A stretch of 64,000 bases of DNA from Burkholderiales bacterium (GTDB lineage: Bacteria; Pseudomonadota; Gammaproteobacteria; Burkholderiales; JACQAP01). The position numbers were made by a program, and so were the translations under genes. This document shows, piece after piece, positions 1 to 64,000 of this stretch (positions are counted from its first letter, which is position 1; every line of letters starts with the position of its first letter). The notes beneath the pieces are model-generated. The model worked only from the letters and a program-made list of their open reading frames with translations. It had not been told where the DNA came from and searched no databases. The stretch is taken from assembly GCA_045810225.1 (NCBI GenBank), contig JBJMWI010000176.1, forward strand, positions 40,583 to 104,582. The letters are read 5' to 3'.

Positions 1-66
1 GGCACGAATCGCGTGAGCACTTAGCACCAAAGCAAATGCGGAAACACACAGTAAAGTTTTCTTCAT
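1..66 (-). CDS. 5' end of a gene for an exported protein (partial, continues left of the window)
   Basis: The reverse complement of 1-66 reads MKKTLLCVSAFALVLSAHAIRA, a signal-peptide-like N-terminus. GGAGG (rc of 71-75) lies just upstream of the ATG at 64-66. Confidence 0.45.
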   Translation of the reverse strand, partial: MKKTLLCVSAFALVLSAHAIRA

Positions 67-320
67 GGCTCCTCCACTTGTTCTTTTGTCATTCGTCTTT
101 CAACACATTATAGGCGCACTTTTTGCACAACCCAGCGGGATACTACTTGTCGTGATACGGTCCGACGAAGTCGGGTACCGGCCTGACCGCTCCGGCTGGT
201 GGCTAGTCGTACATATTGTTCTATTCCCGTCGTGCCCATTACGTTGGTATCGTATGGAACCCGTTATGCTGTAGCGTTTTGCGCCAAGCAGCTCCATAAA
301 AAATCGTCCACGGAGGATTC

Positions 321-1355
321 ATGCGCTACCGATTGTTGGGCCGTACCGGCCTTCTGGTTTCAGAGATTTGCCTTGGCACCATGACCTATGGCGGCAAGGG
401 TCGCTGGCAGCCCATCGGACAACTTGGACTGCGTGAAGTGGAGGGCCAGATCAAGACTGCATTCAGTGCCGGCATAAATTTCGTCGATACCGCCGATGTC
501 TATTCAGAAGGCGACTCGGAAAGTCTGGTGGGCCAGGCACTAAAAAACTTGAAGCTGCCACGAGAAGAGCTCGTTATCGCAACCAAAGTGCGTATCCGCA
601 TGGGGCCCGGGCCGAACCAAGTGGGTTTGTCGCGCGGACATATCATGGACGGCGTGAATGCGAGCCTGCGGCGCCTGCAGTTGGATCATATCGATCTGTA
701 TCAAATCCACGGCCAAGATTTGGCCACGCCGATGGAAGAAACACTGCGCGCCCTGGAGGATTTGATCCGTTCAGGCAAGGTTCGCTATATCGGGCTGAGC
801 AACCATGCCGCCTGGCAAATCATGAAAGCGGTTTCCATTTCGCAACATCACGGCTGGAATCGTTTCGAAAGTGTGCAGGCGTATTACTCCCTCGCCGGCC
901 GGGATCTAGAACGCGAGATCGTACCGCTGGCGCTGGATCAAGGACTGGGTATTCTGGTCTGGAGCCCACTCGCAGGTGGTCTGCTGTCCGGGAAATTTTC
1001 CGAGAACGATAAAGGACCCCAAGGCGCAAGACGAACCAATTTCGATTTTCCGCCGGTCGATAGGCCGCGCGCTTTTCGTTGTGTTGAGGCCATGCGACCG
1101 ATGGCCCAGTCTCATGGCGTTTCAGTTGCACGTATCGCATTGGCTTGGTTGCTGCATCAGCCGGCGGTCGCAAGCGTAATCGTTGGAGCAAAAACCAACG
1201 AACAACTGTCGGACAATTTAGCGGCTACCGAGCTTCAGCTGTCCGAAGCGGAATTGAAATCGCTCGACGAAGCAAGCAGGCTTCCGCCGGAATACCCGGG
1301 CTGGATGTTTGCCAGACAGAACATGGATCGCTTTCCCGGTGGGTCGATCAAATAG
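321..1355 (+). CDS. aldo/keto reductase family oxidoreductase
   Basis: 344 aa ORF with MRYRLLGRTGLLVSEICLGTMTYGG, DTADVYSEGDSE and IDLYQIHGQD blocks typical of AKR (Kv-beta-like) enzymes. Confidence 0.9.
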   Translation: MRYRLLGRTGLLVSEICLGTMTYGGKGRWQPIGQLGLREVEGQIKTAFSAGINFVDTADVYSEGDSESLVGQALKNLKLPREELVIATKVRIRMGPGPNQVGLSRGHIMDGVNASLRRLQLDHIDLYQIHGQDLATPMEETLRALEDLIRSGKVRYIGLSNHAAWQIMKAVSISQHHGWNRFESVQAYYSLAGRDLEREIVPLALDQGLGILVWSPLAGGLLSGKFSENDKGPQGARRTNFDFPPVDRPRAFRCVEAMRPMAQSHGVSVARIALAWLLHQPAVASVIVGAKTNEQLSDNLAATELQLSEAELKSLDEASRLPPEYPGWMFARQNMDRFPGGSIK

Positions 1356-1484
1356 CGGCTCCATTATCCGGTTGCGCAAACAAGGGGTTTACTCGATTTT
1401 TTGGAGCGACCGATAGCTGGTAAGACGTGTTACGTTCGGTGCGCGTAACATGCACCCGTTGCCAACCCGATAGGATTCTCTTCC

Positions 1485-1745
1485 ATGGCCGCTCCAGCAC
1501 CCGTCCGCCCCGCAGATCCCGTGCGGGACCTGGCATCAAGCATTTTCATTGAATTGATCTGCCGCAATGTAGTCGTGACGGAAAGCGCGGCGAAGATCAA
1601 TGCCAACCCCGAAAACCTGGCTCGCATCAGCTTCAAGCTGGCGGAGACATTTCAGCGCGTTGATAGTGAGCTGAAGGCACCGACGCAGCCTAAAAACCAG
1701 GAATTCGACATGAAGGGTGCGAGTCTGCCCGGTTGGGATAAGTAA
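1485..1745 (+). CDS. hypothetical small protein (86 aa)
   Basis: ORF with non-repetitive, protein-like composition. It is followed 9 nt later by a strong hairpin terminator. The SD is weak (AGGA, 10 nt upstream). Confidence 0.4.
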   Translation: MAAPAPVRPADPVRDLASSIFIELICRNVVVTESAAKINANPENLARISFKLAETFQRVDSELKAPTQPKNQEFDMKGASLPGWDK

Positions 1746-1753
1746 TCCGAAAA

Positions 1754-1777
1754 CAAAAGCCCGGTCGCCCGGGCTTT
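1754..1777. terminator. bidirectional intrinsic terminator between the 86-aa ORF and cspA
   Basis: aaaaGCCCGG-tcgc-CCGGGCtttt: a GC stem flanked by an A-run on one side and a T-run on the other, sitting between two convergent genes. Confidence 0.65.
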
Positions 1778-1832
1778 TATTCAGTCCCGAGCACCTCGTC
1801 AAAGGGGATCGGGTAACGTTCGACTGCGGCGT

Positions 1833-2036
1833 TTATGCAGGACGGATGTTAGAAGCCTGATCGCCCTTGGGACCGGTCGTCTTGTCGTAGGAGACCTTCT
1901 GATTTTCCTGCAGCGATTTGAAGCCATTGCCCTGAATCGCGGAGAAGTGCGCAAACAAATCCTTGCCACCGTCATCCGGGGTAATGAAGCCAAAGCCTTT
2001 CGCGTCGTTGAACCACTTAACAGTACCTGATGCCAT
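1833..2036 (-). CDS. cspA: cold-shock protein, CspA family
   Basis: 67 aa, [34 protein letters not shown], containing the RNP1 (KGFGFI) and RNP2 (DLFAHF) motifs. Confidence 0.95.
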
Positions 2037-2257
2037 TTGTATCTTCCTTAACTTAAATGAATGGGCGTATCGCCCGAAAGCGAGAACATCAAGAGTAGAA
2101 ATTAAGGAGATCTGGGCAGTACCGATGGACGGAGCTACGACGGACCAGCAAACTCAACGCTTGAGAATTCTGCAGCGTCGTTATACCTGCCACCGGCTGG
2201 AAGGTCAAAGGATATTTGGGCCGCTGGTCTTACCGGACCAGGCCAGCGCCATTCGCC

Positions 2258-2866
2258 TTATTTACCCTTCAACGTCTTTTTGAAGTTTGCATTTCCGGCA
2301 AGCTCGTGGACCGCGCCGATCAGTGCGTCACTCAGCACTTCATAGTAGTTGGCGGCTTTGTATGCGATTCCGAACCGGCTCGAAGTTCCGGTGGTGTTGA
2401 CCACCCAAAGCGGCTTGCCGGAAGGGTCGGATAGCGTAATGCGAAGCTCGACCGTCGCTTTGTAGCGAGTATCGTCTTCAGCGAAAAATTGCCTGACCTC
2501 GCCATTCATGACCACTGTTCCGCTGCTCTCAACCACATCCAGGCCGAGATCCGACAACAACGCTTTGACCTGATAGGTCACAAAGCGCGGGACATTAGTG
2601 CGGGTGGTCACTTTTCGCACCGGAGCCTTGTTCAGGCTGCGGCCGATGGACGCGGGGTCATCCCGAGTATCGGTAAATGTCTCGACTTGCAATTTGACCG
2701 CTTCCAGGCCCGTCAGATCGATGGGCTTTCTTTCCGACATCGGCTCAGTCGGTGACCACTCCAACGGAATATTTTCCAGTTTGTCTGCGGCTCGTACGTA
2801 AGACAACGTCGCTGCAGTAATGCAAGCTGCAACGATTGTCAGCGTAATACGTCGCGAATTACTCAT
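2258..2866 (-). CDS. hypothetical lipoprotein
   Basis: 202 aa. The N-terminus MSNSRRITLTIVAACITA has a lipobox-like VAAC. No family recognised with confidence. Confidence 0.65.
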   Translation of the reverse strand: MSNSRRITLTIVAACITAATLSYVRAADKLENIPLEWSPTEPMSERKPIDLTGLEAVKLQVETFTDTRDDPASIGRSLNKAPVRKVTTRTNVPRFVTYQVKALLSDLGLDVVESSGTVVMNGEVRQFFAEDDTRYKATVELRITLSDPSGKPLWVVNTTGTSSRFGIAYKAANYYEVLSDALIGAVHELAGNANFKKTLKGK

Positions 2867-2905
2867 GCAATCTCCTTGATAAGCGCGGTACGCGAGAAGC
2901 GCCGT

Positions 2906-3415
2906 TCAGTACACTTGCCCCTGGTTCAACCTGCCCGTGACCGCATCAAGTTCCACCGTGGCTTTGTGGTTGCTGGGAAGAAACATTTGGTACTTGTAGA
3001 AAGGACGGCCGCTTACGCCAACTGATAATTCCATTGCTGTAATGCGTACGGGGGCGACGAAGACTTCCGGCGCACTGACCCTTGCCCTGGTTTCCGGCCA
3101 GGTCGCTCGCTGATACATGGTGTACCGGAACAGTCCCATCTTGTTAGTGAACTTGAAATTTGACGGCTTGGCTGGATCGCAGAACGTTTCCGCGTTAACG
3201 CCTTCTGCGTTCATGATAGTAATCACGTACGGTGGTGCATTGCCACCGCCGGTTTGTTGCCATCCGGAGACAACCCCCGGACGCTCTTTCAGCGTCGCTT
3301 CGATACAGGCGTCCAATGAACCGCCCGGTTCCCATGCCTCGCCCGCTAATGCCGGTAGTGCAGTGAGTGCAAGTACACATGAAAGACAGTTTACGAATTT
3401 AGCGCTGGTTGCCAT
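2906..3415 (-). CDS. hypothetical exported protein
   Basis: 169 aa with signal peptide CVLALTALPALAGEA. It lies 39 nt upstream of the lipoprotein gene on the same strand. Confidence 0.6.
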   Translation of the reverse strand: MATSAKFVNCLSCVLALTALPALAGEAWEPGGSLDACIEATLKERPGVVSGWQQTGGGNAPPYVITIMNAEGVNAETFCDPAKPSNFKFTNKMGLFRYTMYQRATWPETRARVSAPEVFVAPVRITAMELSVGVSGRPFYKYQMFLPSNHKATVELDAVTGRLNQGQVY

Positions 3416-3578
3416 GTCGATGATGGTCCTTTCATTTTGGGATGTTTAGCCGCGGGCGATGGCTGCGGTATGTTAAATGTTGCCGCTTGGACGAACTCAA
3501 GCAGTACAGGGCCTTGTACCGCCGCCGTGGCTGTTCGCCGGATAACAAGGGCCGGAATTGCGGGCTGCAAATTTTATT

Positions 3579-4424
3579 TCAGTGCAGCGTCCGGTCCGCC
3601 ACAGTAATCCTGTGCAGCAGCCGACGGTGTCCTTCGTAACCGCCGGTAGCGGCATGGATGACACAGCGATTGTCCCACATGATCAACATACCTTGCGACC
3701 ATTTGTGCCTGTAAACGTATTCCGGTTTCGCCTGGTGTGCGTAAAGTTCCTGCAAAACAACAACGGCCTCATCTTCCGGCATGCCTTCGATGCCAATGGT
3801 GTAACCGGGGCTTACGAACAGCGCAATCCGACCGGTCTCGGTATGCGGCCTGGCAAGCGGGTGAAGCTGGGTTTTGAGCGCCGAGTCGCCGTACTTGATC
3901 GCCATCGAACGGCCCTTGTCCCTTTCGCCATACAGTCCGTCCCGAGCATAGCCTTTACGCGCTGAATGGATCGCCACCTTGTTCTTGAGAAAATTTTGCA
4001 TGCTACTGGACAGCCCTTCCCAGGCTGCATATTGATCTGCGAACAGGGTGTCACCACCCATCGGTGGAATAATGTTGCCGTAAAGAACAGTGCCCGCCGG
4101 CGGCCGTTTCAGGAAACTCCAATCCGAATGCCAGGTTTCTGCAAAGATTGGAGCTTTTTCATCCGGTTCACGCTTCACCTGCACCACGCGCGGATGCCCG
4201 GCAATTGCTTCAATGTACGGATCTTCGCCGTTGGGACCCATATAAGTTGCAAAGCGCTCTATGTCGGCAATCTCGAGCCGTTGCCCGGGAAAAGCAACCA
4301 CCTGGTGCTTGAGCCAGGCCGAACGGACTGCTGCGACGTCGGCTGGCGACAATTCCAAACGCAGGTCGATACCTCGAATGATCGCACCGCATGACGCTTG
4401 TTGAGGCGAAATTTCGATGCTCAT
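3579..4424 (-). CDS. TauD/TfdA-family Fe(II)/2-oxoglutarate dioxygenase
   Basis: 281 aa. Blocks WHSDWSF (H-x-D iron ligands), PPMGGDTLFADQ and MWDNRCVIHAA are characteristic of taurine-dioxygenase-like enzymes. Confidence 0.88.
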   Translation of the reverse strand: MSIEISPQQASCGAIIRGIDLRLELSPADVAAVRSAWLKHQVVAFPGQRLEIADIERFATYMGPNGEDPYIEAIAGHPRVVQVKREPDEKAPIFAETWHSDWSFLKRPPAGTVLYGNIIPPMGGDTLFADQYAAWEGLSSSMQNFLKNKVAIHSARKGYARDGLYGERDKGRSMAIKYGDSALKTQLHPLARPHTETGRIALFVSPGYTIGIEGMPEDEAVVVLQELYAHQAKPEYVYRHKWSQGMLIMWDNRCVIHAATGGYEGHRRLLHRITVADRTLH

Positions 4425-4614
4425 GTGCTATTCCAATTGAAAGACCTTCATACGCCGGATTTTAAACGGTATGCTGAAATTACGCGCTCAATGTCGCAGC
4501 GGAACTTGGCAGACATCACAGCTGTCTAGAGGCAAGACCGCCGGGGGCAGCGGTTGCAGATTCACTTGATGACGGCCTTCATTCAATTGCTGTTTAAACA
4601 ATCGGAGGAAGCAC

Positions 4615-5052
4615 ATGAACCAGATCATCCAAAGCGCAGGAAGCAGATTTGCGGGGGTCATGCTAACCGTATGCGCGCTGTTGACGGGCGCAGGTTACGC
4701 AATCGCGGCTGGAACGTCGGTCAACTTGAGCGGATCGCAGGAAGTTCCTCCCGTGCAAACCAGCGCCAGCGGTACGGGGACCATTACCGTTAATGATGAC
4801 AAGTCGGTCAGCGGCAGCGTAACAACCAAGGGCATCAAAGCAACAATGGCGCATATTCATGAGGCGGCACCTGGGCAGAATGGCGGAGTGGTCATTCCTC
4901 TGACCAAGAAAGGCGATAACGAATGGGTGGTGCCTCCAGACGCCAAGTTGAACGATGCTCAGTACCAGGCCTACAAAGCTGGCAATTTGTACGTCAACGT
5001 GCATAGCGATGCTCACAAGCCTGGAGAAATCAGGGGCCAATTGAAGCCCTGA
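4615..5052 (+). CDS. CHRD domain-containing exported protein
   Basis: 145 aa with a signal peptide, then GSQEVPPV...SGTGTITV...AHIHEAAPGQNGGVV...LYVNVHS...PGEIRGQL, the CHRD-domain pattern. SD GGAGGA precedes the ATG. Confidence 0.85.
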   Translation: MNQIIQSAGSRFAGVMLTVCALLTGAGYAIAAGTSVNLSGSQEVPPVQTSASGTGTITVNDDKSVSGSVTTKGIKATMAHIHEAAPGQNGGVVIPLTKKGDNEWVVPPDAKLNDAQYQAYKAGNLYVNVHSDAHKPGEIRGQLKP

Positions 5053-5229
5053 CTATTGCAATCGGATTATCGACGACGTTCCGGGCGCAACGCCAGGGAC
5101 GTCGATGTTCTTCGTGAGTCATGCAACCAAACTGGCGTGGCGCCGTTCTAATTCTTGCTTTCATTGAAGGTATCGCAGAATCAGCGGTCACGTCGAAAGC
5201 ATGCGATTAACTCTGTTTGCGGGTAAAAA

Positions 5230-5700
5230 TTGAAAGCGTTCACCAAGGAGCAATGCAAGACCGCCTGCCGTGCGTTCGCAACGGTCGTGCTTGCGCTGCC
5301 GCTATGTGCTTTTGCTGCTTTGGGGGGGCAATCGGCATCCGCTGAGACCGATAGGGCGGCAATGGACGGATCCCTGCGCGTGCTACCGGGCGGCAAATAT
5401 ACCGTTCACGAAATTGAAACCGCTTCGGGGACAAAAATCCGCGAGTATGTATCTACAGGCGGGAACATTTTTGCCGTGCTCTGGGACGGCCCTGTAATGC
5501 CCGATCTGCGCCAGATACTGGGTAACTATTTCGAGCGCTATACAGCGGCGACTTCGGCCGGGCAAGCAGGCCGTCGCCAAATTGAAGTCCGCGAACCGGA
5601 CCTTGTTGTGCAAGCGCGCGGGCATATGCGAGCGTTCTCGGGTAAAGCATATCTTCCGCAAGCACTACCCGACGGGGTTACGCCGGATGAGTTGCGATGA
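5230..5700 (+). CDS. exported protein, DUF2844-like
   Basis: 156 aa with a signal peptide (VVLALPLCAFAALGG). The family assignment is from memory. It starts at TTG, so the start is uncertain. Its stop overlaps the next ATG (ATGA at 5697-5700). Confidence 0.7.
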   Translation: MKAFTKEQCKTACRAFATVVLALPLCAFAALGGQSASAETDRAAMDGSLRVLPGGKYTVHEIETASGTKIREYVSTGGNIFAVLWDGPVMPDLRQILGNYFERYTAATSAGQAGRRQIEVREPDLVVQARGHMRAFSGKAYLPQALPDGVTPDELR

Positions 5701-6878
5701 GTAAGTCTGCGCTCATCACTTCCCTTACCGTGTCTCTGCTGGTGTGTGCCTGTGGAGGAGGAGGTGGCGACAGCGCGCCGGTGTCGGTTCCGAACGCGCA
5801 AGCCCTGTTCGTTGGGCCGGGACCGGCTAACAATGTGAATCTACTGTTCACCACAGTGGAAATCTGTACGCCGGGCAGCGCGTCGGCGTGTCAATCCATC
5901 GACCACGTGCTGGTTGATACTGGCTCCAGCGGCTTGCGGATATTGGCATCCGTCGTCGATCCCTCATTGTCATTGCCGCAACAGACCGGTGCTTCCGGCC
6001 GGCCGCTTGTCGAATGCGGTCAATTCGTAGTGGGTTTTGTCTGGGGTCCGGTGAAAATCGCAGATGTACGTATAGCGCAGGAACTGGCGCGCTCGACGCC
6101 GATTCAGTTAATCGCCGATCCGGCTTTTCCGTTAGTACCCGCAAACTGTTCGAGTATGGGCGGTACCGCACTGAACACGGCAGAACTGATCGGAGCCAAT
6201 GGCGTGCTGGGCGTTTCGATGTTTGCGCAGGATTGCGGAGCGACGTGCGAAGGCATCACCAGCCCGGGAGTTTATTTTGAATGTGCCGGGTCGAGTTGCC
6301 AAGCGACCCCAGCAAGTCTAGCGCAGCAATTGCAAAATCCGGTGACACTGTTCACCCAGAACAATAATGGTGTTGTCATTGATCTGCCTTCCGTAGCGCC
6401 GGGGGGAGCACGCACTGTGACCGGCTCACTGATATTCGGCATTGGCACGCAAGGCAACAACGCCATGGGGAGCGCGCAAGTTATTCGCGTGAACCCGACC
6501 AACGGCGTGTTCACGACCGTCTTGAATAACACTTCGTATGGCAACAGTTTTATCGATTCCGGCTCGAACGCGCTCTATTTCGGAAATCCGGGTATCCCGG
6601 CCTGCAGCAATCCTGATTTTTTCTGCCCCGGTGCGACGCAGATTCTTTCCGCCACGTTGCATGGCACGAGCGGAAGCGCTTCGGTAAACTTCAGTGTGGC
6701 CAATGCGGAGGCGCTGTTCTCCAACAATCCGGGCTTTTTCGCTTTCAGCGATCTGGCCGGGCCAAATGCCAGCGATACATTCGATTGGGGCTTGCCGTTC
6801 TTTTTTGGCCGCAAGGTCTTTATTGCCATTGCCGGACAGGACACGCCAGCAGGAGTCGGACCGTACGTTGCGTTTTAG
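5697..6878 (+). CDS. lipoprotein, DUF3443-like
   Basis: 393 aa. The N-terminus SLLVCACGGGGGDS is a lipobox plus Gly linker. Translationally coupled to the preceding gene. The family assignment is from memory. Confidence 0.78.
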   Translation: MSKSALITSLTVSLLVCACGGGGGDSAPVSVPNAQALFVGPGPANNVNLLFTTVEICTPGSASACQSIDHVLVDTGSSGLRILASVVDPSLSLPQQTGASGRPLVECGQFVVGFVWGPVKIADVRIAQELARSTPIQLIADPAFPLVPANCSSMGGTALNTAELIGANGVLGVSMFAQDCGATCEGITSPGVYFECAGSSCQATPASLAQQLQNPVTLFTQNNNGVVIDLPSVAPGGARTVTGSLIFGIGTQGNNAMGSAQVIRVNPTNGVFTTVLNNTSYGNSFIDSGSNALYFGNPGIPACSNPDFFCPGATQILSATLHGTSGSASVNFSVANAEALFSNNPGFFAFSDLAGPNASDTFDWGLPFFFGRKVFIAIAGQDTPAGVGPYVAF

Positions 6879-6972
6879 GTTGTCCAATCTGGCTCGGCGC
6901 AGCCCAGCATGTTGGTACACCCGCTGGACATGTCTGCGTTAAACTATCTCGTGTCAAAACAGGAGAACCATC

Positions 6973-7563
6973 GTGAAGAAGTTACTCATTGTGTTGCTCT
7001 TGGCAGTAGTAGCACCAGCGAACGCGCAAGCACACGGCGGCGGTTGGAACGGCCACTATTACTATGGTGGATACCATGGTGGATACCATGGCGGATATTA
7101 TGGCGGGGCTGGCTTCTTCCTTTTCGGAGCCGCCCTTGGCGCTGCTTTAACCTATTCCTACTCGCAAGCCCGGGCGAATCCGGGGCCATACTACTATTAC
7201 AGTCCAGTTGCACCGGTTTACGTGCAAAGCCAGCCCAGCTATGTAGTCGCTCCAGTAGATCAGCCCGCCCCTTCAACGCAACAGCAGTATAACGGCGTCA
7301 CGGAGCTGGGCCCGGTCACCAAAGCACCTGACTTGAATTCCAGTTCTTCCCCTCTTTCAGCGGACAAATGGTTCGTTTACCCAAGCAAGGGGCAGACGCA
7401 GCAACAGGCTGCAAACGACCGTCACGATTGCGACCGATGGGCCACCAGCCAATCGGGCTACGATCCCGGTCTGCGCGTGCATCGCAATCCGCAAACCGGA
7501 CCCTCAGATTACGGGCGAGCCTTAAGCGCCTGCCTCGAAGGGCGCGGCTATACAGTTCGGTGA
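6973..7563 (+). CDS. exported Gly/Tyr/His-rich protein with a Cys-containing C-terminal domain
   Basis: GTG start preceded by AGGAGA. A signal peptide is followed by HGGGWNGHYYYGGYHGGYHGGYYGG, a hydrophobic Gly-zipper-like segment, a Pro/Tyr/Gln-rich linker, and a C-terminal DCDRW...ACLEGRGYTV block. Confidence 0.65.
   Translation: MKKLLIVLLLAVVAPANAQAHGGGWNGHYYYGGYHGGYHGGYYGGAGFFLFGAALGAALTYSYSQARANPGPYYYYSPVAPVYVQSQPSYVVAPVDQPAPSTQQQYNGVTELGPVTKAPDLNSSSSPLSADKWFVYPSKGQTQQQAANDRHDCDRWATSQSGYDPGLRVHRNPQTGPSDYGRALSACLEGRGYTVR
7076..7111 (+). repeat. three tandem 12-nt units encoding GGYH/GGYH/GGYY
   Basis: ggtggataccat ggtggataccat ggcggatattat, read directly from the sequence. Confidence 0.85.
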
Positions 7564-7582
7564 CGAGCTGGCAGAAGAGTTG

Positions 7583-8515
7583 CTACACGGTTGGTATTCG
7601 TCCGGAGGTTCCCGGACCGCTGAGTGATTTGTTGCGCGTCGGTATCGCAGCCGCATCCACCGCCTCTGGTTTGATATTTTTTCTGGAGCCATGGCTTTCA
7701 GCATAGACCTTGGTGAATTCCGCCCCCAGCAGAAAAATTTGCGTGGAATAGTACACCCACAGCAGTAGCACTACCGGCGCACCAGCAGCACCATAACTGG
7801 AGACGACGCCGCTATTGCTGATGTAAAGCTCGATTAGTATTTTTCCCAGCGAAAAAAGCACGGATGTGATGAGCGAGCCGATCCAGACATCGCGCCAGGC
7901 AAGTCTTACACGTGGCATGAATCGGTAAATCAGCGCAAACAGGACCGCGATGATCGCAACGGTGACCAGGAAGTTTGCCGCATGCAGCAACATTTCCATG
8001 GCACCGAAACGCCAGTACCTGGCCCAGACCGCGATTGCAGCGCTGACAGCAAGCGAAGTAATCAGCAGAAAGCCAATCGCCAGAACCATTCCGAAAGACA
8101 GCAGCCGCGTGCGCACAAAATGCCACAAGCCGGCGCCTTTATCCGGTTCAGCCTTCCAGATCCGATTCAGGTTGGACTCAAGCTCCGCGAATACCGTTGT
8201 GGCTCCTACAACCATGGTCACGATTCCCAGCACGGTAGCCAGCAGTCCCTGCCCGGGCTTCTGTGCGCTCGATAGCATGCTGTCGATGGCGTTGGCGGCG
8301 TTTTCACCGAGCATGCCGCGTGCCTGTTCCATGATAGCGGCATGCGCTGCGTCCTGGCCAAACACCACAGCGGCTACCGCAATGACAATGACAAGAAGCG
8401 GGGCGATGGAAAACACCGTGTAATAGGCCAGCGCGGCACCCATGCTCGGCGCGAAGTCAGATTGCCAGTTCGCGATCGCCGCCTTCGACAGCTTGAACAG
8501 AGATCGGTAATTCAT
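7583..8515 (-). CDS. YihY/BrkB-family inner-membrane protein (paralogue 1)
   Basis: From MNYRSLFKLSKAA... it is colinear with the paralogue at 12168-13061 along the whole length. Shared blocks include APSMGAAL.YYTVFSIAPLLVIVIAVA, VGATTVFAELESNLNRIWK and QIFLLGAEFTKVYAESHGSRKN. The start is chosen at the internal ATG that aligns with the paralogue. Confidence 0.85.
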   Translation of the reverse strand: MNYRSLFKLSKAAIANWQSDFAPSMGAALAYYTVFSIAPLLVIVIAVAAVVFGQDAAHAAIMEQARGMLGENAANAIDSMLSSAQKPGQGLLATVLGIVTMVVGATTVFAELESNLNRIWKAEPDKGAGLWHFVRTRLLSFGMVLAIGFLLITSLAVSAAIAVWARYWRFGAMEMLLHAANFLVTVAIIAVLFALIYRFMPRVRLAWRDVWIGSLITSVLFSLGKILIELYISNSGVVSSYGAAGAPVVLLLWVYYSTQIFLLGAEFTKVYAESHGSRKNIKPEAVDAAAIPTRNKSLSGPGTSGRIPTV

Positions 8516-8654
8516 TGATCCAGCTTTCTTGTAAATTCGCGCGTTCATTAGGCAACGCCTGACAGAGAAGTTCGGGAGCACTTGCGTCTTCTGGCCGGAA
8601 CCGACGCTGTTTCGTCCGGTCTATCAGGCTCTGACCCCATTTGGAGACTCCACC

Positions 8655-8921
8655 ATGCCAACCGTCCTGGATAAAACTTTGAAACGCGAACTGACCATCG
8701 AGGGCAAGCCATTCGTGGTCGCCATTTCGCCGCAGGGATTCAAAATCGTTCCAAAAGGAAAACGCAAAGGCCAGGAGATTCTGTGGAGTGCCGTTGTAAA
8801 TGGCGATGCGGCGCTCGCAACCTCGCTCAATGCTTCGTTGAGACACGGGCCCGACGTTGCAAACAATGACGTTGCAATGGGCGGTGATGGAAAAATTGCA
8901 CAGCGACGGCAACCTGACTGA
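8655..8921 (+). CDS. hypothetical small protein (88 aa)
   Basis: GGAG lies 8 nt upstream of the ATG. The N-terminal two thirds look protein-like, and the C-terminal part is less convincing. Confidence 0.4.
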   Translation: MPTVLDKTLKRELTIEGKPFVVAISPQGFKIVPKGKRKGQEILWSAVVNGDAALATSLNASLRHGPDVANNDVAMGGDGKIAQRRQPD

Positions 8922-8924
8922 CAA

Positions 8925-9995
8925 TCATGATGTTCCGGACGTTTGCCGGGCATCGGCCGCAGCCTTGTCTTGCAGGTGACGGCCCAGGATCACCAGTACC
9001 GATATCACTGGCACAGACAGGAAGATGCCCGCAACTCCGCCAAGTTGCTCGCCGGCCAGCAGCCCGAAGATAACGAGCACCGGATGAATTTGCGCGCCCC
9101 CACCCATCAGATACGGATACAAGATGTAGTCCTGGAACAACCGATAGACGATCAGGAAGGCGGCGATCCATAGCAGGTGGCCATAGCCATCGATTCCCGA
9201 AACCACCAGGGTGACAATTGCAGCCATCAGCGGCCCGACCAGTGGAATAAATTCCAGGACAGCAGCAACTGCAGCCAGCAATAGCGCGTAGGGTACGCCT
9301 ATGGCCGTCAGGAAGCTGCCATAAGCCAGCAACGTCGCCAGGCAAAGCAACCCAAGCGCACTGACGTATCTGCCCAGGCTCTGATGAATATCAGAAAACA
9401 TGCTGTACAGCTCGTGCAGCGGAGCCAGCGGACGCAGCCAGACGACCAGCGTAGCGCTTATCTTTCTGCCATCCTTGATGAAAAAAAAAGCCAGTATCGG
9501 AATCAGTACGACATAAATAACATTGCCGAAAAAGCGGATGAACTGCGTACCGGCACTTCTCGCAAACGGAAGCGCAGCTGCAGTAGCCTCCCGGATATTT
9601 TGCTGAACGAATGCATCAATCCGGGTGCGCAGGGGTTCGAGCCATGATGGCAACGGAAGTCTGCCGGCCAGGTCGGTTTTTTCCGCCAGTTTTGGGGGCA
9701 ACTGCTCCAGCAGATTTTGTGCTTCTTCAACAACGTTCGGCATGATCAGCGTCGCGCTGACCGCGACTGCCGTGATCACCAGCGCAAATGCCGCTGCAAC
9801 CGCGGCAGTATGCGCAATGCGTCGTCCGCTGCGGCGTTCCAGAAAAGCGACCAGCGGAGCCATCATGTAGGCAAAAAAAACCGCCAGTACAAACGTCAAT
9901 AAAGCCTTGCGCGCAGCGAAAGCGGCATAGAACCCCAACGCAATAAGCCCCCAGGTCCAGGCGACTTTCGCGGCACGCGAATCCAAACCAAACAT
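8925..9995 (-). CDS. AI-2E family transporter (PerM/UPF0118-type permease)
   Basis: 356 aa polytopic membrane protein with the layout and conserved C-terminal half (PLVGPLMAAIV, GGVAGIFLSVPV) typical of the AI-2E/PerM family. Confidence 0.88.
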   Translation of the reverse strand: MFGLDSRAAKVAWTWGLIALGFYAAFAARKALLTFVLAVFFAYMMAPLVAFLERRSGRRIAHTAAVAAAFALVITAVAVSATLIMPNVVEEAQNLLEQLPPKLAEKTDLAGRLPLPSWLEPLRTRIDAFVQQNIREATAAALPFARSAGTQFIRFFGNVIYVVLIPILAFFFIKDGRKISATLVVWLRPLAPLHELYSMFSDIHQSLGRYVSALGLLCLATLLAYGSFLTAIGVPYALLLAAVAAVLEFIPLVGPLMAAIVTLVVSGIDGYGHLLWIAAFLIVYRLFQDYILYPYLMGGGAQIHPVLVIFGLLAGEQLGGVAGIFLSVPVISVLVILGRHLQDKAAADARQTSGTS

Positions 9996-10034
9996 GCGGC
10001 ATCCTTAATTTAGCTGCTGTTCCGATCTGCCGGA

Positions 10035-11978
10035 TCATCCGTTGCTGGACGGTGGCGTCGCAGCCTTTTCGACAGGCACTTCTTCAGCCGGGGCACCGGC
10101 TTTCATGGCACTGATGGCCCCGGCGCAATTGTTATCCTTGCCGAGCCCCAATTCGATCGTCGGCAACAATGCCGCCAGAGGTGTGACTAAAACGCCCAGT
10201 GCGACGGCAGCCGCACCGCGCGTCGCTATTTTTTTCTTTTCCGGTTTGATTTCTGGTTTTTTCAATTGCCCGCGTACCCGTACCGGTGAGTGCAATGACA
10301 GGATGCCGGGATGTTTCGGTTCCGTGCGCAGCCTGAAGTCGAGCGTTTCATTCTGCAGATTGATCAGCCCCTCTCCGAGTACGTTCGCCTGCTCGGTATC
10401 GACCAAAAGTATTTTTGGACGCAGGACTCCCTGCTGCAGTTCCAAGTCGCTCACAGCGCAACGGACATCGGTGCGCGAGGGCAGACCCAGGGCCGACATG
10501 AGTGCGTTGCCGAACTCCAGGCCGGCCAGGTCCACAAGCAAGGCGCTCAAATCGCCCTCGCTCATGAACAAACGTAGCTCGCCATCTCCATTCGCAAGCA
10601 ACTTGGCGGTGGAACTTCCGGTTGACTCGATGCGTGCCGTGCCGCCGATAATGCCCGAACCTTTGGCCATCTTGGTGTCGCGCAACAACCGGCTGAGGTC
10701 GACGCGACGGAAATCCACGTCTGCAATGGCATGCAGCACATCGTGCCGCCCATCCAGTTTTACATTGGCAACGATGCGCCCTTGCGCAACGCCAAAACTC
10801 AGCGGCGATATATTCACGAAGCCGTTCTGAACAATGATGTGTGCAGCAAGATTGTCCACCGGCGCCTTTTTGTTTTTGAAATGTGCGACCTTGTAGTGGA
10901 TATCCAAATCCGCCGCTCGCAGTCGCGGTACATTGATTGGTTTATCCGGGAGGATTCGCCAACGGTCGTTGGTGGTGGGCTTGCGGGGTTTCGCTCCGGT
11001 GAAGCCGGCCAGGTCTGCGATATCAACACTTTTGGAATGCAGTACCGCGGTGACCAGTCGCTTTTCGCGTTTGAGATCCATTTCAAGATTTCCGCCCAGG
11101 TCACTTTTGCCGACGACCCCGGCGAAATTCATAAAGCGGATGCGTTCGTTGCCATAATCGAGCTTGCCCTTCAAGGTGTACGGGCCGGAAGCCGGCAGCG
11201 GCACGCCGGTGAGCGGATAAAGGGCAGCAAGATTCTTGCCGCGCAAAAACAAATCCAGATTAGCACCGGCCAATTGCAGCGGCCGCTCGATGGTGCCCTT
11301 CAAAGTTATGACCGTCGGGCCGTTCTGCGCTTCGAGGTTTACCGGATAAGGGTGTCCGGGCTCGCGCAAGCTTAATACTGAACCGCCAACAAACCGGGCA
11401 GTGATCGGCTGCTTGGCATAAGTACCCTTCGCATCGATCAGCAGAGTGGCATCCTGACCGTTTTTCGGCGGTTCGGTATGCACCACGAGCGTAACGTCGG
11501 TCTTGTACTGGGGATCGAAAAACTTGATGTTGCCATCAGTGATGTTGATGCTGCCGATCTCTATTGGTGTACCGGATCCACCCTTTCCACCGACGTCGAA
11601 CTTCCAATTCGGTTCGCCGTTCGGCCCAGGACGCAAGTCGCCTCGCGGGCGTTCGGCGTTGATCTCCAGCAGATGTATTTGCCGGTGAAAGAGTGGGCGA
11701 AGGTCAACCCGTACTCTCAGTCTTTCAATTGAGCCAAATTGACTGTCTGCTGGAAAGTCCGGCGGATTCGCGATGGCGATGCCCTCCGCTATCACCAGCG
11801 GATGCCATCCTATTTTTACATCCAGATTGCGCAGCGAGACTTTGCGGCCCAGCGCTGCGCTGGCGCGCTGCTCCACCATCGGCCGCAACCAATTCCAATC
11901 CCAGATCACCACTGCGACGATGATCGCACCGATCAAAACGACCGGGATGGCGATCAGCAGTCGGCGCTTGGTGGTCAT
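10035..11978 (-). CDS. AsmA-family outer-membrane biogenesis protein
   Basis: Start taken at MTTKRRLLIAIPVVLIGAIIVAVVIWDWNWLRP, a single N-terminal TM anchor. A long beta-rich periplasmic domain follows (LSLRNLDVKIGWHPLVI...), as in AsmA-like proteins. Confidence 0.82.
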   Translation of the reverse strand: MTTKRRLLIAIPVVLIGAIIVAVVIWDWNWLRPMVEQRASAALGRKVSLRNLDVKIGWHPLVIAEGIAIANPPDFPADSQFGSIERLRVRVDLRPLFHRQIHLLEINAERPRGDLRPGPNGEPNWKFDVGGKGGSGTPIEIGSINITDGNIKFFDPQYKTDVTLVVHTEPPKNGQDATLLIDAKGTYAKQPITARFVGGSVLSLREPGHPYPVNLEAQNGPTVITLKGTIERPLQLAGANLDLFLRGKNLAALYPLTGVPLPASGPYTLKGKLDYGNERIRFMNFAGVVGKSDLGGNLEMDLKREKRLVTAVLHSKSVDIADLAGFTGAKPRKPTTNDRWRILPDKPINVPRLRAADLDIHYKVAHFKNKKAPVDNLAAHIIVQNGFVNISPLSFGVAQGRIVANVKLDGRHDVLHAIADVDFRRVDLSRLLRDTKMAKGSGIIGGTARIESTGSSTAKLLANGDGELRLFMSEGDLSALLVDLAGLEFGNALMSALGLPSRTDVRCAVSDLELQQGVLRPKILLVDTEQANVLGEGLINLQNETLDFRLRTEPKHPGILSLHSPVRVRGQLKKPEIKPEKKKIATRGAAAVALGVLVTPLAALLPTIELGLGKDNNCAGAISAMKAGAPAEEVPVEKAATPPSSNG

Positions 11979-12167
11979 GCTTTTCGGTATTGCGGGCAGG
12001 TCGAACAGCGTCCTACCTGGCCTGAGGCCAATCAGTCGAAACCATGGGACCTGCAGGAAACAGGTAACGTTCCCGCCATACTCCAATCGGCATTGCGCCG
12101 AAGTTTCGGACGGGAGCCGCAACGCCAAGCAAATCGAGCAGCCGCATGCTGTGCCGCCATGCCGCCT

Positions 12168-13061
12168 TTATGAATGCTGGGGTATTGCATTTTCCGCCGC
12201 GGCAGGGCGATTCGAATTTTTGCGTGAGCCATGACTTTCGGCATAGACCTTGGTGAACTCGGCGCCAAGCAAGAAAATCTGCGAGGAATAATAGACCCAC
12301 ACCAATATCACGACGAGCGCCCCGGCCGCTCCGTAGCTCGATTCCACGCCGCTTTTGCCGATATACAGCCCGATTACGAATTTGCCAAACGAGAACAGCA
12401 GAGAAGTGACCAGTGCTCCAATCCACACATCGCCCCAACTGATCGCAATGCGTGGCAGGAAACGGTAGATCAGCGCAAACAAGACTGTGATGACGGCTAT
12501 CGACACTACGAAATTGACGATATGCAACAGCGCTTCCATGCCTTCGAACCAGCCGGCCCAGTACTTGCCCCACACGGCGATTGCAGTGCTGACCACCAGC
12601 GAAACCATCAACAGGAAGCCGATGGCTAACACCATGCCGATCGATAGCAGGCGCGTGCGTATGAAATGCCACAAACCGGAAATCTTTTGTGTCTCCACTT
12701 TCCAGATGCGGTTCAGATTGCTCTCCAATTCGGCAAAGACCGTCGTTGCGCCGACGATCATGGCCAGAATCCCGAGCAGGCTGGCCAGCGTGCCCTGTTT
12801 TGGTTTTTGCGCGCTCGCCAGCATGCCTTCAATTGCCCTGGCGCCATTTTCTCCGAGCAATCCCCCGGCCTGCTCCATGATGCCTGCATGGGCAGCCTCC
12901 TGCCCAAACACCAACCCGGCCACCGCAATAACAATAACGAGCAGCGGAGCAATGGAAAATACGGTGTAGTAGGACAACGCAGCCCCCATGCTGGGCGCGT
13001 AGTCGGATTGCCAGCTAGTGAACGCCGCCTTTGACAGTTGGAACAGCGTTTTGAGCTTCAT
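12168..13061 (-). CDS. YihY/BrkB-family inner-membrane protein (paralogue 2)
   Basis: 297 aa. See paralogue 1; the same conserved blocks are present. Confidence 0.9.
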   Translation of the reverse strand: MKLKTLFQLSKAAFTSWQSDYAPSMGAALSYYTVFSIAPLLVIVIAVAGLVFGQEAAHAGIMEQAGGLLGENGARAIEGMLASAQKPKQGTLASLLGILAMIVGATTVFAELESNLNRIWKVETQKISGLWHFIRTRLLSIGMVLAIGFLLMVSLVVSTAIAVWGKYWAGWFEGMEALLHIVNFVVSIAVITVLFALIYRFLPRIAISWGDVWIGALVTSLLFSFGKFVIGLYIGKSGVESSYGAAGALVVILVWVYYSSQIFLLGAEFTKVYAESHGSRKNSNRPAAAENAIPQHS

Positions 13062-13193
13062 CGTTGCCGGTTGCGTGAGTCACCATGATTAGTGGCATCG
13101 CTTACGCGCGAAGTTCAGGGGTTTGGTTCTTTTGGACTCAGGATTGGCTTTGGCGCAGACCAAAGCCATGTGCCCCAGGCGGCGAACGCACGA

Positions 13194-13556
13194 TTACGGC
13201 AACAAGTTTTTTTGCACTTCGTGCGGCTTATGAAGCATGACTTCCGAAAGGTCATCGAATTGCGCCCTAAGCGTCTCTTCCAGTTGCGAAAGACTCTGTC
13301 GGTGCGCGATCAGATCGGTCGTCTCGAGGCGGTCGCTACCCAGGATCCCCGCAATACCGGCTTGAATACGCATGGCCAATGCCTGGCGTTGTTGAGTAAT
13401 TTCCAACAACCGGGCGCAGCGCGCGGATTCGGCATCGATCAACGCAGTAACGGCTTCCTGCTCAAGCCCTTCAGGAACCGCAAGGATCATTTTGCAATTC
13501 GTGCAGGTTGGCGGCACCGCGCTTGTACCGCCCGATGACCGTAAAAAAGCAGGCAT
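13194..13556 (-). CDS. hypothetical protein (about 120 aa)
   Basis: The internal ATG at 13556 is preceded by GGAGGAG with about 8-nt spacing. The product has an N-terminal CTNC motif followed by a helical Q/E/L-rich region. No family recognised. Confidence 0.45.
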   Translation of the reverse strand: MPAFLRSSGGTSAVPPTCTNCKMILAVPEGLEQEAVTALIDAESARCARLLEITQQRQALAMRIQAGIAGILGSDRLETTDLIAHRQSLSQLEETLRAQFDDLSEVMLHKPHEVQKNLLP

Positions 13557-13647
13557 CACAAATCTCCTCCACGCCTCCGGATGCATTGATACCGATGTAC
13601 CACCGGCCGCAGCAGACTAAATCCCGTGCGGGTCAATGGACATCGAA

Positions 13648-13935
13648 TCAAACGCCTTCGACGGCTATGATGTTTCCCGTGGCCGCCTTCATGCGCAATT
13701 CCTTCGGTTTGCGATATTCTTCCGAGTCATACCATTCGCGCGCGCGTGCCAAAGTTTCGAACTGGAGGACTACGATGCGCTTGGGCCGCCAGTCTCCCTC
13801 TAGCACATCAATATTGCCGCCGCGCACGATGAACTTGCCGCCGTACCGGGTCAACGTTGCACCCACTAGCTTGCGATACTCGTCATAGGCTTGAGTATCG
13901 CGCACCTCAATATCGACAATGACGTAAGCAGGCAT
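13648..13935 (-). CDS. DUF1330 domain protein
   Basis: MPAYVIVDIEVRDTQAYDEYRKLVGATLTRYGGKFIVRGG...VVLQFETLARAREWYDSEEY is the typical DUF1330 (dimeric alpha-beta barrel) pattern. The start is set at the internal ATG. Confidence 0.85.
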   Translation of the reverse strand: MPAYVIVDIEVRDTQAYDEYRKLVGATLTRYGGKFIVRGGNIDVLEGDWRPKRIVVLQFETLARAREWYDSEEYRKPKELRMKAATGNIIAVEGV

Positions 13936-14107
13936 GTTCGGCTCCGCTAGAAGGATTCGCAAGAATAAAAAATTTGAGGTCCGAAAGCTACAAAAACCGC
14001 TCATTGCAAGGAGGTACTGAATGCCCGGAACATACAACTTGAATCTGGCTCAAAGAGGCGTCATCTTGACCATCACGCGGCCGACCGGCCGGGCATAGAC
14101 ATCAGCG

Positions 14108-15055
14108 ATGAAATATAAGGACTACTACGAAATACTGGGCGTCAAGCGTGATGCCAGCAACGACGACATCCGCAAGGCGTATCGCAAGCTGGCCCACAAA
14201 TACCACCCTGACGTCTCCAAGGATCCCAAAGGCGAGGAGCAATTCAAGGCAGTTGCCGAGGCTTACCAGACGCTGAAGGATCCTGAGAAGCGGGCGGCGT
14301 ACGACAACCTCGGCAGACACCGGCCTGGTGAAGAATTCAGTCCGCCACCCGAGTGGGGCAACCAGTTCGGTGAAGGAGGTTTTTCGTTTGACGACGTCGA
14401 TCTTTCCGATCTGTTTGCCGGGTTGGGAGGCGGCAGATTCCGTGGCGGCAGCCGGGGCGGCAACCGATCCGCACCAGGACAGGATTATGAAGTCACGGCA
14501 CCGATCACGCTGGAAGACGCCTATCGCGGCACGGAGTTGGACCTGAATCTGAGTGTTCCCGAACATGACGAGCAAGGTCGCATGCGACGCGTGCCGCTCG
14601 CATTCAAGGCGCGCATTCCGAAAGGGGTGACCGACGGGGAAAGATTGCGTTTGCCGGGCAAAGGCGGCAAAGGATTCAGCGGCGGCCCGAATGGAAATCT
14701 TTATTTGACCATCCAGTTGCAACCTCATCCGCTATATCGCGTCACGGGCCATGATTTGTATCTGGATCTGCCTCTGGCGCCCTGGGAAGCCGCGCTCGGG
14801 GCAACCGTCGACGTACCGACTCTTGGTGGAGCGGTCCGGCTCAAAGTGCCGGCGGGAACCAATACCGGGCAAAAGTTGCGGCTGGCTAAACGTGGGTTGC
14901 CCAAGCGCCGCGAGGGCGAAGGCGATTTATTTGCCATCGTGCAAATTGTCGTACCGCCTTCGCTATCCGAACGTGAAAAGGCGCTGTTCAAGGATCTGGC
15001 AGACGCTTCCAGGTTCAATCCTCGCGCCTCGTTTCCAGCAGGGGAATCGAAATGA
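14108..15055 (+). CDS. cbpA: curved-DNA-binding protein CbpA (DnaJ-like co-chaperone)
   Basis: J domain KDYYEILGV...AYRKLAHKYHPDV, followed by a Gly-rich linker and DnaJ C-terminal domains with no zinc-finger domain. Its partner cbpM lies immediately downstream. Confidence 0.9.
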   Translation: MKYKDYYEILGVKRDASNDDIRKAYRKLAHKYHPDVSKDPKGEEQFKAVAEAYQTLKDPEKRAAYDNLGRHRPGEEFSPPPEWGNQFGEGGFSFDDVDLSDLFAGLGGGRFRGGSRGGNRSAPGQDYEVTAPITLEDAYRGTELDLNLSVPEHDEQGRMRRVPLAFKARIPKGVTDGERLRLPGKGGKGFSGGPNGNLYLTIQLQPHPLYRVTGHDLYLDLPLAPWEAALGATVDVPTLGGAVRLKVPAGTNTGQKLRLAKRGLPKRREGEGDLFAIVQIVVPPSLSEREKALFKDLADASRFNPRASFPAGESK

Positions 15056-15384
15056 CTGGCGAATACACCCAGGCGCAGTGGCTGCACGAACAGACGGAAA
15101 TTTCGATCGAGCAGCTGGCCGAACTTTCCGGTGCATCACACGAAATGCTGCGCGAACTGGTTGATTTCGGCGCCTTGATACCCACGAACGTGCAATCAGA
15201 ACACTGGACCTTTACGCCGGACTGCATTGTGTCCGTGCGCGCGGCCGCTCGTCTGCAAACCGACTTTGATCTCGACGTAAATTCCCTGTCGGTTGCCCTG
15301 GGATTGATGGAACGCATCCGAACCCTGGAAGCGCAGTTGCGCGAATTGCAATCCCAGTTGCCGCGGTTGCGGCGAATCGGATAG
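15052..15384 (+). CDS. cbpM: chaperone modulatory protein CbpM (MerR-like)
   Basis: 110 aa. ATGA overlap with the cbpA stop. ISIEQLAELSGASHEMLRELVDFGAL is an HTH-like segment as found in CbpM. Confidence 0.82.
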   Translation: MTGEYTQAQWLHEQTEISIEQLAELSGASHEMLRELVDFGALIPTNVQSEHWTFTPDCIVSVRAAARLQTDFDLDVNSLSVALGLMERIRTLEAQLRELQSQLPRLRRIG

Positions 15385-15519
15385 GACAACTCTCCGGCAG
15401 CATCCGGGCTGCGCTGTAATCGTTGATTTGCTTTCCCTGGGTATGCTGTGCGAGTTCTGGCATCATGATCGAACAGCGCATCCGCGTCGGCAAGTCGACA
15501 AGCCGGGAAGACAGCCCCC

Positions 15520-16488
15520 ATGAAGAATCTCTTTATCACTTCCCTGTGCGCGGCACTTAGCCTGGCGCCTGCCTCGCTGATGGCGCAACCGGTTGGCTTT
15601 CCCGCGCCACCCCCGAAGGTCAGCCCCGCGCAAGGTGCGATTGATTTTCACGTCCATTCCGAACCCGACGTGTTCGGCCGCAGCATGGACGACATCGATG
15701 TCGCGGTACTGGCGTCGCGCAAAGGGATGCGCGGCCTGGTCCTGAAAAATCACGTCACCATGACAGCTGATCGCGCGGTGCTGGTCATGAAAATCGTGCC
15801 GGGGATCGAAGTCTTCGGTGGCATCGTGCTGAATAATGCCGTGGGCGGGATCAACCCCGCGGCTGTTGAATGGATGCACCGCATGTCTGGCGGCCGCGGC
15901 AAAGTCGTATGGTTGCCGACCTTTGACTCCGACAAACACATCAAGACCCTGGTGGACCCGAAGGCTTCGGGCATCGTGGTTGCGCCCAACGGGGTCGTCA
16001 CGCCGCAGCTTGAAGAAGTACTCAAAATCATAGCGCGCGAAAATCTGGTGCTAGCAACGGGGCATATTCATGCGCATGAAGTACTGGCCGTGGTTAAGCG
16101 CGCAAAAGAACTCGGCGTGAAAAATATCTTGATTACGCATGCGTTGACCAACATTCCCGGCCTGTCGCTAGAGCAGGCGCGACAGGTGACGCAGATGGGC
16201 GCGTATATCGAATATTGCTACCTGCAGTCCATGGCCGGGCCGGACGCGCAGCATGGCTGGCTGAAACACTGGGCTAAGGTCACGCTAAAGGATGTAGCGA
16301 AGGTCGTTGGCGACATCGGGGCTCAACATATTGTGTTGTCCACGGATCTTGGCCAGCACGCGAACATGACGCATCCCGACGGCATGGAAGACATGATCGG
16401 CGGCCTGCTGAAAGAAGGCGTATCGCAGGCGGACATCGATTTCATGGTGAAGAAAAACCCCGCTCGCCTGCTGGGACTGGAAAACTAA
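15520..16488 (+). CDS. exported amidohydrolase-fold protein (uncharacterised family)
   Basis: Signal peptide (SLCAALSLAPASLMA), then IDFHVHSEPD (a metal-binding HxH-like motif) and later GHIHAHE/THAL motifs, suggesting a TIM-barrel metallo-hydrolase. Confidence 0.65.
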   Translation: MKNLFITSLCAALSLAPASLMAQPVGFPAPPPKVSPAQGAIDFHVHSEPDVFGRSMDDIDVAVLASRKGMRGLVLKNHVTMTADRAVLVMKIVPGIEVFGGIVLNNAVGGINPAAVEWMHRMSGGRGKVVWLPTFDSDKHIKTLVDPKASGIVVAPNGVVTPQLEEVLKIIARENLVLATGHIHAHEVLAVVKRAKELGVKNILITHALTNIPGLSLEQARQVTQMGAYIEYCYLQSMAGPDAQHGWLKHWAKVTLKDVAKVVGDIGAQHIVLSTDLGQHANMTHPDGMEDMIGGLLKEGVSQADIDFMVKKNPARLLGLEN

Positions 16489-16519
16489 GAAACGGCACTG
16501 GCGCCATCAGCACTACCGG

Positions 16520-17986
16520 TCAGGCGCTTTCCCGTTTCAGCACCCTGCCGGATCGTGTGCCAGTCGCGCGATTGTTTTGCCAGACTATTGCACCGTTGAC
16601 GATGGTCGTGGCGATGCCGGCTGCGGGCTGGATGGGCTTTTCCCATGTCGCAGTTTCCGCGATCGTGGCCGGATCGAAAATTACGATATCCGCATAGGCG
16701 CCCTGTTTTAAAACACCGCGATCCTTCAGTCCAAACGTCGTTGCAGGCAGGCCAGTCATTTTTCGCACAGCGGTTTCCAGGGAAAACAGCTTCAGTTCGC
16801 GGCTGTAGTGACCCAGCACGCGCGGAAAACAGCCCCACAGCCGCGGATGCGGGGCCGCGTCATGCGGTAGTCCGTCTGAACCAATCATCGTATGTTCAAA
16901 CGCCAGAATACGCTGCACGTCCGCTTCATCCATCGAGAAATAGATCGCCGAAGCGGGTTGCAGCTTGGCGATGGCCTGTTCCACCGGCAACCCCATTTTC
17001 TGCACAACCTTATCCAGGTCCATGCCAGCGAACTGCGGATAAGGCTTCGAGGAACTGACGATGACACGCGAGCAGATCAGGGTGCGCGCGTAACTCAGCA
17101 TGGTCGAAGAGGCCATGTATGGATAGCAGTCAAGGCACACCGGCTGACTCCGCATCGCCTTCGCGATGTGTGGCAAGGTCTCCCGCGACCGCCCGTGGTT
17201 CTTGTTTCCCACGACTTTATGGTGGGAAATTACGACCGGCACATCGAGCTCGCGCGCGGCGCGAAAGCTTTCGTCCAGCGAGTCAAGGACATGGTCGGCC
17301 TCGTCTCGCATATGGGTGCAATAGATACCGTTGAATTCTCGCAATGGTTGCGCGATCTGCACGACTTCTTCAGCAGGTGCGGCGTTGGATAATTCGTAGT
17401 ACAACCCGCTCGAAAAGCCGATTGCACCCGCACCAAGGGCTTCGCGTACCAGGTCGCGCATGCGGGCAATCTCCCCCTTGGTCGCTGCGCGGTCCAAGTG
17501 ATCCATGGTGGCGACGCGCAAGGTCATGTGTCCGACCAGCAGAGCACAGTTTACCGACGCCGGATGCGCGTGCAGTTCTTCCACATACGCGCCAAAGGTC
17601 GGAAAGCGAAACCATTTGCCGTCGTTGTCAAGCAGATCCAGCGGCGCCGGCGGCGCGCCTTCCATGCCATCCGGCATGGGAGACAGCGAGATGCCGCAGT
17701 TGCCTGCAACGACCGTCGTGACGCCCTGGCTGATCTTCGGCGCCATGTCGCCTGCCGACAGCATCAACCGGTCATCGTGCGTGTGCGCATCGATGAAGCC
17801 AGGTGCCGCAATTTTTCCGGCAGCGTCCAGTTCTATGTCCGCCCGAGCTTTGTCGAACCGGCCGATTGCGGCTACCCGGTCTGCGCGCACGCCAATGTCG
17901 CCTTGAAAGCGCGCGGCGCCGCTGCCATCGATGATGCTTGCGTTTCTGATTAACAGATCGAAATTCTGCTCCATGATGTGTTCCAT
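16520..17986 (-). CDS. D-aminoacylase (N-acyl-D-amino-acid deacylase) family amidohydrolase
   Basis: FDLLIRNASIIDGSG...GDIGVRADRVAAIG...APGFIDAHTHDD and the C-terminal ADIVIFDP pattern. The start may instead be the ATG at 17974. Confidence 0.88.
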   Translation of the reverse strand: MEHIMEQNFDLLIRNASIIDGSGAARFQGDIGVRADRVAAIGRFDKARADIELDAAGKIAAPGFIDAHTHDDRLMLSAGDMAPKISQGVTTVVAGNCGISLSPMPDGMEGAPPAPLDLLDNDGKWFRFPTFGAYVEELHAHPASVNCALLVGHMTLRVATMDHLDRAATKGEIARMRDLVREALGAGAIGFSSGLYYELSNAAPAEEVVQIAQPLREFNGIYCTHMRDEADHVLDSLDESFRAARELDVPVVISHHKVVGNKNHGRSRETLPHIAKAMRSQPVCLDCYPYMASSTMLSYARTLICSRVIVSSSKPYPQFAGMDLDKVVQKMGLPVEQAIAKLQPASAIYFSMDEADVQRILAFEHTMIGSDGLPHDAAPHPRLWGCFPRVLGHYSRELKLFSLETAVRKMTGLPATTFGLKDRGVLKQGAYADIVIFDPATIAETATWEKPIQPAAGIATTIVNGAIVWQNNRATGTRSGRVLKRESA

Positions 17987-18010
17987 TGGTTAGACCAAGA
18001 TATGCGGTAG

Positions 18011-18967
18011 TTACTCGACCTTCGCGCCAGCGCGCTTGATGATCTCGGCCCAGCGCGGCCGCTCGCGCTCTGCCATCGCCGCGAACTGCTCCGGCGTGCT
18101 GCCATCGATTTCGGTATCAAGTTCGGCGAAACGCTTGCTCACGGCAGGCGCATGCAAGGCGGCGATTATTTCACGGTTTAGCTTCGCCACGATCTTCGGC
18201 GGCAGCTTGGCCGGGCCAATGACGCCGCCCCATGCAACGGTCTCGTAGCCGGTTACGCCTGCTTCGGCCACTGTTGGCAAGCTCGGAAATAATGGCGACC
18301 GATGCGCGCCCGACACCGCCAGCGGCCGCAGGCGTCCCGATTTTGCGTACGAGGACAATGAAGTCAAGTTATCGAAAATGACATTCGCTTCGCCTGCTAT
18401 CACGTCGGCAATCGCCTGTGGACTGCCGCGATACGGAATATGCAGCATTGGCGTGCCCGTCATGGCCTTGAATAGTTCGCCGCCGAGATGACCGGTGGTG
18501 CCATTGCCGGCCGAGGCCATGATCAGCTTGTCCGGATACTTGCGGCCGTAATCGATTAATTGCCTGACGTTATTCACCGGGAGATCTTTGTTGATCGCAA
18601 GCAGGTTGGCAACGCGCAGGCAATTGGAAATCAGCGTGAGATCCTCGTTGCGATAGGGAACGGAGGCAACCAGCCCGTGCACGATCGCAAGCGAAACGAT
18701 GTTGCCGTAACCCAGGGTATAACCGTCGGGCGCTGCGTGAACGATTTCCATCGTGCCGATCACGGCGTTGGCGCCTGGCTTGTTCAAGATTATGATTTGC
18801 TGGCCGAGGCGCCTGGATAATTCCGCAGTGAGGATGCGCATAAGCGTATCCGGCGAACCGCCAGCGGCAGAAGGCACTATGAAACGGATCGGTTTGTCGG
18901 GATAGTCGGCAAGCAGGGGCCCGCAAAGCAGCAACAACAGGACGGCGGCGAAATAACCTGGCTTCAT
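18011..18967 (-). CDS. Bug-family (TctC-like) tripartite tricarboxylate transporter substrate-binding protein
   Basis: 318 aa with a signal peptide, then YPDKPIRFIVPSAAGGSPD and GVTGYETVAWGGVIGPAKLP, hallmark blocks of Bug proteins. Confidence 0.9.
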   Translation of the reverse strand: MKPGYFAAVLLLLLCGPLLADYPDKPIRFIVPSAAGGSPDTLMRILTAELSRRLGQQIIILNKPGANAVIGTMEIVHAAPDGYTLGYGNIVSLAIVHGLVASVPYRNEDLTLISNCLRVANLLAINKDLPVNNVRQLIDYGRKYPDKLIMASAGNGTTGHLGGELFKAMTGTPMLHIPYRGSPQAIADVIAGEANVIFDNLTSLSSYAKSGRLRPLAVSGAHRSPLFPSLPTVAEAGVTGYETVAWGGVIGPAKLPPKIVAKLNREIIAALHAPAVSKRFAELDTEIDGSTPEQFAAMAERERPRWAEIIKRAGAKVE

Positions 18968-19013
18968 CTATTCTGTAGCGCTCGCTCTGTATACTTCGTT
19001 TCGGAACTGATCT

Positions 19014-20618
19014 TCAGGGCAGCGCGAACACCGTCACCGTCATTGATCCCGGCGGCCCGAGCCAGAATCCAGCAGCCATCCCGGAGACAGCAGCGACATA
19101 TTGTTTGCCCGCCACCCCATAACTAATCACACCGCCCACGATTGCGCCACCGCCGCTATAGCGATAGACGACCTTGCCGGTGCGTGCATCCAGTGCCAGG
19201 AAATCACCACTCAGTTCGCCGGTGAACAGCATGTCCCCCGAGGTCACAGTCACGGCGGCGAGCATTGGACGATTTGCCCGATAACGCCAAAGTTGCTCAC
19301 CGGTCGTCGCTTTCACGGCTGTCAGCCAGCCTGCGGATTTTTCCACCGGGTCCCAAGTAAAAGAGCCGCCGAGGAACTGCTGTCCTGCCACAAAGCGGGC
19401 CTCGTCTTCCTTCTTGAAAACGCCGCACCAGTCAACCGCTGGCACGACCATCAGGTCAAGCTTCGGACTGTAGGCCGGGACGCTCCATTCCACGCCGCCG
19501 GCCAGGCCGGGACAGGTATAGACGCCATCTTCGGTTGGTTCGCGATCGGCATTGGTACGCGTAGCGACTTCGACCGCGTAAAGTTCTTCGCGGGTATTGC
19601 GGTCCACCAGACGCATCACACCGTCTTTCGCCGCCATGGTGACCACATCGCGTGGCTTGCCGGCAATCGTGGCTTTGAACAGAGGCGCCGTGACCGGCAT
19701 ATCCCAATCATGCGTGTCGTGAGGCACCGCCTGTTTATGCCACAGCAGCGCGCCGGTGCGCACATCCAGCACGACGATGGAATTGGTGTAGAGATTGGTA
19801 CCCGGCCGCAGACTCCCAAACATATCGGGCGCTGGATTGCCGACCGCCACGTAAAGGCGTCCGCTGTTTACGTCGAGCGCTGGCGTAGTCCAGATGCCAC
19901 CGCCGCCTTTAAGCCGCGAATCTGCGTCGCCCCAGGTTTCCGCGCCGGCTTCACCATCGTCCGGAATCGTATTGAATCTCCAGACCGCAGCACCGTCTTC
20001 CAGCCTGAATGCGCCGATCCATCCCTTTACGCCGAACTCGGAGCCGGACGGGCCGATGATGACCAGGTCCTCAAACAACAGCGGATTGATCGAAAGTGCT
20101 TCGTATTTTTCGGCATTGGCCGCTTTGACCTCCCAGAGCAGCTTCCCCGTTTGTGCGTCGAGCGCAAACATCCACCCATCCTGTGCACCGCGTACTAGCT
20201 TGCCATCCTTGATGGCGACGCCGCGGTTCTTGATCGAGCCGTTTGCGTCCTTGCCCTTCGGCTTCCACTCGTGGCGCCATTTCACCTTGCAAGTTGCGGG
20301 ATCGAGTGCAATGGTCGAATAAAGCGTGGTGACATACATCACGCCGCCATAGACGATCGGGTTGTTCAGTGCACGGTTCAGGTCCGCGCCCTGAAAACTG
20401 CAAACGGGCCGTAGAGAAGCCGCGTTGTCGGGTCTGATCTGGCCCAGCTTTACATAGCGCACGCCGGCGTAATCATGATTCGGTAGCAACCATTCGGTAC
20501 TGGCCGACGCATTGTTGAGTTCTTCTTGCGTTGGTCCAGGCGCAGCGCGCGGCTGGCCGGAGAAGACTGCGACAAATACAATCAGCGTCAAAGCGTTCGA
20601 AGCGACAACCTTGCTCAT
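19014..20618 (-). CDS. periplasmic PQQ-dependent dehydrogenase (beta-propeller type without the vicinal Cys pair)
   Basis: Start at MSKVV (SD GAGGGGGA upstream). A signal peptide is followed by repeated W-docking propeller motifs (GKLLWE, AAVWRF, GALLWHK, GEQLWRY, GKVVYRY) and HDTHDWDM. Confidence 0.82.
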   Translation of the reverse strand: MSKVVASNALTLIVFVAVFSGQPRAAPGPTQEELNNASASTEWLLPNHDYAGVRYVKLGQIRPDNAASLRPVCSFQGADLNRALNNPIVYGGVMYVTTLYSTIALDPATCKVKWRHEWKPKGKDANGSIKNRGVAIKDGKLVRGAQDGWMFALDAQTGKLLWEVKAANAEKYEALSINPLLFEDLVIIGPSGSEFGVKGWIGAFRLEDGAAVWRFNTIPDDGEAGAETWGDADSRLKGGGGIWTTPALDVNSGRLYVAVGNPAPDMFGSLRPGTNLYTNSIVVLDVRTGALLWHKQAVPHDTHDWDMPVTAPLFKATIAGKPRDVVTMAAKDGVMRLVDRNTREELYAVEVATRTNADREPTEDGVYTCPGLAGGVEWSVPAYSPKLDLMVVPAVDWCGVFKKEDEARFVAGQQFLGGSFTWDPVEKSAGWLTAVKATTGEQLWRYRANRPMLAAVTVTSGDMLFTGELSGDFLALDARTGKVVYRYSGGGAIVGGVISYGVAGKQYVAAVSGMAAGFWLGPPGSMTVTVFALP

Positions 20619-20657
20619 GGTTTCTGATTCCCCCTCATGCATGACTTTCAGTCAAGT

Positions 20658-21068
20658 TCAATGCGGCTGCAGTGTGACCGCTTTCATCAGCGGCGCTTTC
20701 GGCACCAGCTCCTGCTCCCCGGCCGGGTAGTTGTTGACCTTCAGAATGAAGGCCACCACGTCGGCATACTGTGCTTTGCTGAGCGAACCGGGCGCGTTGT
20801 TGGGCATCAAGCTGCGGACAATGTAGTACAGATCGTCGAGCGTGTGCTTGCCATCTTCCCAGCGCGCACGAAAGGACTCCCCGGTGAGCGGTGCGGCGGG
20901 CGAACCCTGCAGCCGTGCGCCATGGCATGCCGAACAAAATTGCTGATAGGTTTCTTCGCCGCGCGAGGCCTGTGCCAGTGAATAGAACCCTTCCTCGGCC
21001 CCAGCGCTCAAAGCGCCAAGCACAAAGCATGTGGCCAGAAAAACACGAATGCAAATTTGTGCAGTCAC
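20658..21068 (-). CDS. c-type cytochrome (monohaem)
   Basis: 136 aa with a signal peptide and the haem-binding motif CSACH, plus a distal Met region. It ends 39 nt upstream of the PQQ dehydrogenase gene. Confidence 0.85.
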   Translation of the reverse strand: MTAQICIRVFLATCFVLGALSAGAEEGFYSLAQASRGEETYQQFCSACHGARLQGSPAAPLTGESFRARWEDGKHTLDDLYYIVRSLMPNNAPGSLSKAQYADVVAFILKVNNYPAGEQELVPKAPLMKAVTLQPH

Positions 21069-21087
21069 AAAAGGTCCCCCGAGCGCA

Positions 21088-21561
21088 TTACTGGAATCGC
21101 AGGACGTTTTCGGGCGCGTGAGTCGCAGATACGAATATTTTCCAGCCGTCGCCCGTTTTCCAAAAATGATAAGTCAGGCCGACCCGCTCCAGTATCGAGC
21201 CATCCAAGCGATAGCGGACCGCAACGCCGCTGGCCAGCGCGGTCTGCGCATCGAGCAGGCGGCCGTTCAGGGATTCCCATTCGCTACGCTCGTAACCCCG
21301 TTCAATCATGGCGCGTAAATAACCGGCGAAAAAAGCTTGCTGGTCGGCGCGAGTTGCACGAACAACAGGGCCCGCCTTGCTGACTCGCATCGCCGGCTCA
21401 AAATAGAACCCTGCGATGGCCTGAGCGTCATGCCGGCTCCACGCCTGCTCATACGCCTGCAACGTCTGGCGAACGTCTTCGAATGTCTCCTGCGCGGAGG
21501 CTGGAACGCTGGACATCAAAGTCCACATGCAAGCGACCGCAACTATTCGGATTGATCTCAT
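21088..21561 (-). CDS. exported NTF2-like (SnoaL/DUF4440-type) protein
   Basis: 157 aa with a signal peptide. LQAYEQAWSRHDAQAIAGFY...WKTGDGWKIF is the typical NTF2-like fold signature. Confidence 0.65.
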   Translation of the reverse strand: MRSIRIVAVACMWTLMSSVPASAQETFEDVRQTLQAYEQAWSRHDAQAIAGFYFEPAMRVSKAGPVVRATRADQQAFFAGYLRAMIERGYERSEWESLNGRLLDAQTALASGVAVRYRLDGSILERVGLTYHFWKTGDGWKIFVSATHAPENVLRFQ

Positions 21562-21735
21562 CTGGTTGTCCCCGTTGACATGTTTGTTCTACGATGGGCG
21601 CCGTGCACTTGCCAAGATTCATGCAGGGCGCCATCCTTGCGGATTCTGCGTCGCATGGCAAATCGATTAGTCTGCATTGAGCCGCCCCGCACAAGCCGCA
21701 CGCTTTTACAGCCACGCAATACAGAAGGATTAATC

Positions 21736-22590
21736 ATGGCCTCCACTGCCGCTGTTGCTCCGGTCTGGTTTATCACTGGCTGCTCGACGGGTCTCGGTCG
21801 CGAACTGGCGCAGGCGGTCCTGAACCAGGGCCATCGTGCAGCAGTCACCGCGCGCGATCCAGCGAGCGTCCGGGATATTGTTGCTAATTATCCTGACACC
21901 GCCCTGGCATTGCAGCTCGACGTCGCGAACTACGCCCAGATCGAACAAGCCGTTGCTGCCGCCGAAAAGAAATTCGGCCGCGTCGACGTGCTGGTCAATA
22001 ATGCAGGTTACGGCTATCTCGCCGCTGTCGAGGAAGGCGAGGAAGCGGAAATCCGCGCGATGTTCGAAACCAACTTCTTTGGCCTGGCCGCTTTGATCCG
22101 GCGCGTGCTTCCCGGCATGCGTACCCGCGCGCACGGACACATCATCAACATTTCGTCGGTCGGTGGACTGCTTGGCAATCCCAGCGCGGGATACTACAAC
22201 GCCACGAAATTCGCGGTGGAAGGCTTGTCGGAAGCGCTGGCGAAGGAAGTTGAGCCTCTCGGCTTGCGCGTGACCGTGATTGAGCCGGGGCCGTTTCGCA
22301 CGGATTGGGCTGGACGCTCGCTAAAAAAACCGCGCGTCGCCATCGCCGCTTACGAAGCGACGGCCGGCGCACGCCGTGCACAAATCAGCGGATATAGCGG
22401 CAAGCAACCGGGTGATCCTGCTCGCGCCGCGCAGGCCATCATGCGGGTGGTAGAGTCACCTGCTCCACCGATGAATCTTGTGCTCGGGAAAGAAGGACTC
22501 AAGCGCGTACGCGAGAAGATGGACAAATTCTCCAACACCTTGCGGACCTGGGAAGCGACCACGACGGCGGCCGACTTTCCGGATGCCTAG
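21736..22590 (+). CDS. short-chain dehydrogenase/reductase (SDR)
   Basis: Start at the ATG 21736 preceded by AGGA. Motifs: VWFITGCSTGLGRELA (TGxxxGxG), NNAG, and YNATKFAVEGLSEAL (YxxxK). Confidence 0.9.
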   Translation: MASTAAVAPVWFITGCSTGLGRELAQAVLNQGHRAAVTARDPASVRDIVANYPDTALALQLDVANYAQIEQAVAAAEKKFGRVDVLVNNAGYGYLAAVEEGEEAEIRAMFETNFFGLAALIRRVLPGMRTRAHGHIINISSVGGLLGNPSAGYYNATKFAVEGLSEALAKEVEPLGLRVTVIEPGPFRTDWAGRSLKKPRVAIAAYEATAGARRAQISGYSGKQPGDPARAAQAIMRVVESPAPPMNLVLGKEGLKRVREKMDKFSNTLRTWEATTTAADFPDA

Positions 22591-23583
22591 ATGATGCGAA
22601 CCTCCATACGCGTCGGCGTGCTGGATGACTGGCAAGGCATGGCCGAGCAAAGTGCCGACTGGGCCGCTCTGCAGCAACGGGCCGATGTCGTATTCTTCCA
22701 GGCGCCTTTTGAGGACGCGGACGCACTGGTGAACGCACTTGCCGCTTGCGACATCATCATCGCCATGCGCGAGCGCACCAGATTTTCCAGGGCGCTGCTG
22801 GAACGGCTGCCGAAACTGCGCATGATTGCGCTGACAGGCGGGCGTACCTGGACCATGGACTTCGATACGCTGAATGCGCGTGGCATTCCGGTATGTCATA
22901 CCGGCGGCGAAAAATCCGGTGCGGCGACCGCGGAAATCGCACTGGGGCTGTTGCTGTCTGCGGCGAGGTTCATGAACCGTGGCGATGCGTCGATACGCAG
23001 CGGCGGTTTTCAGGGCGGCGTGCCTGCGGGAAATGTGCTGGACGGGCGCACTCTGGGGATCATCGGTCTGGGCAAAATCGGCGCAAGAATGGCGCGTTAC
23101 GGACTGGCGCTCGGCATGCGGGTCATCGCATGGAGCGAGAACCTTACCGCCGAAAAAGCCAGCGCCGCGGGAGTGCTTCTCGTCGACAAGAGCACGCTTT
23201 TGCGCGAGTCGGACGCCATCTCGCTGCATCTGGTGCTAGCCGATCGCACGCGGGGCACGCTGGGTGCGAACGAGCTGGCGCAAATGAAATCCGGCGCAAT
23301 TCTGATCAATACTTCGCGTGGTCCGCTCGTGGACGAAGCGGCTCTGCTGCAGAATCTGCAGTCGGGCCGGCTCATTGCGGGACTCGATGTCTTCGAACAA
23401 GAGCCGTTACCGACCGATCATCCGTTGCGCAACCTGCCGAACACCGTGTTGACACCACACCTGGGTTATTGCGTGCGCGACGTGTACGCGCAGTTCTACC
23501 AAGAGTCGGTTGACAACGTGCTGTCATTTCTGGATGGCAAACCACAACGGGTTCTGAATCCCGAAGCGCTTAACAGCGCCTGA
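22591..23583 (+). CDS. D-isomer-specific 2-hydroxyacid dehydrogenase family protein
   Basis: 330 aa with GIIGLGKIGARMA (NAD-binding GxGxxG), a SLHLVL...T.G region, and NTSRGPLVDEAAL ... TPHLGY. Confidence 0.9.
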   Translation: MMRTSIRVGVLDDWQGMAEQSADWAALQQRADVVFFQAPFEDADALVNALAACDIIIAMRERTRFSRALLERLPKLRMIALTGGRTWTMDFDTLNARGIPVCHTGGEKSGAATAEIALGLLLSAARFMNRGDASIRSGGFQGGVPAGNVLDGRTLGIIGLGKIGARMARYGLALGMRVIAWSENLTAEKASAAGVLLVDKSTLLRESDAISLHLVLADRTRGTLGANELAQMKSGAILINTSRGPLVDEAALLQNLQSGRLIAGLDVFEQEPLPTDHPLRNLPNTVLTPHLGYCVRDVYAQFYQESVDNVLSFLDGKPQRVLNPEALNSA

Positions 23584-23626
23584 TTTCCCTCACACCGCGA
23601 TCTGTATTCAGGCGCGTCTCTGGTAG

Positions 23627-23649
23627 TTTTTGCAGGTTCTGTGCAAAAA
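23627..23649. promoter_or_regulatory. perfect 8-bp inverted repeat TTTTTGCA-N7-TGCAAAAA (candidate activator site)
   Basis: Read directly from the sequence. It lies about 70-90 bp upstream of the sigma-54-like element at 23719-23733. There is no T-tract after it, so it is unlikely to be a terminator. Confidence 0.3.
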
Positions 23650-23718
23650 GTACCGCCGCCAGTCCGTGATTGCCTTGCGTCCTGCGGTTAAAAACGCGCA
23701 AATTTGTCTGTAACCATC

Positions 23719-23733
23719 TGGCATATGACTTGC
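23719..23733 (+). promoter_or_regulatory. candidate sigma-54 (-24/-12) promoter
   Basis: TGGCAT-ATGAC-TTGC matches the TGGCAC-N5-TTGC consensus spacing. It lies about 70 nt upstream of the PQQ-ADH start codon. Confidence 0.4.
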
Positions 23734-23804
23734 GCAGGACTGCTGATGACTCTCCATCCGCGATTCTGCTTCGCGGACGTGAAGCGCCTCAGGAGATCGC
23801 AGGC

Positions 23805-25574
23805 ATGCCAGCTATTGCTGCAATGTGGACCCGCAATGCTTGGCCGGCTCTTTGGGCGGCATGCATCTCGATAAGCGCCGCCGCTGCTCCCGGCGATTGG
23901 CCTATGGTCGCAAAGGACTATGCCAATACCCGCTACAGCGAGCTGGGCGAGATCGGCGTTGCGAACGCAGCCAATCTGAAGCTCGCATTTACCTTCTCAA
24001 CCGGCGTGTTGCGTGGACACGAGGCAGCCCCGCTGGTCGTCGATGGCGTGATGTACATCGTCACGCCGTATCCGAACTACTTGTACGCACTCGACCTTAG
24101 CAAACCGGGTGCGCCCCAGAAGTGGAAATACGAGCCTAAGCCGCTAGCGTTTGCACAAGGGATGGCGTGCTGCGACGTCGTCAACCGCGGCGTGGCTTAT
24201 GCCGACGGCCGCATTTTTATGAACACGCTTGATAACCATACCATTGCGGTCGATGCCAAGACCGGAAAGGAACTGTGGCGTACGCGTCTGGGAGATGTTG
24301 CGCTCGGGGAATCGATGACCATGGCGCCGCTGGTGGTCAAGGACAAGGTACTGGTCGGCAACAGCGGCGGCGAATATGGTGTGCGCGGCTGGCTGGCGGC
24401 CTTGGATGCGAAGTCCGGCAAAATCGTCTGGCGGGCATACAGCACAGGACCCGATAACGAAGTTCTGATTGGTCAGGAGTTCAAGCCGTTCTATTCCCAG
24501 GACCAAGGAAAAGACCTCGGCGTGTCGAGCTGGCCACCGGAGGCATGGCGCATTGGCGGAGGTGCCGTTTGGGGATTCGTCTCTTACGACGAAAAACTTA
24601 ATCTCATCTATTACGGGACCTCGAATCCGTCTCCCTGGAATCCCGAGCAACGGCCGGGTGATAACAAATGGACTTCGGGAATCTTCGCCCGCAACCCGGA
24701 CACCGGCGCAGCGCGCTGGTTCTACCAGACCAGCCCGCATGATCTGCACGACTATGACGGCATCAATGAAAACGTGCTGTTCGATCTGCCGGCTGGCGGT
24801 GGATCACGTTCGGCCCTGATGCATCCTGATCGCAACGGCTATCTTTATGTCGTCGATCGTGCCACCGGCGAAGTCATCAGCGCGCGACCATACGCACACA
24901 TCACCACGTCGCATGGTGTGGATGCCGCCAGCGGACGACTGCAGTACGTGAAGGATAAGGAACCGAAAGCCGGCAAGGTCATACGCACGATTTGCCCGTC
25001 TTCGTCCGGCGCAAAAGATTGGCAGCCGTCAGCCTATTCGCCGAAAACCGGCTGGCTGTATCTATCAATTCAAAACCTGTGTCAGGACATGGAGGCGACC
25101 AAAGCAAACTACATTGCGGGCACGCCATTTGTGGGCAGCGACCAGAAGATGTACACCGGACCCGGCGGCAACCGCGGCGAATTCGCGGCATGGGAGCCAG
25201 TGGAGGGCCGCAAGAAGTGGAGCATTCCCGAAAAATTTCCGGTCTGGAGTGGTGCGCTGGTGACAGCGGGCGACGTGGTGTTCTACGGCACCATGGAAGG
25301 CTGGTTCAAAGCTGTTGATGCCAGGACAGGGGCGTTGCTGTGGCGCTTTAAAACCGGTTCCGGGATCGTAGGCCAGCCCATCTCCTATCTCGGCCCCGAT
25401 GGCAAACAATATGTGGCGGTGTTGTCCGGCGTGGGGGGATGGGCGGGATCAGTGGTCAGTGCCGATATCGACACGCGCGACGGCACGGCTGCACTGGGAT
25501 TTGCCAACGCCATGCGCGACCTGCCGTCCGAGACCGGCATGGGCGGCATGCTGTACGTGTTCGCGCTGCCATGA
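23805..25574 (+). CDS. PQQ-dependent methanol/ethanol-family dehydrogenase with a lanthanide-type (XoxF/ExaF/PedH-like) active-site signature
   Basis: Start at the ATG 23805 (AGGAGA upstream), with a signal peptide. Vicinal cysteines ACCDVVNRG are at 24168-24173. GNSGGEYGVRGW is present, and D-Y-D is at 24750-24758 (HDLHDYDGINE). Confidence 0.9.
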   Translation: MPAIAAMWTRNAWPALWAACISISAAAAPGDWPMVAKDYANTRYSELGEIGVANAANLKLAFTFSTGVLRGHEAAPLVVDGVMYIVTPYPNYLYALDLSKPGAPQKWKYEPKPLAFAQGMACCDVVNRGVAYADGRIFMNTLDNHTIAVDAKTGKELWRTRLGDVALGESMTMAPLVVKDKVLVGNSGGEYGVRGWLAALDAKSGKIVWRAYSTGPDNEVLIGQEFKPFYSQDQGKDLGVSSWPPEAWRIGGGAVWGFVSYDEKLNLIYYGTSNPSPWNPEQRPGDNKWTSGIFARNPDTGAARWFYQTSPHDLHDYDGINENVLFDLPAGGGSRSALMHPDRNGYLYVVDRATGEVISARPYAHITTSHGVDAASGRLQYVKDKEPKAGKVIRTICPSSSGAKDWQPSAYSPKTGWLYLSIQNLCQDMEATKANYIAGTPFVGSDQKMYTGPGGNRGEFAAWEPVEGRKKWSIPEKFPVWSGALVTAGDVVFYGTMEGWFKAVDARTGALLWRFKTGSGIVGQPISYLGPDGKQYVAVLSGVGGWAGSVVSADIDTRDGTAALGFANAMRDLPSETGMGGMLYVFALP

Positions 25575-26110
25575 AACAGTGCATGCGCTCGCTGGCATGT
25601 GCTGGTGCTGTTGCGCTGGCACTGTGCGCATGCAAGCGTGAGCAGCGGGCCTTCGAACAATCGCCTTCACCGACAGAGTTGGCTCTCAAGAGCGGCATTT
25701 CGCTGCCTTCCTCCACGCCGACCGCAAAGCCAAGCGGATCCTACGAGGAAACCGCCTACGCCATAGCGCAAGGCAAGCAGCTATTCAACTGGTTCAACTG
25801 CACGGGTTGTCACTCGCATGGCGGCGGAGGAATCGGTCCGCCGTTGATGGATGACAAGTGGATTTACGGACATGAGCCGGGCGAAATATTTTCAACCATC
25901 GTAGAAGGCCGGCCAAACGGCATGCCTTCCTTCCGCGGCCGCCTGGATGATTCCCAGGTGTGGCAGCTGGTGGCCTATGTGCGCTCGATGAGCGCACTGG
26001 TGCGTCGCGACGCCATCGCGGGCCGGGATGACGGCATCCAGAAAGGAAAGCCGGAACAGCGGCGCTCCCGTGCCGAGCCGCGGAACAGCAGCGAGGCACC
26101 GCCTCAATGA
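25571..26110 (+). CDS. lipoprotein c-type cytochrome
   Basis: ATGA overlap with the ADH stop. MKQCMRSLACAGAVALALCAC is lipobox-like. Haem motif CTGCH is present, with MPSF as a likely distal Met region. Confidence 0.85.
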   Translation: MKQCMRSLACAGAVALALCACKREQRAFEQSPSPTELALKSGISLPSSTPTAKPSGSYEETAYAIAQGKQLFNWFNCTGCHSHGGGGIGPPLMDDKWIYGHEPGEIFSTIVEGRPNGMPSFRGRLDDSQVWQLVAYVRSMSALVRRDAIAGRDDGIQKGKPEQRRSRAEPRNSSEAPPQ

Positions 26111-27132
26111 ACAGCATTCGGCGCATCGGCTTGTGTCTGCCATCCCTGTTGCTCATGGCGCGGAATGCCCCGGCCGCGGATACGCAAAACGCACTGATGC
26201 CGTTTGGAGTGCAGGCCGCGCACATTCATGACCTGTGGCAAATCCTGTTGTGGGCATGCATGGTCTTCGGGATCCTCATCGTAATTGCAGTGACAGTGGC
26301 CCTCTGGCGTGCTCCGCGCAGTAGCGAAACCACACCGCCAGAACCGATGCCCGGTTTACAGAAGTCGAGCCAGTACGTCGTGACGTGCGCATTGGGAGTT
26401 TCCATCATCGGCTTGCTCGGCCTCACAGTCGCGAGCGTCATGACAGACCGTGCGCTGGCTGGCTTGTCCGAGGAGCGCGTCGTCAACATCAAGATCACGT
26501 CACACAATTGGTGGTGGGAAATCACCTACGACGACGCACAGGCTTCGCGCACTTTCACGACAGCCAATGAGTTGCATGTCCCGACCGGCCGCCCGGTCGT
26601 TGCGACGCTGGAGTCAGATGACGTGATTCACAGTTTCTGGGTGCCGAACCTGCATGGCAAGCGCGACCTGATTCCCGGCAGAACAGCGAAAATAAAATTC
26701 CGTGCGGACAGCGCCGGCACTTACCGGGGCCAGTGTGCGGAATTTTGTGGATACCAACACGCGCACATGGCGCTGCTCGTCGTTGCGGAGCCCGCAGAGG
26801 CATATGAAAAGTGGGCGGACCAGCAGCGCGCTTCGGCGCATGCGCCGGCCGATGAGCAAAAGAAACACGGGGAATCCCTGTTCTTATCCTCGCGCTGCGC
26901 CATGTGCCATTCAATTCAGGGCACCAGCGCCAACGGCAAGGTCGCGCCGGATCTCACCCATGTCGGCAGCCGGCGCTATATCGCTGCCGGGACGCTCTTG
27001 AATGGCCCCGCTCAGCTTGCTGCCTGGATTTCCGACCCGCAACGTTATAAGCCGGGATGCAATATGCCGGGGACCAGCTTTTCCTCTGAAGATCTGCAGG
27101 CACTGGTTACGTACCTGCAAAGCCTGACATGA
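26107..27132 (+). CDS. coxB: cytochrome c oxidase subunit II with a fused C-terminal cytochrome c domain (caa3-like)
   Basis: ATGA overlap upstream. CuA motif HSFWVP...CAEFCGYQHAHM. The C-terminal domain carries the haem motif CAMCH. Confidence 0.9.
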   Translation: MNSIRRIGLCLPSLLLMARNAPAADTQNALMPFGVQAAHIHDLWQILLWACMVFGILIVIAVTVALWRAPRSSETTPPEPMPGLQKSSQYVVTCALGVSIIGLLGLTVASVMTDRALAGLSEERVVNIKITSHNWWWEITYDDAQASRTFTTANELHVPTGRPVVATLESDDVIHSFWVPNLHGKRDLIPGRTAKIKFRADSAGTYRGQCAEFCGYQHAHMALLVVAEPAEAYEKWADQQRASAHAPADEQKKHGESLFLSSRCAMCHSIQGTSANGKVAPDLTHVGSRRYIAAGTLLNGPAQLAAWISDPQRYKPGCNMPGTSFSSEDLQALVTYLQSLT

Positions 27133-29045
27133 GTTCCATTGCGGGACTTTCAGATACCGATGCAGGAAAACGGGCCGCGCTGGAGCGCGCATGGGGCGAT
27201 CGCCCGGGTTTGATCGGATGGCTAGCAAGCGTGGACCACAAGGCGATCGCACGCCGTTTCCTGGTATCGGCATTCGGTTTTTTTGTTGCCGCCGGTCTGC
27301 TGGCGGCATTGATGCGACTGCAACTTGCCATTCCGAACAACACGCTGGTCGGCCCGGATTTGTACAACCAATTGTTCACGGTGCACGGCACCACGATGAT
27401 GTTCATATTCGCGGTTCCTGTCATGCAGGCCATGGGCCTGTATCTGGTGCCGTTGATGGTTGGAACGCGCAACATCGCGTTCCCGCGCATGAACGCGTAT
27501 GCGTACTGGCTCTATTTATTCGGCGGGCTGATGTTGTACGTCGCGCTCATTCTCAACGTTGGCCCGGATGCCGGATGGTTCAGTTATGTCCCTCTGGCCG
27601 GCCCTGAATATGGCACGGGCAAGCGTTCGGATTTCTGGGCGCAGCTGATTACCTTTACGGAAGTATCTTCGCTGCTGGTTGCGGTTTCGATCATTACTAC
27701 CGCATTCAAACTACGCGCTCCCGGCATGGCGCTGCATCGGCTGCCGCTGTTCGTATGGGCGCTTGTAGTGACCTCTTTCATGATCCTGTTCGCAATGCCG
27801 GCCGTGATGTTTGCCAGCACGGCATTGATCACCGACCGGCTCGTCGGCACGCATTTCTACAACCCGGCCGAAGGCGGTGATGCCCTGCTGTGGCAGCACC
27901 TGTTTTGGTTCTTCGGACATCCCGAGGTGTACATCATTTTCATTCCTGCGTTGGGCATGATGTCGTCCATCATTGCGACTTTTTCGCGCCGGCCCATCTT
28001 CGGTTATGTCGCCATGGTCATGGCGCTGATCGCGACCGCGTTTCTCGGCTTTGGTTTGTGGGTACATCATATGTTTGCCACGAATGTGCCGGAGCTTGGC
28101 AAGAGCTTCTTCACCGCGGTCAGCATGATGATCGCGATCCCGAGCGCATTGCAGATTTTCTGCTGGATTGCGACACTGTGGACCGGCCGGATCAATTTCC
28201 GCACGCCATTGCTATTTGTACTTGCTTTCTTCGTGATCCTGCTGCTTGGGGGATTCACCGGACTGATGCTTGCTGCCGTGCCACTTGACCTGCAGGTGCA
28301 CGATACTTATTTTGTCGTTGCACATCTGCACTACGTGTTGATCGGCGGTGCGGTGTTTCCCCTGTTCGGTGCATTCTATTTCTGGTTCCCTAAGATTACC
28401 GGACGTCTCATGAACGAAAAGCTCGGGCACTGGAATTTCTGGCTGTTTTTTGTCGGTTTCAATGTTGCGTTCTTCCCGATGCATTATCTGGGTCTGCAAG
28501 GCATGCCGAGGCGCGTATATACCTATCCTGCCGATATGGGCTGGGGAACACTGAATTTCGTTGCGACCATGGGCGCGATAATGATTGCGGTGAGCGTCCT
28601 GCTGTTCATCATCAACGTAGTGCGCAGCCTGCGTTCCGGAACCCGCGCCGGCGACAATCCGTGGGGCGCGGCAACATTGGAGTGGGCGGTCCCTTCCCCG
28701 CCACCGCCCTACAATTTTGCGAACATCCCGGTTGTTGGCGGTCGTGAACCGCTTTGGGAAACAGGTGGCATCAGCGGACATGTGGAAGGCTTATCCTGCA
28801 AGTCGCCCGAGTTGCTGATTACACGCGTACTGGACGGTTCACCGGATCACCGTCAGCTGTTTCCGGCTCCATCGATTTGGCCGTTTGTAAGCGCGGTCGC
28901 CACGACGGCTTTGTTCATCGCCAGTATCTTTTCTCCATGGGCGGTGGTTTGGGGCAGCATTCCGGTAGCCATCGCGCTCACGGCCTGGTTCTGGCCGGAC
29001 CGGCGTGAAACTGAAGAACATCAGACACTGGAGCGCCGCCCGTGA
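27129..29045 (+). CDS. ctaD: cytochrome c oxidase subunit I
   Basis: 638 aa with WQHLFWFFGHPEVYI, VWVHHMF and VAHLHYVLIGG, the canonical haem-copper oxidase subunit I blocks. Confidence 0.95.
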   Translation: MSSIAGLSDTDAGKRAALERAWGDRPGLIGWLASVDHKAIARRFLVSAFGFFVAAGLLAALMRLQLAIPNNTLVGPDLYNQLFTVHGTTMMFIFAVPVMQAMGLYLVPLMVGTRNIAFPRMNAYAYWLYLFGGLMLYVALILNVGPDAGWFSYVPLAGPEYGTGKRSDFWAQLITFTEVSSLLVAVSIITTAFKLRAPGMALHRLPLFVWALVVTSFMILFAMPAVMFASTALITDRLVGTHFYNPAEGGDALLWQHLFWFFGHPEVYIIFIPALGMMSSIIATFSRRPIFGYVAMVMALIATAFLGFGLWVHHMFATNVPELGKSFFTAVSMMIAIPSALQIFCWIATLWTGRINFRTPLLFVLAFFVILLLGGFTGLMLAAVPLDLQVHDTYFVVAHLHYVLIGGAVFPLFGAFYFWFPKITGRLMNEKLGHWNFWLFFVGFNVAFFPMHYLGLQGMPRRVYTYPADMGWGTLNFVATMGAIMIAVSVLLFIINVVRSLRSGTRAGDNPWGAATLEWAVPSPPPPYNFANIPVVGGREPLWETGGISGHVEGLSCKSPELLITRVLDGSPDHRQLFPAPSIWPFVSAVATTALFIASIFSPWAVVWGSIPVAIALTAWFWPDRRETEEHQTLERRP

Positions 29046-29659
29046 ATCCTGCCGCTGGCGATGCAACACAAATCGTCGATGCCTCCGCGCTTCCCAGCCA
29101 TGCCTTCGGCCATCGCAGCATGATGTGGTGGGGTGTCATGGGTATGATTGCGATAGAAGGCACGGTCTTCGCGCTGGCGATTGCAGTTTATCTATACGTT
29201 CGCAAGGATTTCACCGAATGGCCGCCGGTCGCACGGCCGCCGGAGCTGTTTTGGGGAACGCTGAATACGCTCATCCTGATTGTCAGCATGGTTCCCAACC
29301 AGTGGGCAAAGCGCGCGGCCGAGCGTTATGACGCCCGTAAGGTTAAATGGGCGCTGGTCGTCTGCCTGATTTTTTCAGCGGCGTTCCTGGCGGTGCGAGT
29401 ACTCGAGTTCAGCAGCCTGAACACCCGCTGGGATACTAACGCCTACGGATCCGCGATCTGGATGCTGTTGGGCCTGCATACCCTGCACCTGCTGACCGAT
29501 ACTTACGATACCGCAGTATTGACTGCGCTGATGTGGTTTGGTCCGGTAGAAGACAAGCGTTTCGTCGATGTTAGCGAGAGCGCGGTGTACTGGTATTTCG
29601 TTGTCATTGCCTGGCTGCCGATCTATGCGATCATCTATTTCGGCGCGCGCCTGCTGTAG
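29042..29659 (+). CDS. cytochrome c oxidase subunit III family protein
   Basis: GTGA overlap with the ctaD stop. 205 aa polytopic membrane protein with the subunit III-like C-terminal helices (LGLHTLHLLTD, AVYWYFVVIAWL). Confidence 0.82.
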   Translation: MNPAAGDATQIVDASALPSHAFGHRSMMWWGVMGMIAIEGTVFALAIAVYLYVRKDFTEWPPVARPPELFWGTLNTLILIVSMVPNQWAKRAAERYDARKVKWALVVCLIFSAAFLAVRVLEFSSLNTRWDTNAYGSAIWMLLGLHTLHLLTDTYDTAVLTALMWFGPVEDKRFVDVSESAVYWYFVVIAWLPIYAIIYFGARLL

Positions 29660-29678
29660 GGGATCGGTGTCGGTGGGC

Positions 29679-29972
29679 ATGCTGGTCGCGCCTTGCGTAC
29701 TGCTGCTCCAGTTGACAATCGCCTATGCCGTGGTGCACTTGAGTTGCGCAAACGGCCTGCCGGCTTCCGTTCTGCATTCGGTATTTGCCGCTGCATTGCT
29801 CGTTACGCTGCTGATGCTTGGGTTGGCATGGCATGCATGGCGCGTTGCGGTCACAGGGCATGAGCGCTTCCTGAATCAACTCAGTCTTGCACTGAGTGCG
29901 CTGGTTGTACTGGTGATAGCGGCGCAGTGGGTGACCGTCAGTATCCTTCAGCCATGCGTTTCGTCTTTGTAA
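29679..29972 (+). CDS. small hydrophobic protein (possible oxidase subunit IV-like)
   Basis: About 97 aa with three predicted TM helices. The position between subunit III and the assembly factor is the only functional evidence. Confidence 0.45.
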   Translation: MLVAPCVLLLQLTIAYAVVHLSCANGLPASVLHSVFAAALLVTLLMLGLAWHAWRVAVTGHERFLNQLSLALSALVVLVIAAQWVTVSILQPCVSSL

Positions 29973-30832
29973 TAGCGGCGTTGTGCGCCGGGCAGGCGTA
30001 TGCACACACGCTGGAAAGCATACGATCTTCGGGTCTGGAGTCATGGCTGGTGTGCCTGCTACTCGCAGCGGCTGGGCTGTATGCAATTGGAGTGCGCCGG
30101 CTTTGGCTGGCAGCTGGACCAAACCGCGGCGTTACGTCCTATCGAATCGCTGCTTTTGCGGGCGGGTGGACGGTGCTCACGCTGGCGTTGATGCCACCGC
30201 TCGATCCACTGGGCGCAAAGCTGTTCAGTGCGCATATGCTGCAGCACGAATTGTTGATGCTGGTCGCCGCGCCGCTACTGGTAGCGGGAAGTCCCCTGGC
30301 CGTCTGGGCGTGGGCACTGCCGCTGCGCTGGCGCCGCTCGATCCCGCTCTTCACGCACGCGCGCGGATTTGCGGCCTTCTGGGCAACATTGACAGCCCCC
30401 CTTGCGGCTTGGCTTCTGCACGCGGCGGCTATCTGGCTTTGGCATGTTCCCGGGTTGTTCACCGCTGCCCTGGAACATGAAGGCATTCACGTCCTGCAGC
30501 ATTTCAGCTTTCTGTTTTCAGCGCTGGTGTTCTGGTGGGCGGCAACACGCACAACATCCCCGGCCGGCACAGCAGCCTGCATATTTTCTTTGTTTACCAC
30601 CATGGTCCATACCGGCGCGTTGGGTGCGCTGCTGGTATTTGCGCCAAGCACGTGGTATCCCGTCTACGGATCCGCGTCACTACCGTGGGGGCTTCAACCA
30701 TTGGAAGATCAGCAACTCGGCGGGCTGATCATGTGGATTCCGGGTGGTCTGGTGTATGCCGGCGTGGCCATTGCACTGATGGCACGCTGGCTGAATATGC
30801 ATTCGCGGTCCGGCCTGCAACGGCCGGCATAG
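29954..30832 (+). CDS. cytochrome c oxidase assembly factor, CtaG (caa3-type) family membrane protein
   Basis: Polytopic protein with SAHMLQHELLMLVAAPLL and HVLQHFSFLFSALVFWW blocks typical of Caa3_CtaG proteins. The start is set at MRFVFV. Confidence 0.78.
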   Translation: MRFVFVIAALCAGQAYAHTLESIRSSGLESWLVCLLLAAAGLYAIGVRRLWLAAGPNRGVTSYRIAAFAGGWTVLTLALMPPLDPLGAKLFSAHMLQHELLMLVAAPLLVAGSPLAVWAWALPLRWRRSIPLFTHARGFAAFWATLTAPLAAWLLHAAAIWLWHVPGLFTAALEHEGIHVLQHFSFLFSALVFWWAATRTTSPAGTAACIFSLFTTMVHTGALGALLVFAPSTWYPVYGSASLPWGLQPLEDQQLGGLIMWIPGGLVYAGVAIALMARWLNMHSRSGLQRPA

Positions 30833-30834
30833 AT

Positions 30835-31869
30835 CTACCGCGGTGGTTCCGTCATGGCCGGTCTGGCCTCGATCACGCTCCACGGCGTGCCCGTAGCGAT
30901 CACACGCTGCAACTCGAAGCCCGACTCGCGCAGCAAGCCACGGTATTCGGATTCGGTGCGCTCCTTGCCACCGTGGTTCGTCATCATCATATGCAGATCG
31001 ATGAGCTTGGCCGACGAGGGCTCGTTGCCCGGTGGCACAATGCGTTCGCAGATCAGCAGGCGCGCATCGGGCGACATTGCCTTGCGGCAATTGCCGAGTA
31101 TCGCTGCGCATTCTGCATCGCCCCAATCGTGCAAGACATGCTTCATGAAGTAGGCGTCCGTGCCAGGTGGTACTGCTTCGAAGAAACTGCCTGCGGAAAA
31201 TTCACAGCGCTGCGTCAAGCCCTGCGCCGCGATAAAAGCGCGCGCGCGTAGCGCAACGTGCGGCAGATCGAACACGATGCCGCGCAGTTGCGGTGTGGTC
31301 TTGAGGATGGCGCAAAGCGCCGAGCCGGTTCCGCCGGCAACATCGAGCACGCTGGTAAAACCGGAGAAATCGTAAGCTTCGGCGACGGCGGCGTTGGTGG
31401 TTGATGAGGCGCTCGCCATGGCACGATCGAACATCGCAGCGGTATCGGCATGGCTTTGCAGAAAATCGAAAAACGTTTCGCCATAGATATGCTCGAATGG
31501 CGCCTCGCCCGAACGCACCGCGTGAAGTATGCCTTCCCACGAGCGCCATGAGGTTTCATCACCGAACAGCAATACCAGGTCGCGCAGTGAACCGGGCACA
31601 TCACTGCGCAAGAGTTCTGATAACGCCGTGTTCATGAAACGATGGTCTTCGTCCTCGCGAAAGACCTGCGACGCCGCCAGTACGCGCAGCACCCGGTAGA
31701 GCGACGGAGCATGCGCGCCGACGGCCTGCGCAAGCTCTTCGATGGTTTTGCTGCCGGCGCTCAACACGCCGGCGACATCGAGCGCGGCAACCGCATACAA
31801 CGCACGCGAGGTGAAATACTGCGTGATCATGCCGCGCATTAGCGCGGCGTCTTCAGCGGCGTGCGACAT
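30835..31869 (-). CDS. class I SAM-dependent O-methyltransferase (family 2, with dimerisation domain)
   Basis: LDVAGGTGSAL (SAM motif I), FDLPHV and FMKHVLHDW match plant/Streptomyces-type small-molecule OMTs. Confidence 0.85.
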   Translation of the reverse strand: MSHAAEDAALMRGMITQYFTSRALYAVAALDVAGVLSAGSKTIEELAQAVGAHAPSLYRVLRVLAASQVFREDEDHRFMNTALSELLRSDVPGSLRDLVLLFGDETSWRSWEGILHAVRSGEAPFEHIYGETFFDFLQSHADTAAMFDRAMASASSTTNAAVAEAYDFSGFTSVLDVAGGTGSALCAILKTTPQLRGIVFDLPHVALRARAFIAAQGLTQRCEFSAGSFFEAVPPGTDAYFMKHVLHDWGDAECAAILGNCRKAMSPDARLLICERIVPPGNEPSSAKLIDLHMMMTNHGGKERTESEYRGLLRESGFELQRVIATGTPWSVIEARPAMTEPPR

Positions 31870-31872
31870 GAG

Positions 31873-33069
31873 TCAACTTGCCGAGCGGTAGATCGCGGTT
31901 TCGAAGTCGAGATACATCGGCAGCGATTTCTTGTCTGCAAATGGCAGGATTTGGGTCAGATACACACCGGCAATGTGCTTCACCGGATCGATCCAGAAAT
32001 AGCAGTTCGACAAGCCGCCCCATGCCATGCTTCCGGCAGAGCGGCCGGTCGGGGCCTCATCATGGTTGATCATAAAGCCGAAGCCCCAACCTTTCGGCAC
32101 GCCTGGGAAAAATTCTGCGTCGTTGGAACGAGCAGCATTCGTGCTCACCATGCGCTCCACGTGCAAGTCGCCGATCTGGTTACGGCACATCAGTTCCAGT
32201 GTTTCGGTTTTCAGAATGCGAGTGCCGCTACCAAGGCCGCGGTTCAGAATCATGCGCATGAAAGCCGCGTAATCCGGTGCGGTGGAATACAGGCCGCCTC
32301 CCCCCAATTCGAATTCCGGCGACTGCGGTACCTCATAGTCCCCAGCGACCAGCACACCGCGTGCATTGCGCTCATGCAGCCGTGACAAACGCGACCGCAT
32401 CGACGGCGTAATGCGAAAGCCCGTGCTCTCCATGCCAAGGGGCCCGAACAAGTTGTCTCTCAGATAGGCGCCGAGCGTCATGCCACTCGCGCCTTCGATA
32501 ACCTTGCCCACCCATTCGATGTTGATGCCGTAGTTCCACCTTTCGCCGGGATCAAACAGCAGCGGCAGCCGCAATGCGGCGTTCTCGCAAGTCGCCGTGC
32601 CAGGCAGATTCATCAGTTGCATGTAGCGCGCGAGCGGCGCGTTCCACATGCCATAGCCGTAGCCGGATGTATGATTCAGCAATTGACGCAAGGTAATCGG
32701 CCGCTTCGGCGCCCGCAGGCGCGGCGCGCCAGACGAATCAAAGCCTTCCAGCACTTGCACCCGGGCCAGCTCCGGCGCCCAACGCGCTGCAGGTTCGTCG
32801 AGTTGCAGCCGCTGCTGCTCCACCAGTTGCATGGCTGCGATGCTGGTAAGCGGCTTGGTCATCGATGCAATCCATCCCACCGTATCGAGTTCCATGGCGT
32901 CGTCGCTTCCAAGTCGGCGGCTACCGAAAGCGCCCTCGTAAACGGTAGTGTTTCCGGCAATTGCCATGGCGACCACGCCCGGCACCTTGCCCGCGTCGGT
33001 CGCACGCCGAAACATGGCATCGAGCTGCCGCGCAAGCGATGCGGAGCTGCGATGAACGATGGCGCTCAT
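31873..33069 (-). CDS. serine hydrolase, beta-lactamase/esterase (EstB-like) family
   Basis: 398 aa with IASMTKPLTS (SxxK nucleophile motif), a YGY/YSN-like region and WGG near the C-terminus. Confidence 0.88.
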   Translation of the reverse strand: MSAIVHRSSASLARQLDAMFRRATDAGKVPGVVAMAIAGNTTVYEGAFGSRRLGSDDAMELDTVGWIASMTKPLTSIAAMQLVEQQRLQLDEPAARWAPELARVQVLEGFDSSGAPRLRAPKRPITLRQLLNHTSGYGYGMWNAPLARYMQLMNLPGTATCENAALRLPLLFDPGERWNYGINIEWVGKVIEGASGMTLGAYLRDNLFGPLGMESTGFRITPSMRSRLSRLHERNARGVLVAGDYEVPQSPEFELGGGGLYSTAPDYAAFMRMILNRGLGSGTRILKTETLELMCRNQIGDLHVERMVSTNAARSNDAEFFPGVPKGWGFGFMINHDEAPTGRSAGSMAWGGLSNCYFWIDPVKHIAGVYLTQILPFADKKSLPMYLDFETAIYRSAS

Positions 33070-33848
33070 TTTCCCTTGAACACGGGTGCGCGCTTTTCCA
33101 TGAACGCCCTTCGACCTTCGATGTAGTCTTCGCTCTGCATGCAGCGGCTAACCGCTGCTTCGGCGCCCGCGAAATGACCTTGCGGTTCTGTCAGGGCATT
33201 GATGACCGTCTTGGACGCAGCCATAGTCAGTGGCGCATTACCTGCCAGTTCGGTGACTGTTTTTGCCACGTAAGTGTCGAGCTCGCTATCCGGCAGCACG
33301 CGATTGACCAGGCCGATTCTGAGCGCTTCCTGTGCGTCATAACGGCGCGCACTGAACATGATCTCGCGCGCGTGCGCATGGCCGACCGTGGCGACCAGCC
33401 GGCCGGTGCCATGGACGCCATAACCCAGTCCGAGCCGCGCGGCCGGAACCGCGAAGCGGCTGGAGGCATCCGCGTAGCGCAGGTCGCACGACAGCGCGAC
33501 CGCCAGTCCACCGCCGACACAAAAACCATGGATCAACGCGATCACCGGCTTCGGCACGGATTCGATAGCGTAATGCGCAGCCGAAGTTACGGCTTCGTAT
33601 TCCTTGACGTCGCTTTCGCTTGCGCGGTTGCCTTCGAATTCCGAGATGTCTGCTCCGGCGGCGAAGGCAGCCATCCCTTCGCCGCGGATCACGATGCAAC
33701 GAATGGACGCGTCCGCATGGAATTGCGCGATCGCTATTGGTATCGCCCGCCACATTTCCGCGCCGATCGCATTACGACGCTCGGGATTGTCCAGCACCAA
33801 ACGGCCCACCGGCCCATCGCGTTCCACGCGCAGCCTGCCCTTGCTCAT
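33066..33848 (-). CDS. enoyl-CoA hydratase/isomerase (crotonase) family protein
   Basis: 260 aa with FAAGADISEF and IALIHGFCVGGGLAVALSCDLRYA, the crotonase oxyanion-hole blocks. 4-nt overlap with the downstream gene. Confidence 0.9.
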   Translation of the reverse strand: MSKGRLRVERDGPVGRLVLDNPERRNAIGAEMWRAIPIAIAQFHADASIRCIVIRGEGMAAFAAGADISEFEGNRASESDVKEYEAVTSAAHYAIESVPKPVIALIHGFCVGGGLAVALSCDLRYADASSRFAVPAARLGLGYGVHGTGRLVATVGHAHAREIMFSARRYDAQEALRIGLVNRVLPDSELDTYVAKTVTELAGNAPLTMAASKTVINALTEPQGHFAGAEAAVSRCMQSEDYIEGRRAFMEKRAPVFKGK

Positions 33849-33907
33849 GCGTTCTCCTTCGCTTGCTGTATTTTCCGCTTAGCACTCCGACTGCAATGCC
33901 GTCGTTC

Positions 33908-35083
33908 TCAGATCACGTTCGCGTCGCGCAACGCAGCGATGTCTGCGTCGTCATAACCAATTTCCCGCAAGATTTCCTGGTTGTGTTCGCCGGCCAGGCC
34001 AACGGTGCGTTTCATGCGCGCCGGAGTACGGGACAACTTGATTGCGGGGCCAACCAGCATCATGTCCCCGCCTTCCGGAATCGGTACCTCAACTGCCATG
34101 CCGAGATGTTTGACTTGGTCATCCTGGAACACTTCGTTGAGCTTGTAGATTGGCCCGCAAGGAACGCCAGCCTTTGCCAGCAGTTCTATCAATACCGCGG
34201 ACGCGTAACGGCGCGTGTGGGCGGCAATGGCCGCGTTGAGGGCAATGCGGTTGTGCGAGCGCAATTGCGCATTCGCATAGTTCGCATGTTTCGCCAGGCC
34301 CGGATCACCGAACGCCTCGCACATGCGCGCGAATATGGGATTGCCGGCTGCGGCGATATTGACGAAGCCATCCTCGGTCGGATAAACGCTGGTCGGCATC
34401 GAGGTGGGATGGTCGTTGCCAGCCTGTGCCGGCACTTCACCTTCGACCAGCCAGCGCGCGGCCTGGAAGTCCATCATCGCGATCATCGATGTGAGCAGTG
34501 AACTCTGCACCCACTGCCCTTTTCCGGACCGGCTGCGCTCCTGCAGGGCAATCAAAATGCCGAGCGCGGCGAACAAACCGGCGCTCAAATCGGCAACCGG
34601 AATGCCCGCGCGTACAGGTCCTTGCCCAGGCAAGCCCGTGACCCACATGAGCCCGCCCATTCCCTGCGCGACCTGGTCGAATCCCGCGCGGTCGCGGTAC
34701 GGCCCGTCCTGGCCGAATCCCGAGATGCTGGCGTAAATCAGTTTCGGATTTTCTTTGGCGAGCGTCTCATAATCGATGCCGAGCTTGTGCTTCACGTCCG
34801 GGCGATAATTCTCGACTAGCACATCCGATATCCTTGCCAGCCGCTTGAGGACCTCCACGCCGCGCGGATGTTTCAGATTCAGTGTCAGCGAACGTTTGTT
34901 CCGATGCAGATTATGAAAGTCCGAGCCGGTGCGCGGGCCGAGAATATCCTCGCCGTCCTGCGCAGGCATTTCAATCTTGATGACATCTGCGCCCCAGTCA
35001 GCAAACTGCTTTACGCAAGTCGGACCGGCGCGGACGCGCGTCAGGTCAATCACTCGCAAATGGGAAAGAGCTTCAGTAACCAC
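33908..35083 (-). CDS. CaiB/BaiF family III CoA-transferase
   Basis: LRVIDLTRVRAGPTCVKQFADWGADVIKIE and LVENYRP are signatures of family III CoA transferases. Confidence 0.9.
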   Translation of the reverse strand: MVTEALSHLRVIDLTRVRAGPTCVKQFADWGADVIKIEMPAQDGEDILGPRTGSDFHNLHRNKRSLTLNLKHPRGVEVLKRLARISDVLVENYRPDVKHKLGIDYETLAKENPKLIYASISGFGQDGPYRDRAGFDQVAQGMGGLMWVTGLPGQGPVRAGIPVADLSAGLFAALGILIALQERSRSGKGQWVQSSLLTSMIAMMDFQAARWLVEGEVPAQAGNDHPTSMPTSVYPTEDGFVNIAAAGNPIFARMCEAFGDPGLAKHANYANAQLRSHNRIALNAAIAAHTRRYASAVLIELLAKAGVPCGPIYKLNEVFQDDQVKHLGMAVEVPIPEGGDMMLVGPAIKLSRTPARMKRTVGLAGEHNQEILREIGYDDADIAALRDANVI

Positions 35084-35103
35084 GGTCAGCCCCGATCAAA
35101 ATA

Positions 35104-35958
35104 TCAAGTTACCGCGGCTCCGACCGGCCAGCGACCCGCCTCGACCTGATGGAAAAAATCTTCCAGCAGCCGGTTGAACAGTGCCGGATCTTCGAGGTTC
35201 GTCATGTGGCCGCTGTTCGGCAATACGACCAGCCCGGCCGTCGGAATGGTTCGCTTCATCATCACCGAAGGCTCGAGCACGGCATCGTCTTCATCTCCGG
35301 CGACGATTAGTGTAGGCACCGCGATGCGCGCCATTTCGGCTGTCAAGTCGTACAGGGAAGGACGGCGCGCCTGGTAGCCCAGCATGGTATTGGCGGAGCC
35401 TTGCGCTGAATGTTCGGAAAACTGGCGCACGAACTGCGCGAAACCGCGCGCATCTTTGTCCCGGAGTTGCAGCCGGGACGGTCCGTGCCCGTACGTCGCG
35501 GCAACATGGGCCATGCCGTGCTGGAGCATTGACTTTGCGAGTTCTCGGGACTGCGCCTGAAATTGCGCATAGTGCGACGGATGCGCGCCATAGCCGCAGC
35601 CTGCGACGACCAGGGACAATGCCCGCGGTGCATATGTCATACCGAAATGCAGCGTAGCGAAACCGCCCATGGAATTGCCGACCACATGCGCGCGATCGAT
35701 CACCAACGCATCCAGCACTGCGCGGATATCGTCGCGCGCACGCTGCTGGGAATAGCGCTCGACATCGTCCGGCACATCCGACGGCGGATAGCCGCGCGCG
35801 TTATAGGCGATGCAGCGATAGCGGCGCGAGAAATGATGCAGTTGCGGTTCCCAGGTGCGCCAATCGCCCGCAAACTCATGCACAAATACGATGGGAGTAC
35901 CCGAACCGGCCTCCTCGTAGTGCAGCTTGACACCATCGTCCGTGGTCAGAAAAGGCAT
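35104..35958 (-). CDS. alpha/beta-fold hydrolase
   Basis: PIVFVHEFAGD, VVGNSMGG (nucleophile elbow GxSxG) and a C-terminal SGHM region. Confidence 0.9.
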   Translation of the reverse strand: MPFLTTDDGVKLHYEEAGSGTPIVFVHEFAGDWRTWEPQLHHFSRRYRCIAYNARGYPPSDVPDDVERYSQQRARDDIRAVLDALVIDRAHVVGNSMGGFATLHFGMTYAPRALSLVVAGCGYGAHPSHYAQFQAQSRELAKSMLQHGMAHVAATYGHGPSRLQLRDKDARGFAQFVRQFSEHSAQGSANTMLGYQARRPSLYDLTAEMARIAVPTLIVAGDEDDAVLEPSVMMKRTIPTAGLVVLPNSGHMTNLEDPALFNRLLEDFFHQVEAGRWPVGAAVT

Positions 35959-36025
35959 TGTCCAAGATCCAGGCTGAAGGTTGCCAGTCTAGCGCACTGA
36001 CGGATGAATCCAGGCAGGTGTCGGC

Positions 36026-38338
36026 TCATGGTTGTTCATCGATGGCCACGCCGTTGTTCTCACGTCCGTTTGCCGGGCTGCTGCTATGCCGGATGCGAAC
36101 TTGACCATTGAGAAGGCCGCTTGAATAGCGATCGTCACCGCCGCTGTCCAGCAATACGCCAACGCTGTAGACCGGATCGTCGGCCACATAATGGTAGGAA
36201 TTGTCACCGGCTACGCCCTGAGAATCGCCGCTGGACCAGTACATATCATTGCCGCCAGCATCGAACAACCACGCCCCTGACTGTTGCGCGGCGGCGCCCT
36301 GTGCCAGGGATTCAGCACGGTAGAAGTCGTTGCCTGCGCCATCGAACATCATGGCAACCGACTGATCCCAGGCCGCGCCCTGCGCAGCCGCACGCATGGC
36401 CCAATACACATCGTCCCCGGCCAGATCGGAAAACAGTCCGGCAGCCTGATGTGCAGCAAACCCCTGCGTATAGCGTCCGCCGTAGTAGAAATCATTGCCA
36501 CTCGTATCATGCAGCAGACCGGCGCCCCAAAAATAGCCACCGCCCTGGCTGAATTCGCCGCCCTCGTAACGATCATTGCCGGCGAAATCGAGCAAGGCGC
36601 CGAAACCTCCATGGTCGTAGGGCCGAATGCCAAAACCCACACCCTGGCTGAAACTCATGTATGTCGTCGGTGTGCCGTAAGAAGACGGCACCGGGCCGTT
36701 CGCCCGGTACAGATCGTCCCCGCCGAAGTCGATCAGCAGCCCGACACCCGCCGGTCCACCAACGCCTTGGCTCATGCTTTGAGACAGATAGGTGTCCCAG
36801 CCGTCGCCGGCATCAATCAGCACTCCGGCCCCATAAATTCCGGCCCCGGTTGACCAGGCATCGCAGTGATACGTATCCGCGCCTTGCGCATCGAACAACA
36901 AACCAAACCCGAAGGCCCCGGCACCGCAGCCGCCGAGTGCGCTGACGTATGTGTCGTCTCCCGCCATATCGAGCAAAACCGACACCCCGAGCCATCCCGC
37001 TCCTGGTCCGCCCACTTGTGCTTCGTAGCGATCATTGCCAGCGCGATCGATCACGATCTGCGTTTCCAGCGGAACACCGTCGCTCCAGGTGTAGCGATCA
37101 TCTCCGTCAATGTCGATGACCGCATACAGGCGGTCCATGCGGTAATGGTTGGGGCCTGCTCCACCAATAACGATATAACCGCCATCGACTTCAGCGAAAT
37201 CCAAAATTTCCCCGTCCACCATCGCCGCCAGGGCCGCGGGAATCTTGCGTGCGCTCTTGGACGCTTCCGGCACACGGGACGCGGCGATGATGAGCTGATC
37301 GAACGCGTCCAGCAGCGCTGAAAAATCGACTCGCATGCTGGCCTGCATCGCGCGGATGCCTTTCATTGCGTCCCGTTGCTCGATCAAGGTGCGGCTGGTA
37401 GCCGTCTCTTCGAGTAGATAGCGCACGTCACGAAACAATCGTTCACGTGGAGGCGCCGTGCTGAAACCCTCGCGCACCCGCCGGTTCGCTGCTGCAATAG
37501 TCCCGGCGAACACGCTGAGTCCGCCACCGTCTATCGAGTTGGCAGCGACCGGCGACTCGGAATGCATCGAGCTGCAATTGAGCATCAGGATCTCGCACAG
37601 CAGCGGTACGACGCGTTCGCGCGCCTGCCCTGCCGGTTGCATTTCGCCCACAAGCCGATGTTCCCACTCAATCAGCGTGCCGGGATCGGCCAGCGCCTGG
37701 CGGTTCAGGCGCAGTTTGTTGTATCCGTTTTCCTGGCTCGCAAGATCGCCCAGCATTTTTTGCAGGCGTTCGCGTTCCGGCATAAGCGCAGGGGCCGCGG
37801 ACGCGAGCTTTGCCTCCACCATATCCAACCAGACCGGAACGCTACGCGCGGACACTGCCGTAAACGGCACCCGCTGCGGGTAGGCGGCCGGTGTGGCCCA
37901 TTGCTGCAAAGCCCCGACGATGAAATTAACATCGAGCGCTGCGCCATCACGTAGCACGCGTAACGGCAATAGCTGACCGGGCGAAGAGGAGTGCAGCGTC
38001 TCCAGCAGGCGCGCCGCGTTCATTTTCTCCCCTGCCACTGAATCGATTTTATCTCCGGCTTTCAGGCCCGATAGCGTCGCAGGTCCAGCAATGACGTCCA
38101 GGATCACGGGGTTGCCATCGGCATCCTGTCCAAGCGCGAAACCGGCATACGGCACACCTGCCGGTGAGGACTGGGCGGGTGGTGACTCAACGCCCGGGTG
38201 GAAATGCGCGCAGCCGGGAAATAACACCACAGTCACGGCGCACGCGCATAGCTGAAGTAACCGCGCTGCGTGCAGCCTTTGCGCTGGTTCAATACTCGCT
38301 GCTGCTTTCGGTCTGTAGTCACGCGGGCCGGCTGCCAT
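36026..38338 (-). CDS. PDZ domain lipoprotein with a C-terminal array of about 12 degenerate ~26-aa hLhDxxGNDxY repeats (predicted beta-solenoid)
   Basis: Lipobox LFPGC. The PDZ-like segment is ILDVIAGPATLSGLKAGDKIDSVAGEKM. The repeats are listed in the findings. The start is uncertain: the ORF opens at 38401, and internal ATGs at 38350 and 38338 avoid overlap with the divergent chaC. Confidence 0.8.
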   Translation of the reverse strand: MAAGPRDYRPKAAASIEPAQRLHAARLLQLCACAVTVVLFPGCAHFHPGVESPPAQSSPAGVPYAGFALGQDADGNPVILDVIAGPATLSGLKAGDKIDSVAGEKMNAARLLETLHSSSPGQLLPLRVLRDGAALDVNFIVGALQQWATPAAYPQRVPFTAVSARSVPVWLDMVEAKLASAAPALMPERERLQKMLGDLASQENGYNKLRLNRQALADPGTLIEWEHRLVGEMQPAGQARERVVPLLCEILMLNCSSMHSESPVAANSIDGGGLSVFAGTIAAANRRVREGFSTAPPRERLFRDVRYLLEETATSRTLIEQRDAMKGIRAMQASMRVDFSALLDAFDQLIIAASRVPEASKSARKIPAALAAMVDGEILDFAEVDGGYIVIGGAGPNHYRMDRLYAVIDIDGDDRYTWSDGVPLETQIVIDRAGNDRYEAQVGGPGAGWLGVSVLLDMAGDDTYVSALGGCGAGAFGFGLLFDAQGADTYHCDAWSTGAGIYGAGVLIDAGDGWDTYLSQSMSQGVGGPAGVGLLIDFGGDDLYRANGPVPSSYGTPTTYMSFSQGVGFGIRPYDHGGFGALLDFAGNDRYEGGEFSQGGGYFWGAGLLHDTSGNDFYYGGRYTQGFAAHQAAGLFSDLAGDDVYWAMRAAAQGAAWDQSVAMMFDGAGNDFYRAESLAQGAAAQQSGAWLFDAGGNDMYWSSGDSQGVAGDNSYHYVADDPVYSVGVLLDSGGDDRYSSGLLNGQVRIRHSSSPANGRENNGVAIDEQP

Positions 38339-38385
38339 AGGCACGAACATTAGCAGATGTTGTTGCGGCCGGCGCCTGTGGCAAC

Positions 38386-39087
38386 ATGCACTCTGTGACA
38401 ACGAAGTCGAATTTGAAATCGCAAGTCGATCGCGCCTTCCTGGAGAAGGACGGTGTGCGCCAGGCGGTGCGGGATGCCGGACACGGGCATTTGCTTATGT
38501 CCGACCACGACGTGGCTGCCTCGCTCGCCGCAACGCTCGCACTGCATTCCAAAGAAAAGCCGGTCTGGGTATTCGGCTATGGCTCGCTAATCTGGAACCC
38601 GCTGGTGGAATACGCGGAACGCAGGCCGGCGCGCATCCACGGCTTTCATCGCGGCTTCTATCTATGGTCGAAAATCAATCGCGGCTCGCCGAAAATTCCC
38701 GGGCTGGTACTGGGATTGGACCAGGGAGGCTCCTGCGCGGGCATCGCTTACCGGCTGCACGATGACAAATTGGACAGTGAACTGGCATTGCTGTGGCGCC
38801 GGGAAATGTTGATGGGTACTTATCGGCCACGCTGGGTCAGCGCCGATCTCGAAGGCTGCACCGTGCGCGCGATTGCGTTTGTGGTGGACCGCAAAAAGCC
38901 CGGCTACACCGGCCGGCTGCGCGATGAACAAATCGTTTCCATTGCGCTTAAAGCCTCGGGTTACTACGGCTCTTGCGCGGATTACCTGGTCCAGACAGCA
39001 AAAAGTCTGGAGGCGGCCGGCATCGCAGATCAGCGGCTATCGCGCCTGGCAAGAATCGTAGAAACCAAAAGCGCCCGTGTGGGATAA
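38386..39087 (+). CDS. chaC: ChaC-family gamma-glutamylcyclotransferase
   Basis: VWVFGYGSLIWNP ... GFHR.F ... GLVLGLD.GGSC.G.AYRL ... LLWRREM is colinear with E. coli ChaC as I recall it, including the N-terminal DRAFL...AASLAAT region. Confidence 0.85.
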   Translation: MHSVTTKSNLKSQVDRAFLEKDGVRQAVRDAGHGHLLMSDHDVAASLAATLALHSKEKPVWVFGYGSLIWNPLVEYAERRPARIHGFHRGFYLWSKINRGSPKIPGLVLGLDQGGSCAGIAYRLHDDKLDSELALLWRREMLMGTYRPRWVSADLEGCTVRAIAFVVDRKKPGYTGRLRDEQIVSIALKASGYYGSCADYLVQTAKSLEAAGIADQRLSRLARIVETKSARVG

Positions 39088-39096
39088 AGGCCGCGC

Positions 39097-39645
39097 TTAA
39101 GTCACCACCACTTTTTTGACCAGATTCGCCAGCAATTTGGCGATCAGGTCCTTGGTCTGCTGGTCCGTCAGATTACCTTGGGCATCGAAGCTTTTTGACG
39201 CATTGATCATGACTTCCGGCTGGTTCACCGGGTGCATATCCAAAAACACGAAAATCTGGCGCAAATGGTATTGCGCGCGCGCAGTGCCAATTACGCCGAC
39301 CGACGCGCCCATGACCGCAACCGGCTTGCCATTCCACGCGCTATCCCCATAAGGCCGCGATGCCCAATCGATTGCATTCTTCAGCACGCCCGGGAGGGAA
39401 TAGTTGTATTCGGGGGTAACGAACAGAATCGCATCCGCCGCGCGAATTCTCGCTTTCATTTCGACTACTTTGGCCGGCGGATTTTTTTCATCGTCCTGGT
39501 TGAAGCCGGGCAGGCCGTCGATGTCCAGAATATCGAGAGACGCCCCGGCGGGGACGAGTTTTTGCGCCTCGCGCAACGCCGTTTTGTTAAAAGAAGCCTT
39601 GCGCAGACTGCCTGCGATGCCAAGTATCTTGATGTTACCCGCCAT
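39097..39645 (-). CDS. NADPH-dependent FMN reductase family oxidoreductase
   Basis: KILGIAGSLRKASFNK ... FVTPEYNYSLPGVLKNAIDWASRP is the flavodoxin-like FMN reductase signature. Confidence 0.9.
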   Translation of the reverse strand: MAGNIKILGIAGSLRKASFNKTALREAQKLVPAGASLDILDIDGLPGFNQDDEKNPPAKVVEMKARIRAADAILFVTPEYNYSLPGVLKNAIDWASRPYGDSAWNGKPVAVMGASVGVIGTARAQYHLRQIFVFLDMHPVNQPEVMINASKSFDAQGNLTDQQTKDLIAKLLANLVKKVVVT

Positions 39646-39739
39646 GTAAATCTCCCGAAGAAGTGTTGCAGAAATACGAGGCGCGTTATGCCACTGCGCT
39701 TCGCATGCCGCGCCATCTTACCGGGAACCGCCGGGCTAT

Positions 39740-39994
39740 TCAGCGGCTCGCACTAGCCGACGAACGTTCGCTGGTCGATTTGTGTTGTTTCGTGCTTTTC
39801 CTGGAAGACGTCTTTTTCTTCGGCCCAGGTACTTTTCCGCCGGCGCGGCGCGCCTCGGAAAGCCCGATTGCGATTGCCTGCTTGCGGCTGGTTACTTTTT
39901 TCCCGGAACGTCCGCTTTTAAGCGTGCCCGCCTTGCGTTCCTTCATTGCCTTCCCGACTTTCTCGGATGCCTTTTTTCCGTATTTGCTCGCCAT
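39740..39994 (-). CDS. small basic protein (DUF6496-like)
   Basis: 84 aa. The KSGRSGKKVTSRKQAIAIGLSEARRAG core matches my recollection of the DUF6496 family. Confidence 0.65.
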   Translation of the reverse strand: MASKYGKKASEKVGKAMKERKAGTLKSGRSGKKVTSRKQAIAIGLSEARRAGGKVPGPKKKTSSRKSTKQHKSTSERSSASASR

Positions 39995-40080
39995 GGTCGT
40001 TCTCCTTGGTCACGGAAGGACACTAGGTCTAGTCCTTTCCACTGACGTGTGACCGCAGCGAATGACAATTAGTGCCCGGA

Positions 40081-40623
40081 TTAAACCCCCAACAGCTCGA
40101 GTTGCGGATTGTGCTGGCGTGTCCCCGTTTCAACAGACGCAGGTTTCATTGCTTCATGCGCAAGCAGCGCGCGCTTGCGTTCCAAGCCGCCGGCATAGCC
40201 CGTCAATGAGCGGTCGGTGCCAATCACGCGATGGCAAGGCACGATGATGGAAATCGGATTACGCGCATTGCTATGGCCTACTGCTCGGGATGCGCTTGGC
40301 TTGCCGATGCGGCGGGCCAGTTCCCCATACGAAATGGTATGGCCGTACGGGATGTTGCGAAGCTCTCTCCATACGATGGTCTGAAATGCCGTACCTCCGG
40401 TCGCTAGCGGCAAGTCGAACTCCGTCAGCCTGCCATCGAAATAGGCCTGCAGTTGTGCAATCGTGCGGCCAAAAGGCTCCGCCACATCGTCACGGATCCA
40501 GTCATTGCGAGGGACGGGACGATGCTTGTCATTGTCGGTATGCAAGCCGATGAGCGAAATGCCGTCTGACATCAGCAGCAAGTCACCAACCGGAGTCTCC
40601 ATGGTTGTGATCCAAGTCGTCAT
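40081..40623 (-). CDS. ogt: methylated-DNA--protein-cysteine methyltransferase
   Basis: The active-site motif IIVPCHRVIG is present, with a preceding TAFQTIVWRELRNIPYGHTISYGELA helix-turn-wing. The ATG overlaps the upstream stop (ATGA at 40620-40623). Confidence 0.9.
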   Translation of the reverse strand: MTTWITTMETPVGDLLLMSDGISLIGLHTDNDKHRPVPRNDWIRDDVAEPFGRTIAQLQAYFDGRLTEFDLPLATGGTAFQTIVWRELRNIPYGHTISYGELARRIGKPSASRAVGHSNARNPISIIVPCHRVIGTDRSLTGYAGGLERKRALLAHEAMKPASVETGTRQHNPQLELLGV

Positions 40624-42047
40624 GCAAGTGATCTCCATAAATGCATCGCCGCGTAAGCGCGCCAGGGACGCCATGCTTCGGCGTGCGCGAGAATCTTGCG
40701 TTCGTCGTCGAAACCAAGGGCCTTGCGAATGCCGAGATCCGTTGCGGGAAACGCATCCGGCCAGGCAAACGCGCGCATGGCCAGATACTGCGCGGTCCAC
40801 TCGCCAATACCGGGGAGTTCCTTCAAGCGTGCGATCGCTTCTCCGACATCCACCCCGGGATCCAGCAAACGCGGGTCCTTAGCAATTGCGGTAGCCACCC
40901 CGTGCAGTGTTCGTGCGCGCGCTGCAGTCACGCCAATCTTCATGATCATTCCAGCAGAAGCTGCGGCAACGCGCTCTGCGGTCGGCATCAACAGATGCAA
41001 CTCGTCAAACGGTGTCGCAACCGGTTCGCCAAAGGCCAATGCGAAGCGGCCGGCGAGCGTGGTTGCAGCCTTGACACTGATCTGTTGGCCCAGTACCGCG
41101 CGCATCGCAACCTCGAATCCATCGAACGCGCCCGGCAAACGCAGCCCCGGACACAGTACCGCCAGATTGCCAAGCCGTTGCGCAATACGTTCGGGCTCAG
41201 CTCCCAGATCGAACAGTCTGCGCAACCGCATCAGCACAGCCGGAATCACCCGGCTTAGCTCGGGCGCAACTTCCACGGATAATGCATGGCGGCTCCTGCT
41301 TGGCGTTACGCGAATCCACCCGGTACGCCCGCCGCTGCTGAATGTGCGCGAATACGTCGCTCCGCTGATGGCTTCGACGCCGGCGTAAAGGCGCCGTTGC
41401 AGAAAATGCAGCAATGCTTCCCAGTCCAGCGGGGGGCGATAGGCCAAATCGAACATGAGACGGCCCGTGGATCGTGCGCCGGCCCCGCGCCGGAACTGTG
41501 TGGGATTCAGCCGGTAGTTCGTCTTGAACGCATCGTTGAAACGCCGCAAGCTGGCGAAGCCGCTCGCGAAAGCGACGTCAGTAATGGACAGTGCCGTATC
41601 GGTCAGCAACATCTTCGCTGTCAACAGCCGTTGGGTCTCCAGCAGCCGGTTTGGCGAAACGCCAAATTCATCCTGAATCACACGCCGCAAATGGCGCTCA
41701 CTGATACTCATTTGCGCGGCCAGCGCAGCGACGCTGATTTCGTTCAAGGCGCCTTGTTCTATGCGCCGGCCCAGCGCGACTGCGAGCCGGTTGCCCGAAT
41801 CCACGAGTGCGTTGCCGGGCGCGTTCTCTGGCCGGCAGCGCAGGCAGGGACGGAATCCGGCCTGCTCCGCGGCCGCGGCGCTCCGGTAGAACGTGCAATT
41901 GCGTTTGAGCGGACGCCGGGAGTTGCAGATAAGGCGACAGTAAATCCCGGTGGAAGAAATACCGACGTACATCAATCCGTCGAAACGAGCATCACGGCTG
42001 ATGAGTGCCTGGTAACAGCTGTCCGGATCGAGTTCCATGGAGCGCAT
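40620..42047 (-). CDS. bifunctional Ada-N (AraC-type regulator) / AlkA-like DNA-3-methyladenine glycosylase II
   Basis: The N-terminal Zn-Cys4 methylphosphotriester-repair domain (CRLICNSRRP...CLRCRPE) is followed by an AraC HTH region (LAAQMSISERHLRRVIQDEFGVSPNRLL). The C-terminal HhH-GPD glycosylase has LPGIGEWTAQYLAMRA ... D. Confidence 0.88.
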   Translation of the reverse strand: MRSMELDPDSCYQALISRDARFDGLMYVGISSTGIYCRLICNSRRPLKRNCTFYRSAAAAEQAGFRPCLRCRPENAPGNALVDSGNRLAVALGRRIEQGALNEISVAALAAQMSISERHLRRVIQDEFGVSPNRLLETQRLLTAKMLLTDTALSITDVAFASGFASLRRFNDAFKTNYRLNPTQFRRGAGARSTGRLMFDLAYRPPLDWEALLHFLQRRLYAGVEAISGATYSRTFSSGGRTGWIRVTPSRSRHALSVEVAPELSRVIPAVLMRLRRLFDLGAEPERIAQRLGNLAVLCPGLRLPGAFDGFEVAMRAVLGQQISVKAATTLAGRFALAFGEPVATPFDELHLLMPTAERVAAASAGMIMKIGVTAARARTLHGVATAIAKDPRLLDPGVDVGEAIARLKELPGIGEWTAQYLAMRAFAWPDAFPATDLGIRKALGFDDERKILAHAEAWRPWRAYAAMHLWRSLA

Positions 42048-42137
42048 CTTGCCGACACGGCAAGTATTTCGCTAGCCATTTTCGGACATGCAGTTCGCAG
42101 TGCGGGCTATGACCGGCACGTGCTGGCAAACGGCCGG

Positions 42138-45134
42138 TCATGTCGTGCTCGTCCATTCCCTCCAGCCGCGCAACAGCGGAAAGTACAGGCCCATGCGCGT
42201 CGCCCCGAGAGCGTGCGCGTAACGAGCCAACTGCGGTGCGTAACGTTCGCGCTCTCGCTCCAGAAAGGCCTCGATGTTCGCGCCTTCATGGCGGCTGGTC
42301 TTGTAATCGACGACCCACCACGTACCATCCGCATCGCGAATGCGGCGGTCGATCACATGGCGCCTGCCGTCTTGCGTATGCACCGCGTATTCGGTCCACG
42401 CTTCGGCGTGCGGACCCATCAGCCATCTGCCGCGCTCGTCCAGCAAGGTATTGCTTAAGGCGGTAGAGACAAGATCGGCTGCTACTTTTAGTTCAGAGTC
42501 TGGAACGCCATGCCGCCGCAGTTCGCTGCAAAACCGCGGCCACAATGAAACGACCCGCTGCGTGCTCCAGCCCTCCAGCGCATCATCCGCCATCCGCTGC
42601 AACCAACGGTGGACAATCGTCCCGACTTGCCGGGCCGTTTCTCCGGCCCAGGAGAACTCGATCTGCTGTTCTTCGCTTCGTCCGTTCGGCGCATTCCAAC
42701 GCACAGCGTCGGGCGCTGACGGGAGCTTGAGCCCGGACGCTATACGCCTGAGCATATACGCTGGCTCGGCGGCTGCGGTTTGGGGCGCCACCGGCACGCG
42801 ATCCAGTCCAGCGAAAATCTCCTGCGCGAGCGGCCACGCCTGTGCCAGAAGCGAGCGCTTATCCGGGGCTTTAAGTTGGCCCGCCTCGTCGAGTTTCACG
42901 CAGGCTAGAAGGTGCAAGCGCCTGGCGGCGCGAGTGGCGGCGACATAGAGAAGGCGTGCGGTCTCGGCATCTTCGGCAGCGCGGTCCAGGCGCCGCAGGT
43001 ATTCATAGACCGGGTCTTTGTCAGCGCCGGTTTCTTTGATGGGCGCGAGCAGTAACCCGGTCACAGCCGATGCGGCCGCTCCCTTGTCCTGAAGACCTTC
43101 CGCAAAAACCAGTTCCTTCCACAGAAAAAGCGGCGAGTCATCGGTACCGGAGATTTTGTCCAGGCCGGGAACGATGACCGTGTCGAATTGCAGGCCCTTG
43201 GCCTTGTGAATGGTCATGATTTGCAGATCGTCGTCGCTGGAGGCGACATCGGGCAGCGCGTAGAGCTCGCTCAGGCTGCCGGCAAGCGCGGCGAAGTCGG
43301 GAGGCGAGCCGGACGCCTCAAGCTTCGAAAGTTCATCGAGGAAGATCTCGGCGTCCTCTAGGTCGGTCTCGTTCTCGACGCACGCGGGACCACCGAGCGC
43401 GAGCCAGACGCCTTCGACGCGATCGCGCAAGCTGCCGCGGCCGCGCTCGGCAAGCGCCGGCCCGAGGACGCTTCTGAAATTGGCAAGGAAAAGGTTGTCC
43501 TGGATCAGTTCCCAAATGGTGGCGAAGCGATCGGCTGCCGCAATCTGATGCAGATCACTCAGCGCCAGGCCGATCCACGGCGCGCGCAGCAGCGAGAGCC
43601 AGGCAATTCGATCGCCGAGGTGCGTCAGGGCGCGCGCGATCGCGTAGAGGTCTTGCACGACCTGTTTCTCATGCAGTCGCTCGATCTCGATGGCCCGAAA
43701 GCGGATGCCCGCGCTTCTGAGGGCGGGAATAATTTCGGCAAGCGCATCACGATTGCGCACCAGAATCGCCGCACGCCCCTCAGCCCGGTGCACGAGCTGC
43801 ACGACACTGCGCGCCTCGTGGGCGCGATCAGGACTGTTGGTCCACAAAACAGCCGGCCCGCCCAGCTGCGGCTTTTCAGGGTGCGGCGTCGCGGCTGAAT
43901 AGGGCACTGCGCCAGACACGGGATCCGCCGCCGTCGGCAGGATTTGGCTGAAGGTGTCATTGAACCAATCGACAAGGCCAGCGTGCGAGCGAAAGTTGGT
44001 CGTGAGCGTCAGCGACTTGAGGTGCACGCTGCCGAGGCCTTCGCTTTGCGCCTTGAGAAACAACGCGACCTGCGCGTCGCGGAATCGATAAATCGACTGC
44101 ATCGGGTCGCCGACCAGGAACAGGGTCCGGCCATCGTTCGGCTGCCAGCCCGAGGTGAGCAGCACAAGCAGCTCCCATTGCGAGAAAGAGGTGTCCTGAA
44201 ACTCGTCCACCAGGAGGTGGCGTACGCGCGCATCCATCGACAGGAGCAGGTCGGTCGGCGCCTCGGCCGTGCCCAACGCGCGTACGGCGCCCTGGGCGAT
44301 TTCGGTGAAGTCTGCCTCGCCACGCTCTGCGAACACGACCCTCAGTTGCGCGGCCGCAAGTGGCAGCAGCTCAATGAGCGATTGCAGGACCTGCCACTGC
44401 GCATCGCTGTAGCGCTCGGGCGGCATGCGAAGCAGGTCCGACAACGCCTGGCGCAGCGGTTCGTTGCCGGAGAGCGCCATGGCCTCGGGGACCTTCTTGC
44501 GCCAGCTATTCTTTTTGGTCAGCATAGCCTCGGCGAACTCGGCAGAGGCTTGCGGATGCAGTACGCGGGCCTTTGCCAGAAAGCGGCTGCGCTCGGAGCG
44601 GAGACAGGATTCGAGCTCGCTGCGCGTGGGCGCGGCGCCAGTTTTGCGCAGCCATTGGTCGCGCTTGGCGAGCATCGAGCCGATCAGCGAGGTAGCCGTG
44701 TCGATGTTGTTATCGAGGTGGGCAAGCAATGCTTCGACCGAAGGAGACAGATCCTTAAGCGTGCGTCTGGCCGCCTCGCGGTAATGCAGGCGCGCATCCT
44801 CGACGATTTGCGGCTGGGCACCGAAACGCGACAGCACCGGCATTTGCCGTGTAAGCGCGGCGCACAGCGCGTCGAACGTCTGGATGCGAAGCCGGTGCGC
44901 GATGTCGGCGGCGTTTGGCAGCTTCTCGAGTACGCGCTCGCGCATCTCGGCGGCGGCCTTGATGGTAAAGGTGATGGCTACGATTTCTTCGGGCTTCTCG
45001 ACCGTGCCAAGGAGCCGGATGTAGCGCTTTACCAGCAGTTCGGTTTTCCCCGATCCGGCGGGCGCCTGCACAATGAACGAGCGTTCCGGGTCAAGCGCCG
45101 CATCGCGGGCGAGCTGGTCGGCAAGCGCGCTCAT
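42138..45134 (-). CDS. addA: AddA-type UvrD-family helicase / PD-(D/E)XK nuclease
   Basis: Start taken at MSALADQ (ATGA overlap with the upstream stop). Walker A APAGSGKTE, DEFQDTS (motif II), and a C-terminal nuclease block VIDRRIRD...WWVVDYKT. Confidence 0.82.
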   Translation of the reverse strand: MSALADQLARDAALDPERSFIVQAPAGSGKTELLVKRYIRLLGTVEKPEEIVAITFTIKAAAEMRERVLEKLPNAADIAHRLRIQTFDALCAALTRQMPVLSRFGAQPQIVEDARLHYREAARRTLKDLSPSVEALLAHLDNNIDTATSLIGSMLAKRDQWLRKTGAAPTRSELESCLRSERSRFLAKARVLHPQASAEFAEAMLTKKNSWRKKVPEAMALSGNEPLRQALSDLLRMPPERYSDAQWQVLQSLIELLPLAAAQLRVVFAERGEADFTEIAQGAVRALGTAEAPTDLLLSMDARVRHLLVDEFQDTSFSQWELLVLLTSGWQPNDGRTLFLVGDPMQSIYRFRDAQVALFLKAQSEGLGSVHLKSLTLTTNFRSHAGLVDWFNDTFSQILPTAADPVSGAVPYSAATPHPEKPQLGGPAVLWTNSPDRAHEARSVVQLVHRAEGRAAILVRNRDALAEIIPALRSAGIRFRAIEIERLHEKQVVQDLYAIARALTHLGDRIAWLSLLRAPWIGLALSDLHQIAAADRFATIWELIQDNLFLANFRSVLGPALAERGRGSLRDRVEGVWLALGGPACVENETDLEDAEIFLDELSKLEASGSPPDFAALAGSLSELYALPDVASSDDDLQIMTIHKAKGLQFDTVIVPGLDKISGTDDSPLFLWKELVFAEGLQDKGAAASAVTGLLLAPIKETGADKDPVYEYLRRLDRAAEDAETARLLYVAATRAARRLHLLACVKLDEAGQLKAPDKRSLLAQAWPLAQEIFAGLDRVPVAPQTAAAEPAYMLRRIASGLKLPSAPDAVRWNAPNGRSEEQQIEFSWAGETARQVGTIVHRWLQRMADDALEGWSTQRVVSLWPRFCSELRRHGVPDSELKVAADLVSTALSNTLLDERGRWLMGPHAEAWTEYAVHTQDGRRHVIDRRIRDADGTWWVVDYKTSRHEGANIEAFLERERERYAPQLARYAHALGATRMGLYFPLLRGWREWTSTT

Positions 45135-47725
45135 TCCTGGTGCTCCTGCAGTACGTTCAGTTTCTCGTAGACCCGGCACAAGGTCTGCAGATCGCACAGG
45201 CGGCAGGTGGCAAGCTCGTTCCTCGGATCAACGCGCGCGTCGCCCGCTGCAAATGCGATGCCCAGAGACTCCGCCTCCTTGCGCCACAGCGTGAACAATC
45301 CCTCCCAGTCGCGCCGCTGCTCCACATTGGGAATACTGTGCGCATCGCGCGAGTAGCCCATGTATTTCATGTCGCCGGGCCTGAGCTTGGCGAAAGTCAC
45401 GGCGGCAATGTCCTCCTTCGCGCTGATCGCGTAAAGCGCGAGTTGCGGCTCGTCGGGACGCGGCGGGTCCCAATGCTTTGGCGATACCATGTTGCCGGTC
45501 TTGTAATCGATGAGTGCGTGGCCCCCGGATTGGAGCTTGTCGAGGCGGTCGATGCGGCCGGAAAATTCCAGACCGGCGACCGCGATGGTGCGCGTTTCCT
45601 CCAGTGCGGAAATATCAAAACCGCTGCGCGTCTTCTCAAGCTCGAGCCATTCACGCGCCAGCCGCGCGAGACGCACCCGCTCAAGTTCGGCAAAGCGTCC
45701 TTCGATGCCAAGTTCTTTGACGGCGGCCTGCGCTGCGCGAGTGATGACCGACTCGAGATCGCCATGCAGATTGCGGCTCGACTGCAGATCGGTCCAGATG
45801 TTCCTCATCAAAGCATGCAGCAGCCTGCCACGGTCGGACGCATCGAGCCCGGCTGCCGGTTCATCGAGGACTTCGGCGTGAAGGCGCCAGCGTGCATACG
45901 CGCGGAACGGGCAGGCTGCCTGATCGGCCAGGACACGGGTGCCGCCGCGCACCGATTTCCCGGTGATGCGCGGTGCGGTGTTGTCGGCAACCAACTCGAG
46001 GCTCCCGTTCGCGAACAGCACATCCCGATAACGCGGGAAGTCGGGCAGCGCGATCTCGCCCTGTGCGACGTCGAGGATCAGCGGGCTGGGCGCAAGATTA
46101 TGATCCGCCTCCTGCTGCGCATGCGAGAACACGACTTCCTGCGCCGCTACTTTCCAATCAGCGGTCAGGCGCCGATCGAGTTCAAGCGAGCCTTCGGCAC
46201 TCGCCGCCGGAATGCCAGCCTTTTTTTGTAGCGCAATGGGAATGAAGGGGTTGGCGCGCGCCGCTAATGGCCAGGCCTCATCGGTGAGTCCGCTGACCCA
46301 CAGGCAATCGAAGCGCAGGCCTGCAGACTCGAGGATGCCGAGCACCTGGATCGGCATTTGCCCCGATTCGGGCTGGAACAGTGTGTCGCTGCACAGACGC
46401 TGCAGCGCGACTATGGCCCCTTCGATACTCATCGCGCGTGACACGCTTTGCAGTGCCGACAATTCGTTTAACAGTTCATGCCACTTTGCGAGCGTCTGAA
46501 ACTCGTCCGAGTCGAGCGCCCGTTCGCCTGGAAATCCGGCGGCATCGAGCAGCGCCGAAAAACGCCGGGCCCAGCCGCTTGGCGTCTGGTCGACGGATTC
46601 CTTCGCAACCGAAAGAACAGCTTCGAGTCGCGCACGTAACACCGGGCAGTCGGGGACCAGGGCAATGAGCTTGGGCAGCGTCACGCTCGCGTCGATCGTG
46701 CGGCGTACTCTCGCATCAAGCCGCGCGCGGCGCTCCATTTCTGATTCCGCGCCGCCGAGAAACGGCGAACGGATCAAGCGGCTTGCGACAGTAAACTCCA
46801 CCTCGTGGAAGCAGAACCGGATCAGGTCGAGGGCAGCGGCGACCAGCGCATATTGCGCCAGTGGCTGGCCGATGGATACGTTGCACGGCAACGTTGCCTT
46901 TTCAAGGCCAGGAAGGTTATAGCCAGGCTGCATGACGCGCGAAAACATGCGCACGACTTCCTCGCGTCGCTGCTGCAATTCGGGCACGACCACACCGATA
47001 CGCCTTGAACCCTGTTCGAGCCTGGCGCGCGCCCATGCGGCTGCGCTTTCGAGCTCCAGCTTTGCGGAGGCGAAGGAGGTGCGCACCACTGAACCCTGCA
47101 GCGGCTCCGCCTTGCATACTGCCCACGTGAACTTGTTGAGGAAGGCAATCGTCTGCGGCGGCAGGATGTCGAACCCATAGGCGACCACGAGCTTCGGTTT
47201 GTTCAACCGGTCCAGGAGACCCGTCATGAGATCCGGCAGGCGGGCGCTGTCGGTCTGACCTCGGGTCTTGTCGTCGTAACTTGCGCACCAGAAATTAAAA
47301 GCAGCGGCGTCCTCATTGCCTGCCTGGGTAGCGATGCGCCAGGCATGCCGCAACCGCCAAGCGTCGCGACATTGCGCGGCCGCTTGTGCAATTGACAGCA
47401 GGGCACTTTGACCTACGATCTGCTCCCAGAGCGACTGCTCCTGAGACGGAGTGATCAGCAGCGGAAGCTGTGGCGTGATGTCCGAGTAAAGCGCGTCCTC
47501 GTAAAGTCGCTCCACCAGAGTGCCGAACGGCACAATATCCGCGGGTTCCCAAGCGCTGAGGCCCAAGGCGATCTGTGTCTCGTCGAATTCACGTGCAAGC
47601 GTCTGCGCAAGGCGCCGATTAGGCGTCACGACTACAATGCCAGCGCAATGTCCAGTTGACAGACGCGTGAAGAGTTCACGCTTTGGCAGTATCGGGAAAT
47701 CCGCGCCGACGGTCATGGGCGCCAA
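45131..47725 (-). CDS. addB: AddB-type PD-(D/E)XK nuclease subunit (Fe-S cluster type)
   Basis: No intact helicase motifs were seen. The nuclease motif is GRIDRLD...ALIDYKTG. Cys ligands are ACPFRAY plus the C-terminal CRLCDLQTLC. It is translationally coupled to addA. Confidence 0.8.
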   Translation of the reverse strand: MAPMTVGADFPILPKRELFTRLSTGHCAGIVVVTPNRRLAQTLAREFDETQIALGLSAWEPADIVPFGTLVERLYEDALYSDITPQLPLLITPSQEQSLWEQIVGQSALLSIAQAAAQCRDAWRLRHAWRIATQAGNEDAAAFNFWCASYDDKTRGQTDSARLPDLMTGLLDRLNKPKLVVAYGFDILPPQTIAFLNKFTWAVCKAEPLQGSVVRTSFASAKLELESAAAWARARLEQGSRRIGVVVPELQQRREEVVRMFSRVMQPGYNLPGLEKATLPCNVSIGQPLAQYALVAAALDLIRFCFHEVEFTVASRLIRSPFLGGAESEMERRARLDARVRRTIDASVTLPKLIALVPDCPVLRARLEAVLSVAKESVDQTPSGWARRFSALLDAAGFPGERALDSDEFQTLAKWHELLNELSALQSVSRAMSIEGAIVALQRLCSDTLFQPESGQMPIQVLGILESAGLRFDCLWVSGLTDEAWPLAARANPFIPIALQKKAGIPAASAEGSLELDRRLTADWKVAAQEVVFSHAQQEADHNLAPSPLILDVAQGEIALPDFPRYRDVLFANGSLELVADNTAPRITGKSVRGGTRVLADQAACPFRAYARWRLHAEVLDEPAAGLDASDRGRLLHALMRNIWTDLQSSRNLHGDLESVITRAAQAAVKELGIEGRFAELERVRLARLAREWLELEKTRSGFDISALEETRTIAVAGLEFSGRIDRLDKLQSGGHALIDYKTGNMVSPKHWDPPRPDEPQLALYAISAKEDIAAVTFAKLRPGDMKYMGYSRDAHSIPNVEQRRDWEGLFTLWRKEAESLGIAFAAGDARVDPRNELATCRLCDLQTLCRVYEKLNVLQEHQE

Positions 47726-47771
47726 TCTAATGCAGTCGCGGCCGTGCCGTCAGGCAGCAGGCAAAATAAAA

Positions 47772-48098
47772 TTAACCTCGATCCAGCAAGTTCAATTTGT
47801 CCTTGGTGTCCTTCCATGCGTCCGCGTCCGCAGGCGCGTCTTTTTTTTCCGTCAGCACTGGCCACACCTTCGATAACTCGGCATTCAACTGCAGAAAAAC
47901 CCGCTGCTTTTCCGGCACATCGTCCTCGGCGAAAATGGCTTCGACCGGACATTCGGCTACGCATAGCGTGCAATCGATGCATTCATCCGGATCGATGACC
48001 AACATGTTAGGCCCTTCGCGGAAACAATCCACGGGACACACATCCACGCAATCGGTGTACTTGCATTTGATACAGCTTTCGGTGACGACGTAGGTCAT
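47772..48098 (-). CDS. fdxA: 7Fe ferredoxin (FdxA type)
   Basis: [26 protein letters not shown] ... [12 protein letters not shown] are the [3Fe-4S][4Fe-4S] ferredoxin Cys motifs. The start is at the internal ATG. Confidence 0.92.
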
Positions 48099-48430
48099 TA
48101 CTAATCCTTGTGGGAAGCGTCTTGTATCTTGAATTGGCGGGTACAAAAGTTTTGGCTTCGCGCGGTTTTTGTGCCATCAACCGTGGCGCAACGCAGCAAT
48201 CAGGAACGCTATTCTAGCAAAAAGATGTCGCGGAACCAGCGCGTTACGGCCGCAGTCGATATGACTATGTCACGGAACTACAAGCCAATTTCCCGGAGAT
48301 CGAGGAATGCCGGCCACAGGCGCTTCCCTTCCAAAAATTTATTCGCTAGCATACGTTCAAACCTTCAGAACGCAGTTCGTCCGAACGGCGCTTTTTCCAG
48401 AACGTTATTCATTGCCGAGGCTATTCATAC

Positions 48431-48757
48431 ATGAACGAGCATATACATCACATCACCGACGACACGTTCGAACCGGAGGTGCTTCAGTCCCAGGTTCCGG
48501 TATTGGTGGATTACTGGGCCGAATGGTGCGGGCCGTGCAAAATGATTGCGCCTATCCTTGACGAAGTCGCGACCGAGTATTCGGGTCGGCTTAAAGTGGC
48601 CAAGCTCAATATCGACGAGAATCAGGGTACGCCGCCGAAGTATGGCATCCGGGGCATTCCCACACTGATGCTGTTCAAGAACGGCAACATTGAAGCCACC
48701 AAGGTCGGTGCCGTATCTAAATCGCAACTTACGGCCTTTATTGACAGCAATATCTAA
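48431..48757 (+). CDS. trxA: thioredoxin
   Basis: 108 aa with [18 protein letters not shown]. Confidence 0.97.
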
Positions 48758-48890
48758 ACTCGCTAGGCTTCACTCTGTACTGGTGGGCGAGTGCGCTTTG
48801 GATTAAAACAGCGCCGCAACCAGTGACGGGCATCCCTCCCCGTTTCACATCTTCTCGATCGTTCCCATCGTCTTGCTAAGCCCCTCGTTT

Positions 48891-50150
48891 ATGCATTTGT
48901 CCGACCTGAAAAACCTCCACGTAACCGAACTCGTGGAGATGGCAATCTCCAACGAAGTCGAGAATGCCAACCGAATGCGCAAGCAGGACCTGATTTTCGC
49001 GCTATTGAAAAATCAGGCCAAAAAAGGCGAGAGCATTTTCGGTGAAGGAACCCTCGAAGTACTCCCAGACGGTTTCGGATTCCTGCGATCTCCGGACACC
49101 TCTTATCTCGCCGGGCCTGATGACATATATGTCAGCCCGTCCCAGATACGTCGATTCAATCTGCATACGGGCGATTCAATCGAAGGAGAGATTCGAACCC
49201 CTAAAGACGGTGAACGCTATTTCGCGCTGGTCAAGGTAGACAAGGTCAACGCGGAACCTCCCGAGAATTCCAAGCACAAGATACTGTTCGAGAACCTGAC
49301 TCCGCTTTTTCCTACCGAGCAATTCAAGATGGAGCGGGACATCAAGTCAGAAGAAAACCTTACCGGCCGCATCATCGATATCATTGCGCCGATCGGCAAA
49401 GGCCAGCGCGGCCTCCTGGTGGCCAGCCCGAAAAGCGGCAAGACCGTCATGCTGCAGCACATTGCACACTCCATCGCAGCCAATTTCCCGGATGTCTATC
49501 TGATTGTGCTGCTCATTGACGAGCGTCCCGAAGAAGTTACGGAAATGCAGCGTTCGGTCAAAGGTGAAGTGGTGTCGTCGACTTTCGATGAACCGGCCAC
49601 CCGCCATGTGCAGGTCGCCGAGATGGTGCTGGAAAAAGCGAAGCGGCTGGTGGAGCACAAAAAACATGTCGTAATCCTGCTCGATTCCATTACTCGTCTT
49701 GCCCGGGCATATAACACAGTGGTACCAGCTTCGGGCAAGGTATTGACGGGCGGCGTGGATGCCAATGCACTGCAGCGGCCGAAGCGATTCTTCGGCGCCG
49801 CGCGCAACATTGAAGAAGGCGGATCGCTAACCATTATCGCGACCGCGTTGATCGACACGGGCTCCCGCATGGACGATGTGATTTACGAAGAATTCAAGGG
49901 CACCGGCAACATGGAAATCCATCTCGATCGCCGAATGGCGGAGAAACGGATCTATCCTTCAATCAACGTGAACCGTTCCGGTACGCGCCGCGAAGAGTTG
50001 CTGATCGAGAAAGATATCCTGCAGAAGATCTGGGTTTTGCGGAAACTGCTTTATCCCATGGACGAGCTGGAAGCGACCGAATTCCTCGTCGATAAACTGC
50101 GCGGTACCAAGAATAACGCGGATTTTTTTGACTCCATGCGGCGTGGATAG
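48891..50150 (+). CDS. rho: transcription termination factor Rho
   Basis: [24 protein letters not shown], the RNA-binding domain, P-loop ASPKSGKT and [18 protein letters not shown]. It ends with a TAG TAG double stop. Confidence 0.97.
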
Positions 50151-50340
50151 TAGCGGGGATGGGATAATTCGCGCCCTGCCCGCTCGAGCGTGACTCGTTA
50201 GCCGCAGGCCCGTTTGCGGGAACACGAGACAGACTCGGCATTGGTATGTTTCCACGCTCTCCCTGACTCGGCTCCGCCCCAAGCTACGCCCGCCGGAGAG
50301 CCGAGTCCGGCCGGCTACGCCCGTAACGAGTCCGGGCTCG
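50053..50340 (+). repeat. tandem duplication unit 1 (rho codons for the last ~32 aa, spacer, and structured element copy A)
   Basis: Colinear with 50341-50628 at an offset of 286-288 nt. Identity is mosaic (details in the findings). Confidence 0.85.
50173..50306 (+). repeat. structured ~133-nt element, copy A
   Basis: It differs from copy B at 5 positions by my alignment. Nested inverted repeats are present: 50184-50200 pairs with 50324-50341, 50202-50206 with 50215-50219, and 50265-50274 with 50298-50307. Confidence 0.8.
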
Positions 50341-50438
50341 ATCCCTTGGACGAGCTGGAAGCAACCGAATTCCTCGTCGATAAACTGCGCGGCACCAAGA
50401 ATAACGCGGACTTCTTCGATTCAATGCGAAGAGGTTAA
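50341..50438 (+). pseudogene. detached second copy of the rho 3' end (codes [30 protein letters not shown]-stop)
   Basis: 98 nt align with 50053-50150. I count 13 nt differences in 12 codons: one M->L change, ten synonymous changes and a TAG->TAA stop change. Confidence 0.8.
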
Positions 50439-50459
50439 CGTTTGTCGACGAAGTCCCGT

Positions 50460-50593
50460 GCCCTACCCGCTCGAGCGTGACTCGTTAGCCGCAGGCCCGT
50501 TTGCGGGAACGCGAGACCGACTCGGCGTTGGTATGTTTCCACGCTCTCCCTGACTCGGCTCCGCCCCAAGCTACGCCAGCCGGAGAGCCGAGG
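50460..50593 (+). repeat. structured ~133-nt element, copy B
   Basis: Same sequence as copy A apart from 5 substitutions. A possible alternative closing arm AACGAGTC lies at 50632-50639. Confidence 0.8.
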
Positions 50594-50696
50594 CCGCCGA
50601 ATACACCGATGACGAGTTGCGTGCTATTCAGCAACGAGTCGGCTTGCATATCGGATAACGGCCCCCATTTAGAACCTGTGATGCACTGTCCCGGGG

Positions 50697-50725
50697 TTGC
50701 CAATCGGGGGATTCCTGTGGATAAT
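50697..50725 (+). promoter_or_regulatory. candidate sigma-70 promoter for rpmE
   Basis: TTGCCA (50697-50702), a 17-nt spacer, then GATAAT (50720-50725), about 50 nt upstream of the rpmE ATG. Confidence 0.4.
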
Positions 50726-50774
50726 CCGCCCCCTTCGGAAGCGCAAATCCCGCTTTCAACAGAAAGGAATCGAC

Positions 50775-51002
50775 ATGAAACCCGAAATTCACCCTGAGTA
50801 CGCTGACGTAGCGGTGACCTGCAGTTGCGGTCACACATTTACTACGCGCTCGACGTTGGGCAAACCGTTGCACGTGGAAGTATGTTCTGCGTGTCACCCC
50901 TTCTATACCGGAAAGCAAAAAATTGTCGATACGGCGGGACGCGTAGAAAAGTTCCGTCAGAAATACGGCAAGAAAACCGATAGCAAACCAGCCGCAAGCT
51001 GA
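50775..51002 (+). CDS. rpmE: 50S ribosomal protein L31 (Zn-ribbon type A)
   Basis: MKPEIHPEY...CSCGH...[20 protein letters not shown] precedes the ATG. Confidence 0.96.
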
Positions 51003-51023
51003 AACAGCAAAGCGTCAGGAGAA

Positions 51024-51046
51024 GAGGCAGCGAAGGCTGCCTCTTT
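51024..51046 (+). terminator. intrinsic terminator after rpmE
   Basis: GAGGCAGC-gaag-GCTGCCTC followed by TTTGCGTTT. Confidence 0.6.
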
Positions 51047-51207
51047 GCGTTTATTGCGGCCAAACTTAGCACAGTTCGGTATGGGCGCAACGATTAGAAT
51101 ACGCCAGGATCGGCACACGGCTTCAGGTATTCCGTGCGATCAGTGCGTCCGGGGCAGCATCCATGGCGATTCATAATCTTGCAGCGTACGGCTAACTGAA
51201 GAGACCT

Positions 51208-52869
51208 ATGCTTCGCCCTGCTCATCTATTGCGCAGCGATAGATTCGCCACGCACATCAGCGAAAATCCGGTCACGCTCGCAGTCGGGCTCTGCATAGCA
51301 TGGATTCTACTGGGGCTGATCGGGCATGATCCGTGGAAGCCGGATGAGGCCCACATCTTTGGTGTCGTGTATCAGTTGCTGAAGGGAAGTGACTGGGTTA
51401 TCCCGCAGCTTGCTGGAGAACCTTATCTCGACAAACCACCGCTCATTTATCTAACGGCCGCGTTGACCAGCTCACTGTTCTCGCCCGTTTTGGCATTGCA
51501 TGATGGAGCTCGACTAGCCGCAGGCCTGTATATCGCTGTCACCATGTTGTTTGTAGCGATAACTGCAAGCGAACTATACGGGGGCAACAAGAGCTGGGTC
51601 GCCGCCCTCATGTTGCTGGGCTGCGGAGGTCTGCTGTTGCGTGGACACCAGCTGATCCCCGACACCGCGTTTGTGGCGGGAACCGCGATCGGGCTTTACG
51701 CACTCGCCATTTCGGCACGCAGGCCGCTGATCGCAGGGTTATGGTTGGGTACGGGTCTCGGCGTTTGCTTTTTGTCAGAAGGTTTTGTGGAACCGGTCAT
51801 GCTCTTGATGACCATGGCCCTGTTGCCGGTTGTCTCTCCGTATTGGCGTACGAGGCAGTATTTATGGACCATCATCATTGCCGTCGTAGCCGCGCTCCCA
51901 TGGGCCGTAATCTGGCCGCTGCTACTGGAAGCACGCTCCCCGCGCCTATTTTCTGAATGGTTCTGGGTCAAAAACATCGATAGATTAAAAAGCATTTTCA
52001 TATTCACGCCGGATGAAAATTACCTTTACTATCTGACTGTGCTGCCTTGGCTTGCTTGGCCTGCATGGCCTTTCGCGGTGTGGAGCCTCTGGGCAGAAGG
52101 GCGAGCCGGGCTGCAGAAGCCGGGGGTCATTCTTCCTTTGACGGCATTTGTTGCGTTCTTCGTCTTTCTCAGCATTCTCGGCGAGGGGCGTGACAGGTTC
52201 GGCATGCCATTGCTGCTGCCGATCTCACTTCTTGCTGTTGTATCGTTCGAAAGCCTGCGGCGGGGAGCGGCCAATCTTTACTACTGGTTCGCAATAATTC
52301 TGTTCAGTTTTTTTGCGGTCGTAGGCTGGTTTTACTGGATGGCAATCGACCTCGGTATTCCGTCCCGGCTGTGGAAACATATGATGGACATGCAGCCAGC
52401 TTATCAGGCTGGGGAAAGCGCTTTCTCAGTGGCGCTTGCGGCGGCCTTTACGATTGCCTGGTTTGTGCTGCTATTCAATGTCAAGCGCCGGCCCGAGCGA
52501 CCGGTCATTACGTGGGCAGCGGGAATCACATTACTGTGGGCACTTGTAACCTTGCTGTTGGTCCGATACATCGATACTGGTAAAACATACCGGGCCGTAT
52601 TCAATCAGTTGTCACAGGCATTGCCCGCCGGCCATGGCTGCATTTACAGTCGTTCACTGGGCGAGCCTCAAAGGGCCATGCTGGATTATTTCGGACATAT
52701 TCTGACAGTGAGGCTTGAAAAAAAGGGCAAGCGCCCCGATTGCGACTTATTAATCATTCAAGACAAGTGGCAGTTTCCGACGCAGGTGGAAGCCCCCTGG
52801 AAGCTAATCTGGGAAGGGCGCCGCCCCGGCGACAAATTGGAACGCTTCAGGCTCTATCGACAACCATGA
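51208..52869 (+). CDS. GT39/ArnT-like membrane glycosyltransferase (undecaprenyl-phosphate-sugar-dependent type)
   Basis: 553 aa polytopic protein. The N-terminal HDPWKPDEAHIFGVVYQLL...YLDKPPLIYL matches the ArnT/PMT-family first-loop motif. Confidence 0.8.
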   Translation: MLRPAHLLRSDRFATHISENPVTLAVGLCIAWILLGLIGHDPWKPDEAHIFGVVYQLLKGSDWVIPQLAGEPYLDKPPLIYLTAALTSSLFSPVLALHDGARLAAGLYIAVTMLFVAITASELYGGNKSWVAALMLLGCGGLLLRGHQLIPDTAFVAGTAIGLYALAISARRPLIAGLWLGTGLGVCFLSEGFVEPVMLLMTMALLPVVSPYWRTRQYLWTIIIAVVAALPWAVIWPLLLEARSPRLFSEWFWVKNIDRLKSIFIFTPDENYLYYLTVLPWLAWPAWPFAVWSLWAEGRAGLQKPGVILPLTAFVAFFVFLSILGEGRDRFGMPLLLPISLLAVVSFESLRRGAANLYYWFAIILFSFFAVVGWFYWMAIDLGIPSRLWKHMMDMQPAYQAGESAFSVALAAAFTIAWFVLLFNVKRRPERPVITWAAGITLLWALVTLLLVRYIDTGKTYRAVFNQLSQALPAGHGCIYSRSLGEPQRAMLDYFGHILTVRLEKKGKRPDCDLLIIQDKWQFPTQVEAPWKLIWEGRRPGDKLERFRLYRQP

Positions 52870-53735
52870 ACGATTCACTTCAACGGTTTCTACTAGAAAG
52901 TACGCCAGTTCGCGGCGAAATTGCGCATCTGGACGCGACCTGGCGCGCCGTACTCGAACGGCGCAATTATCCCGCCCCATTAGAGCGACTGTTAGGAGAG
53001 ATGATGACAGCGGCCGCGCTGCTGTCCGCGACGCTGAAGTTCGAAGGCTCCCTGATAATGCAAATGCAGGGCAGCGGCCCGGTGCAACTGCTGGTCGTCG
53101 AAGCAACCAGTGAACAGACTCTGCGCGCGACGGCGAAATGGGACGGGGAGCTACCCGATGGTAATGTGACTGATTTGCTGGGCTCGGGGCGCTTTGTGAT
53201 CTCGATTGTGCCTTCGAACGGCAGACAGGCGTATCAGGGCGTGGTCAGCATCGAAGGGAAAAGTATCGCCCAAGTGCTTGAGCATTACATGGCGAAATCC
53301 GAACAGCTTGAAACTCGCCTGTGGCTCGCCTCCAATTCCAACCAAGCGGCCGGAATGCTGTTGCAAAAGCTGCCGGCAACATTGAGCGAAGATGCAGACG
53401 CCTGGAACCGCGCGACCCGGATCGGTGAAACAATCAAGCCCGAGGAGCTGCTGAGCTTGCCGGCGCCCGAGATTATTCGTCGGTTATATCATCAGGAAGA
53501 CGTCCGGGTGTTCGAGCCGAGGCCAGTAGCATTCCGCTGCTCGTGCTCGCACGACCGCGTCACTTCCATGTTGCGCATGCTGGGGCACGATGAAGTGCGT
53601 TCAATCATTGAAGAGCGCGGCAACGTGGAGGTCGACTGCGAATTTTGCGGTCGCCACTACGTTTTCGATGCAGTCGATGCGGAACAGGTGTTTGCGGCGG
53701 ATGTCATCATGCCGGCTGAGAAAACCAGGCACTGA
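52866..53735 (+). CDS. hslO: redox-regulated chaperone Hsp33
   Basis: Start at MNDSLQRFL (ATGA overlap with the upstream stop). VRGEIAHLD is present, with the C-terminal zinc centre CSCS...CEFC. Confidence 0.9.
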   Translation: MNDSLQRFLLESTPVRGEIAHLDATWRAVLERRNYPAPLERLLGEMMTAAALLSATLKFEGSLIMQMQGSGPVQLLVVEATSEQTLRATAKWDGELPDGNVTDLLGSGRFVISIVPSNGRQAYQGVVSIEGKSIAQVLEHYMAKSEQLETRLWLASNSNQAAGMLLQKLPATLSEDADAWNRATRIGETIKPEELLSLPAPEIIRRLYHQEDVRVFEPRPVAFRCSCSHDRVTSMLRMLGHDEVRSIIEERGNVEVDCEFCGRHYVFDAVDAEQVFAADVIMPAEKTRH

Positions 53736-53751
53736 GCAGCATTTGACTGCG

Positions 53752-54147
53752 ATGACTGAACCCGATACGCGCGTTCGAATAGACAAATGGTTGTGGGCGG
53801 CCCGCTTTTACAAAACGCGCAGCCTCGCAGCCGATGCGGTGGATTCCGGCAAAGCGAAGCTCAATAGCGAACGCGTGAAACCGGCAAAGCTGGTAAAGCC
53901 GGGAGACGTGTTGTCCATCCGCAATGGACAATCGAGCTGGGAAGTTACCGTGCTTGTGTTGAGCGAGCGTCGCGGTTCGGCCATGGTTGCTTCCATGCTT
54001 TATTGCGAATCAGACGACAGCCGGATGCAGCGAGAACGGCAGAGCGCCAGGCTAAAGGCGGAACGCATTGCAAATCCGTTTCCCGGCGGGCGCCCCACGA
54101 AACGGGCACGCCGGCAGATCATCCGGTTCATACGTGAACAAGAGTGA
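53752..54147 (+). CDS. hslR: heat shock protein 15 (S4-domain RNA-binding protein)
   Basis: VRIDKWLWAARFYKTRSLAADAV.SGKAKLN....KPAK.VK.GD is the S4 domain pattern of HslR. Confidence 0.85.
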   Translation: MTEPDTRVRIDKWLWAARFYKTRSLAADAVDSGKAKLNSERVKPAKLVKPGDVLSIRNGQSSWEVTVLVLSERRGSAMVASMLYCESDDSRMQRERQSARLKAERIANPFPGGRPTKRARRQIIRFIREQE

Positions 54148-54216
54148 AATCATGTGTCCTTCTTTGCAATACCGCCGTTGTGTTTCGCCTATGCGGTTTT
54201 TCCAGGAGATATCAAG

Positions 54217-55392
54217 ATGGATGACGTTGTAATCGTCGCTGCGTTACGCACCGGTGTCGGCAAATTTGGCGGCACAATAGGCAAGGTCCCGGCAACTGAA
54301 CTCGGCGCAAAGGTCATTGCCGCGCTGCTGGCCAAGACCGGCGTAAAACCGGAACTGGTAAGCGAAGTTCTAATGGGTCAAGTGCTTTCAGCGGCCGCAG
54401 GACAAAATCCTGCTCGACAGGCGTCGATCATGGCGGGAATTCCCAACATGGTGCCCGCAATGACGATCAACAAAGTTTGTGGTTCCGGACTGAAAGCTAC
54501 GCATCTCGCCGCGCAGGCAATCAAGGCAGGCGACGCCGATATCGTTATTGCAGGCGGACAGGAAAGCATGAGCCTTGCACCTCATGCGCTCAATGGGGCG
54601 CGTGACGGATTGCGAATGATGGACGGCAAGCTGATCGATACCATGATCATCGATGGTCTGTGGGACGTCTACAACCAGTACCACATGGGTGTCACGGCGG
54701 AGAATGTCGCGAAGAAATGGAATGTATCGCGCCAGGAACAGGATGAGTTCGCCGCCGCTTCACAGCAGAAAGCGGAAGCCGCGCAGAAATCGGGCCGCTT
54801 CCGCGATGAAATTGTTCCCCTGACCATTTCCAGCCGCAAGGGTGACGTCATTTTCGATACAGACGAATACGTGCGGCACGGAACCACCGCGGAAGCCTTG
54901 GCCTCGCTGAAACCCGCCTTCAACAATAGCGGGACCGTCACGGCTGGCAACGCTTCCGGTATTAACGACGGCGCGGCCGCGGTAATGATGATGAGCACAT
55001 CGAAAGCGAAGGAACTGGCACTGAAGCCACTTGCGCGCATCAAGGCTTACGCATCGGCCGGCGTGGATCCGAGCATCATGGGGATCGGTCCGATACCTGC
55101 TTCCAAGCTTTGCCTCAAAAAAGCCGGCTGGACCGCGAAGGACCTGGATCTACTCGAGATAAACGAGGCCTTTGCCGCACAAGCTATCGCAGTCAATCGC
55201 GACATGGGCTGGGATACTGGCAAGGTAAACGTGAACGGCGGCGCGATTGCGATCGGTCATCCCATCGGCGCTTCCGGTTGCCGGATCCTGGTGACGCTGA
55301 TTCACGAAATGATCAAGCGGGATGCCAGCAAGGGCCTGGCATCGCTGTGCATTGGCGGCGGCATGGGTGTTGCACTGGCAATCGAACGATAG
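54217..55392 (+). CDS. acetyl-CoA C-acetyltransferase (thiolase II, PhaA/AtoB-like)
   Basis: [29 protein letters not shown] (active-site Cys), [21 protein letters not shown] and CIGGGMGVA. Confidence 0.95.
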
Positions 55393-55408
55393 AAATCAAG
55401 GACCGATC

Positions 55409-56596
55409 ATGAACAATGGACGTGAAGTCGTAGTGATGTCGGGCGTGCGAACCGCAATTGGCGATTTCGGCGGAGCACTGAAGGATTTCGCACCTACCGA
55501 TTTGGGTGCACGCTGCGTGCGGGAAGCCCTAACAAGGGCCAAAGTGATGCCGGACGAAGTGGGTCATGTCGTGTTTGGTAATGTGATTCATACGGAAAAG
55601 AAGGATATGTATCTGTCGCGCGTCTGCGCCATCAACGGCGGGATCCCAAAAGAAGTTCCGGCGCTGACGTTGAACCGGTTGTGCGGCAGCGGATTGCAGG
55701 CGATCGTGAGTGCCGCGCAATTGGTTGCGCTTGGAGATGCCGATATCGCCGTCGCAGGCGGCGCCGAATCCATGAGCCGAGCTAATTACTGGCTTCCCGC
55801 AGCACGATGGGGAGCGAAGATGGGAGACCAGATGGTAGTGGACTCGCTCACTGGAGCGCTGTCCGATCCGTTCGATGCGCTGCACATGGGCGTCACCGCG
55901 GAAAACGTTGCCGCGAAGTACGGCGTGACGCGCGCCCAGCAAGACCAGTTTTCCGTTGAAAGCCATCTGCGCGCCGCCAATGCGATACGCAACGGTTACT
56001 TCAAGCAACAAATTATGGCAATCGAAATCAAAGATCGCAAAGGCACCAAGCTGTTCGATACCGACGAACACGTGCGCGGCGACTCAACCGTGGAGAATCT
56101 CGGCAAGCTAAAGACCGTATTCAAGAAAGACGGCACGGTGACTGCCGGCAATGCTTCCGGCATTAACGATGGCGCAGCCGCGGTGGTATTGATGGAGCGC
56201 AAACGCGCGGAAAAACGAGGATTACAACCCATGGCGCGCCTGGTAGCGTATGGTCATGCCGGGGTCGAACCGACGCTTATGGGTCTTGGCCCAATTCCCG
56301 CCGTGCATAACGCCATGAAGAAAGCGGGGCTGACGGTCGATGACATGGATGTGATTGAGTCAAATGAAGCGTTTGCTGCGCAAGCTTGCGCGGTCGCAAA
56401 GGATCTTGGCTTCGACCCGAAAAAAGTCAATCCGAACGGCGGCGCTGTTGCATTGGGTCATCCAATAGGGGCAACCGGGTGCATCATTTCCATTAAAGCG
56501 CTTTATGAACTACAGCGCATAAACGGGAAATACGCGCTGGTCACCATGTGCATCGGCGGCGGACAGGGCATCGCTGCGATATACGAAAGATTGTAG
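55409..56596 (+). CDS. second thiolase (BktB-like beta-ketothiolase)
   Basis: VVVMSGVRTAIGDFGG, NRLCGSGLQA, NPNGGAVALGHPIGATGC and CIGGGQGIA. Confidence 0.95.
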   Translation: MNNGREVVVMSGVRTAIGDFGGALKDFAPTDLGARCVREALTRAKVMPDEVGHVVFGNVIHTEKKDMYLSRVCAINGGIPKEVPALTLNRLCGSGLQAIVSAAQLVALGDADIAVAGGAESMSRANYWLPAARWGAKMGDQMVVDSLTGALSDPFDALHMGVTAENVAAKYGVTRAQQDQFSVESHLRAANAIRNGYFKQQIMAIEIKDRKGTKLFDTDEHVRGDSTVENLGKLKTVFKKDGTVTAGNASGINDGAAAVVLMERKRAEKRGLQPMARLVAYGHAGVEPTLMGLGPIPAVHNAMKKAGLTVDDMDVIESNEAFAAQACAVAKDLGFDPKKVNPNGGAVALGHPIGATGCIISIKALYELQRINGKYALVTMCIGGGQGIAAIYERL

Positions 56597-56620
56597 GAGG
56601 CGCCTTCACAGTTCAGAGAC

Positions 56621-56646
56621 ACGGCGCCTGCGCCGTATCTTTTTTT
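56621..56646. terminator. hairpin plus T-run after the thiolase operon
   Basis: ACGGCGC-ct-GCGCCGT followed by atcTTTTTTT, lying between convergent genes. Confidence 0.5.
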
Positions 56647-57385
56647 AGGAGCTTGGTGCGGGAAGGTGATGCTCCGAGGACCGCAGACGCTGCAACTCTG
56701 CGAGGCAAAGGTGGATAAAGGCAAGCGCCGCATACACTGGCGCAAAGAAATTCAATGGCGGAATGAAGTACAGCAAGCCGGTGATCAAACCGAGTAAAAA
56801 GAGCCGCCTGCCCGCGAGCGCGAATATCTGATTCATCTCCTGCGCGCTGGCATGCTCGGACAGAGCGTCGTAACGAAACAGCCGTTGGTTCAGATAGGCC
56901 GACAATAAAACCGGCAAAGGAGCGGCCAAAGGCCCCAGCAGCCAAAGCGGCAAGGTCGCCATCCACAGCAGTGCAAACATGCAAATCGCAGTCATCGCAT
57001 TCCAGACGCTGCCCCATACCGTGCCGCCGTGCCGAACTTCGAGATGTGGATAGTCGTTTTGGGAAACCTGACGCACGAGAACCGGCATGGCGAAAATCGC
57101 TGCGATCAGGAGGGCAGTTAATATAACAACCGGGGTCAATATGGCAATGACAATGGCACCTGCCAGCCACGAAACGATCCTGGCCGCATCGAACGGTACC
57201 CAGTCAACTGGCATGTGATCTAGAACTGCGTTTTGGATACCAGATATCCAGCTATCCCAATAGGTCCAGCCAATGCCGACCCAGATCGACAATGCGATCA
57301 TCATGGGCACCAGGACAATGACAAGAATGATGGGATGCAACATAGATTTTGCCGCGTCCAGGAGTGCTTTAACTATCTCATCCAT
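56645..57385 (-). CDS. EI24/CysZ-like (DUF540) membrane protein
   Basis: 246 aa with 4-5 TM helices. The overall pattern recalls the EI24 family. This is a low-specificity call from memory. Confidence 0.6.
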   Translation of the reverse strand: MDEIVKALLDAAKSMLHPIILVIVLVPMMIALSIWVGIGWTYWDSWISGIQNAVLDHMPVDWVPFDAARIVSWLAGAIVIAILTPVVILTALLIAAIFAMPVLVRQVSQNDYPHLEVRHGGTVWGSVWNAMTAICMFALLWMATLPLWLLGPLAAPLPVLLSAYLNQRLFRYDALSEHASAQEMNQIFALAGRRLFLLGLITGLLYFIPPLNFFAPVYAALAFIHLCLAELQRLRSSEHHLPAPSS

Positions 57386-57481
57386 AGGCCCTCTGCAGCC
57401 ACCCGTAAGCTTTTTAACTGACTGTTTGTAGAATTTTTATTACAGAACCATAACGCACAGGTACAAACTTACAATTAGGTG

Positions 57482-57509
57482 TTGACTTCCCCATAAAGCC
57501 CTATAGAAT
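57482..57509 (+). promoter_or_regulatory. candidate sigma-70 promoter of the phasin gene
   Basis: TTGACT (57482-57487), a 16-nt spacer, then TAGAAT (57504-57509). A TGCAGTGCA motif follows at about 57522-57530. Confidence 0.4.
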
Positions 57510-57572
57510 GGCCACGCTTATTGCAGTGCAACAACCACTCACCAACCAAACCTGCTGCCTGAAGGAGAAGTT

Positions 57573-58103
57573 ATGTACAACGTACCTGAGCAACTGTTAG
57601 CAACCAACAAAGACACACTGGAGACAATGGTCGAATTTGCCAGCATCGCAGCGGCGGGTGCCGAAAAGCTGCTGGACGCACAAATGAAAATCGCCAAGGC
57701 CGTTTTTGCTGATACCGTAAAGCATGCCAAAACCGTTGTGGCCGCCAAGGACATCCAGGAACTAACCGAAATTCAAACGTCATTTGTCCAGCCCTCATCC
57801 GAAAAGGCTGCCGCCTATGGCCGCACCTTATATTCGGTTGTCGCTGAGACCCAGACCGAACTGAGCAAGTTCTTCGAAGTGCGCTTTGCCGATGCCAACA
57901 AGAACCTCACGACCGCACTGGACAAGGCTATGAAAAGCGCTCCCGCCGGCTCGGATGTCGCAGTAGCAGCCGTCAAGTCAGCAATGGCTGCCGCCAACCA
58001 AGCCTACGATGCGTTCAGCAAGGCAACCAAGCAAGTGACCGAAGCGACTGAAGCGACGATGATGACCGCCACCGGCACGACAACGAAGAAAAAAGCAGCC
58101 TAA
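57573..58103 (+). CDS. phaP: phasin (PHA granule-associated protein)
   Basis: 176 aa, Ala/Lys/Glu-rich helical protein with the N-terminal EQLLATNKDTLETMVEFASIAAAGAEKLLD pattern of TIGR01841-type phasins. Confidence 0.88.
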   Translation: MYNVPEQLLATNKDTLETMVEFASIAAAGAEKLLDAQMKIAKAVFADTVKHAKTVVAAKDIQELTEIQTSFVQPSSEKAAAYGRTLYSVVAETQTELSKFFEVRFADANKNLTTALDKAMKSAPAGSDVAVAAVKSAMAAANQAYDAFSKATKQVTEATEATMMTATGTTTKKKAA

Positions 58104-58132
58104 GGCAGCCAGCACAGTTCGTTGTATTGAAG

Positions 58133-58158
58133 GCCCACGGATGATCCGTGGGCTTTTT
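58133..58158 (+). terminator. intrinsic terminator after phaP
   Basis: GCCCACGG-atgat-CCGTGGGC followed by TTTTT. Confidence 0.75.
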
Positions 58159-58220
58159 GTTTTTGCAGCGTCCCGTCTATACAATCGGCTAACCTACCCC
58201 GCGTGCCGGCCGGTGATTAC

Positions 58221-59879
58221 ATGCATCTCGTCGAGCGAACAACTTGGAAAGCGCTAGAACTACACGCCCCGGAGATCGCGGGCGTTGCAATCCTTGATTT
58301 GTTCGCCGAAGATCCGGGGCGCGCCGAGGCATTTTCGGCAGAAGCGTGCGGCATCCTGTTCGATTATTCCAAAAATCCACTGTCGACCGAAACTCGACGC
58401 CGGTTGTTGGCGTTGGCGCAGGAGGCCGGTGTGCCGGCGCAAATCGATGCAATGTTCAACGGACGGCGCATAAATGTTACGGAGAAGCGCGCTGTGTTGC
58501 ATACGGCTTTGCGTAACCAGTCGAAACGGCCTGTATTGGTAGATAACCAGGACGTTATGCCCGGCATCAACACAGTACTGCAACGCATGCGTGCGATGTC
58601 AGACCGTATTCGGGCAGGCATTGACCGCGGCGCAACCGGGCGGCAGTTTACTGACGTAGTTAATATCGGTATTGGCGGCTCGGATCTTGGACCGTTCATG
58701 GTGACCACGGCCTTGCGCCCTTACGCCTCCAAGGCCCTTCGTGCCCATTTCGTATCAAATGTGGATGGCGCACACCTCGCCGCGACGCTTGCCGGACTGA
58801 ATCCGGAAACAACGCTGTTCATCGTTTCATCCAAGACCTTCACCACCCAGGAGACCCTGACCAACGCGAAGTCAGCGCGACAGTGGTTGCTTACCATATT
58901 GGCCGGAAAAGCCCCTGCTGAAGCCATCATCGAGCACCATTTCGCGGCCGTGTCGACGAACCTGGAGGCCACTGCGGACTTCGGCATTGTTGCCGAGCGC
59001 GTATTCGGATTCTGGGATTGGGTTGGCGGCCGCTACTCGCTGTGGTCAGCCATTGGCCTGCCGATAGCCCTGGCAATTGGCTTTGACCATTTCGAGCAGC
59101 TCCTGAGCGGCGCCTGCGAAATGGATGAGCACTTCCGCAGCACGCCACTGGAGCGCAATCTGCCGGTGTTGGCCGCGCTAATCGGCATATGGCACATCGA
59201 TTTTCTTGACCACCGGACCCATGCGGTGCTGCCTTATGCCCAGGATCTCGTACATCTGCCGGCTTTCCTGCAGCAACTCGACATGGAAAGCAACGGCAAA
59301 GGAGTGGATCGTTCCGGCGCGCCGGTCCATTACCAGACGGGGCCAGTCATCTGGGGTGCAGCGGGGACGAACGGCCAGCATGCGTTCTTCCAGCATTTGC
59401 ATCAGGGCACGCAAGTTACACCCGCTGATTTTATTGTGCCCATCCATCCTGCTGACGACATGCCGGGCCACCATGACATTCTGCTGGCGAACTGTATTGC
59501 CCAGACTGAAGCACTGTTGCGTGGAAAAACAGCTGCTGAAGTCCACGCGGAACTTGTGGCGCGCGGGATGCACGGGGACGAACTACAACGCTCAACGCCT
59601 CATCGCGTGTTTCCCGGCAATCGTCCCAGTAATACCATCGTTCTTGATCGATTGGATCCACGCTCGCTCGGGGCCTTGATCGCGTTCTACGAGCACAAGG
59701 TTTTCGTGCAGGGTGCAATCTGGAATATCAATTCATTCGATCAATGGGGCGTGGAACTGGGTAAGCAACTTGCTGGCGGAGTCTTAAGCGATCTCCGGGC
59801 GGGGCAGGCCTCCAAGGAACACGATTCCTCGACCAGGATGTTGATCCGTCACGTACTTGAACGCGGCAAACCGCAATAG
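58221..59879 (+). CDS. pgi: glucose-6-phosphate isomerase
   Basis: VVNIGIGGSDLGP, VSSKTFTTQET and GGRYSLWSAIG are PGI signatures. The start is set at MHLVERTTWKAL. Confidence 0.95.
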   Translation: MHLVERTTWKALELHAPEIAGVAILDLFAEDPGRAEAFSAEACGILFDYSKNPLSTETRRRLLALAQEAGVPAQIDAMFNGRRINVTEKRAVLHTALRNQSKRPVLVDNQDVMPGINTVLQRMRAMSDRIRAGIDRGATGRQFTDVVNIGIGGSDLGPFMVTTALRPYASKALRAHFVSNVDGAHLAATLAGLNPETTLFIVSSKTFTTQETLTNAKSARQWLLTILAGKAPAEAIIEHHFAAVSTNLEATADFGIVAERVFGFWDWVGGRYSLWSAIGLPIALAIGFDHFEQLLSGACEMDEHFRSTPLERNLPVLAALIGIWHIDFLDHRTHAVLPYAQDLVHLPAFLQQLDMESNGKGVDRSGAPVHYQTGPVIWGAAGTNGQHAFFQHLHQGTQVTPADFIVPIHPADDMPGHHDILLANCIAQTEALLRGKTAAEVHAELVARGMHGDELQRSTPHRVFPGNRPSNTIVLDRLDPRSLGALIAFYEHKVFVQGAIWNINSFDQWGVELGKQLAGGVLSDLRAGQASKEHDSSTRMLIRHVLERGKPQ

Positions 59880-59907
59880 AGAAGGTTCATGGCAGCTCGC
59901 CTGCTGC

Positions 59908-60459
59908 TTAGGCCTGAAGATTGAGGAAATTTGTTTTGTAGTACTTCAATTCCTCGATTGATTCATGGATGTCGGCCAGCGCCTCGTGCTTACCGTGCTT
60001 GGTGAAGCCGGACATGATCCCGGGTTTCCAGCGCTTGGCGAGTTCCTTCAGCGTGGAAACATCAAGATTGCGGTAGTGAAAGTATTCTTCGAGCTTGGGC
60101 ATGTGCCGGGCAAGAAACCGGCGATCCTGGCAGACCGAATTGCCGCACATTGGTGATGTATTCGCAGGCACATACTGGGACAGAAACCCGATCAATTCCG
60201 CCTCGACTTGCGCCTCACTCTCCAGTGAAGCCTTGGCACGATCGATCAAGCCCGATTTTTTGTGCGTCGCCTTGTTCCACGAATCCATGCGCGCGAATAC
60301 GTCGTCGGCCTGATGAACCACTTTCACGGGGCCTTGCGCCAGAACGTTCAATTGTCCGTCCGTCACGACGATCGCCACTTCCAGGACCCGGTCATTGTCG
60401 GGACTAAGCCCGCTCATTTCCATGTCAATCCAGATCAGGTTGCCGGGATCCTGTGCCAT
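59908..60459 (-). CDS. orn: oligoribonuclease
   Basis: [11 protein letters not shown] (DEDD exo I), ...[13 protein letters not shown]..., and ...[17 protein letters not shown] (exo III). Confidence 0.95.
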
Positions 60460-60530
60460 AATCCTTGGTAGTTTCGCTCGAATTTTCCCGGCGTCATTTT
60501 GTCACAGATCCAATCCCCCAACTGACCTCC

Positions 60531-61781
60531 ATGAACGTTTTTGCCATCCTGTTTTTTGCAGCGTTGCTGATCTCAACAAGTCTGCGTCTATGGCTGGCTG
60601 CTCGACACGTGCGCCACATCCAGACCCATCGCAATAAGGTACCGTCCGCGTTCGCAACCGAGATAGATCTGGCGGCCCACCAGAAGGCAGCTGACTACAG
60701 TCGCGCAAAAACTCGCCTGAACATGAAGGCGCTCGTGTTCGATGCGGCCGTCCTGCTCGCGCTTACTTTTGGTGGAGGGCTCCAGGGCATTGATGATGTG
60801 GCAGCCCGCGTGTTTCAGAATCCCCTGTTGCATGGCGTGGCTTTTGTCGCGATGTTGACCATCATCCTGTCTGCGCTTGAGTTGCCCTTTGACCTGTATC
60901 GCGTGTTTGGTATCGAGAGCCGCTTTGGCTTCAACAAGATGACGCTGGGCATGTTCTTTGGGGATCTCGCGAAACAAGCTGCGGTCGGTATCGTGCTCGG
61001 ATTGCCATTGCTGTTGGCCGTGCTGTGGCTGATGGCCAGTATGGGAGAGCTCTGGTGGTTGTACGTCTGGCTTGTGGCAATCGCTTTCATGCTGTTCGTT
61101 CAGTTCATTGCGCCGAGCGTTATTGCTCCGCTGTTCAACAAGTTCGTCCCGATGCAGGACGGCGAAATGAAAACCCGAATCGAGAATCTCATCGCACGAT
61201 GTGGCTTCACCTCCAAGGGCTTGTTCATCATGGACGGGTCCAAACGAAGCAGCCACGGCAACGCTTATTTCACCGGTTTCGGAAAATCAAAGCGCATCGT
61301 GTTCTTTGACACGCTGTTGTCGCGTCTCGAAATCGCTGAGATTGAGGCGGTGTTGGCGCACGAGCTCGGGCATTTCCGCATGCGCCACGTGATTAAACGG
61401 CTGGTTTTGATGGCCGTGTTTTCGCTGATCTTTTTTTTCCTGCTCGGCCAACTCAAAAACCAGGAATGGTTCTATCAGGGACTACACGTAACTTATCCGG
61501 CCACGGAGGCGATGGCACTGACTTTGTTTTTCATGGTGATGCCAGTTTTCACTTTTTTGCTGCAGCCGATGCTTTCAATGTACTCCCGCAAGCACGAATT
61601 CGAGGCGGATGAGTATGCCGCGAAATTCACGCCGGCTCGCGATCTGGTTCATGCTCTGGTAAAACTCTACAAGGACAATGCCTCAACCCTAACGCCAGAC
61701 CCGCTGCATTCGGCGTTTTACGACTCTCATCCGCCCGCCGCGATTCGCATCGCGCGCCTTGAGCAAATGAGCACAGCATGA
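60531..61781 (+). CDS. M48-family (Ste24/HtpX-like) zinc metallopeptidase
   Basis: A multi-TM N-terminus, followed by AVLAHELGHF (HExxH) and EFEADEYA. Confidence 0.9.
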   Translation: MNVFAILFFAALLISTSLRLWLAARHVRHIQTHRNKVPSAFATEIDLAAHQKAADYSRAKTRLNMKALVFDAAVLLALTFGGGLQGIDDVAARVFQNPLLHGVAFVAMLTIILSALELPFDLYRVFGIESRFGFNKMTLGMFFGDLAKQAAVGIVLGLPLLLAVLWLMASMGELWWLYVWLVAIAFMLFVQFIAPSVIAPLFNKFVPMQDGEMKTRIENLIARCGFTSKGLFIMDGSKRSSHGNAYFTGFGKSKRIVFFDTLLSRLEIAEIEAVLAHELGHFRMRHVIKRLVLMAVFSLIFFFLLGQLKNQEWFYQGLHVTYPATEAMALTLFFMVMPVFTFLLQPMLSMYSRKHEFEADEYAAKFTPARDLVHALVKLYKDNASTLTPDPLHSAFYDSHPPAAIRIARLEQMSTA

Positions 61782-61944
61782 ACGGCAGCCACTTGGGTCG
61801 TGCCGGCATGGACGCTGCACGAGTTTCTCTGAGATGCCGTCGTGAACGAACTCTGCGCGAAAAAGACTTCATCGGCGCAGCAACAAGATGCACTGCCTGG
61901 TTTCTGACTTGACCGCCGAGGCCTGGCATGGCATTGCATAACCA

Positions 61945-62841
61945 TTGAGCACGCCGCAAGCGCTGCATCATGGTCTGGTGGTCGGCACTTTTGGCCGCCA
62001 ATATTTGATCGAACTCGCCGGGGCCGAAATCCTTACCTGTTTTCCGCGCGGCAAGCGCAGCACGCTGGCGTGCGGGGATCGAGTCGAAATTGTGCGCACG
62101 GCACCGGGACAGGGGGTAGTGGAAGCCATAGACCCGCGTTCGGCATTGCTGTATCGATCAGACCAGTTTCGCCAGAAACTCATCGCATCGAATGTCACGC
62201 AGGTCGTCATCGTGCTGGCTGTGGTGCCGAATTTCTATGAGGAACTGCTGAATCGTTGCATCGCCGCCGCAGAGATCCAGGGACTCTCATTGCTTATCGT
62301 ACTCAACAAGTGCGATCTGATTGAAGAAAGCAAGACCGCGATCGCCCGCCTTGAGTTGTATTCCCGGCTGGGTTATTGCGTCATGCCGCTTGCGGCGAAG
62401 CGCGACATCACGCCGCTGCGGCGCGCGCTCAAAGGCCATGCAAGCGTGCTGGTGGGACAATCCGGCATGGGGAAGTCAACCATCATTAATGCACTGGTGC
62501 CGGGGGCCGGTGCTACCACAGCGGATGTTTCACTGGCGCTCGACTCAGGTCGGCATACCACGACTCACGCGCGGCTGTATCACCTGGGAGAAGGCGCAGA
62601 TCTAATCGATTCTCCCGGCATGCAAGAATTCGGTCTGCACCATTTCACACAACAGCAACTGGCGCAAGCGTTCATCGAGTTCAGGGCGTTACTAGGCCAG
62701 TGCCGTTTCCATAATTGCAAGCACCTGGTTGAGCCGGGGTGCGCCATCGCGCGGGCCCATGAGCAAGGCGGGATAGATGCGCGGCGGCTTGATTCTTACC
62801 GCAAGCTGGTGCAGGAAATCGCTTCCGGAAAGCGATTTTAG
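61945..62841 (+). CDS. rsgA: ribosome small-subunit-dependent GTPase A
   Basis: Circularly permuted GTPase: VLNKCDL (G4), then VGQSGMGKST (G1) and DSPG (G3). A C-terminal Zn-finger region has CRFHNC.H..EPGC. TTG start, so the start is uncertain. Confidence 0.9.
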   Translation: MSTPQALHHGLVVGTFGRQYLIELAGAEILTCFPRGKRSTLACGDRVEIVRTAPGQGVVEAIDPRSALLYRSDQFRQKLIASNVTQVVIVLAVVPNFYEELLNRCIAAAEIQGLSLLIVLNKCDLIEESKTAIARLELYSRLGYCVMPLAAKRDITPLRRALKGHASVLVGQSGMGKSTIINALVPGAGATTADVSLALDSGRHTTTHARLYHLGEGADLIDSPGMQEFGLHHFTQQQLAQAFIEFRALLGQCRFHNCKHLVEPGCAIARAHEQGGIDARRLDSYRKLVQEIASGKRF

Positions 62842-62844
62842 AGC

Positions 62845-63771
62845 TCAGACCCCGACCCAGCGCGCCACGGTGATGAGTGCCAGAACAAACATCCAAATCA
62901 CAAGCGCACGCCAGATCATCCCCACCGCGCTTGTCATGGTATCCACATCGGCATCGTCACCCAGCCCGAGATCGGGACGAAAGCTGACCGTGCCGTGCTG
63001 ATGCACGGTTTCGCCCAAGCGCACACCGAGTGCGCCCGCCCCGCTCGCCAGCACCACGCCTTGGTCCGGGTCGAGCCATTTTGTCGCTTGGGATCGCCAG
63101 CAATACACCGCGTCCTCAAAATCGCCGGCGATCGCAAAGCCGATTGCGGTTAGTCGCACGGGAATCCAGTCGAGATAGTGAAACGTCTGCAATGCAAATT
63201 TGCCAAAATCACCGTACTCGGCCTGGGAGCGCACACCCCACTTCTGTTCAAGCATGCCGCTAAGACGGTACAGCACAGCACCGCTGGGCCCAGGCAGGAT
63301 AAGGAACCAGAAAATTACGCCGAACACATGGCGATGTGAATCGATCAAGCCCTGTTCAATCGCTATCTTTGCGACCTCCGTATCGCTGAATTCCGAAGCA
63401 GATTCCCCGCGCCACTCGGTCAATAAAGTACGGGCGCGGTCGAGATCTCCTTCGCGCAGTGCCTCGACGATCGCCGTGAACGCATGGCTGAACTGCCGAA
63501 ATCCCATGGTCAGATACAGCACCGCGACGTTCCAGACCCAAGCCGCCGCAATGTTGATGTCCCGGAGAGAATAGTGAATGAGCACTGATACCAACACCCA
63601 CGGCACTATCGCAAGCATCCAGGCTGCCATGCCTTGCTTTTGTTCACCGGCATTGAAATGATTGCCAAGCGAGTTCACATAGCGCAAATACAAGCGATGC
63701 ACCGCATTGCGCGGCGTAAGCGGGCGAACCTGTTCGATCAACAGGGTAAAGAGCAAGGCGAGAAATGACAT
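62845..63771 (-). CDS. CobD/CbiB-family (AmpE-like) membrane protein
   Basis: From MSFLALLFTLLIEQVRPL... The layout matches CobD/CbiB-like proteins that are not linked to cobalamin genes. The start is set at the internal ATG, using ORF-track frame arithmetic. Confidence 0.7.
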   Translation of the reverse strand: MSFLALLFTLLIEQVRPLTPRNAVHRLYLRYVNSLGNHFNAGEQKQGMAAWMLAIVPWVLVSVLIHYSLRDINIAAAWVWNVAVLYLTMGFRQFSHAFTAIVEALREGDLDRARTLLTEWRGESASEFSDTEVAKIAIEQGLIDSHRHVFGVIFWFLILPGPSGAVLYRLSGMLEQKWGVRSQAEYGDFGKFALQTFHYLDWIPVRLTAIGFAIAGDFEDAVYCWRSQATKWLDPDQGVVLASGAGALGVRLGETVHQHGTVSFRPDLGLGDDADVDTMTSAVGMIWRALVIWMFVLALITVARWVGV

Positions 63772-64000
63772 TGCTGAACTAACGTGTTTGCGGTAACGGC
63801 ATATTACCGGATCGTGGGGCCGCGGCCGCTTTTGCAATGATCCGCTTCACCGCCCCCTATAGCCAGCGGCGAACTCTAGCCTTGTAGGCAGAGAAGCCAG
63901 CGCCGAATTTTTGCAGCAGCATGCGCTCTTCAGGGCCGATCTGAAAACGGTTGATATAAAGCACGAACAAAGGCGCTGGTAGATATGCCAGCCCATTTGC

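What the first reader, a model, noticed from the sequence alone, without database searches (positions are those of the whole stretch)
23805..30832. PQQ-ADH, its own cytochrome c and a complete caa3-like oxidase chained by four consecutive 4-nt start/stop overlaps
Four successive gene junctions overlap by 4 nt:
- ADH stop / cytochrome c start: ATGA at 25571-25574.
- Cytochrome c / coxB: ATGA at 26107-26110.
- coxB / ctaD: ATGA at 27129-27132.
- ctaD / subunit III: GTGA at 29042-29045.

A small membrane ORF and a Caa3-CtaG assembly factor follow. Subunit II itself carries a fused cytochrome c domain (CAMCH).

This reads as one translationally coupled unit that encodes a whole periplasm-to-O2 electron path: quinoprotein, then lipoprotein cytochrome c, then the cytochrome c domain of subunit II, then CuA and haem a/a3. 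Quinoprotein ADH genes are usually found with only a cytochrome c (the exaB/xoxG type). A hard-wired dedicated terminal oxidase is, to my knowledge, not the textbook arrangement.
Basis: partly seen in the sequence, partly recalled or inferred. Interest (0 to 1): 0.6.

Follow-up and report, generated by a model that had tools for sequence, protein, structure and literature searches.

The report
Known XoxF3 methanol dehydrogenase-oxidase operon
This is a tightly packed seven-gene operon that joins a lanthanide-type methanol (alcohol) dehydrogenase to its own membrane-tethered cytochrome c and its own oxygen-reducing cytochrome oxidase; it is real and strongly conserved, but the arrangement is already published as the 'XoxF3 system', and nobody has yet tested how it works.

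Summary
All four 4-nt start/stop overlaps are at the stated coordinates and every gene identity is confirmed.

The 'ADH' is a XoxF-type lanthanide methanol dehydrogenase (D-Y-D motif; best solved relative is SolV XoxF).

The linkage is not chance:
- Among 80 metagenome contigs carrying its closest relatives (62-94% identity), cytochrome c follows in 48 of 49, coxB in 36 of 37 and ctaD in 29 of 29, wherever enough DNA is present.
- The same order occurs in Ramlibacter, Sphingomonas, Rokubacteria and Gemmatimonadales genomes.
- The coxB/ctaD and ctaD/coxIII overlaps are themselves conserved (41 of 45 and 30 of 33).

The arrangement is already in the literature as the XoxF3 system: Keltjens 2014, as cited by Voutsinos et al. 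2024 (PMC10875860), and a 2024 review figure. This scan has also met it at least 12 times on other DNA.

Specific to this copy:
- It lacks xoxJ.
- It fills a variable slot between flanks that five congeners keep without it.

The oxidase clade lacks the canonical proton-channel residues: K362 is Gln, and N121 and D132 are replaced.

This is a new member of a known kind, of modest interest.

The parts
23719..23733 (+). Sigma-54-like -24/-12 element TGGCAT-N5-TTGC, 72 nt upstream of the xoxF start. A candidate promoter only.
   Evidence: Sequence read. The strict pattern TGGYAY-N5-TTGC lies upstream of xoxF in 6 of 72 related loci, against about 0.18 expected from background. It is not conserved in most relatives.
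23805..25574 (+). xoxF: periplasmic PQQ, lanthanide-type methanol/alcohol dehydrogenase, 589 aa. Features: signal peptide, vicinal C122-C123, E190, N274, D316-Y-D318. AGGAG lies at 23791-23795.
   Evidence: TIGR03075 at 637 bits. Best solved relative is 4MAE, the SolV XoxF, at 650 bits, with the D-Y-D-G, GGE and SNP motifs aligned. Residue positions.
25571..26110 (+). Lipoprotein monohaem cytochrome c, 179 aa. Lipobox L-C-A-C21, a Pro/Ser-rich linker of about 45 residues, and CTGCH at residue 77.
   Evidence: Pfam Cytochrome_CBB3 and Cytochrom_C. Nearest solved relative is the C-terminal haem domain of CcoP at 61 bits; cytochrome cL gives only 35 bits. The lipobox plus C-x-R-E-x-R motif is present in all 30 orthologues as well.
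26107..27132 (+). coxB: oxidase subunit II with two hydrophobic segments, a CuA centre and a fused C-terminal cytochrome c domain.
   Evidence: TIGR02866 at 153 bits, plus Pfam COX2 and Cytochrom_C. CAEFCGYQHAHM at residue 210 and CAMCH at 264. Both motifs are present in all orthologues.
27129..29045 (+). ctaD: A-family subunit I, 638 aa, with a C-terminal extension of about 95 residues. Haem and CuB ligands, E266 and Y268 are kept. The proton-channel positions are L104 (N121), N115 (D132), S339 (T359) and Q342 (K362), in R. sphaeroides numbering.
   Evidence: TIGR02891 at 704 bits. Alignment to 6ADQ, and a match to T. thermophilus caa3 (2YEV) spanning residues 31-633. Residue tables.
29042..29659 (+). 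Short subunit III, 205 aa, GTG start overlapping the ctaD stop.
   Evidence: Pfam COX3 matches residues 59-200 to profile positions 112-255. The same overlap is possible in 30 of 33 relatives.
29676..29972 (+). Conserved small membrane protein, 98 aa, three hydrophobic segments, function unknown.
   Evidence: No Pfam or NCBIfam match, even at E = 5. tblastn relatives at 30-39% identity lie in the same position in L008, L011, L017, L104, L118, L142 and L162. [quoted passage not shown].
29927..30832 (+). Caa3-type CtaG (CuB insertion factor). The likelier start is the ATG at 29954. Its stop lies 2 nt from the stop of the convergent O-methyltransferase gene.
   Evidence: PF09678 at 191 bits. Sequence.

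Best explanation
This is a member of the XoxF3-type dehydrogenase-plus-oxidase gene clusters, here in a Burkholderiales-like metagenome-assembled genome.

Inferred mechanism:
1. The exported XoxF enzyme, with PQQ and a lanthanide ion, oxidises methanol or a similar small alcohol in the periplasm.
2. It passes single electrons to a cytochrome c that is tethered to the inner membrane by a lipid anchor and a flexible linker.
3. That cytochrome reduces the cytochrome c domain fused to oxidase subunit II.
4. Electrons then run through CuA, haem a and haem a3-CuB to O2.

The seven genes are made as one unit. Start/stop overlaps tie translation of neighbouring genes together, and CtaG loads CuB.

Shown here: gene identities, cofactor motifs, the lipobox, the overlaps, the near-invariant linkage in relatives, and presence of PQQ synthesis genes.

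Inferred only: the substrate, the order of electron carriers, how exclusive the wiring is, and co-transcription.
For: Gene and motif identities.

Linkage starting from the dehydrogenase:
- Of 80 metagenome contigs with the closest relatives, cytochrome c follows in 48 of 49, coxB in 36 of 37 and ctaD in 29 of 29, where enough DNA follows.
- In a sample of 299 good-quality genomes of the order, all 9 XoxF hits at E <= 1e-200 are followed by cytochrome c, and 7 by coxB plus ctaD.

Linkage starting from the oxidase: named genomes from Beta- and Alphaproteobacteria, Rokubacteria and Gemmatimonadales show the same order.

Overlapping junctions are conserved in relatives.

Pairwise distances of XoxF, cytochrome c, CoxB and CtaD correlate at r = 0.80-0.85.

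All 30 cytochrome c orthologues, like the window's copy, are lipoproteins.

The genome has pqqC and pqqE and the formaldehyde-handling genes fae and mch.

[quoted passage not shown] A review figure shows the same genes (PMC11845868).
Against: - There is no transcript or biochemical evidence. XoxF3 enzymes have never been characterised (stated in PMC10875860).
- The cytochrome c fails the curated XoxG/cL and PedF models.
- xoxJ, present between xoxF and cytochrome c in 41 of 54 relatives, is missing here. The only xoxJ in the genome lies with a second xoxF on another contig.
- The oxidase lacks the canonical K-channel lysine and D-channel entrance residues. It may not behave like a standard proton-pumping aa3 or caa3 oxidase.
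- The genome has two canonical A-family oxidases that could also take the electrons.
- I could not place the protein against labelled XoxF3 reference sequences.
Confidence: 0.78

Rival explanations
1. The genes are co-regulated but not exclusively wired. They are kept together because both are needed under the same conditions. Electrons from XoxF enter the general periplasmic cytochrome c pool and reach any oxidase, and this oxidase also serves other donors.
For: - The same cytochrome c plus oxidase cluster occurs without any XoxF. In three Rhizobiales it sits next to an FdhF/YdeP-family molybdoenzyme. In Caballeronia and Paraburkholderia it occurs without the cytochrome c gene.
- The genome has two canonical oxidases and a second xoxF with xoxJ.
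Against: - Linkage seen from the dehydrogenase side is nearly invariant (48 of 49, 36 of 37, 29 of 29).
- The four proteins co-vary.
- A lipid-tethered cytochrome c suits a local relay better than a diffusible pool.
Confidence: 0.15
2. The oxidase is a low-coupling or non-pumping electron sink, or an O2-scavenging or protective enzyme, rather than an energy-conserving terminal oxidase. Its role would be to keep XoxF re-oxidised, not to make proton-motive force.
For: - K362 is Gln in 29 of 30 clade members. N121 is always hydrophobic. D132 is Asn, Ser or Ala in most.
- The genome's own two other CtaD proteins keep N, D, T and K.
- A-family oxidases without the K-channel lysine have a published precedent in the iron-oxidiser rus-operon oxidases (10.1101/2020.03.01.968255).
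Against: - E286, Y288 and all metal ligands are kept, so O2 reduction chemistry is intact.
- Charge separation alone would still conserve energy.
- Other residues might form substitute proton paths. I did not model the structure.
Confidence: 0.3
3. The juxtaposition in this particular genome is a chance product of insertion into a variable slot and has no functional meaning.
For: Five congeners keep the SDR and 2-hydroxyacid dehydrogenase genes on one side and the O-methyltransferase and beta-lactamase-like genes on the other. Between them they hold 1.1-4.2 kb of unrelated genes instead of this module.
Against: The whole seven-gene unit, not its parts, is what recurs in distant genomes. The slot explains where the unit landed, not why its genes sit together.
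Confidence: 0.02

Closest known systems
XoxF3 systems with cox and ctaG genes (Keltjens et al. 2014, as cited in Voutsinos et al. 2024, BMC Biol 22:41, PMC10875860; figure legend in PMC11845868)
   Same: - A lanthanide-type XoxF is followed on one strand by cytochrome c, CoxII, CoxI, CoxIII, a small hypothetical membrane protein and a Caa3-type CtaG.
- The taxonomic range is the same: Proteobacteria, Gemmatimonadetes, Rokubacteria and Acidobacteria.
   Different: - This copy has no xoxJ and only one cytochrome c gene.
- It has no Nramp or TonB-receptor genes beside it.
- It is in a Burkholderiales-like genome, where it fills a variable slot.
- Its clade label was not tested here against labelled reference sequences.
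Canonical xoxFGJ / mxaFJGI methanol oxidation clusters (Methylobacterium extorquens and others)
   Same: A periplasmic PQQ methanol dehydrogenase is encoded next to its cytochrome c acceptor. The lanthanide-binding Asp is present, as in XoxF.
   Different: - Canonical clusters carry no oxidase genes.
- Their acceptor is a soluble XoxG or cL-type cytochrome, and electrons pass through cytochrome cH to a separately encoded oxidase (established knowledge).
- Here the cytochrome is a lipoprotein that fails the MoxG model (42 bits against a cut-off of 148).
- This genome also has a canonical-looking second xoxF with xoxJ next to fae and mch on contig C87.
rus operon of Acidithiobacillus ferrooxidans (cyc2-cyc1-coxBACD-rus)
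   Same: - One operon encodes a whole periplasm-to-O2 electron path, including a dedicated A-family oxidase.
- A Caa3-type CtaG is present in some relatives.
- The oxidase lacks the K-channel lysine (10.1101/2020.03.01.968255).
   Different: - The electron donor is Fe(II), passed through an outer-membrane cytochrome and rusticyanin, not a quinoprotein.
- The lysine is replaced by Ile there and by Gln here.
- The D-channel is reported as conserved there and is altered here.
- I did not test whether the two oxidase groups are related.
Thermus thermophilus caa3 oxidase (PDB 2YEV)
   Same: Subunit II is fused to a cytochrome c domain. Subunit I extends beyond the usual end of the protein; the window's CtaD residues 31-633 match 2YEV chain A residues 18-610.
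   Different: - In 2YEV, subunits I and III are fused in one 791-residue chain. Here subunit III is a separate 205-aa protein.
- This enzyme keeps the A1-type GHPEVY glutamate.
- It lacks the canonical K-channel lysine.
Pseudomonas exaAB / ped quinoprotein ethanol oxidation clusters
   Same: A PQQ alcohol dehydrogenase is encoded next to a dedicated cytochrome c550.
   Different: - No oxidase genes are present in those clusters.
- The enzyme belongs to a different clade: PedH (6ZCW) scores 320 bits against 650 for XoxF.
- The PedF model scores only 19 bits against a cut-off of 122.

Membership tests
XoxF-type lanthanide-dependent PQQ methanol dehydrogenase | Eight-bladed PQQ propeller of the methanol/ethanol family | tested here: met
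   TIGR03075 scores 637 bits against a cut-off of 480.
XoxF-type lanthanide-dependent PQQ methanol dehydrogenase | An extra Asp two residues after the catalytic Asp (D-x-D; Asp301 in SolV numbering), plus the vicinal Cys pair and the Glu and Asn metal ligands | tested here: met
   D316-Y-D318, C122-C123, E190 and N274 align with the corresponding residues of 4MAE.
XoxF-type lanthanide-dependent PQQ methanol dehydrogenase | Lanthanide-dependent methanol oxidation activity | not testable with these tools
   This needs enzyme assays. No member of the XoxF3 group has been characterised (PMC10875860).
XoxF3 clade / XoxF3 system | Placement inside the XoxF3 clade in a tree with labelled reference sequences | not testable with these tools
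   - No labelled XoxF3 sequences were available. The paper's supplement holds only identifiers.
- By elimination, solved XoxF2 (650 bits), XoxF5 (592 and 562 bits), XoxF1 (553 bits) and MxaF (547 bits or less) are all more distant than the oxidase-linked relatives at 62-94% identity.
- One paper reports Trp instead of Tyr between the two Asp residues for its XoxF3 group (PMC8561711). This protein has Tyr.
XoxF3 clade / XoxF3 system | Gene neighbourhood: cytochrome c, CoxII, CoxI, CoxIII, a small hypothetical membrane protein and CtaG downstream of xoxF | tested here: met
   All are present in that order, as described in PMC10875860.
XoxF3 clade / XoxF3 system | xoxJ (periplasmic binding protein) inside the cluster | tested here: not met
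   No xoxJ match anywhere in the window. 13 of 54 relatives likewise lack it. Published descriptions do not treat xoxJ as universal.
A-family haem-copper cytochrome c oxidase | Six His ligands, the cross-link Tyr, and a CuA site in subunit II | tested here: met
   CtaD has H86, H264, H313, H314, H399, H401 and Y268. CoxB has CAEFCGYQHAHM.
A-family haem-copper cytochrome c oxidase | Canonical D- and K-channel residues (N121, D132, E286; T359, K362) | tested here: not met
   The residues are L104, N115, E266, S339 and Q342. K362 is Gln in 29 of 30 clade members, while the genome's other two CtaD proteins are canonical.
XoxG / cytochrome cL family | Score above the curated MoxG (TIGR03872) or PedF (TIGR04494) cut-off | tested here: not met
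   MoxG scores 41.8 bits against 147.8, and PedF 19.2 against 122. The nearest solved relatives are CcoP haem domains.

The most novel reading that the evidence does not exclude
The oxidases that travel with XoxF-type dehydrogenases may be a distinct, mobile class of A-family enzymes that have given up the canonical proton-uptake routes.
- In this clade K362 is Gln and N121 and D132 are replaced.
- In a second dehydrogenase-linked clade, E286 is Trp (GHPWVY) and K362 is Ala.

Together with the lipid-tethered cytochrome c, they would form a self-contained, horizontally transferable alcohol-to-oxygen cassette with unusual energy coupling. The same oxidase module can also be paired with other dehydrogenases, for example an FdhF/YdeP-type molybdoenzyme in Rhizobiales.
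Probability: 0.3. Interest if true: 0.6.

Novelty: new member of a known kind. Interest (0 to 1): 0.3.

Why it matters
XoxF3-type enzymes are among the most abundant methanol dehydrogenase genes in soils and weathered rock (PMC10875860). None has been studied biochemically.

A dedicated oxidase would mean that methanol-derived electrons bypass the shared respiratory chain. This affects how much energy soil bacteria gain from atmospheric or plant-derived methanol.

This copy is compact and lacks xoxJ. Close relatives of its dehydrogenase occur in culturable genera: proteins named from Variovorax soli and Massilia agilis are about 70% identical, and Ramlibacter sp. AN1133 carries the full cluster (L014). 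Such strains would be practical starting points for testing the wiring and the odd proton-channel residues.

Tried and rejected
- Internal signals: sigma-70-like promoter and terminator scans inside the unit gave counts at or below the shuffled expectation (2 against 3.0; 7 against 8.0). This is uninformative either way.
- Labelled XoxF3 reference sequences: the Voutsinos supplement has only contig names, and the Keltjens 2014 review is not held.
- Insertion scars: there are no direct or inverted repeats of 9 nt or more between the two borders of the module, and no GC shift.
- The small ORF: no family match, even at E = 5.
- A corrected inference: I first read the tblastn coordinates as showing that the overlaps were peculiar to this lineage. 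An explicit test of start codons at each upstream stop showed they are widely conserved, so I dropped that reading.
- 'Chance juxtaposition' was rejected by the synteny counts.
- A nitric-oxide-reductase reading of the oxidase was rejected because the cross-link Tyr and E286 are kept, whereas the newly described HCO families proposed as NO reductases in PMC11214002 lack the active-site Tyr.
Full report
**Observation**

The four junctions are exactly as described: ATGA at 25571-25574, 26107-26110 and 27129-27132, and GTGA at 29042-29045. Profile searches confirm every gene:
- a PQQ methanol/ethanol-family dehydrogenase (TIGR03075, 637 bits);
- a monohaem cytochrome c;
- CoxB with a CuA site and a fused cytochrome c domain;
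- CtaD (TIGR02891, 704 bits);
- a short subunit III;
- a 98-aa membrane ORF with no family match;
- a Caa3-type CtaG.

The packing continues past the four overlaps. There is a 16-nt gap before the small ORF, and ctaG overlaps that ORF. The ctaG stop lies 2 nt from the stop of a convergent O-methyltransferase gene.

**Is the run of overlaps more than chance?**

In this genome, 14.4% of 2177 same-strand ORF pairs allow a 4-nt overlap. Runs of four occur twice, against about 0.9 expected under independence. The run alone is therefore weak evidence.

The stronger evidence is that the same overlaps recur in relatives:

| Junction | 4-nt overlap possible |
|---|---|
| coxB/ctaD | 41 of 45 |
| ctaD/coxIII | 30 of 33 |
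| cyt c/coxB | 37 of 56 |
| xoxJ/cyt c | 28 of 44 |
| xoxF/cyt c (clusters without xoxJ) | 7 of 18 |
| xoxF/xoxJ | 10 of 65 |

**What the dehydrogenase is**

Its best solved relative is the lanthanide enzyme XoxF of Methylacidiphilum fumariolicum SolV (4MAE, 650 bits). Other XoxF and MxaF structures follow. Ethanol dehydrogenases such as PedH are far behind at 320 bits.

The catalytic and metal residues align: C122-C123, E190, N274 and D316-Y-D318. D318 is the extra Asp that marks lanthanide enzymes.

The genome carries pqqC and pqqE. Contig C87 holds a second xoxF (47-48% identical) with xoxJ, close to fae and mch. The organism therefore looks able to handle C1 compounds and has two separate XoxF systems. 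In all it has ten PQQ-dehydrogenase paralogues and four COX1 homologues.

**Is the linkage conserved?**

Starting from CtaD, a scan of species-representative genomes found the same order, xoxF-(xoxJ)-cyt c-coxB-ctaD-coxIII-ctaG, in several taxa:
- Ramlibacter sp. AN1133;
- a Proteobacteria metagenome-assembled genome;
- a Sphingomonas genome;
- a Rokuibacteriota genome;
- a Gemmatimonadales genome.

One congener, G003, carries the same order as far as its short contig reaches (xoxF-cyt c-coxB-ctaD, with CtaD 96% identical).

Starting from the dehydrogenase, I examined 80 metagenome contigs carrying its closest relatives (62-94% identity). Counting only contigs with enough downstream DNA, cytochrome c follows in 48 of 49, coxB in 36 of 37 and ctaD in 29 of 29. 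There was a single exception, L138.

In a sample of 299 good-quality genomes of the same order, only 8 have such a XoxF. All 9 hits are followed by cytochrome c, and 7 by coxB plus ctaD.

Pairwise distances of the four proteins correlate at r = 0.80-0.85. This fits inheritance as a unit, although genes that share genomes would correlate anyway.

In 41 of 54 relatives an SBP_bac_3 protein (XoxJ) sits between xoxF and cytochrome c. The window belongs to the 13 of 54 minority without it.

**Already known**

Voutsinos et al. 2024 (PMC10875860) describe XoxF3 systems of Acidobacteria, Gemmatimonadetes and Verrucomicrobia. [quoted passage not shown] They credit Keltjens et al. 2014 with first noting cox and ctaG genes in xoxF3 operons. 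A 2024 review figure of XoxF gene clusters lists cox and CtaG among its gene labels (PMC11845868).

The scan's own notebook holds at least 12 earlier findings of the same arrangement in other genomes. Every one with a follow-up was judged to be the known XoxF3 system.

I could not place this protein against labelled XoxF3 references. The label therefore rests on the neighbourhood signature, the taxon range, and exclusion of the solved XoxF1, XoxF2, XoxF5 and MxaF groups.

**The cytochrome c**

It fails the curated MoxG and PedF models and most resembles the haem domains of CcoP.

All 30 orthologues with a recoverable cytochrome c gene, like the window's own copy, have a lipobox followed by C-x-R-E-x-R and a long linker before the haem domain. 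This supports a membrane-tethered relay.

The cytochrome also accompanies the oxidase genes in three Rhizobiales loci that have no XoxF. It belongs to the oxidase module at least as much as to the dehydrogenase.

**The oxidase is not a standard aa3**

All metal ligands, E286 and the cross-link Tyr are kept. The K-channel lysine is Gln (Q342), T359 is Ser, N121 is Leu and D132 is Asn.

Across the clade, K362 is Gln in 29 of 30 sequences, N121 is always hydrophobic, and D132 is Asn, Ser or Ala in most. The two other A-family CtaD proteins of this genome are canonical.

A published precedent exists for A-family oxidases without the K-channel lysine, in the rus-operon enzymes of iron oxidisers (10.1101/2020.03.01.968255). 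An earlier agent of this scan noted the same loss in another genome.

A second, more distant type of dehydrogenase-linked oxidase occurs in G015, G205 and G108. It has GHPWVY in place of GHPEVY, and Ala at K362.

Whether these enzymes pump protons is unknown.

**Genomic setting**

Only one other of the 24 congeneric species genomes searched with CtaD (G003) carries this oxidase.

Five congeners keep the flanking genes: an SDR and a 2-hydroxyacid dehydrogenase on one side, and an O-methyltransferase and a beta-lactamase-like gene on the other. Between them they hold 1.1-4.2 kb of unrelated genes instead of the 7.25-kb module. The module therefore occupies a variable slot and was probably gained as a unit. 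I found no border repeats and no GC shift.

**Limits**

Consensus promoter and terminator scans are uninformative. A sigma-54-like element 72 nt upstream of xoxF recurs in only 6 of 72 relatives, although that is well above background. Substrate, electron path and coupling are inferences.

**Verdict**

The arrangement is already published and has been met repeatedly in this scan. It is a new member of a known kind. The remaining open points are the absence of xoxJ here, the apparent mobility of the module, and the non-canonical proton-channel residues.

Noticed in passing
window 27129-29045 (CtaD residues L104, N115, S339, Q342): The XoxF-linked oxidase clade lacks the canonical proton-channel residues. 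K362 is Gln in 29 of 30 members, N121 is hydrophobic, and D132 is mostly Asn, Ser or Ala. E286, Y288 and the metal ligands are kept. The same genome's two other CtaD proteins are canonical.
   Followed up: partly
L173 (G015:C84), L180 (G205:C29), L181 (G108:C9): A second type of dehydrogenase-plus-oxidase cluster. A XoxF-like enzyme (55-58% identical, D-Y-D motif) is followed by cytochrome c, coxB and a CtaD with GHPWVY (E286 is Trp) and Ala at K362, while N121 and D132 are kept. One carrier is in the window's own genus.
   Followed up: partly
L016:5933-8347, L020:5794-8388, L074:5938-8343: In three Rhizobiales genomes (Mesorhizobium loti, a Rhizobiales bacterium and Xaviernesmea oryzae), the homologous cytochrome c-coxB-ctaD-coxIII-ctaG cluster is preceded on the same strand by an FdhF/YdeP-family molybdopterin oxidoreductase (TIGR01701, more than 1000 bits) instead of XoxF. 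Caballeronia catudaia (L022) has one on the opposite strand.
   Followed up: partly
L168:10001-14185 (Methylocaldum sp. MAG): A reduced variant: xoxF, xoxJ, cytochrome c, a COX3-like 198-aa protein and a 133-aa ORF, with no coxB or ctaD.
   Followed up: no
window 23583-30835 versus L182-L186: The space between the 2-hydroxyacid dehydrogenase gene and the O-methyltransferase operon is a variable slot in this genus. Different species hold a methyltransferase, a metallophosphoesterase-like ORF, a hydrolase with a quinone oxidoreductase, or a LysR regulator with a ThDP enzyme. These labels are my own reading of the translations; no profile search was run on them.
   Followed up: partly
window 23719-23733: A sigma-54-like TGGCAT-N5-TTGC element lies upstream of xoxF. 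The strict pattern recurs upstream of xoxF in 6 of 72 related loci, against about 0.18 expected. Four of those loci share the identical sequence TGGTACGCTCCTTGC.
   Followed up: partly
window 19014-21561 (minus strand): A second quinoprotein module lies just upstream: an NTF2-like protein (DUF6841), a monohaem cytochrome c, and a 542-aa PQQ dehydrogenase that is 35% identical to the XoxF. A TctC-family binding protein and an amidohydrolase follow.
   Followed up: partly
G000 contig C87:1927-20518: A methylotrophy island elsewhere in the genome: mch, fae, a second xoxF (47-48% identical) and xoxJ, with room for a xoxG-sized gene between the last two.
   Followed up: partly
window 30830-30837: The stop codons of ctaG and the convergent O-methyltransferase gene are only 2 nt apart. 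This leaves no room for a terminator between the two units.
   Followed up: no
L178 (G161:C34:51500-65000), L138: Exceptions to the rule. L178 has xoxF, xoxJ, cytochrome c and a coxB-like gene but no ctaD within 9.6 kb downstream. L138 has 3.5 kb downstream of xoxF without any of the partner genes.
   Followed up: no

What the first reader, a model, noticed from the sequence alone, without database searches (positions are those of the whole stretch)
36026..37123. About 12 degenerate ~26-residue hLhDxxGNDxY repeats forming the C-terminal half of a PDZ lipoprotein
The last ~365 aa can be parsed into consecutive units with the following sequences:
- AVIDIDGDDRYTWSDGVPLETQ
- IVIDRAGNDRYEAQVGGPGAGWLGVS
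- VLLDMAGDDTYVSALGGCGAGAFGFG
- LLFDAQGADTYHCDAWSTGAGIYGAG
- VLIDAGDGWDTYLSQSMSQGVGGPAGVG
- LLIDFGGDDLY...
- ALLDFAGNDRYEGGEFSQGGGYFWGAG
- LLHDTSGNDFYYGGRYTQGFAAHQAAG
- LFSDLAGDDVYWAMRAAAQGAAWDQSVA
- MMFDGAGNDFYRAESLAQGAAAQQSGA
- WLFDAGGNDMY...
- VLLDSGGDDRYSSG...

Each unit embeds an RTX-like GxxGxD core, but the period is 26-28 residues rather than 9. A conserved aromatic follows the Asp pair, and a QG lies mid-repeat. This suggests a beta-solenoid, possibly Ca-binding.

The N-terminal half has a lipobox, a PDZ domain and a ~300-aa helical region. I cannot place the repeat in a named family.
Basis: partly seen in the sequence, partly recalled or inferred. Interest (0 to 1): 0.6.

Follow-up and report, generated by a model that had tools for sequence, protein, structure and literature searches.

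The report
Uncatalogued Asp-ladder beta-solenoid on PDZ lipoprotein
The repeats are real: the C-terminal half of this envelope lipoprotein is predicted with high confidence to be a 12-coil beta-solenoid with one RTX-like Asp/Gly turn per coil, a domain missing from Pfam, NCBIfam and the PDB but found in about 40% of sampled Planctomycetota genomes, with function unknown.

Summary
The gene at 36026-38401 (-) encodes a 774-aa lipoprotein, counted from the ATG at 38350. Its last ~365 residues hold 12 units of hhhD-x-x-G-x-D-x-Y. Eleven match the motif exactly, against 0.11 expected by shuffling. Spacing is mostly 26-28 residues.

AlphaFold2 (pLDDT 90, pTM 0.89) predicts a three-strand-per-coil beta-solenoid. 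It also predicts a degenerate N-terminal coil and a C-terminal cap strand.

No match was found in Pfam (E<=10), NCBIfam or PDB sequences, whether queried with the single sequence or with a profile. Foldseek gave no significant hit against PDB or BFVD. The weak hits are all beta-helices, including the Ca2+-bound MpAFP RIV helix.

The family is large: 3230 clusters at 50% identity. The order signal/lipobox, PDZ, variable helical domain, solenoid is kept across phyla. It occurs in 120 of 301 sampled Planctomycetota genomes (up to 7 matches each) but only 2 of 301 Pseudomonadota.

All 24 motif Asp residues are conserved in more than 90% of sequences, as are R576, R626, H634, W661 and D662.

My best reading is a Ca2+-stabilised solenoid carrying a conserved binding or catalytic patch, coupled to the PDZ domain. 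Ca2+ binding and function are inferred, not shown. The scan noted the same family in another genome (e1-4600239). It is a new variant of a known kind, of moderate interest.

The parts
36026..38350 (-). Whole gene from the ATG used by gene callers, 774 aa plus stop. The maximal ORF from a TTG reaches 38401.
   Evidence: P0002, 100% identical, 774 aa
38210..38350 (-). Signal peptide and lipobox (…VVLFPGC, Cys47). The Cys is conserved in >=90% of proteobacterial homologues, with consensus LLxAC.
   Evidence: Sequence; alignment A1; predicted helix 23-43
37913..38155 (-). PDZ domain (residues ~66-146) of HtrA/RseP type, with no protease domain attached.
   Evidence: Pfam PDZ_2 E 2.7e-5, below the gathering score; PDB PDZ matches; Foldseek to DegS/DegP/DegQ PDZ, prob 1.00, rmsd 1.7 A over 84 columns
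37277..37831 (-). All-helical middle domain (residues 174-358). It is poorly conserved between phyla. The Cys252/Cys259 pair is invariant in the proteobacterial clade.
37127..37180 (-). Degenerate N-terminal coil 0 (YIVIGGAGPNHY: D replaced by G and D by N, Tyr kept).
   Evidence: G27/N32/Y34 invariant in A4; strands in the model
36077..37126 (-). Twelve canonical hhhD-xxGxD-xY…QG… coils (residues 409-758), forming the predicted beta-solenoid.
36602..36706 (-). About 20-residue conserved excursion in coil 6 (RANGPxPSxYGTP…SQGVGxGxR…GG). It is modelled with lower confidence.
   Evidence: 47-residue spacing; S556/Y558/R576 conserved; pLDDT 61-69
36365..36625 (-). Coils 6-9, which carry the residues that are near-invariant but not part of the repeat motif (R576, F600, Q602, Y606, R626, Y627, Q629, H634, W661, D662). 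This is the candidate functional patch.
   Evidence: 92-99% conserved over 136 representative clusters
36038..36058 (-). C-terminal cap strand (GVAIDEQP), a thirteenth 'hhhD' strand without the rest of a coil.
   Evidence: Strand 765-771; conserved G-h-h-h-D at the family C-termini

Best explanation
This is a secreted, lipid-anchored envelope protein. Its C-terminal ~390 residues are predicted to fold into a three-sided parallel beta-solenoid of 12 full coils, plus a degenerate first coil and a cap strand.

Each coil reads as follows:
- strand 1 (h-h-h-h-D)
- a 5-residue arc (x-x-G-x-D)
- strand 2 (x-Y-x-x…)
- a Gly-rich arc
- a short strand 3 (x-Q-G)
- a return arc

Stacking the coils lines up the two Asp residues of every D-x-x-G-x-D arc into a double acidic ladder, and the Tyr residues into an aromatic ladder.

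I infer that the arc ladder binds a row of Ca2+ (or another divalent cation), as the GGxGxD turns of RTX beta-rolls and the single RTX-like turn per coil of MpAFP RIV do. On that reading the domain becomes rigid only after export.

I further infer that the cluster of near-invariant Arg/His/Asp/Trp/Tyr residues on coils 6-9 is the working surface. It would bind, or act on, an envelope polymer or protein. The N-terminal PDZ domain would tether or gate the partner through a C-terminal peptide.

Shown here: the repeats, their conservation, the predicted fold, the architecture and the distribution. Inferred: metal binding, the ligand, and localisation to the outer membrane or periplasm.
For: - Repeat statistics.
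- AF2 models with a regular three-strand pattern: pLDDT 86.9 and 90.0.
- All weak Foldseek neighbours are beta-helices. MpAFP RIV (3p4g) gives the highest target-normalised TM-score (TMt 0.40-0.44) and probability (0.47) among them.
- MpAFP RIV is a Ca2+-bound right-handed beta-helix of thirteen 19-aa repeats, each with one RTX-like repeat (PMC3492233).
- All 24 motif Asp positions, the Gly and the Tyr are invariant or >=90% conserved across Pseudomonadota, Planctomycetota, Lentisphaerota and Acidobacteriota, and across 136 clusters at 50% identity.
- Residues outside the motif are 92-99% conserved: R576, R626, H634, W661, D662, and Y558/606/627.
- The order signal peptide or lipobox, PDZ, helical domain, solenoid is kept across phyla.
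- The only other fusion partners found are TPR, HEAT, DUF4912 and DUF3471; no enzyme domain was seen.
- The proteobacterial clade has conserved Cys pairs (252/259 and 475/496), which fits an oxidising extracytoplasmic location.
Against: - No coordinates were available, so the geometry of the Asp ladder, the handedness and the exposure of the conserved patch were not checked.
- AF2 does not model ions.
- Asp in such arcs can simply cap backbone NH groups without binding metal.
- There is no significant sequence or fold match to any Ca-binding family; PF00353 did not hit at E<=10.
- No gene neighbourhood is conserved in Proteobacteria that might point to a partner.
- No experimental data exist for any member, and none was found in the literature searches.
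Confidence: 0.55

Rival explanations
1. The solenoid is an enzyme: a beta-helix polysaccharide lyase or hydrolase, or another hydrolase acting on an envelope or extracellular polymer. Its active site would be built from R576, R626, H634, D662 and the Tyr/Trp residues, perhaps with Ca2+ as cofactor. It would stand where PDZ proteins usually carry a protease.
For: The solenoid is the only universally conserved domain, and its near-invariant non-repeat residues are typical catalytic or sugar-binding types. All fusion partners are interaction modules, never an enzyme. 88% of classified microbial PDZ proteins pair PDZ with a catalytic protease domain (PMC6411480). Paralogues are expanded in Planctomycetota, with up to 7 matches per genome. 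Many beta-helix proteins among the weak fold neighbours are depolymerases or tailspikes.
Against: There is no sequence or significant fold similarity to any known lyase, hydrolase or protease family. There are no carbohydrate-utilisation neighbours. The gene is single copy in Proteobacteria.
Confidence: 0.25
2. The solenoid is a metal-free rigid spacer or scaffold. The Asp residues only cap the tight arcs (Asx-type turns), and the conserved residues are structural ladders. The protein merely holds the PDZ domain at a fixed distance from the membrane.
For: Polar ladders (Asn/Gln) and aromatic stacks are common structural features of beta-helices (general knowledge). The Q of 'xQG' and the Q/N six residues later repeat in register. 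AF2 folds the domain confidently without ions.
Against: Twenty-four stacked carboxylates without counter-ions would be electrostatically costly. H634, W661-D662 and R626 occur once only, not in every coil, which argues for a site rather than a ladder.
Confidence: 0.17
3. It is an ordinary RTX (hemolysin-type calcium-binding) protein or another already catalogued repeat family.
For: The [AGS]-G-[ND]-D-x-Y core resembles G-x-D-x-U of the RTX nonapeptide.
Against: PF00353 and every other Pfam family fail at E<=10, as do all 37 diverse members. The period is 26-28 residues, not 9. Export is by an N-terminal lipoprotein signal, not a C-terminal T1SS signal. The RTX fragment 7rah scores E 1.6, TMq 0.19/TMt 0.20.
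Confidence: 0.02
4. The periodicity is a compositional artefact of a Gly/Asp/Ala-rich, high-GC gene.
For: The local GC content is ~61% and the region is rich in G, A and D.
Against: Shuffles give 0.11 motifs against 11 observed. The motif positions are invariant across four phyla at 44-84% overall identity. The AF2 models are confident.
Confidence: 0.01

Closest known systems
MpAFP region IV (Marinomonas primoryensis ice-binding adhesin; PDB 3P4G)
   Same: It is a long single-chain parallel beta-helix of about 13 coils, in which each coil contributes one RTX-like G-x-D-x-U turn, and the turns stack into a row that binds Ca2+ (PMC3492233). It gave the highest target-normalised TM-score (TMt 0.40-0.44) and probability (0.47) among the weak Foldseek hits. 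Its tryptic peptide IDAGTGNDEIY resembles LLDFAGNDRY.
   Different: Its coil is 19 residues, not 26-28. Foldseek E is 0.29-2.1, so there is no demonstrable homology. MpAFP is a T1SS-secreted giant adhesin with a Thr/Asx ice-binding face. The protein here is a ~750-aa Sec/lipoprotein with PDZ and helical domains and a different conserved patch. Ca2+ binding is unproven here.
RTX / hemolysin-type calcium-binding repeats (Pfam PF00353; beta-roll)
   Same: It has a Gly/Asp-rich turn followed by a hydrophobic or aromatic residue that starts a strand, and stacked turns could hold Ca2+ between them.
   Different: There are no tandem nonapeptides and no 18-residue two-turn coil. Positions 1-2 are D-x rather than G-G. 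There is no Pfam hit and no T1SS signal.
Right-handed parallel beta-helix proteins (pectate-lyase fold, PbH1 repeats, autotransporter passengers, TPS domains, phage tailspikes)
   Same: Coils have three strands and are ~22-28 residues long, with internal polar and aromatic ladders. All weak structural neighbours belong here: Ag43 7koh, HMW1 2odl, HxuA 4i84, VacA 6nyf and tailspikes.
   Different: No hit is significant (best E 0.057, TMq<=0.36/TMt<=0.44). None of the Pfam beta-helix models matches. The invariant D-x-x-G-x-D-x-Y corner is not a feature of those families. Handedness was not verified.
PDZ-protease families (HtrA/DegP/DegS, Ctp/Prc, RseP)
   Same: The PDZ domain is structurally an HtrA/RseP-type PDZ in an extracytoplasmic protein.
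   Different: No protease domain is present. The NCBIfam hits cover only the PDZ segment and lie far below the cut-offs.

Membership tests
RTX / HemolysinCabind (PF00353) | Tandem nonapeptides GGxGxDxUx detectable by the family model | tested here: not met
   Pfam gave no family at E<=10 for the repeat region. None was found in 37 diverse members.
RTX / HemolysinCabind (PF00353) | 9-residue period (18-residue beta-roll coil) | tested here: not met
   The spacings are 22-28 residues, plus 38 and 47.
RTX / HemolysinCabind (PF00353) | Ca2+ bound by the Gly/Asp turns | not testable with these tools
   No coordinates or metal modelling were available. The G-[ND]-D-x-Y core is similar.
RTX / HemolysinCabind (PF00353) | C-terminal, uncleaved T1SS secretion signal | tested here: not met
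   The protein has an N-terminal signal peptide with a lipobox Cys47. Its C-terminus is a solenoid cap strand.
Parallel beta-helix / beta-solenoid fold class | Regular coils of short strands stacked along one axis | tested here: met
   This rests on prediction only. DSSP of the AF2 models shows 6-5-(4-6)-5-(2-3) strand/arc units in register with the repeats, at pLDDT 90. All fold neighbours are beta-helices.
Pectate-lyase-like right-handed beta-helix superfamily (PbH1, Beta_helix, NosD, Pectate_lyase_3) | Sequence or significant structural similarity to members | tested here: not met
   No Pfam hits. The best Foldseek E against PDB was 0.057, with none <=0.001. BFVD gave none either.
MpAFP RIV-type Ca2+-bound beta-helix | 19-residue coil xGTGNDxUxUGGxUxGxUx with one Ca2+ per coil | tested here: not met
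   The coil here is 26-28 residues. Foldseek E was 0.29-2.1 with TMq 0.33-0.36/TMt 0.40-0.44. This is an analogy only.
PDZ domain | PDZ fold with a carboxylate-binding loop | tested here: met
   Foldseek prob 1.00 and rmsd 1.7-2 A to DegS/DegP/DegQ PDZ domains. Pfam PDZ_2 E 2.7e-5, 24.8 bits against a cut-off of 27. Many homologues pass the cut-off. The YAGFAL loop is conserved.
HtrA / Ctp / RseP PDZ-proteases | Catalytic protease domain | tested here: not met
   The NCBIfam matches cover only residues ~86-180, at 11-23 bits against cut-offs of 147-800.
Bacterial lipoprotein | Signal peptide ending in a lipobox with an invariant Cys | tested here: inconclusive
   The sequence is …AVTVVLFPGC. 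The Cys is >=90% conserved, with consensus LLxAC, in proteobacterial homologues. Lentisphaerota members also have a lipobox, while many Planctomycetota members have a plain signal peptide. No dedicated predictor was available.

The most novel reading that the evidence does not exclude
The D-x-x-G-x-D-x-Y solenoid is a new catalytic scaffold. On this reading it is a PDZ-gated envelope hydrolase or lyase whose active site (R576, R626, H634, D662, Trp/Tyr, possibly with S556 and Y558 of the conserved excursion, and Ca2+) takes the place that a protease domain occupies in almost all other bacterial PDZ proteins. It would be a major, so far unrecognised enzyme family of Planctomycetota, with a rare offshoot in uncultured Burkholderiales.
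Probability: 0.15. Interest if true: 0.7.

Novelty: new variant of a known kind. Interest (0 to 1): 0.42.

Why it matters
This is a very large, cross-phylum protein family: 3230 clusters at 50% identity, present in about 40% of sampled Planctomycetota genomes. Its only universally conserved domain is absent from Pfam, NCBIfam and the PDB.

It adds a third geometry to the set of beta-structures built from RTX-type Gly/Asp turns: about 27 residues per coil with one turn per coil, beside the 18-residue beta-roll and the 19-residue MpAFP helix.

It also couples that domain to a PDZ domain without any protease, which is unusual among bacterial PDZ proteins.

Defining the domain would improve the annotation of thousands of proteins now labelled 'PDZ domain-containing' or 'hypothetical'. 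It would also give a tractable model for export-coupled, metal-dependent folding in the periplasm.

Its function is unknown, so the present value lies in classification and hypothesis rather than mechanism.

Tried and rejected
- Pfam on the whole protein, on the repeat region at E<=10, on the helical region and on 37 diverse members gave only PDZ.
- NCBIfam gave only sub-threshold PDZ segments of proteases.
- PDB sequence search by phmmer and by profiles of the solenoid (A4) and the helical domain (A5) gave nothing meaningful.
- Foldseek with the full-length model was swamped by PDZ hits. I therefore modelled and searched the solenoid alone: no hit at E<=0.001 in PDB or BFVD.
- The search for related loci with the very diverse alignment A3 failed because no stretch was conserved enough. 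I repeated it with A2.
- Gene-neighbourhood analysis: three long proteobacterial contigs share no neighbours. All-vs-all clustering of flank ORFs was noisy because of shadow ORFs in high-GC DNA. The only recurrent neighbour is a YihY/BrkB gene in a subset of PVC loci. The alpha/beta-hydrolase downstream in the window is shared only with very close relatives.
- I looked for informative domain fusions in long Planctomycetota paralogues. Only PDZ, HEAT, TPR, DUF4912 and DUF3471 turned up.
- Four literature searches found no description of this repeat.
- I considered the Asp-box (SxDxGxTW) and FG-GAP/VCBS Ca motifs and rejected them on spacing and fold (own knowledge).
Full report
**1. The observation**

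The region lies in a single ORF, 36026..38401 on the minus strand. Gene callers start it at the ATG at 38350, giving 774 aa (P0002, identical to the window). All residue numbers below use that numbering.

A regular-expression scan and a hand parse find twelve units whose first Asp lies at 413, 435, 461, 487, 513, 541, 588, 615, 642, 670, 697 and 735.

- Eleven units fit D-x-x-G-x-D-x-[YFH] exactly. The fifth carries a one-residue insertion (DAGDGWDTY).
- The spacings are 22, 26, 26, 26, 28, 47, 27, 27, 28, 27 and 38 residues.
- 10,000 shuffles of the same C-terminal sequence give a mean of 0.11 motif matches (maximum 2), against 11 observed.
- A profile of the 16-residue core finds 12 hits (182 bits), against a mean of 0.35 hits and a maximum of 9.8 bits in 100 shuffles.

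The repeat is therefore real and far beyond what composition can give.

**2. The protein as a whole**

- *N-terminus.* It is a signal peptide ending in …VVLFPGC. In 36 homologues the Cys is conserved in >=90%, within a consensus LLxAC.
- *PDZ domain, residues ~66-146.* Pfam PDZ_2 scores just below its gathering score (E 2.7e-5). The AlphaFold2 model superposes on the PDZ domains of DegS, DegP and DegQ with Foldseek probability 1.00 and rmsd ~1.7-2 A. NCBIfam hits to HtrA, RseP and related families cover only this segment and lie far below the cut-offs. There is no protease domain.
- *Helical domain, residues 174-358.* This region is all-helical. Its sequence is barely conserved between phyla: the alignment has no invariant column, and a profile search of the PDB gives nothing.
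- *Solenoid, residues 382-771.*

**3. Predicted fold**

Two AlphaFold2 runs used family alignments: full length (pLDDT 86.9, pTM 0.86) and the C-terminal 405 residues alone (pLDDT 90.0, pTM 0.89).

In both, each sequence unit maps to the same secondary-structure pattern:
- a 6-residue strand ending in the first Asp
- a 5-residue arc (x-x-G-x-D)
- a 4-6-residue strand beginning x-Y
- a Gly-rich arc
- a 2-3-residue strand at the 'QG'
- a short return

That is a three-strand-per-coil beta-solenoid with 12 complete coils. Two further elements belong to it. A degenerate coil 0 lies upstream (YIVIGGAGPNHY, where G, N and Y are invariant in the family). The extreme C-terminus (GVAIDEQP) is one more 'hhhD' strand that caps the stack.

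The 47- and 38-residue units are coils with excursions. The first excursion (RANGPxPSxYGTP…) is itself strongly conserved. I could not obtain coordinates, so handedness, the geometry of the acidic ladder and side-chain exposure remain unverified.

**4. Is it a known family?**

| Search | Result |
|---|---|
| Pfam-A (2025 copy), repeat region, E<=10 | nothing |
| Pfam-A, each of 37 diverse members | nothing relevant |
| NCBIfam | nothing for the solenoid |
| PDB sequences, phmmer | nothing for the solenoid |
| PDB sequences, family profile | chance-level matches only |
| Foldseek, solenoid model vs 350,542 PDB chains | no hit at E<=0.001 |
| Foldseek, solenoid model vs BFVD | no hit at E<=0.001 |

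All the weak PDB matches are beta-helices: antigen 43, HxuA/HMW1 TPS domains, VacA, an RTX fragment, RsaA, and the Ca2+-dependent antifreeze region of MpAFP (3p4g). MpAFP gives the highest target-normalised TM-scores (TMq 0.33-0.36/TMt 0.40-0.44) and probability (0.47). BFVD gives only weak tailspike-like hits.

So the fold class is familiar. The domain itself is uncatalogued and has no demonstrable relative of known structure. Four full-text literature searches found no description of it. A survey that classified 93% of microbial PDZ proteins into 12 families, 88% of them PDZ-protease combinations, does not contain this architecture (PMC6411480).

**5. The family**

- *Size.* A word-indexed search found more than 2300 homologues, nearly all 700-800 aa and labelled at most 'PDZ domain-containing protein'. 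An exhaustive HMMER scan of 1.84 billion cluster representatives found 3230 clusters at E<=1e-3 and 1357 at E<=1e-30. The domain almost always sits at the C-terminus of 600-950-aa proteins.
- *Named genome records.* All hits are MAGs. They place it in uncultured Burkholderiales/Betaproteobacteria, some Gammaproteobacteria, many Planctomycetota (Phycisphaerales, Isosphaeraceae), Lentisphaerota and one Vicinamibacteraceae.
- *Prevalence.* In even samples of species genomes it is in 120 of 301 Planctomycetota, often with 2-7 matches per genome, but in only 2 of 301 Pseudomonadota, counting the window's own genome.
- *Within the window's lineage.* It is single copy in the window's genome. It is patchy within the genus: found in 13 of 24 other species, and in 2 of 16 other families of the order (one of them only marginally, E 5.5e-4 with in-frame stops).
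- *Tree.* A maximum-likelihood tree of the solenoid separates a proteobacterial clade from a PVC-plus-Acidobacteriota group (100/100). Several deep planctomycete lineages are apparent paralogues. One 'gammaproteobacterial' sequence nests among Lentisphaerota. The root is unknown, so I make no claim about the direction of transfer.

**6. Conservation and what it suggests**

Across four phyla (alignment A4, 44-84% identity to the window), the D, G, D and Y of every coil are invariant or >=90% conserved. The same holds when 136 representative clusters are aligned to the family HMM, at 91-100%. That amounts to 24 conserved Asp residues in two stacked rows, plus a Tyr ladder.

A second set of near-invariant residues is not repeat-periodic: Q528, Y558, Q569, R576, F600, Q602, Y606, R626, Y627, Q629, H634, W661 and D662, all at 92-99%. 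Because R576, R626, H634 and W661-D662 occur once rather than in every coil, they look like a site on coils 6-9 rather than a structural ladder.

The proteobacterial clade has two conserved Cys pairs. Cys252/Cys259 lie in the helical domain. Cys475/Cys496 lie on adjacent coils. This fits disulfides in an extracytoplasmic protein, though that is an inference.

**7. Context**

Three long proteobacterial contigs share no neighbours with the window or with each other. The alpha/beta-hydrolase downstream of the window gene is shared only with its closest relatives.

In 20 of the 80 fetched loci, nearly all labelled Planctomycetota, a YihY/BrkB-family membrane-protein gene follows directly on the same strand (Pfam PF03631, E 1e-34 to 1e-43). 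These loci span Phycisphaerae and Isosphaeraceae. The window's BrkB homologue is 23 kb away.

Fusion partners of the solenoid elsewhere are one or two PDZ domains, TPR, HEAT repeats, DUF4912 and DUF3471. An enzyme domain never appears.

**8. How it most likely works**

Three things are shown: a secreted or lipid-anchored protein, a predicted 12-coil solenoid, and an invariant D-x-x-G-x-D-x-Y corner. The rest is inference.

The corner is the RTX turn in all but its first two positions: [AGS]-G-[ND]-D-x-Y against G-x-D-x-U of GGxGxDxUx. In RTX beta-rolls, and in MpAFP RIV, stacked turns of this kind bind a row of Ca2+ ions and make folding Ca2+-dependent. MpAFP RIV is a Ca2+-bound right-handed beta-helix of thirteen 19-aa repeats, each with one RTX-like repeat (PMC3492233).

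By analogy, I propose that the double Asp ladder here holds about one divalent cation per coil junction. The solenoid would then become rigid only after Sec export. A rod of 13-14 coils would be about 60 A long, if the usual 4.8 A rise per coil applies.

I propose that the non-periodic Arg/His/Asp/Trp/Tyr cluster is the working surface, for binding or for catalysis. The PDZ domain would supply or gate a partner through a C-terminal peptide.

My estimates:
- solenoid fold: about 0.9
- cation binding: about 0.5
- a specific binding or catalytic patch: about 0.6
- the combined statement: 0.55

The main rivals are a true enzyme (0.25) and a metal-free spacer (0.17). Membership of the RTX family and a compositional artefact are effectively excluded.

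**9. Novelty and verdict**

Its interpretation (solenoid, RTX-like core, no named family) is supported as far as it can be tested in silico.

The domain is a new variant of a known kind: a beta-solenoid built on an RTX-type turn, but with a ~27-residue, one-turn-per-coil geometry and a fixed partnership with a PDZ domain. It is not a new principle.

Its size, its cross-phylum conservation and its absence from curated libraries make it worth defining as a family and worth a structure. Without a function, interest is moderate (0.42). Another first-stage reader noted the same family in a different genome (e1-4600239). That note is not independent evidence.

Noticed in passing
L036:7226-8620, L037:7261-8670, L038:6709-8013, L063:7313-8719 (and 16 further loci): In 20 of the 80 loci fetched, nearly all labelled Planctomycetota, a YihY/BrkB-family membrane-protein gene (PF03631) lies directly downstream on the same strand as the PDZ-solenoid gene. 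Some copies carry a C-terminal MarR/Rrf2-like segment. The linkage is absent in Proteobacteria.
   Followed up: partly
window 12192-13010 (-): The window's own YihY/BrkB homologue (tblastn E 1e-12 to the planctomycete neighbour gene) lies 23 kb from the lipoprotein gene and is not linked to it.
   Followed up: no
L094:2597-5416, L095:79-2895, L089:1211-4606 (Planctomycetota genomes G637, G571, G586): These are variant architectures of the family. One form has the solenoid followed by C-terminal HEAT repeats and no PDZ domain. Another has an N-terminal DUF4912 plus two PDZ domains before the solenoid. TPR and DUF3471 C-terminal extensions occur in P0216, P0263 and P0171.
   Followed up: partly
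P0022, L023, L052 (records): Some MAG labels look inconsistent with the protein's phylogeny. A 'Prolixibacteraceae' record is 82% identical to the window's betaproteobacterial protein. A 'Bordetella parapertussis' MAG sits among uncultured Burkholderiales. A 'Bacteroidia' contig carries the planctomycete-type gene together with its BrkB neighbour. Mis-binning or mislabelling is likely.
   Followed up: no
L033 (Gammaproteobacteria MAG) in the tree: One sequence labelled gammaproteobacterial nests with Lentisphaerota inside the PVC clade (99/93 support), apart from the main proteobacterial clade. This could be lateral transfer or a mis-binned contig. The sequence also has an atypical composition.
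   Followed up: no
window 38338-38401: The maximal ORF (TTG at 38401) overlaps the divergent chaC-like gene start at 38386. Homologues and gene callers support the ATG at 38350, which leaves about 35 bp between the two divergent starts.
   Followed up: partly

Follow-up and report, generated by a model that had tools for sequence, protein, structure and literature searches.

The rho-rpmE interval and its tandem repeat

Within the window, by which we mean the whole 64-kb stretch of DNA analysed, rho lies on the plus strand (as do all features below unless stated otherwise) at 48891..50150; according to the ORF list it encodes 419 aa and ends with a tail that we call tail A. Contigs encoding a protein identical to this Rho carry the Pfam domains Rho_N, Rho_RNA_bind and ATP-synt_ab. 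Downstream, rpmE (ribosomal protein L31; 50775..51002) is followed by a terminator (51021-51046) and preceded by a promoter-like site, TTGCCA-17-GATAAT (50697..50725), which is conserved in relatives and forms the distal limit of the variable region.

Between the two genes, TRF detects a tandem array at 50053-50596 (period 287, 1.9 copies, 87% matches). Two repeat pairs in the locus (140 nt at 95% identity and 102 nt at 86%) and a pairwise alignment agree with it that the tandem heteroduplication of the rho 3' end, reported in a first-pass annotation of this DNA, is real. The two units are colinear and about 288 nt long each (50055-50342 and 50343-50628). The annotation had placed them at 50053-50340 and 50341-50628; the colinear pair stands, with the correction that the repeat proper begins at about 50053-50055 and 50341-50343 and that the junction codon TAT/GAT lies outside it. 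Self-BLAST found no further copies of the units elsewhere in the 64-kb window.

The first unit opens with the last 31 codons and the stop codon of the functional rho (50055..50150; alignment and codon comparison). The distal part of this tail belongs to what appears to be an exchangeable cassette (allele A, 50121..50169), composed of the codons GAT TTT TTT GAC TCC ATG CGG CGT GGA TAG and a 19-nt spacer, TAGCGGGGATGGGATAATT. It is delimited by the linkage of tail and spacer in relatives: an A-type tail is joined to an A-type spacer in L081, L085, L082, unit 2 of L083, L100 and L105. Next comes a palindromic core in direct orientation, whose 5' half (50170..50183; the 5' strand of the outer stem and the start of hairpin 1, CGCGCCCTGCCCGC) is interrupted by an insert, E, as seen by alignment with relatives that lack E. 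Copy A of E (123 nt, 50184..50306; repeat search, covariance model and alignment) is nested in the loop of hairpin 1, and includes a complete inverted core (model match at 50178-50233, minus strand) as well as a hairpin with 13-nt arms (50262-50274 with 50298-50310). The 3' half of the direct core (50307..50342; hairpin 2, TAACGAGTC and the 3' strand of the outer stem) ends, judged by the distance to TAAC, at the junction with the second tail; the repeat begins 17 nt after the T of TAAC, like other loci with a long-type tail copy. A weak match of the covariance model covers this direct core region at 50293-50346. What had been annotated as one structured element is indeed structured, but composite: an insert of about 123 nt sits in the hairpin loop of a shorter palindrome.

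The second unit opens with a silent tail, tail B (50343..50438), recognised by codon comparison and by its match to the related locus L084, discussed below. Relative to tail A it carries 11 codons with synonymous differences and a single nonsynonymous one, TTG at 50346 for ATG at 50058 (Met to Leu), which corrects the earlier statement that the repeat holds no nonsynonymous change. Its cassette (allele B, 50409..50455) consists of GAC TTC TTC GAT TCA ATG CGA AGA GGT TAA and a 17-nt spacer, CGTTTGTCGACGAAGTC, and is delimited by the spacers of relatives. B-type spacers (ending in ACGAAGTCCGGCGCGCT) stand behind AGA-GGY-stop tails in unit 2 of both L097 and L099; unit 1 of L094 has a B-type spacer, but behind a CGT-GGT-TGA tail. 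The 5' half of a second direct core (50456..50470, CCGTGCCCTACCCGC; alignment) leads into copy B of E (124 nt, 50471..50594; repeat search), which again contains an inverted core (model match at 50465-50520, minus strand). The degenerate 3' half of this second core, TGACGAGTT, and a relic resembling TAACGAGTC, namely GCAACGAGTCGG, make up 50595..50645, where neither alignment nor comparison with L100 and L082 reveals a recognisable third tail. A decayed third tail at 50618-50645 was considered and dropped, as the stretch looks like the relic of another core (GCAACGAGTCGG); at the equivalent place L082 has a true tail relic.

The pairwise alignment reproduced the mosaic identity between the units that the first-pass annotation had described. 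Of the last 10 codons, ATG alone is unchanged and all the others differ silently, as had been claimed (10 of 30 nt), against 3 nt in the 63 nt ahead of them (Fisher p = 5e-4), and the A and B spacers are unrelated in sequence. For the element behind the spacer, described before as 133 nt with five differences, the alignment gives 7 differences in 140 nt. Overall the units are about 5% diverged, with the exception of the cassette (last 10 codons and spacer), whose two forms look like old alleles, A and B; the mosaic would follow from this general divergence of about 5% combined with the old dimorphism of the cassette. A patchy gene conversion of an old duplication, one of the scenarios raised at first, is then not needed, since the 5% parts would reflect ordinary lineage divergence and the deep dimorphism is confined to the cassette.

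Silent tails and their functional counterparts

Some 50 related loci were compared, nearly all of them on short metagenome contigs. Downstream of rho, many Betaproteobacteria carry between one and four silent copies of the gene's own end, comprising either the last 9 codons (27 nt) or the last 32 (96 nt). Such extra tails of 27 or 96 nt stand behind rho in the window and in L083, L094, L096, L097, L099, L103, L106, L107, L001, L027, L032, L033 and L078. Tail repeats were present in 6 of 80 species representatives found with Rho (L001, L006, L027, L032, L033, L078); of 19 metagenome contigs retrieved by a DNA pattern for the tail, at least 9 have them too, and L099 carries five tails in series. 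The breadth of these loci points to a recurrent process and not a one-off event. The close relative L081 has one unit, and independent metagenome contigs of diverged lineages (L097, L083, L103 and L099) have the two-unit architecture with the same junction. The first-pass annotation, which took the second tail as the acquired one, had noticed neither the palindromic element at the junction nor the array nature of the locus, with up to five tails.

Successive tails differ almost exclusively at silent sites. In 19 distinct pairs of neighbouring tails, 57 codon differences are synonymous and 2 nonsynonymous, a ratio inflated by ascertainment because the peptide pattern used to find the tails tolerated no more than two mismatches. 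The silent differences include Ser TCG/AGC switches (L094, L096 and L033), and when an equal number of substitutions is placed at random in such pairs the peptide is almost never kept. Tail B has a working counterpart: over the last 30 nt it agrees with the functional tail of L084 at 29 positions. The rho body of L084 is 93-94% identical to that of the window, and yet its last 30 nt are just 67% identical to tail A. Likewise, L083 and L099 contain displaced units with 88-91% matches to units that are functional in the window, L097 and L101, units 3 and 4 of L099 matching those of L101 and L097. These displaced units resemble their counterparts in other lineages no more closely than the rho bodies resemble one another, and so offer no proof of very recent transfer. 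From these comparisons, the silent second copy of the last 32 codons appears to be the once working end of a related rho allele. The first of the earlier scenarios, a tail derived from a diverged but functional rho allele, is supported in substance by the L084 match and by the recurrence of the same anatomy in other lineages and at a second gene.

L081, whose rho is 99.9% identical to that of the window at the DNA level and whose Rho protein is identical, has exactly one unit and equals the window minus 288 nt, with a chimeric E. In L081 and the related L100 the A-type tail is contiguous with the core 3' half and the rpmE flank that the window has in unit B, which makes it ambiguous which of the two tails is the newcomer in this lineage; the B segment could be the insertion, for example through a circle integrating at E.

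The palindromic core at rho, hslR and rpmE

In the clade of the window each tail copy lies behind a conserved GC-rich palindromic core of about 57 nt. Of the cells in an alignment of 19 copies, 91.8% are paired, as compared with 27-42% in slid controls, and the covariation score of 0.467 (0.139 in shuffles) was reached in 0 of 500 shuffles. The outer stem covaries and is not conserved in sequence, with double changes at 7 of 7 pairs; unpaired conserved motifs, TAACGAGTC and CAAR, adjoin the covarying stems. Folds of the two whole units are no more stable than those of shuffled sequence (z = -0.7 and -0.5). A covariance model gave 26 strong matches in 585 kb, every one of them at the end of rho, at the end of hslR or downstream of rpmE, and both orientations are present. 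In the 64-kb window the core was found at the rho locus only, and the window's own hslR site is empty.

In each of the three junction classes the junction with the next tail falls 16-20 nt past the T of TAAC, within a few bases of the 3' foot of the core. Its position is fixed relative to the palindrome, yet the target that it joins varies among three positions, with a microhomology of 0-2 nt. No Rfam family was found for the locus, the whole window or four related arrays, the sole match being a chance RsmY-like one (E = 0.29), which covers the rpmE 3' end and its terminator. The core is a conserved structured element, new in that it has no counterpart in Rfam, and its fold has the support of covariation; its 3' foot would be the site of recombination junctions. 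Searches of viral contigs with the tail pattern, an E 16-mer and the core pattern returned only chance matches, one of them inside a phage tail-fibre gene, and plasmid BLAST gave no match. A DNA uptake sequence or Chi-like signal was also considered and rejected, GACTCG and CGAGTC occurring only 16 and 12 times in the 64 kb.

At hslR the same element appears to have done the same, as empty, one-unit and two-unit sites all exist. The empty site of L121 and L122 has the functional tail RRQIHRFFEENE; in the filled site of L118 and L120 a 124-nt module supplies a new tail, RRQIIRFERKQG, a spacer and a core, behind which the FFEENE tail is displaced yet intact. Two units are present in L119 and an older, decayed array in L123. 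Both tails occur as genuine C-termini in the protein database, the FFEENE tail being functional in 12 of 120 homologues. Displaced and new tail differ in protein sequence and are homologous allelic variants.

Proposed displacement of gene 3' ends and competing explanations

We consider it likely that the heteroduplication reflects 3'-end, or "C-terminal", displacement at a housekeeping gene, brought about by recombination with diverged functional alleles and nucleated by a mobile REP-like palindrome. A module consisting, in order, of a replacement rho tail, a stop codon, a short spacer and the GC-rich palindrome of about 57 nt would be joined in frame to rho through recombination with DNA from a diverged lineage. 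Rho would be left intact, and the other, once functional tail would stay silent downstream, directly behind the 3' foot of the palindrome. Repeated rounds would stack tails, and recombination between repeated parts (tails, cores, E) would delete or amplify units. In the window, unit A (50055-50342) would then hold the tail in use and unit B (50343-50628) a silent tail that has the sequence of a working allele still in use in a relative, whose rho is 93% identical. Taken together, the comparisons suggest, but do not prove, that small palindrome-bounded modules repeatedly replace the ends of housekeeping genes while the old ends are stacked downstream.

Spread and stacking would proceed by homologous recombination anchored in the conserved coding sequence, the displaced tail copy providing a second arm; the incoming DNA may be a linear molecule or, as has been suggested for Rhs tips, a small circle. 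At each site, the initial palindrome-tail junction would stem from a palindrome-stimulated event, either a tandem duplication or an insertion with long target duplication. The modules (97-290 nt) are non-coding, and no recombinase, transposase or reverse transcriptase family was found among 42 window ORFs scanned (the 38 largest non-overlapping ones, two AddAB-like genes, a ferredoxin gene and the PMT_2 gene beside the locus), 40 of which matched other Pfam families and 2 none.

The closest parallel is the C-terminal displacement model for Rhs genes, which proposes the same logic (Jackson et al., 2009; PMC2935791). In Rhs/CDI systems an intact gene is likewise followed by an array of dissociated 3' fragments, the orphan tips (PMC2935791). 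Each fragment retains some conserved upstream coding sequence, and laterally acquired ends shunt the incumbents downstream, the displaced ends being found attached in relatives. There, too, the mechanism put forward is homologous recombination within the conserved portion, perhaps by way of a circular intermediate (PMC2935791). Unlike Rhs, the genes concerned here are housekeeping genes (essential rho, and hslR) with no toxin or immunity cargo; Rhs ends are non-homologous and change the protein, whereas Rho is unchanged and the differences are synonymous; and the modules are small, at about 100-290 nt, with a conserved structured palindrome as the boundary of each.

Prophages and islands offer a second parallel. 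At e14/phage 21 in icd (leaving icdC) and at tRNA-targeting islands (tycheposons), the gene end is duplicated flanking the insert in the manner of attL and attR, as at rho. The element-supplied copy differs mainly at silent sites and the gene keeps working; newcomers push older elements distally, and partial target copies remain (PMC13626634; bioRxiv 10.1101/2020.12.28.424599). In contrast to these systems, the rho insert has no integrase or any other gene and is two orders of magnitude smaller, and one palindrome serves different genes with gene-specific tails.

Integron cassette arrays resemble the locus in their serial modules that each end in a structured imperfect palindrome, with the newest proximal and older ones distal. 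The rho modules differ in carrying a gene tail and not an ORF of their own. An attC/integron assignment was rejected, as inspection found only a conserved TAAC half-motif and no partnering GTTRRRY core site, and neither an IntI integrase nor attI was found among the window ORFs scanned. Diversity-generating retroelements (VR/TR) were rejected too: most of the differences are T/C or G/A changes in the third position of a codon, alongside CGT/AGA, and they are not adenine-specific, and the scanned ORFs yielded no reverse transcriptase family for such a system.

With REP/BIME elements the core shares a short, GC-rich, structured palindrome just downstream of genes, both orientations, nested or mosaic arrangement and tandem units; neisserial NIME arrays are a comparable arrangement. 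It differs from RAYT-associated REPs in that the aligned copies show, by inspection, no GTAG-type 5' motif, and from REP/BIME in its apparently low copy number. No Y1 transposase family matched among the 42 ORFs. To our knowledge, REPs have not been described at junctions of gene-end duplications from different alleles, and our literature search returned no description of rho-end duplications or REP-linked gene-end duplications. Gene-end displacement as such has precedents in polymorphic toxin genes and at the attachment sites of prophages or islands. In the present case it would act on essential housekeeping genes through tiny non-coding modules that leave the protein unchanged, and the stacked tails would be a record of past recombination with other lineages, from which between-species exchange at rho could be read directly.

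The palindrome could, in a different account, be the functional end of an active, non-autonomous miniature element, moved in trans by a hairpin-recognising enzyme (a HUH/Y1 transposase or a site-specific recombinase). Such an element would bring along a variable upstream flank, the gene tail, or make target duplications of 11-111 nt, homologous recombination being secondary. This account, which we regard as unlikely, draws on the constancy of the 3' terminus, which coincides with the foot of the outer stem in each of three independent junction classes, and on the occurrence of one core at rho, at hslR, inverted downstream of rpmE and nested in another core (E). The conserved unpaired motifs beside covarying stems recall hairpin sites that are read by proteins, and identical head-to-tail units occur in L107, L119 and L032. 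Three loci have a direct repeat-element-direct repeat form (111-nt repeats on both sides of the 57-nt core in L103, 49-nt repeats in L027 and 107-nt repeats in L078), a form that fits element insertion with long target duplication better than allele exchange; elements with long direct repeats, such as IS1634, are known. A target duplication starts out identical, yet the tails at most other loci are heterologous. Moreover, no copy is linked to a transposase or recombinase, copies are few, duplication lengths of 11 to 111 nt are unlike those of most transposases, and the gene-specific, target-homologous tails are accounted for by allele recombination without an enzyme. We speculate further, with more doubt than conviction, that the three-helix palindrome of about 57 nt may form the active terminus of a hitherto undescribed class of non-autonomous elements that colonises the 3' coding ends of conserved genes with a gene-specific replacement tail. 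The host gene would survive, a putative hairpin-recognising enzyme would move the element, and the conserved gene would serve as a portable homology arm between species. If an enzyme does move the element, this would represent a new transposition strategy.

A purely local origin, in which an old tandem duplication of the rho end and 3' UTR was followed by patchy gene conversion and drift with no foreign allele, is very improbable. The tandem structure is what it predicts, the identical tail copies of L001, L103, L107 and L078 indicate that homogenisation or fresh duplication does occur, and the L081/window polymorphism amounts to simple recombination between two E copies. Nevertheless, a non-functional copy could not have acquired 10 silent changes and no replacement in its last 10 codons: with 10 substitutions placed at random there, the peptide DFFDSMRRG* was kept in 0 of 300,000 trials. 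These trials and the working L084 tail have already largely refuted a local origin, to which the unrelated spacers and the linkage of tail type and spacer type across lineages are also opposed.

The distal tail might also be expressed and selected in place, either through translation of a small peptide from the ATG, TTG or CTG of the long copy, or as an RNA decoy or regulatory element for rho. In its favour, the tails have remained intact even where they differ at many silent sites, long copies begin at a Met codon whose TTG and CTG variants are possible starts, and a window ORF (50214-50438) enters tail B in frame. We hold this to be highly improbable, and the first-pass scenario of coding selection on the second tail is not supported. 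In most loci the distance from tail to tail is not divisible by three (relatives have 127, 134-135, 97 and 133 nt), which also led us to reject in-frame read-through or an extension of Rho, and the upstream ORF is not conserved. By inspection there is no ribosome-binding site before the tail and no conserved start, and short copies of 9 codons are preserved as well as long ones. The most distal copies decay: decayed or truncated tails are always the most distal (the fifth of L099, the third of L096, and those of L082, L101 and L123), and tail 2 of L097 has a Leu to Pro change. At hslR, displaced and new tails differ even in protein.

An assembly artefact, that is, a chimeric join of co-occurring strains with A-type and B-type ends, is suggested by runs of N at repeated tails in related MAG scaffolds (L006, L078), by several contigs with identical RpmE that break inside E and by A-type and B-type alleles in similar samples, but is extremely improbable, given that the junction sequence (core 3' half, GAT, CCC-TTG-GAC) is unique, that homologous junctions occur in independent contigs of the diverged lineages L083, L097, L099 and L103, and that a chimera of two one-unit alleles would yield one unit and not a tandem. 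Unit number varies at the strain level: the rho-rpmE gap measures 337, 382, 555, 625 or 843 nt among contigs with identical or near-identical (99.9%) rho or identical rpmE. This length hypervariability breaks metagenome assemblies at a universal marker gene.

Two diverged units downstream of rho

The rho gene of the window (48891-50150, plus strand) lies between trxA (48431-48757, plus) and rpmE (50775-51002, plus), and its 3' end is repeated in a single tandem array (TRF: 50053-50596, period 287, 87% matches), in which a repeat search recovers pairs of 140 nt at 95% identity and 102 nt at 86%. The heteroduplication reported in the first-pass annotation is thus confirmed as genuine, and the mosaic identity described between its two units was reproduced in a pairwise alignment. 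Codon-by-codon comparison of the last 32 codons gives 11 synonymous differences between copies 1 and 2; the claim that all changes are synonymous requires small corrections, namely one nonsynonymous codon inside the repeat (ATG to TTG, 50058 versus 50346) and a junction codon, TAT/GAT, that falls outside it. The differences cluster towards the stop codon: the last 10 codons hold 10 in 30 nt, the preceding 63 nt only 3 (Fisher p = 5e-4). When 10 substitutions were placed at random in those 10 codons, DFFDSMRRG* was kept in 0 of 300,000 trials.

The first unit consists of the tail in use, tail A (50055-50150), followed by spacer A (50151-50169) and a direct palindromic core whose 5' half (50170-50183) and 3' half (50307-50342) are separated by an insert, E (50184-50306), sitting in the loop of hairpin 1. 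The silent second unit comprises tail B (50343-50438), spacer B (50439-50455), the 5' half of a second direct core (50456-50470), a second copy of E (50471-50594) and degenerate core remains (50595-50645). Each E holds one complete inverted core (model matches at 50178-50233 and 50465-50520, minus strand), and relatives without E (the contigs L083, in its unit 1, L103 and L082) have a plain AAA loop where E would sit; what had been noted as a 133-nt structured element is therefore a nested pair of palindromic elements, E inside the core.

Units A and B differ by about 5% in E and in the initial 66 nt of the tail, which is the ordinary level of inter-lineage divergence for this group. The exception runs from the last 10 codons to the core start: this cassette is exchangeable and occurs as two old alleles, A and B, and it is bounded on the left at the short-type junction of other lineages and on the right at the palindrome start. 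Patchy gene conversion is superfluous for explaining the mosaic. Spacer A (GGGATGGGATAATTCGCGCCC, 50151-50169) shows a weak similarity to the rpmE promoter around its -10 site (CCTGTGGATAATCCGCCCCC, 50716-50734; 14/16 nt, E about 8), which might be due to chance or mean that the module carries a promoter directed outwards.

A palindromic core at the ends of rho and hslR

Throughout the window's clade, a conserved element of about 57 nt precedes every extra tail. Its order is an outer stem of 6-8 bp, hairpin 1 (CCCG-CAAR-CGGG), a hairpin 2 of variable sequence with a triloop, unpaired TAACGAGTC and the 3' strand of the outer stem. In an alignment of 19 copies, pairing holds in 91.8% of cells and double changes occur at 7/7 outer-stem pairs; the covariation score is 0.467 versus 0.139 in shuffles, none of 500 shuffles reaches 0.467, and slid controls pair at only 27-42%. 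R1, a covariance model of this core, yields 26 strong matches (59-75 bits) in 585 kb, and a comparison with Rfam returned no matching family. The short extra tail measures 27 nt (TTYTTYGAY..., encoding FFDSMRRG*) and the long one 96 nt (CCC ATG GAC..., with an encoded peptide ending in RRG*). In short tails, long tails and hslR the repeat starts 16-20 nt past the T of TAAC, a point that corresponds to the 3' foot of the core outer stem with an ambiguity of 0-2 nt. Within core-family arrays the repeat mostly stops at the stop codon, and the spacers beyond are unrelated between units; exceptions are L103 and two loci with a second family of elements, L027 and L078, where repeats continue 12-26 nt past the stop. 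On the minus strand of L097 (1196-1434), 3' of the rpmE terminator, lie two inverted cores 180 nt apart, both with the same direct repeat of about 45 nt, ending in TGA, on their 5' side; this repeat could be a tail brought from another gene.

Scanning species-representative genomes with the Rho protein gave 80 loci, the best at 93% amino-acid identity, so that the window's own species is absent from this set. Copies of the rho tail lie just 3' of rho in 6 of the 80: one additional 27-nt copy each in L001, L027 and L033, three in tandem units of 134 nt in L032, a copy of at least 55 nt in L006, and a copy of 81 nt that continues for a further 26 nt beyond the stop in L078. Repeated tails were seen many times among the contigs whose Rho protein is identical to that of the window (L081-L085) and 19 metagenome contigs picked by a degenerate tail DNA pattern (L093-L111), with serial tails reaching five in L099 and three in L096, and two long ones each in L083, L097 and L103. 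Two MAG scaffolds carry runs of 100-101 N exactly at the repeated tails (L006 4386-4486; L078 4227-4326), apparently gaps that the repeat introduced during scaffolding. The second family, found between duplicated rho tails in other Betaproteobacteria, consists of GC-rich multi-hairpin elements with the common motif CTCCGCCCT...CTAC (L027 1667-1777; L032 4261-4664; L033; L078 4361-4440; L006 4261-4330), and the direct repeats at these loci reach 22-26 nt past the stop. Insert E of the window contains a similar motif (GGCTCCGCCCCAAGCTAC) at 50271-50288.

R1 also matched the 3' end of hslR (Hsp15; S4 domain) in the contig L101, and a protein database search revealed two genuine C-termini among close hslR homologues, ...RRQIIRFERKQG and ...RRQIHRFFEENE. 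The site is empty in L121 and L122 (hslR-thiolase gap 178 nt), where the FFEENE tail is functional and the palindrome absent; L118 and L120 (301 nt) have one inserted 124-nt module, L119 (425 nt) has two identical ones, and L123 (433 nt), of another lineage, an older decayed array. The 124-nt module consists of an ERKQG tail, stop codon, 46-nt spacer and core and is flanked by an 11-nt repeat (CGCCGCCAGAT), with the FFEENE tail intact but displaced behind it. The rho and hslR modules have the palindrome alone in common, their tails being gene-specific. Gene order (rho, rpmE, PMT_2 glycosyltransferase, hsp33, hslR, thiolase) is the same in the window, L101 and L118. The window's hslR (ORF 53590-54147, likely start near 53750; hsp33 at 52740-53735) ends in RRQIIRFIREQE and has no palindrome in the roughly 70 nt that follow, so the second known target site is empty in a genome that carries the rho array.

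Silent tails as former gene ends

In 19 distinct consecutive tail pairs, 57 codons differ synonymously and 2 nonsynonymously, a count inflated by the picking of tails by peptide pattern; both nonsynonymous changes sit in the most distal tail of L099. The differences include serine TCG/AGC switches (L094, L096, L033), which are impossible by silent single steps. Random placement of substitutions kept the peptide at most 2 times in 60,000 for 6 of 9 pairs (including L094, L083, L033, L096 and two of three L099 pairs), the result being less extreme for pairs with 3-5 differences. Scoring instead the sequence behind each core gives about 11 intact tails and about 5 that are decayed or truncated; decay is confined to the most distal tail of an array (the fifth in L099 and the third in L096; also L082 and L101). 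Tail type is linked to the following spacer, A-type with GGATGGGATAA and B-type with ACGAAGTCCGGCGCGCT, and a third type is common to L099 unit 3 and L101. Displaced units of one lineage match functional units of another at 88-91%. The rho gene of L084 is 93-94% identical to that of the window along the gene body and 67% in the last 30 nt, and its functional tail agrees with the window's tail B at 29/30 nt. Silent tails are formerly functional gene ends, and the interpretation favored in the first-pass annotation, a tail from a diverged functional rho allele, was right in substance.

The distal tail is unlikely to be translated or selected in place: the tails are out of frame with one another, inspection showed no conserved start, and decay affects the distal copies. 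A chimeric assembly is also unlikely, as the junction is unique and kept in independent contigs of diverged lineages. The silent-only saturation of tail differences, the unrelated spacers and the functional tail of L084 rule out a duplication of purely local origin modified by gene conversion.

Among contigs with identical or near-identical (99.9%) rho or identical RpmE, rho-rpmE gaps measure 337, 382, 555, 625 (window) and 843 nt. L081 equals the window minus 288 nt, with a chimeric E, and is a product or substrate of recombination between both E copies; several contigs terminate within E. In general the proximal tail is the newest, because function needs fusion to the gene, distal copies decay and the native hslR tail was pushed distally. 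The 288-nt segment with tail B could nevertheless have entered the window lineage by recombination at E, since L081 and the related L100 carry an A-type tail joined directly to the core 3' half and the rpmE flank that in the window belong to the second (B) unit. Tail B is too well preserved for an ancient relic, and the corresponding position in L082 holds no more than the decayed remnant of a B-like tail, a pattern that points to recent acquisition of tail B, or its refreshment from an L084-like functional allele.

Proposed mechanism and known parallels

The broader phenomenon is a palindrome-bounded displacement of housekeeping-gene 3' ends in Betaproteobacteria, of which we found no earlier description in the literature and which we class as a variant of known gene-end displacement or replacement-end integration. 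We propose that a module (tail, stop codon, spacer, palindrome) together with a further tail copy moves between lineages by homologous recombination, with the left crossover within rho and the right one in the displaced tail copy, which would serve as a portable right-hand homology arm. Later recombination among repeated tails, cores or E copies would remove or amplify units. The first palindrome-tail junction at each site would require a non-homologous event, and the constant position of the junction at the outer-stem foot points to the palindrome itself as its cause. The palindrome could cause stalling or template switching and so generate tandem duplications, or could be a small mobile element inserting with a long target duplication, which L103, L027 and L078 resemble. 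Either passive recombination or an enzyme-driven element could be at work, and there is a substantial chance that the palindrome represents a new type of mobile element; recombinase, transposase and reverse transcriptase families gave 0 matches in the 42 window ORFs scanned.

The window structure matches the C-terminal displacement of rhs genes (PMC2935791), in which laterally acquired ends recombine homologously within the conserved part, perhaps through a small circular intermediate, and push incumbents downstream. A further parallel is the replacement gene end of e14 in icd (PMC13626634), and the stacked rho tails parallel the stacking of partial tRNAs by tycheposons (bioRxiv 10.1101/2020.12.28.424599).

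Elsewhere in the window, Pfam gave no match at E <= 1e-5 for the ORFs at 36026-38401 (minus, 791 aa) and 2258-2866 (minus, 202 aa). AddA-like and AddB-like genes with a ferredoxin gene between them (42138-47725, minus) lie some 0.7 kb upstream of trxA, one encoding a UvrD-type helicase plus PD-(D/E)XK nuclease and the other a PD-(D/E)XK nuclease; they have no evident link to the rho repeat. In a sister clade (L001/L093, L095/L108, L096, L098, L106, L107, L109, L111), the rho-rpmE interval contains 1-2 small lipoprotein genes with a weak DUF2846 match, under the Pfam cut-off. A short rho tail in decayed form (TTCGACAGCATGCAGCGCAGTTAG) sits beyond the lipoprotein gene of L109, some 0.7 kb 3' of rho, which suggests that a gene-carrying module can also displace the tail.
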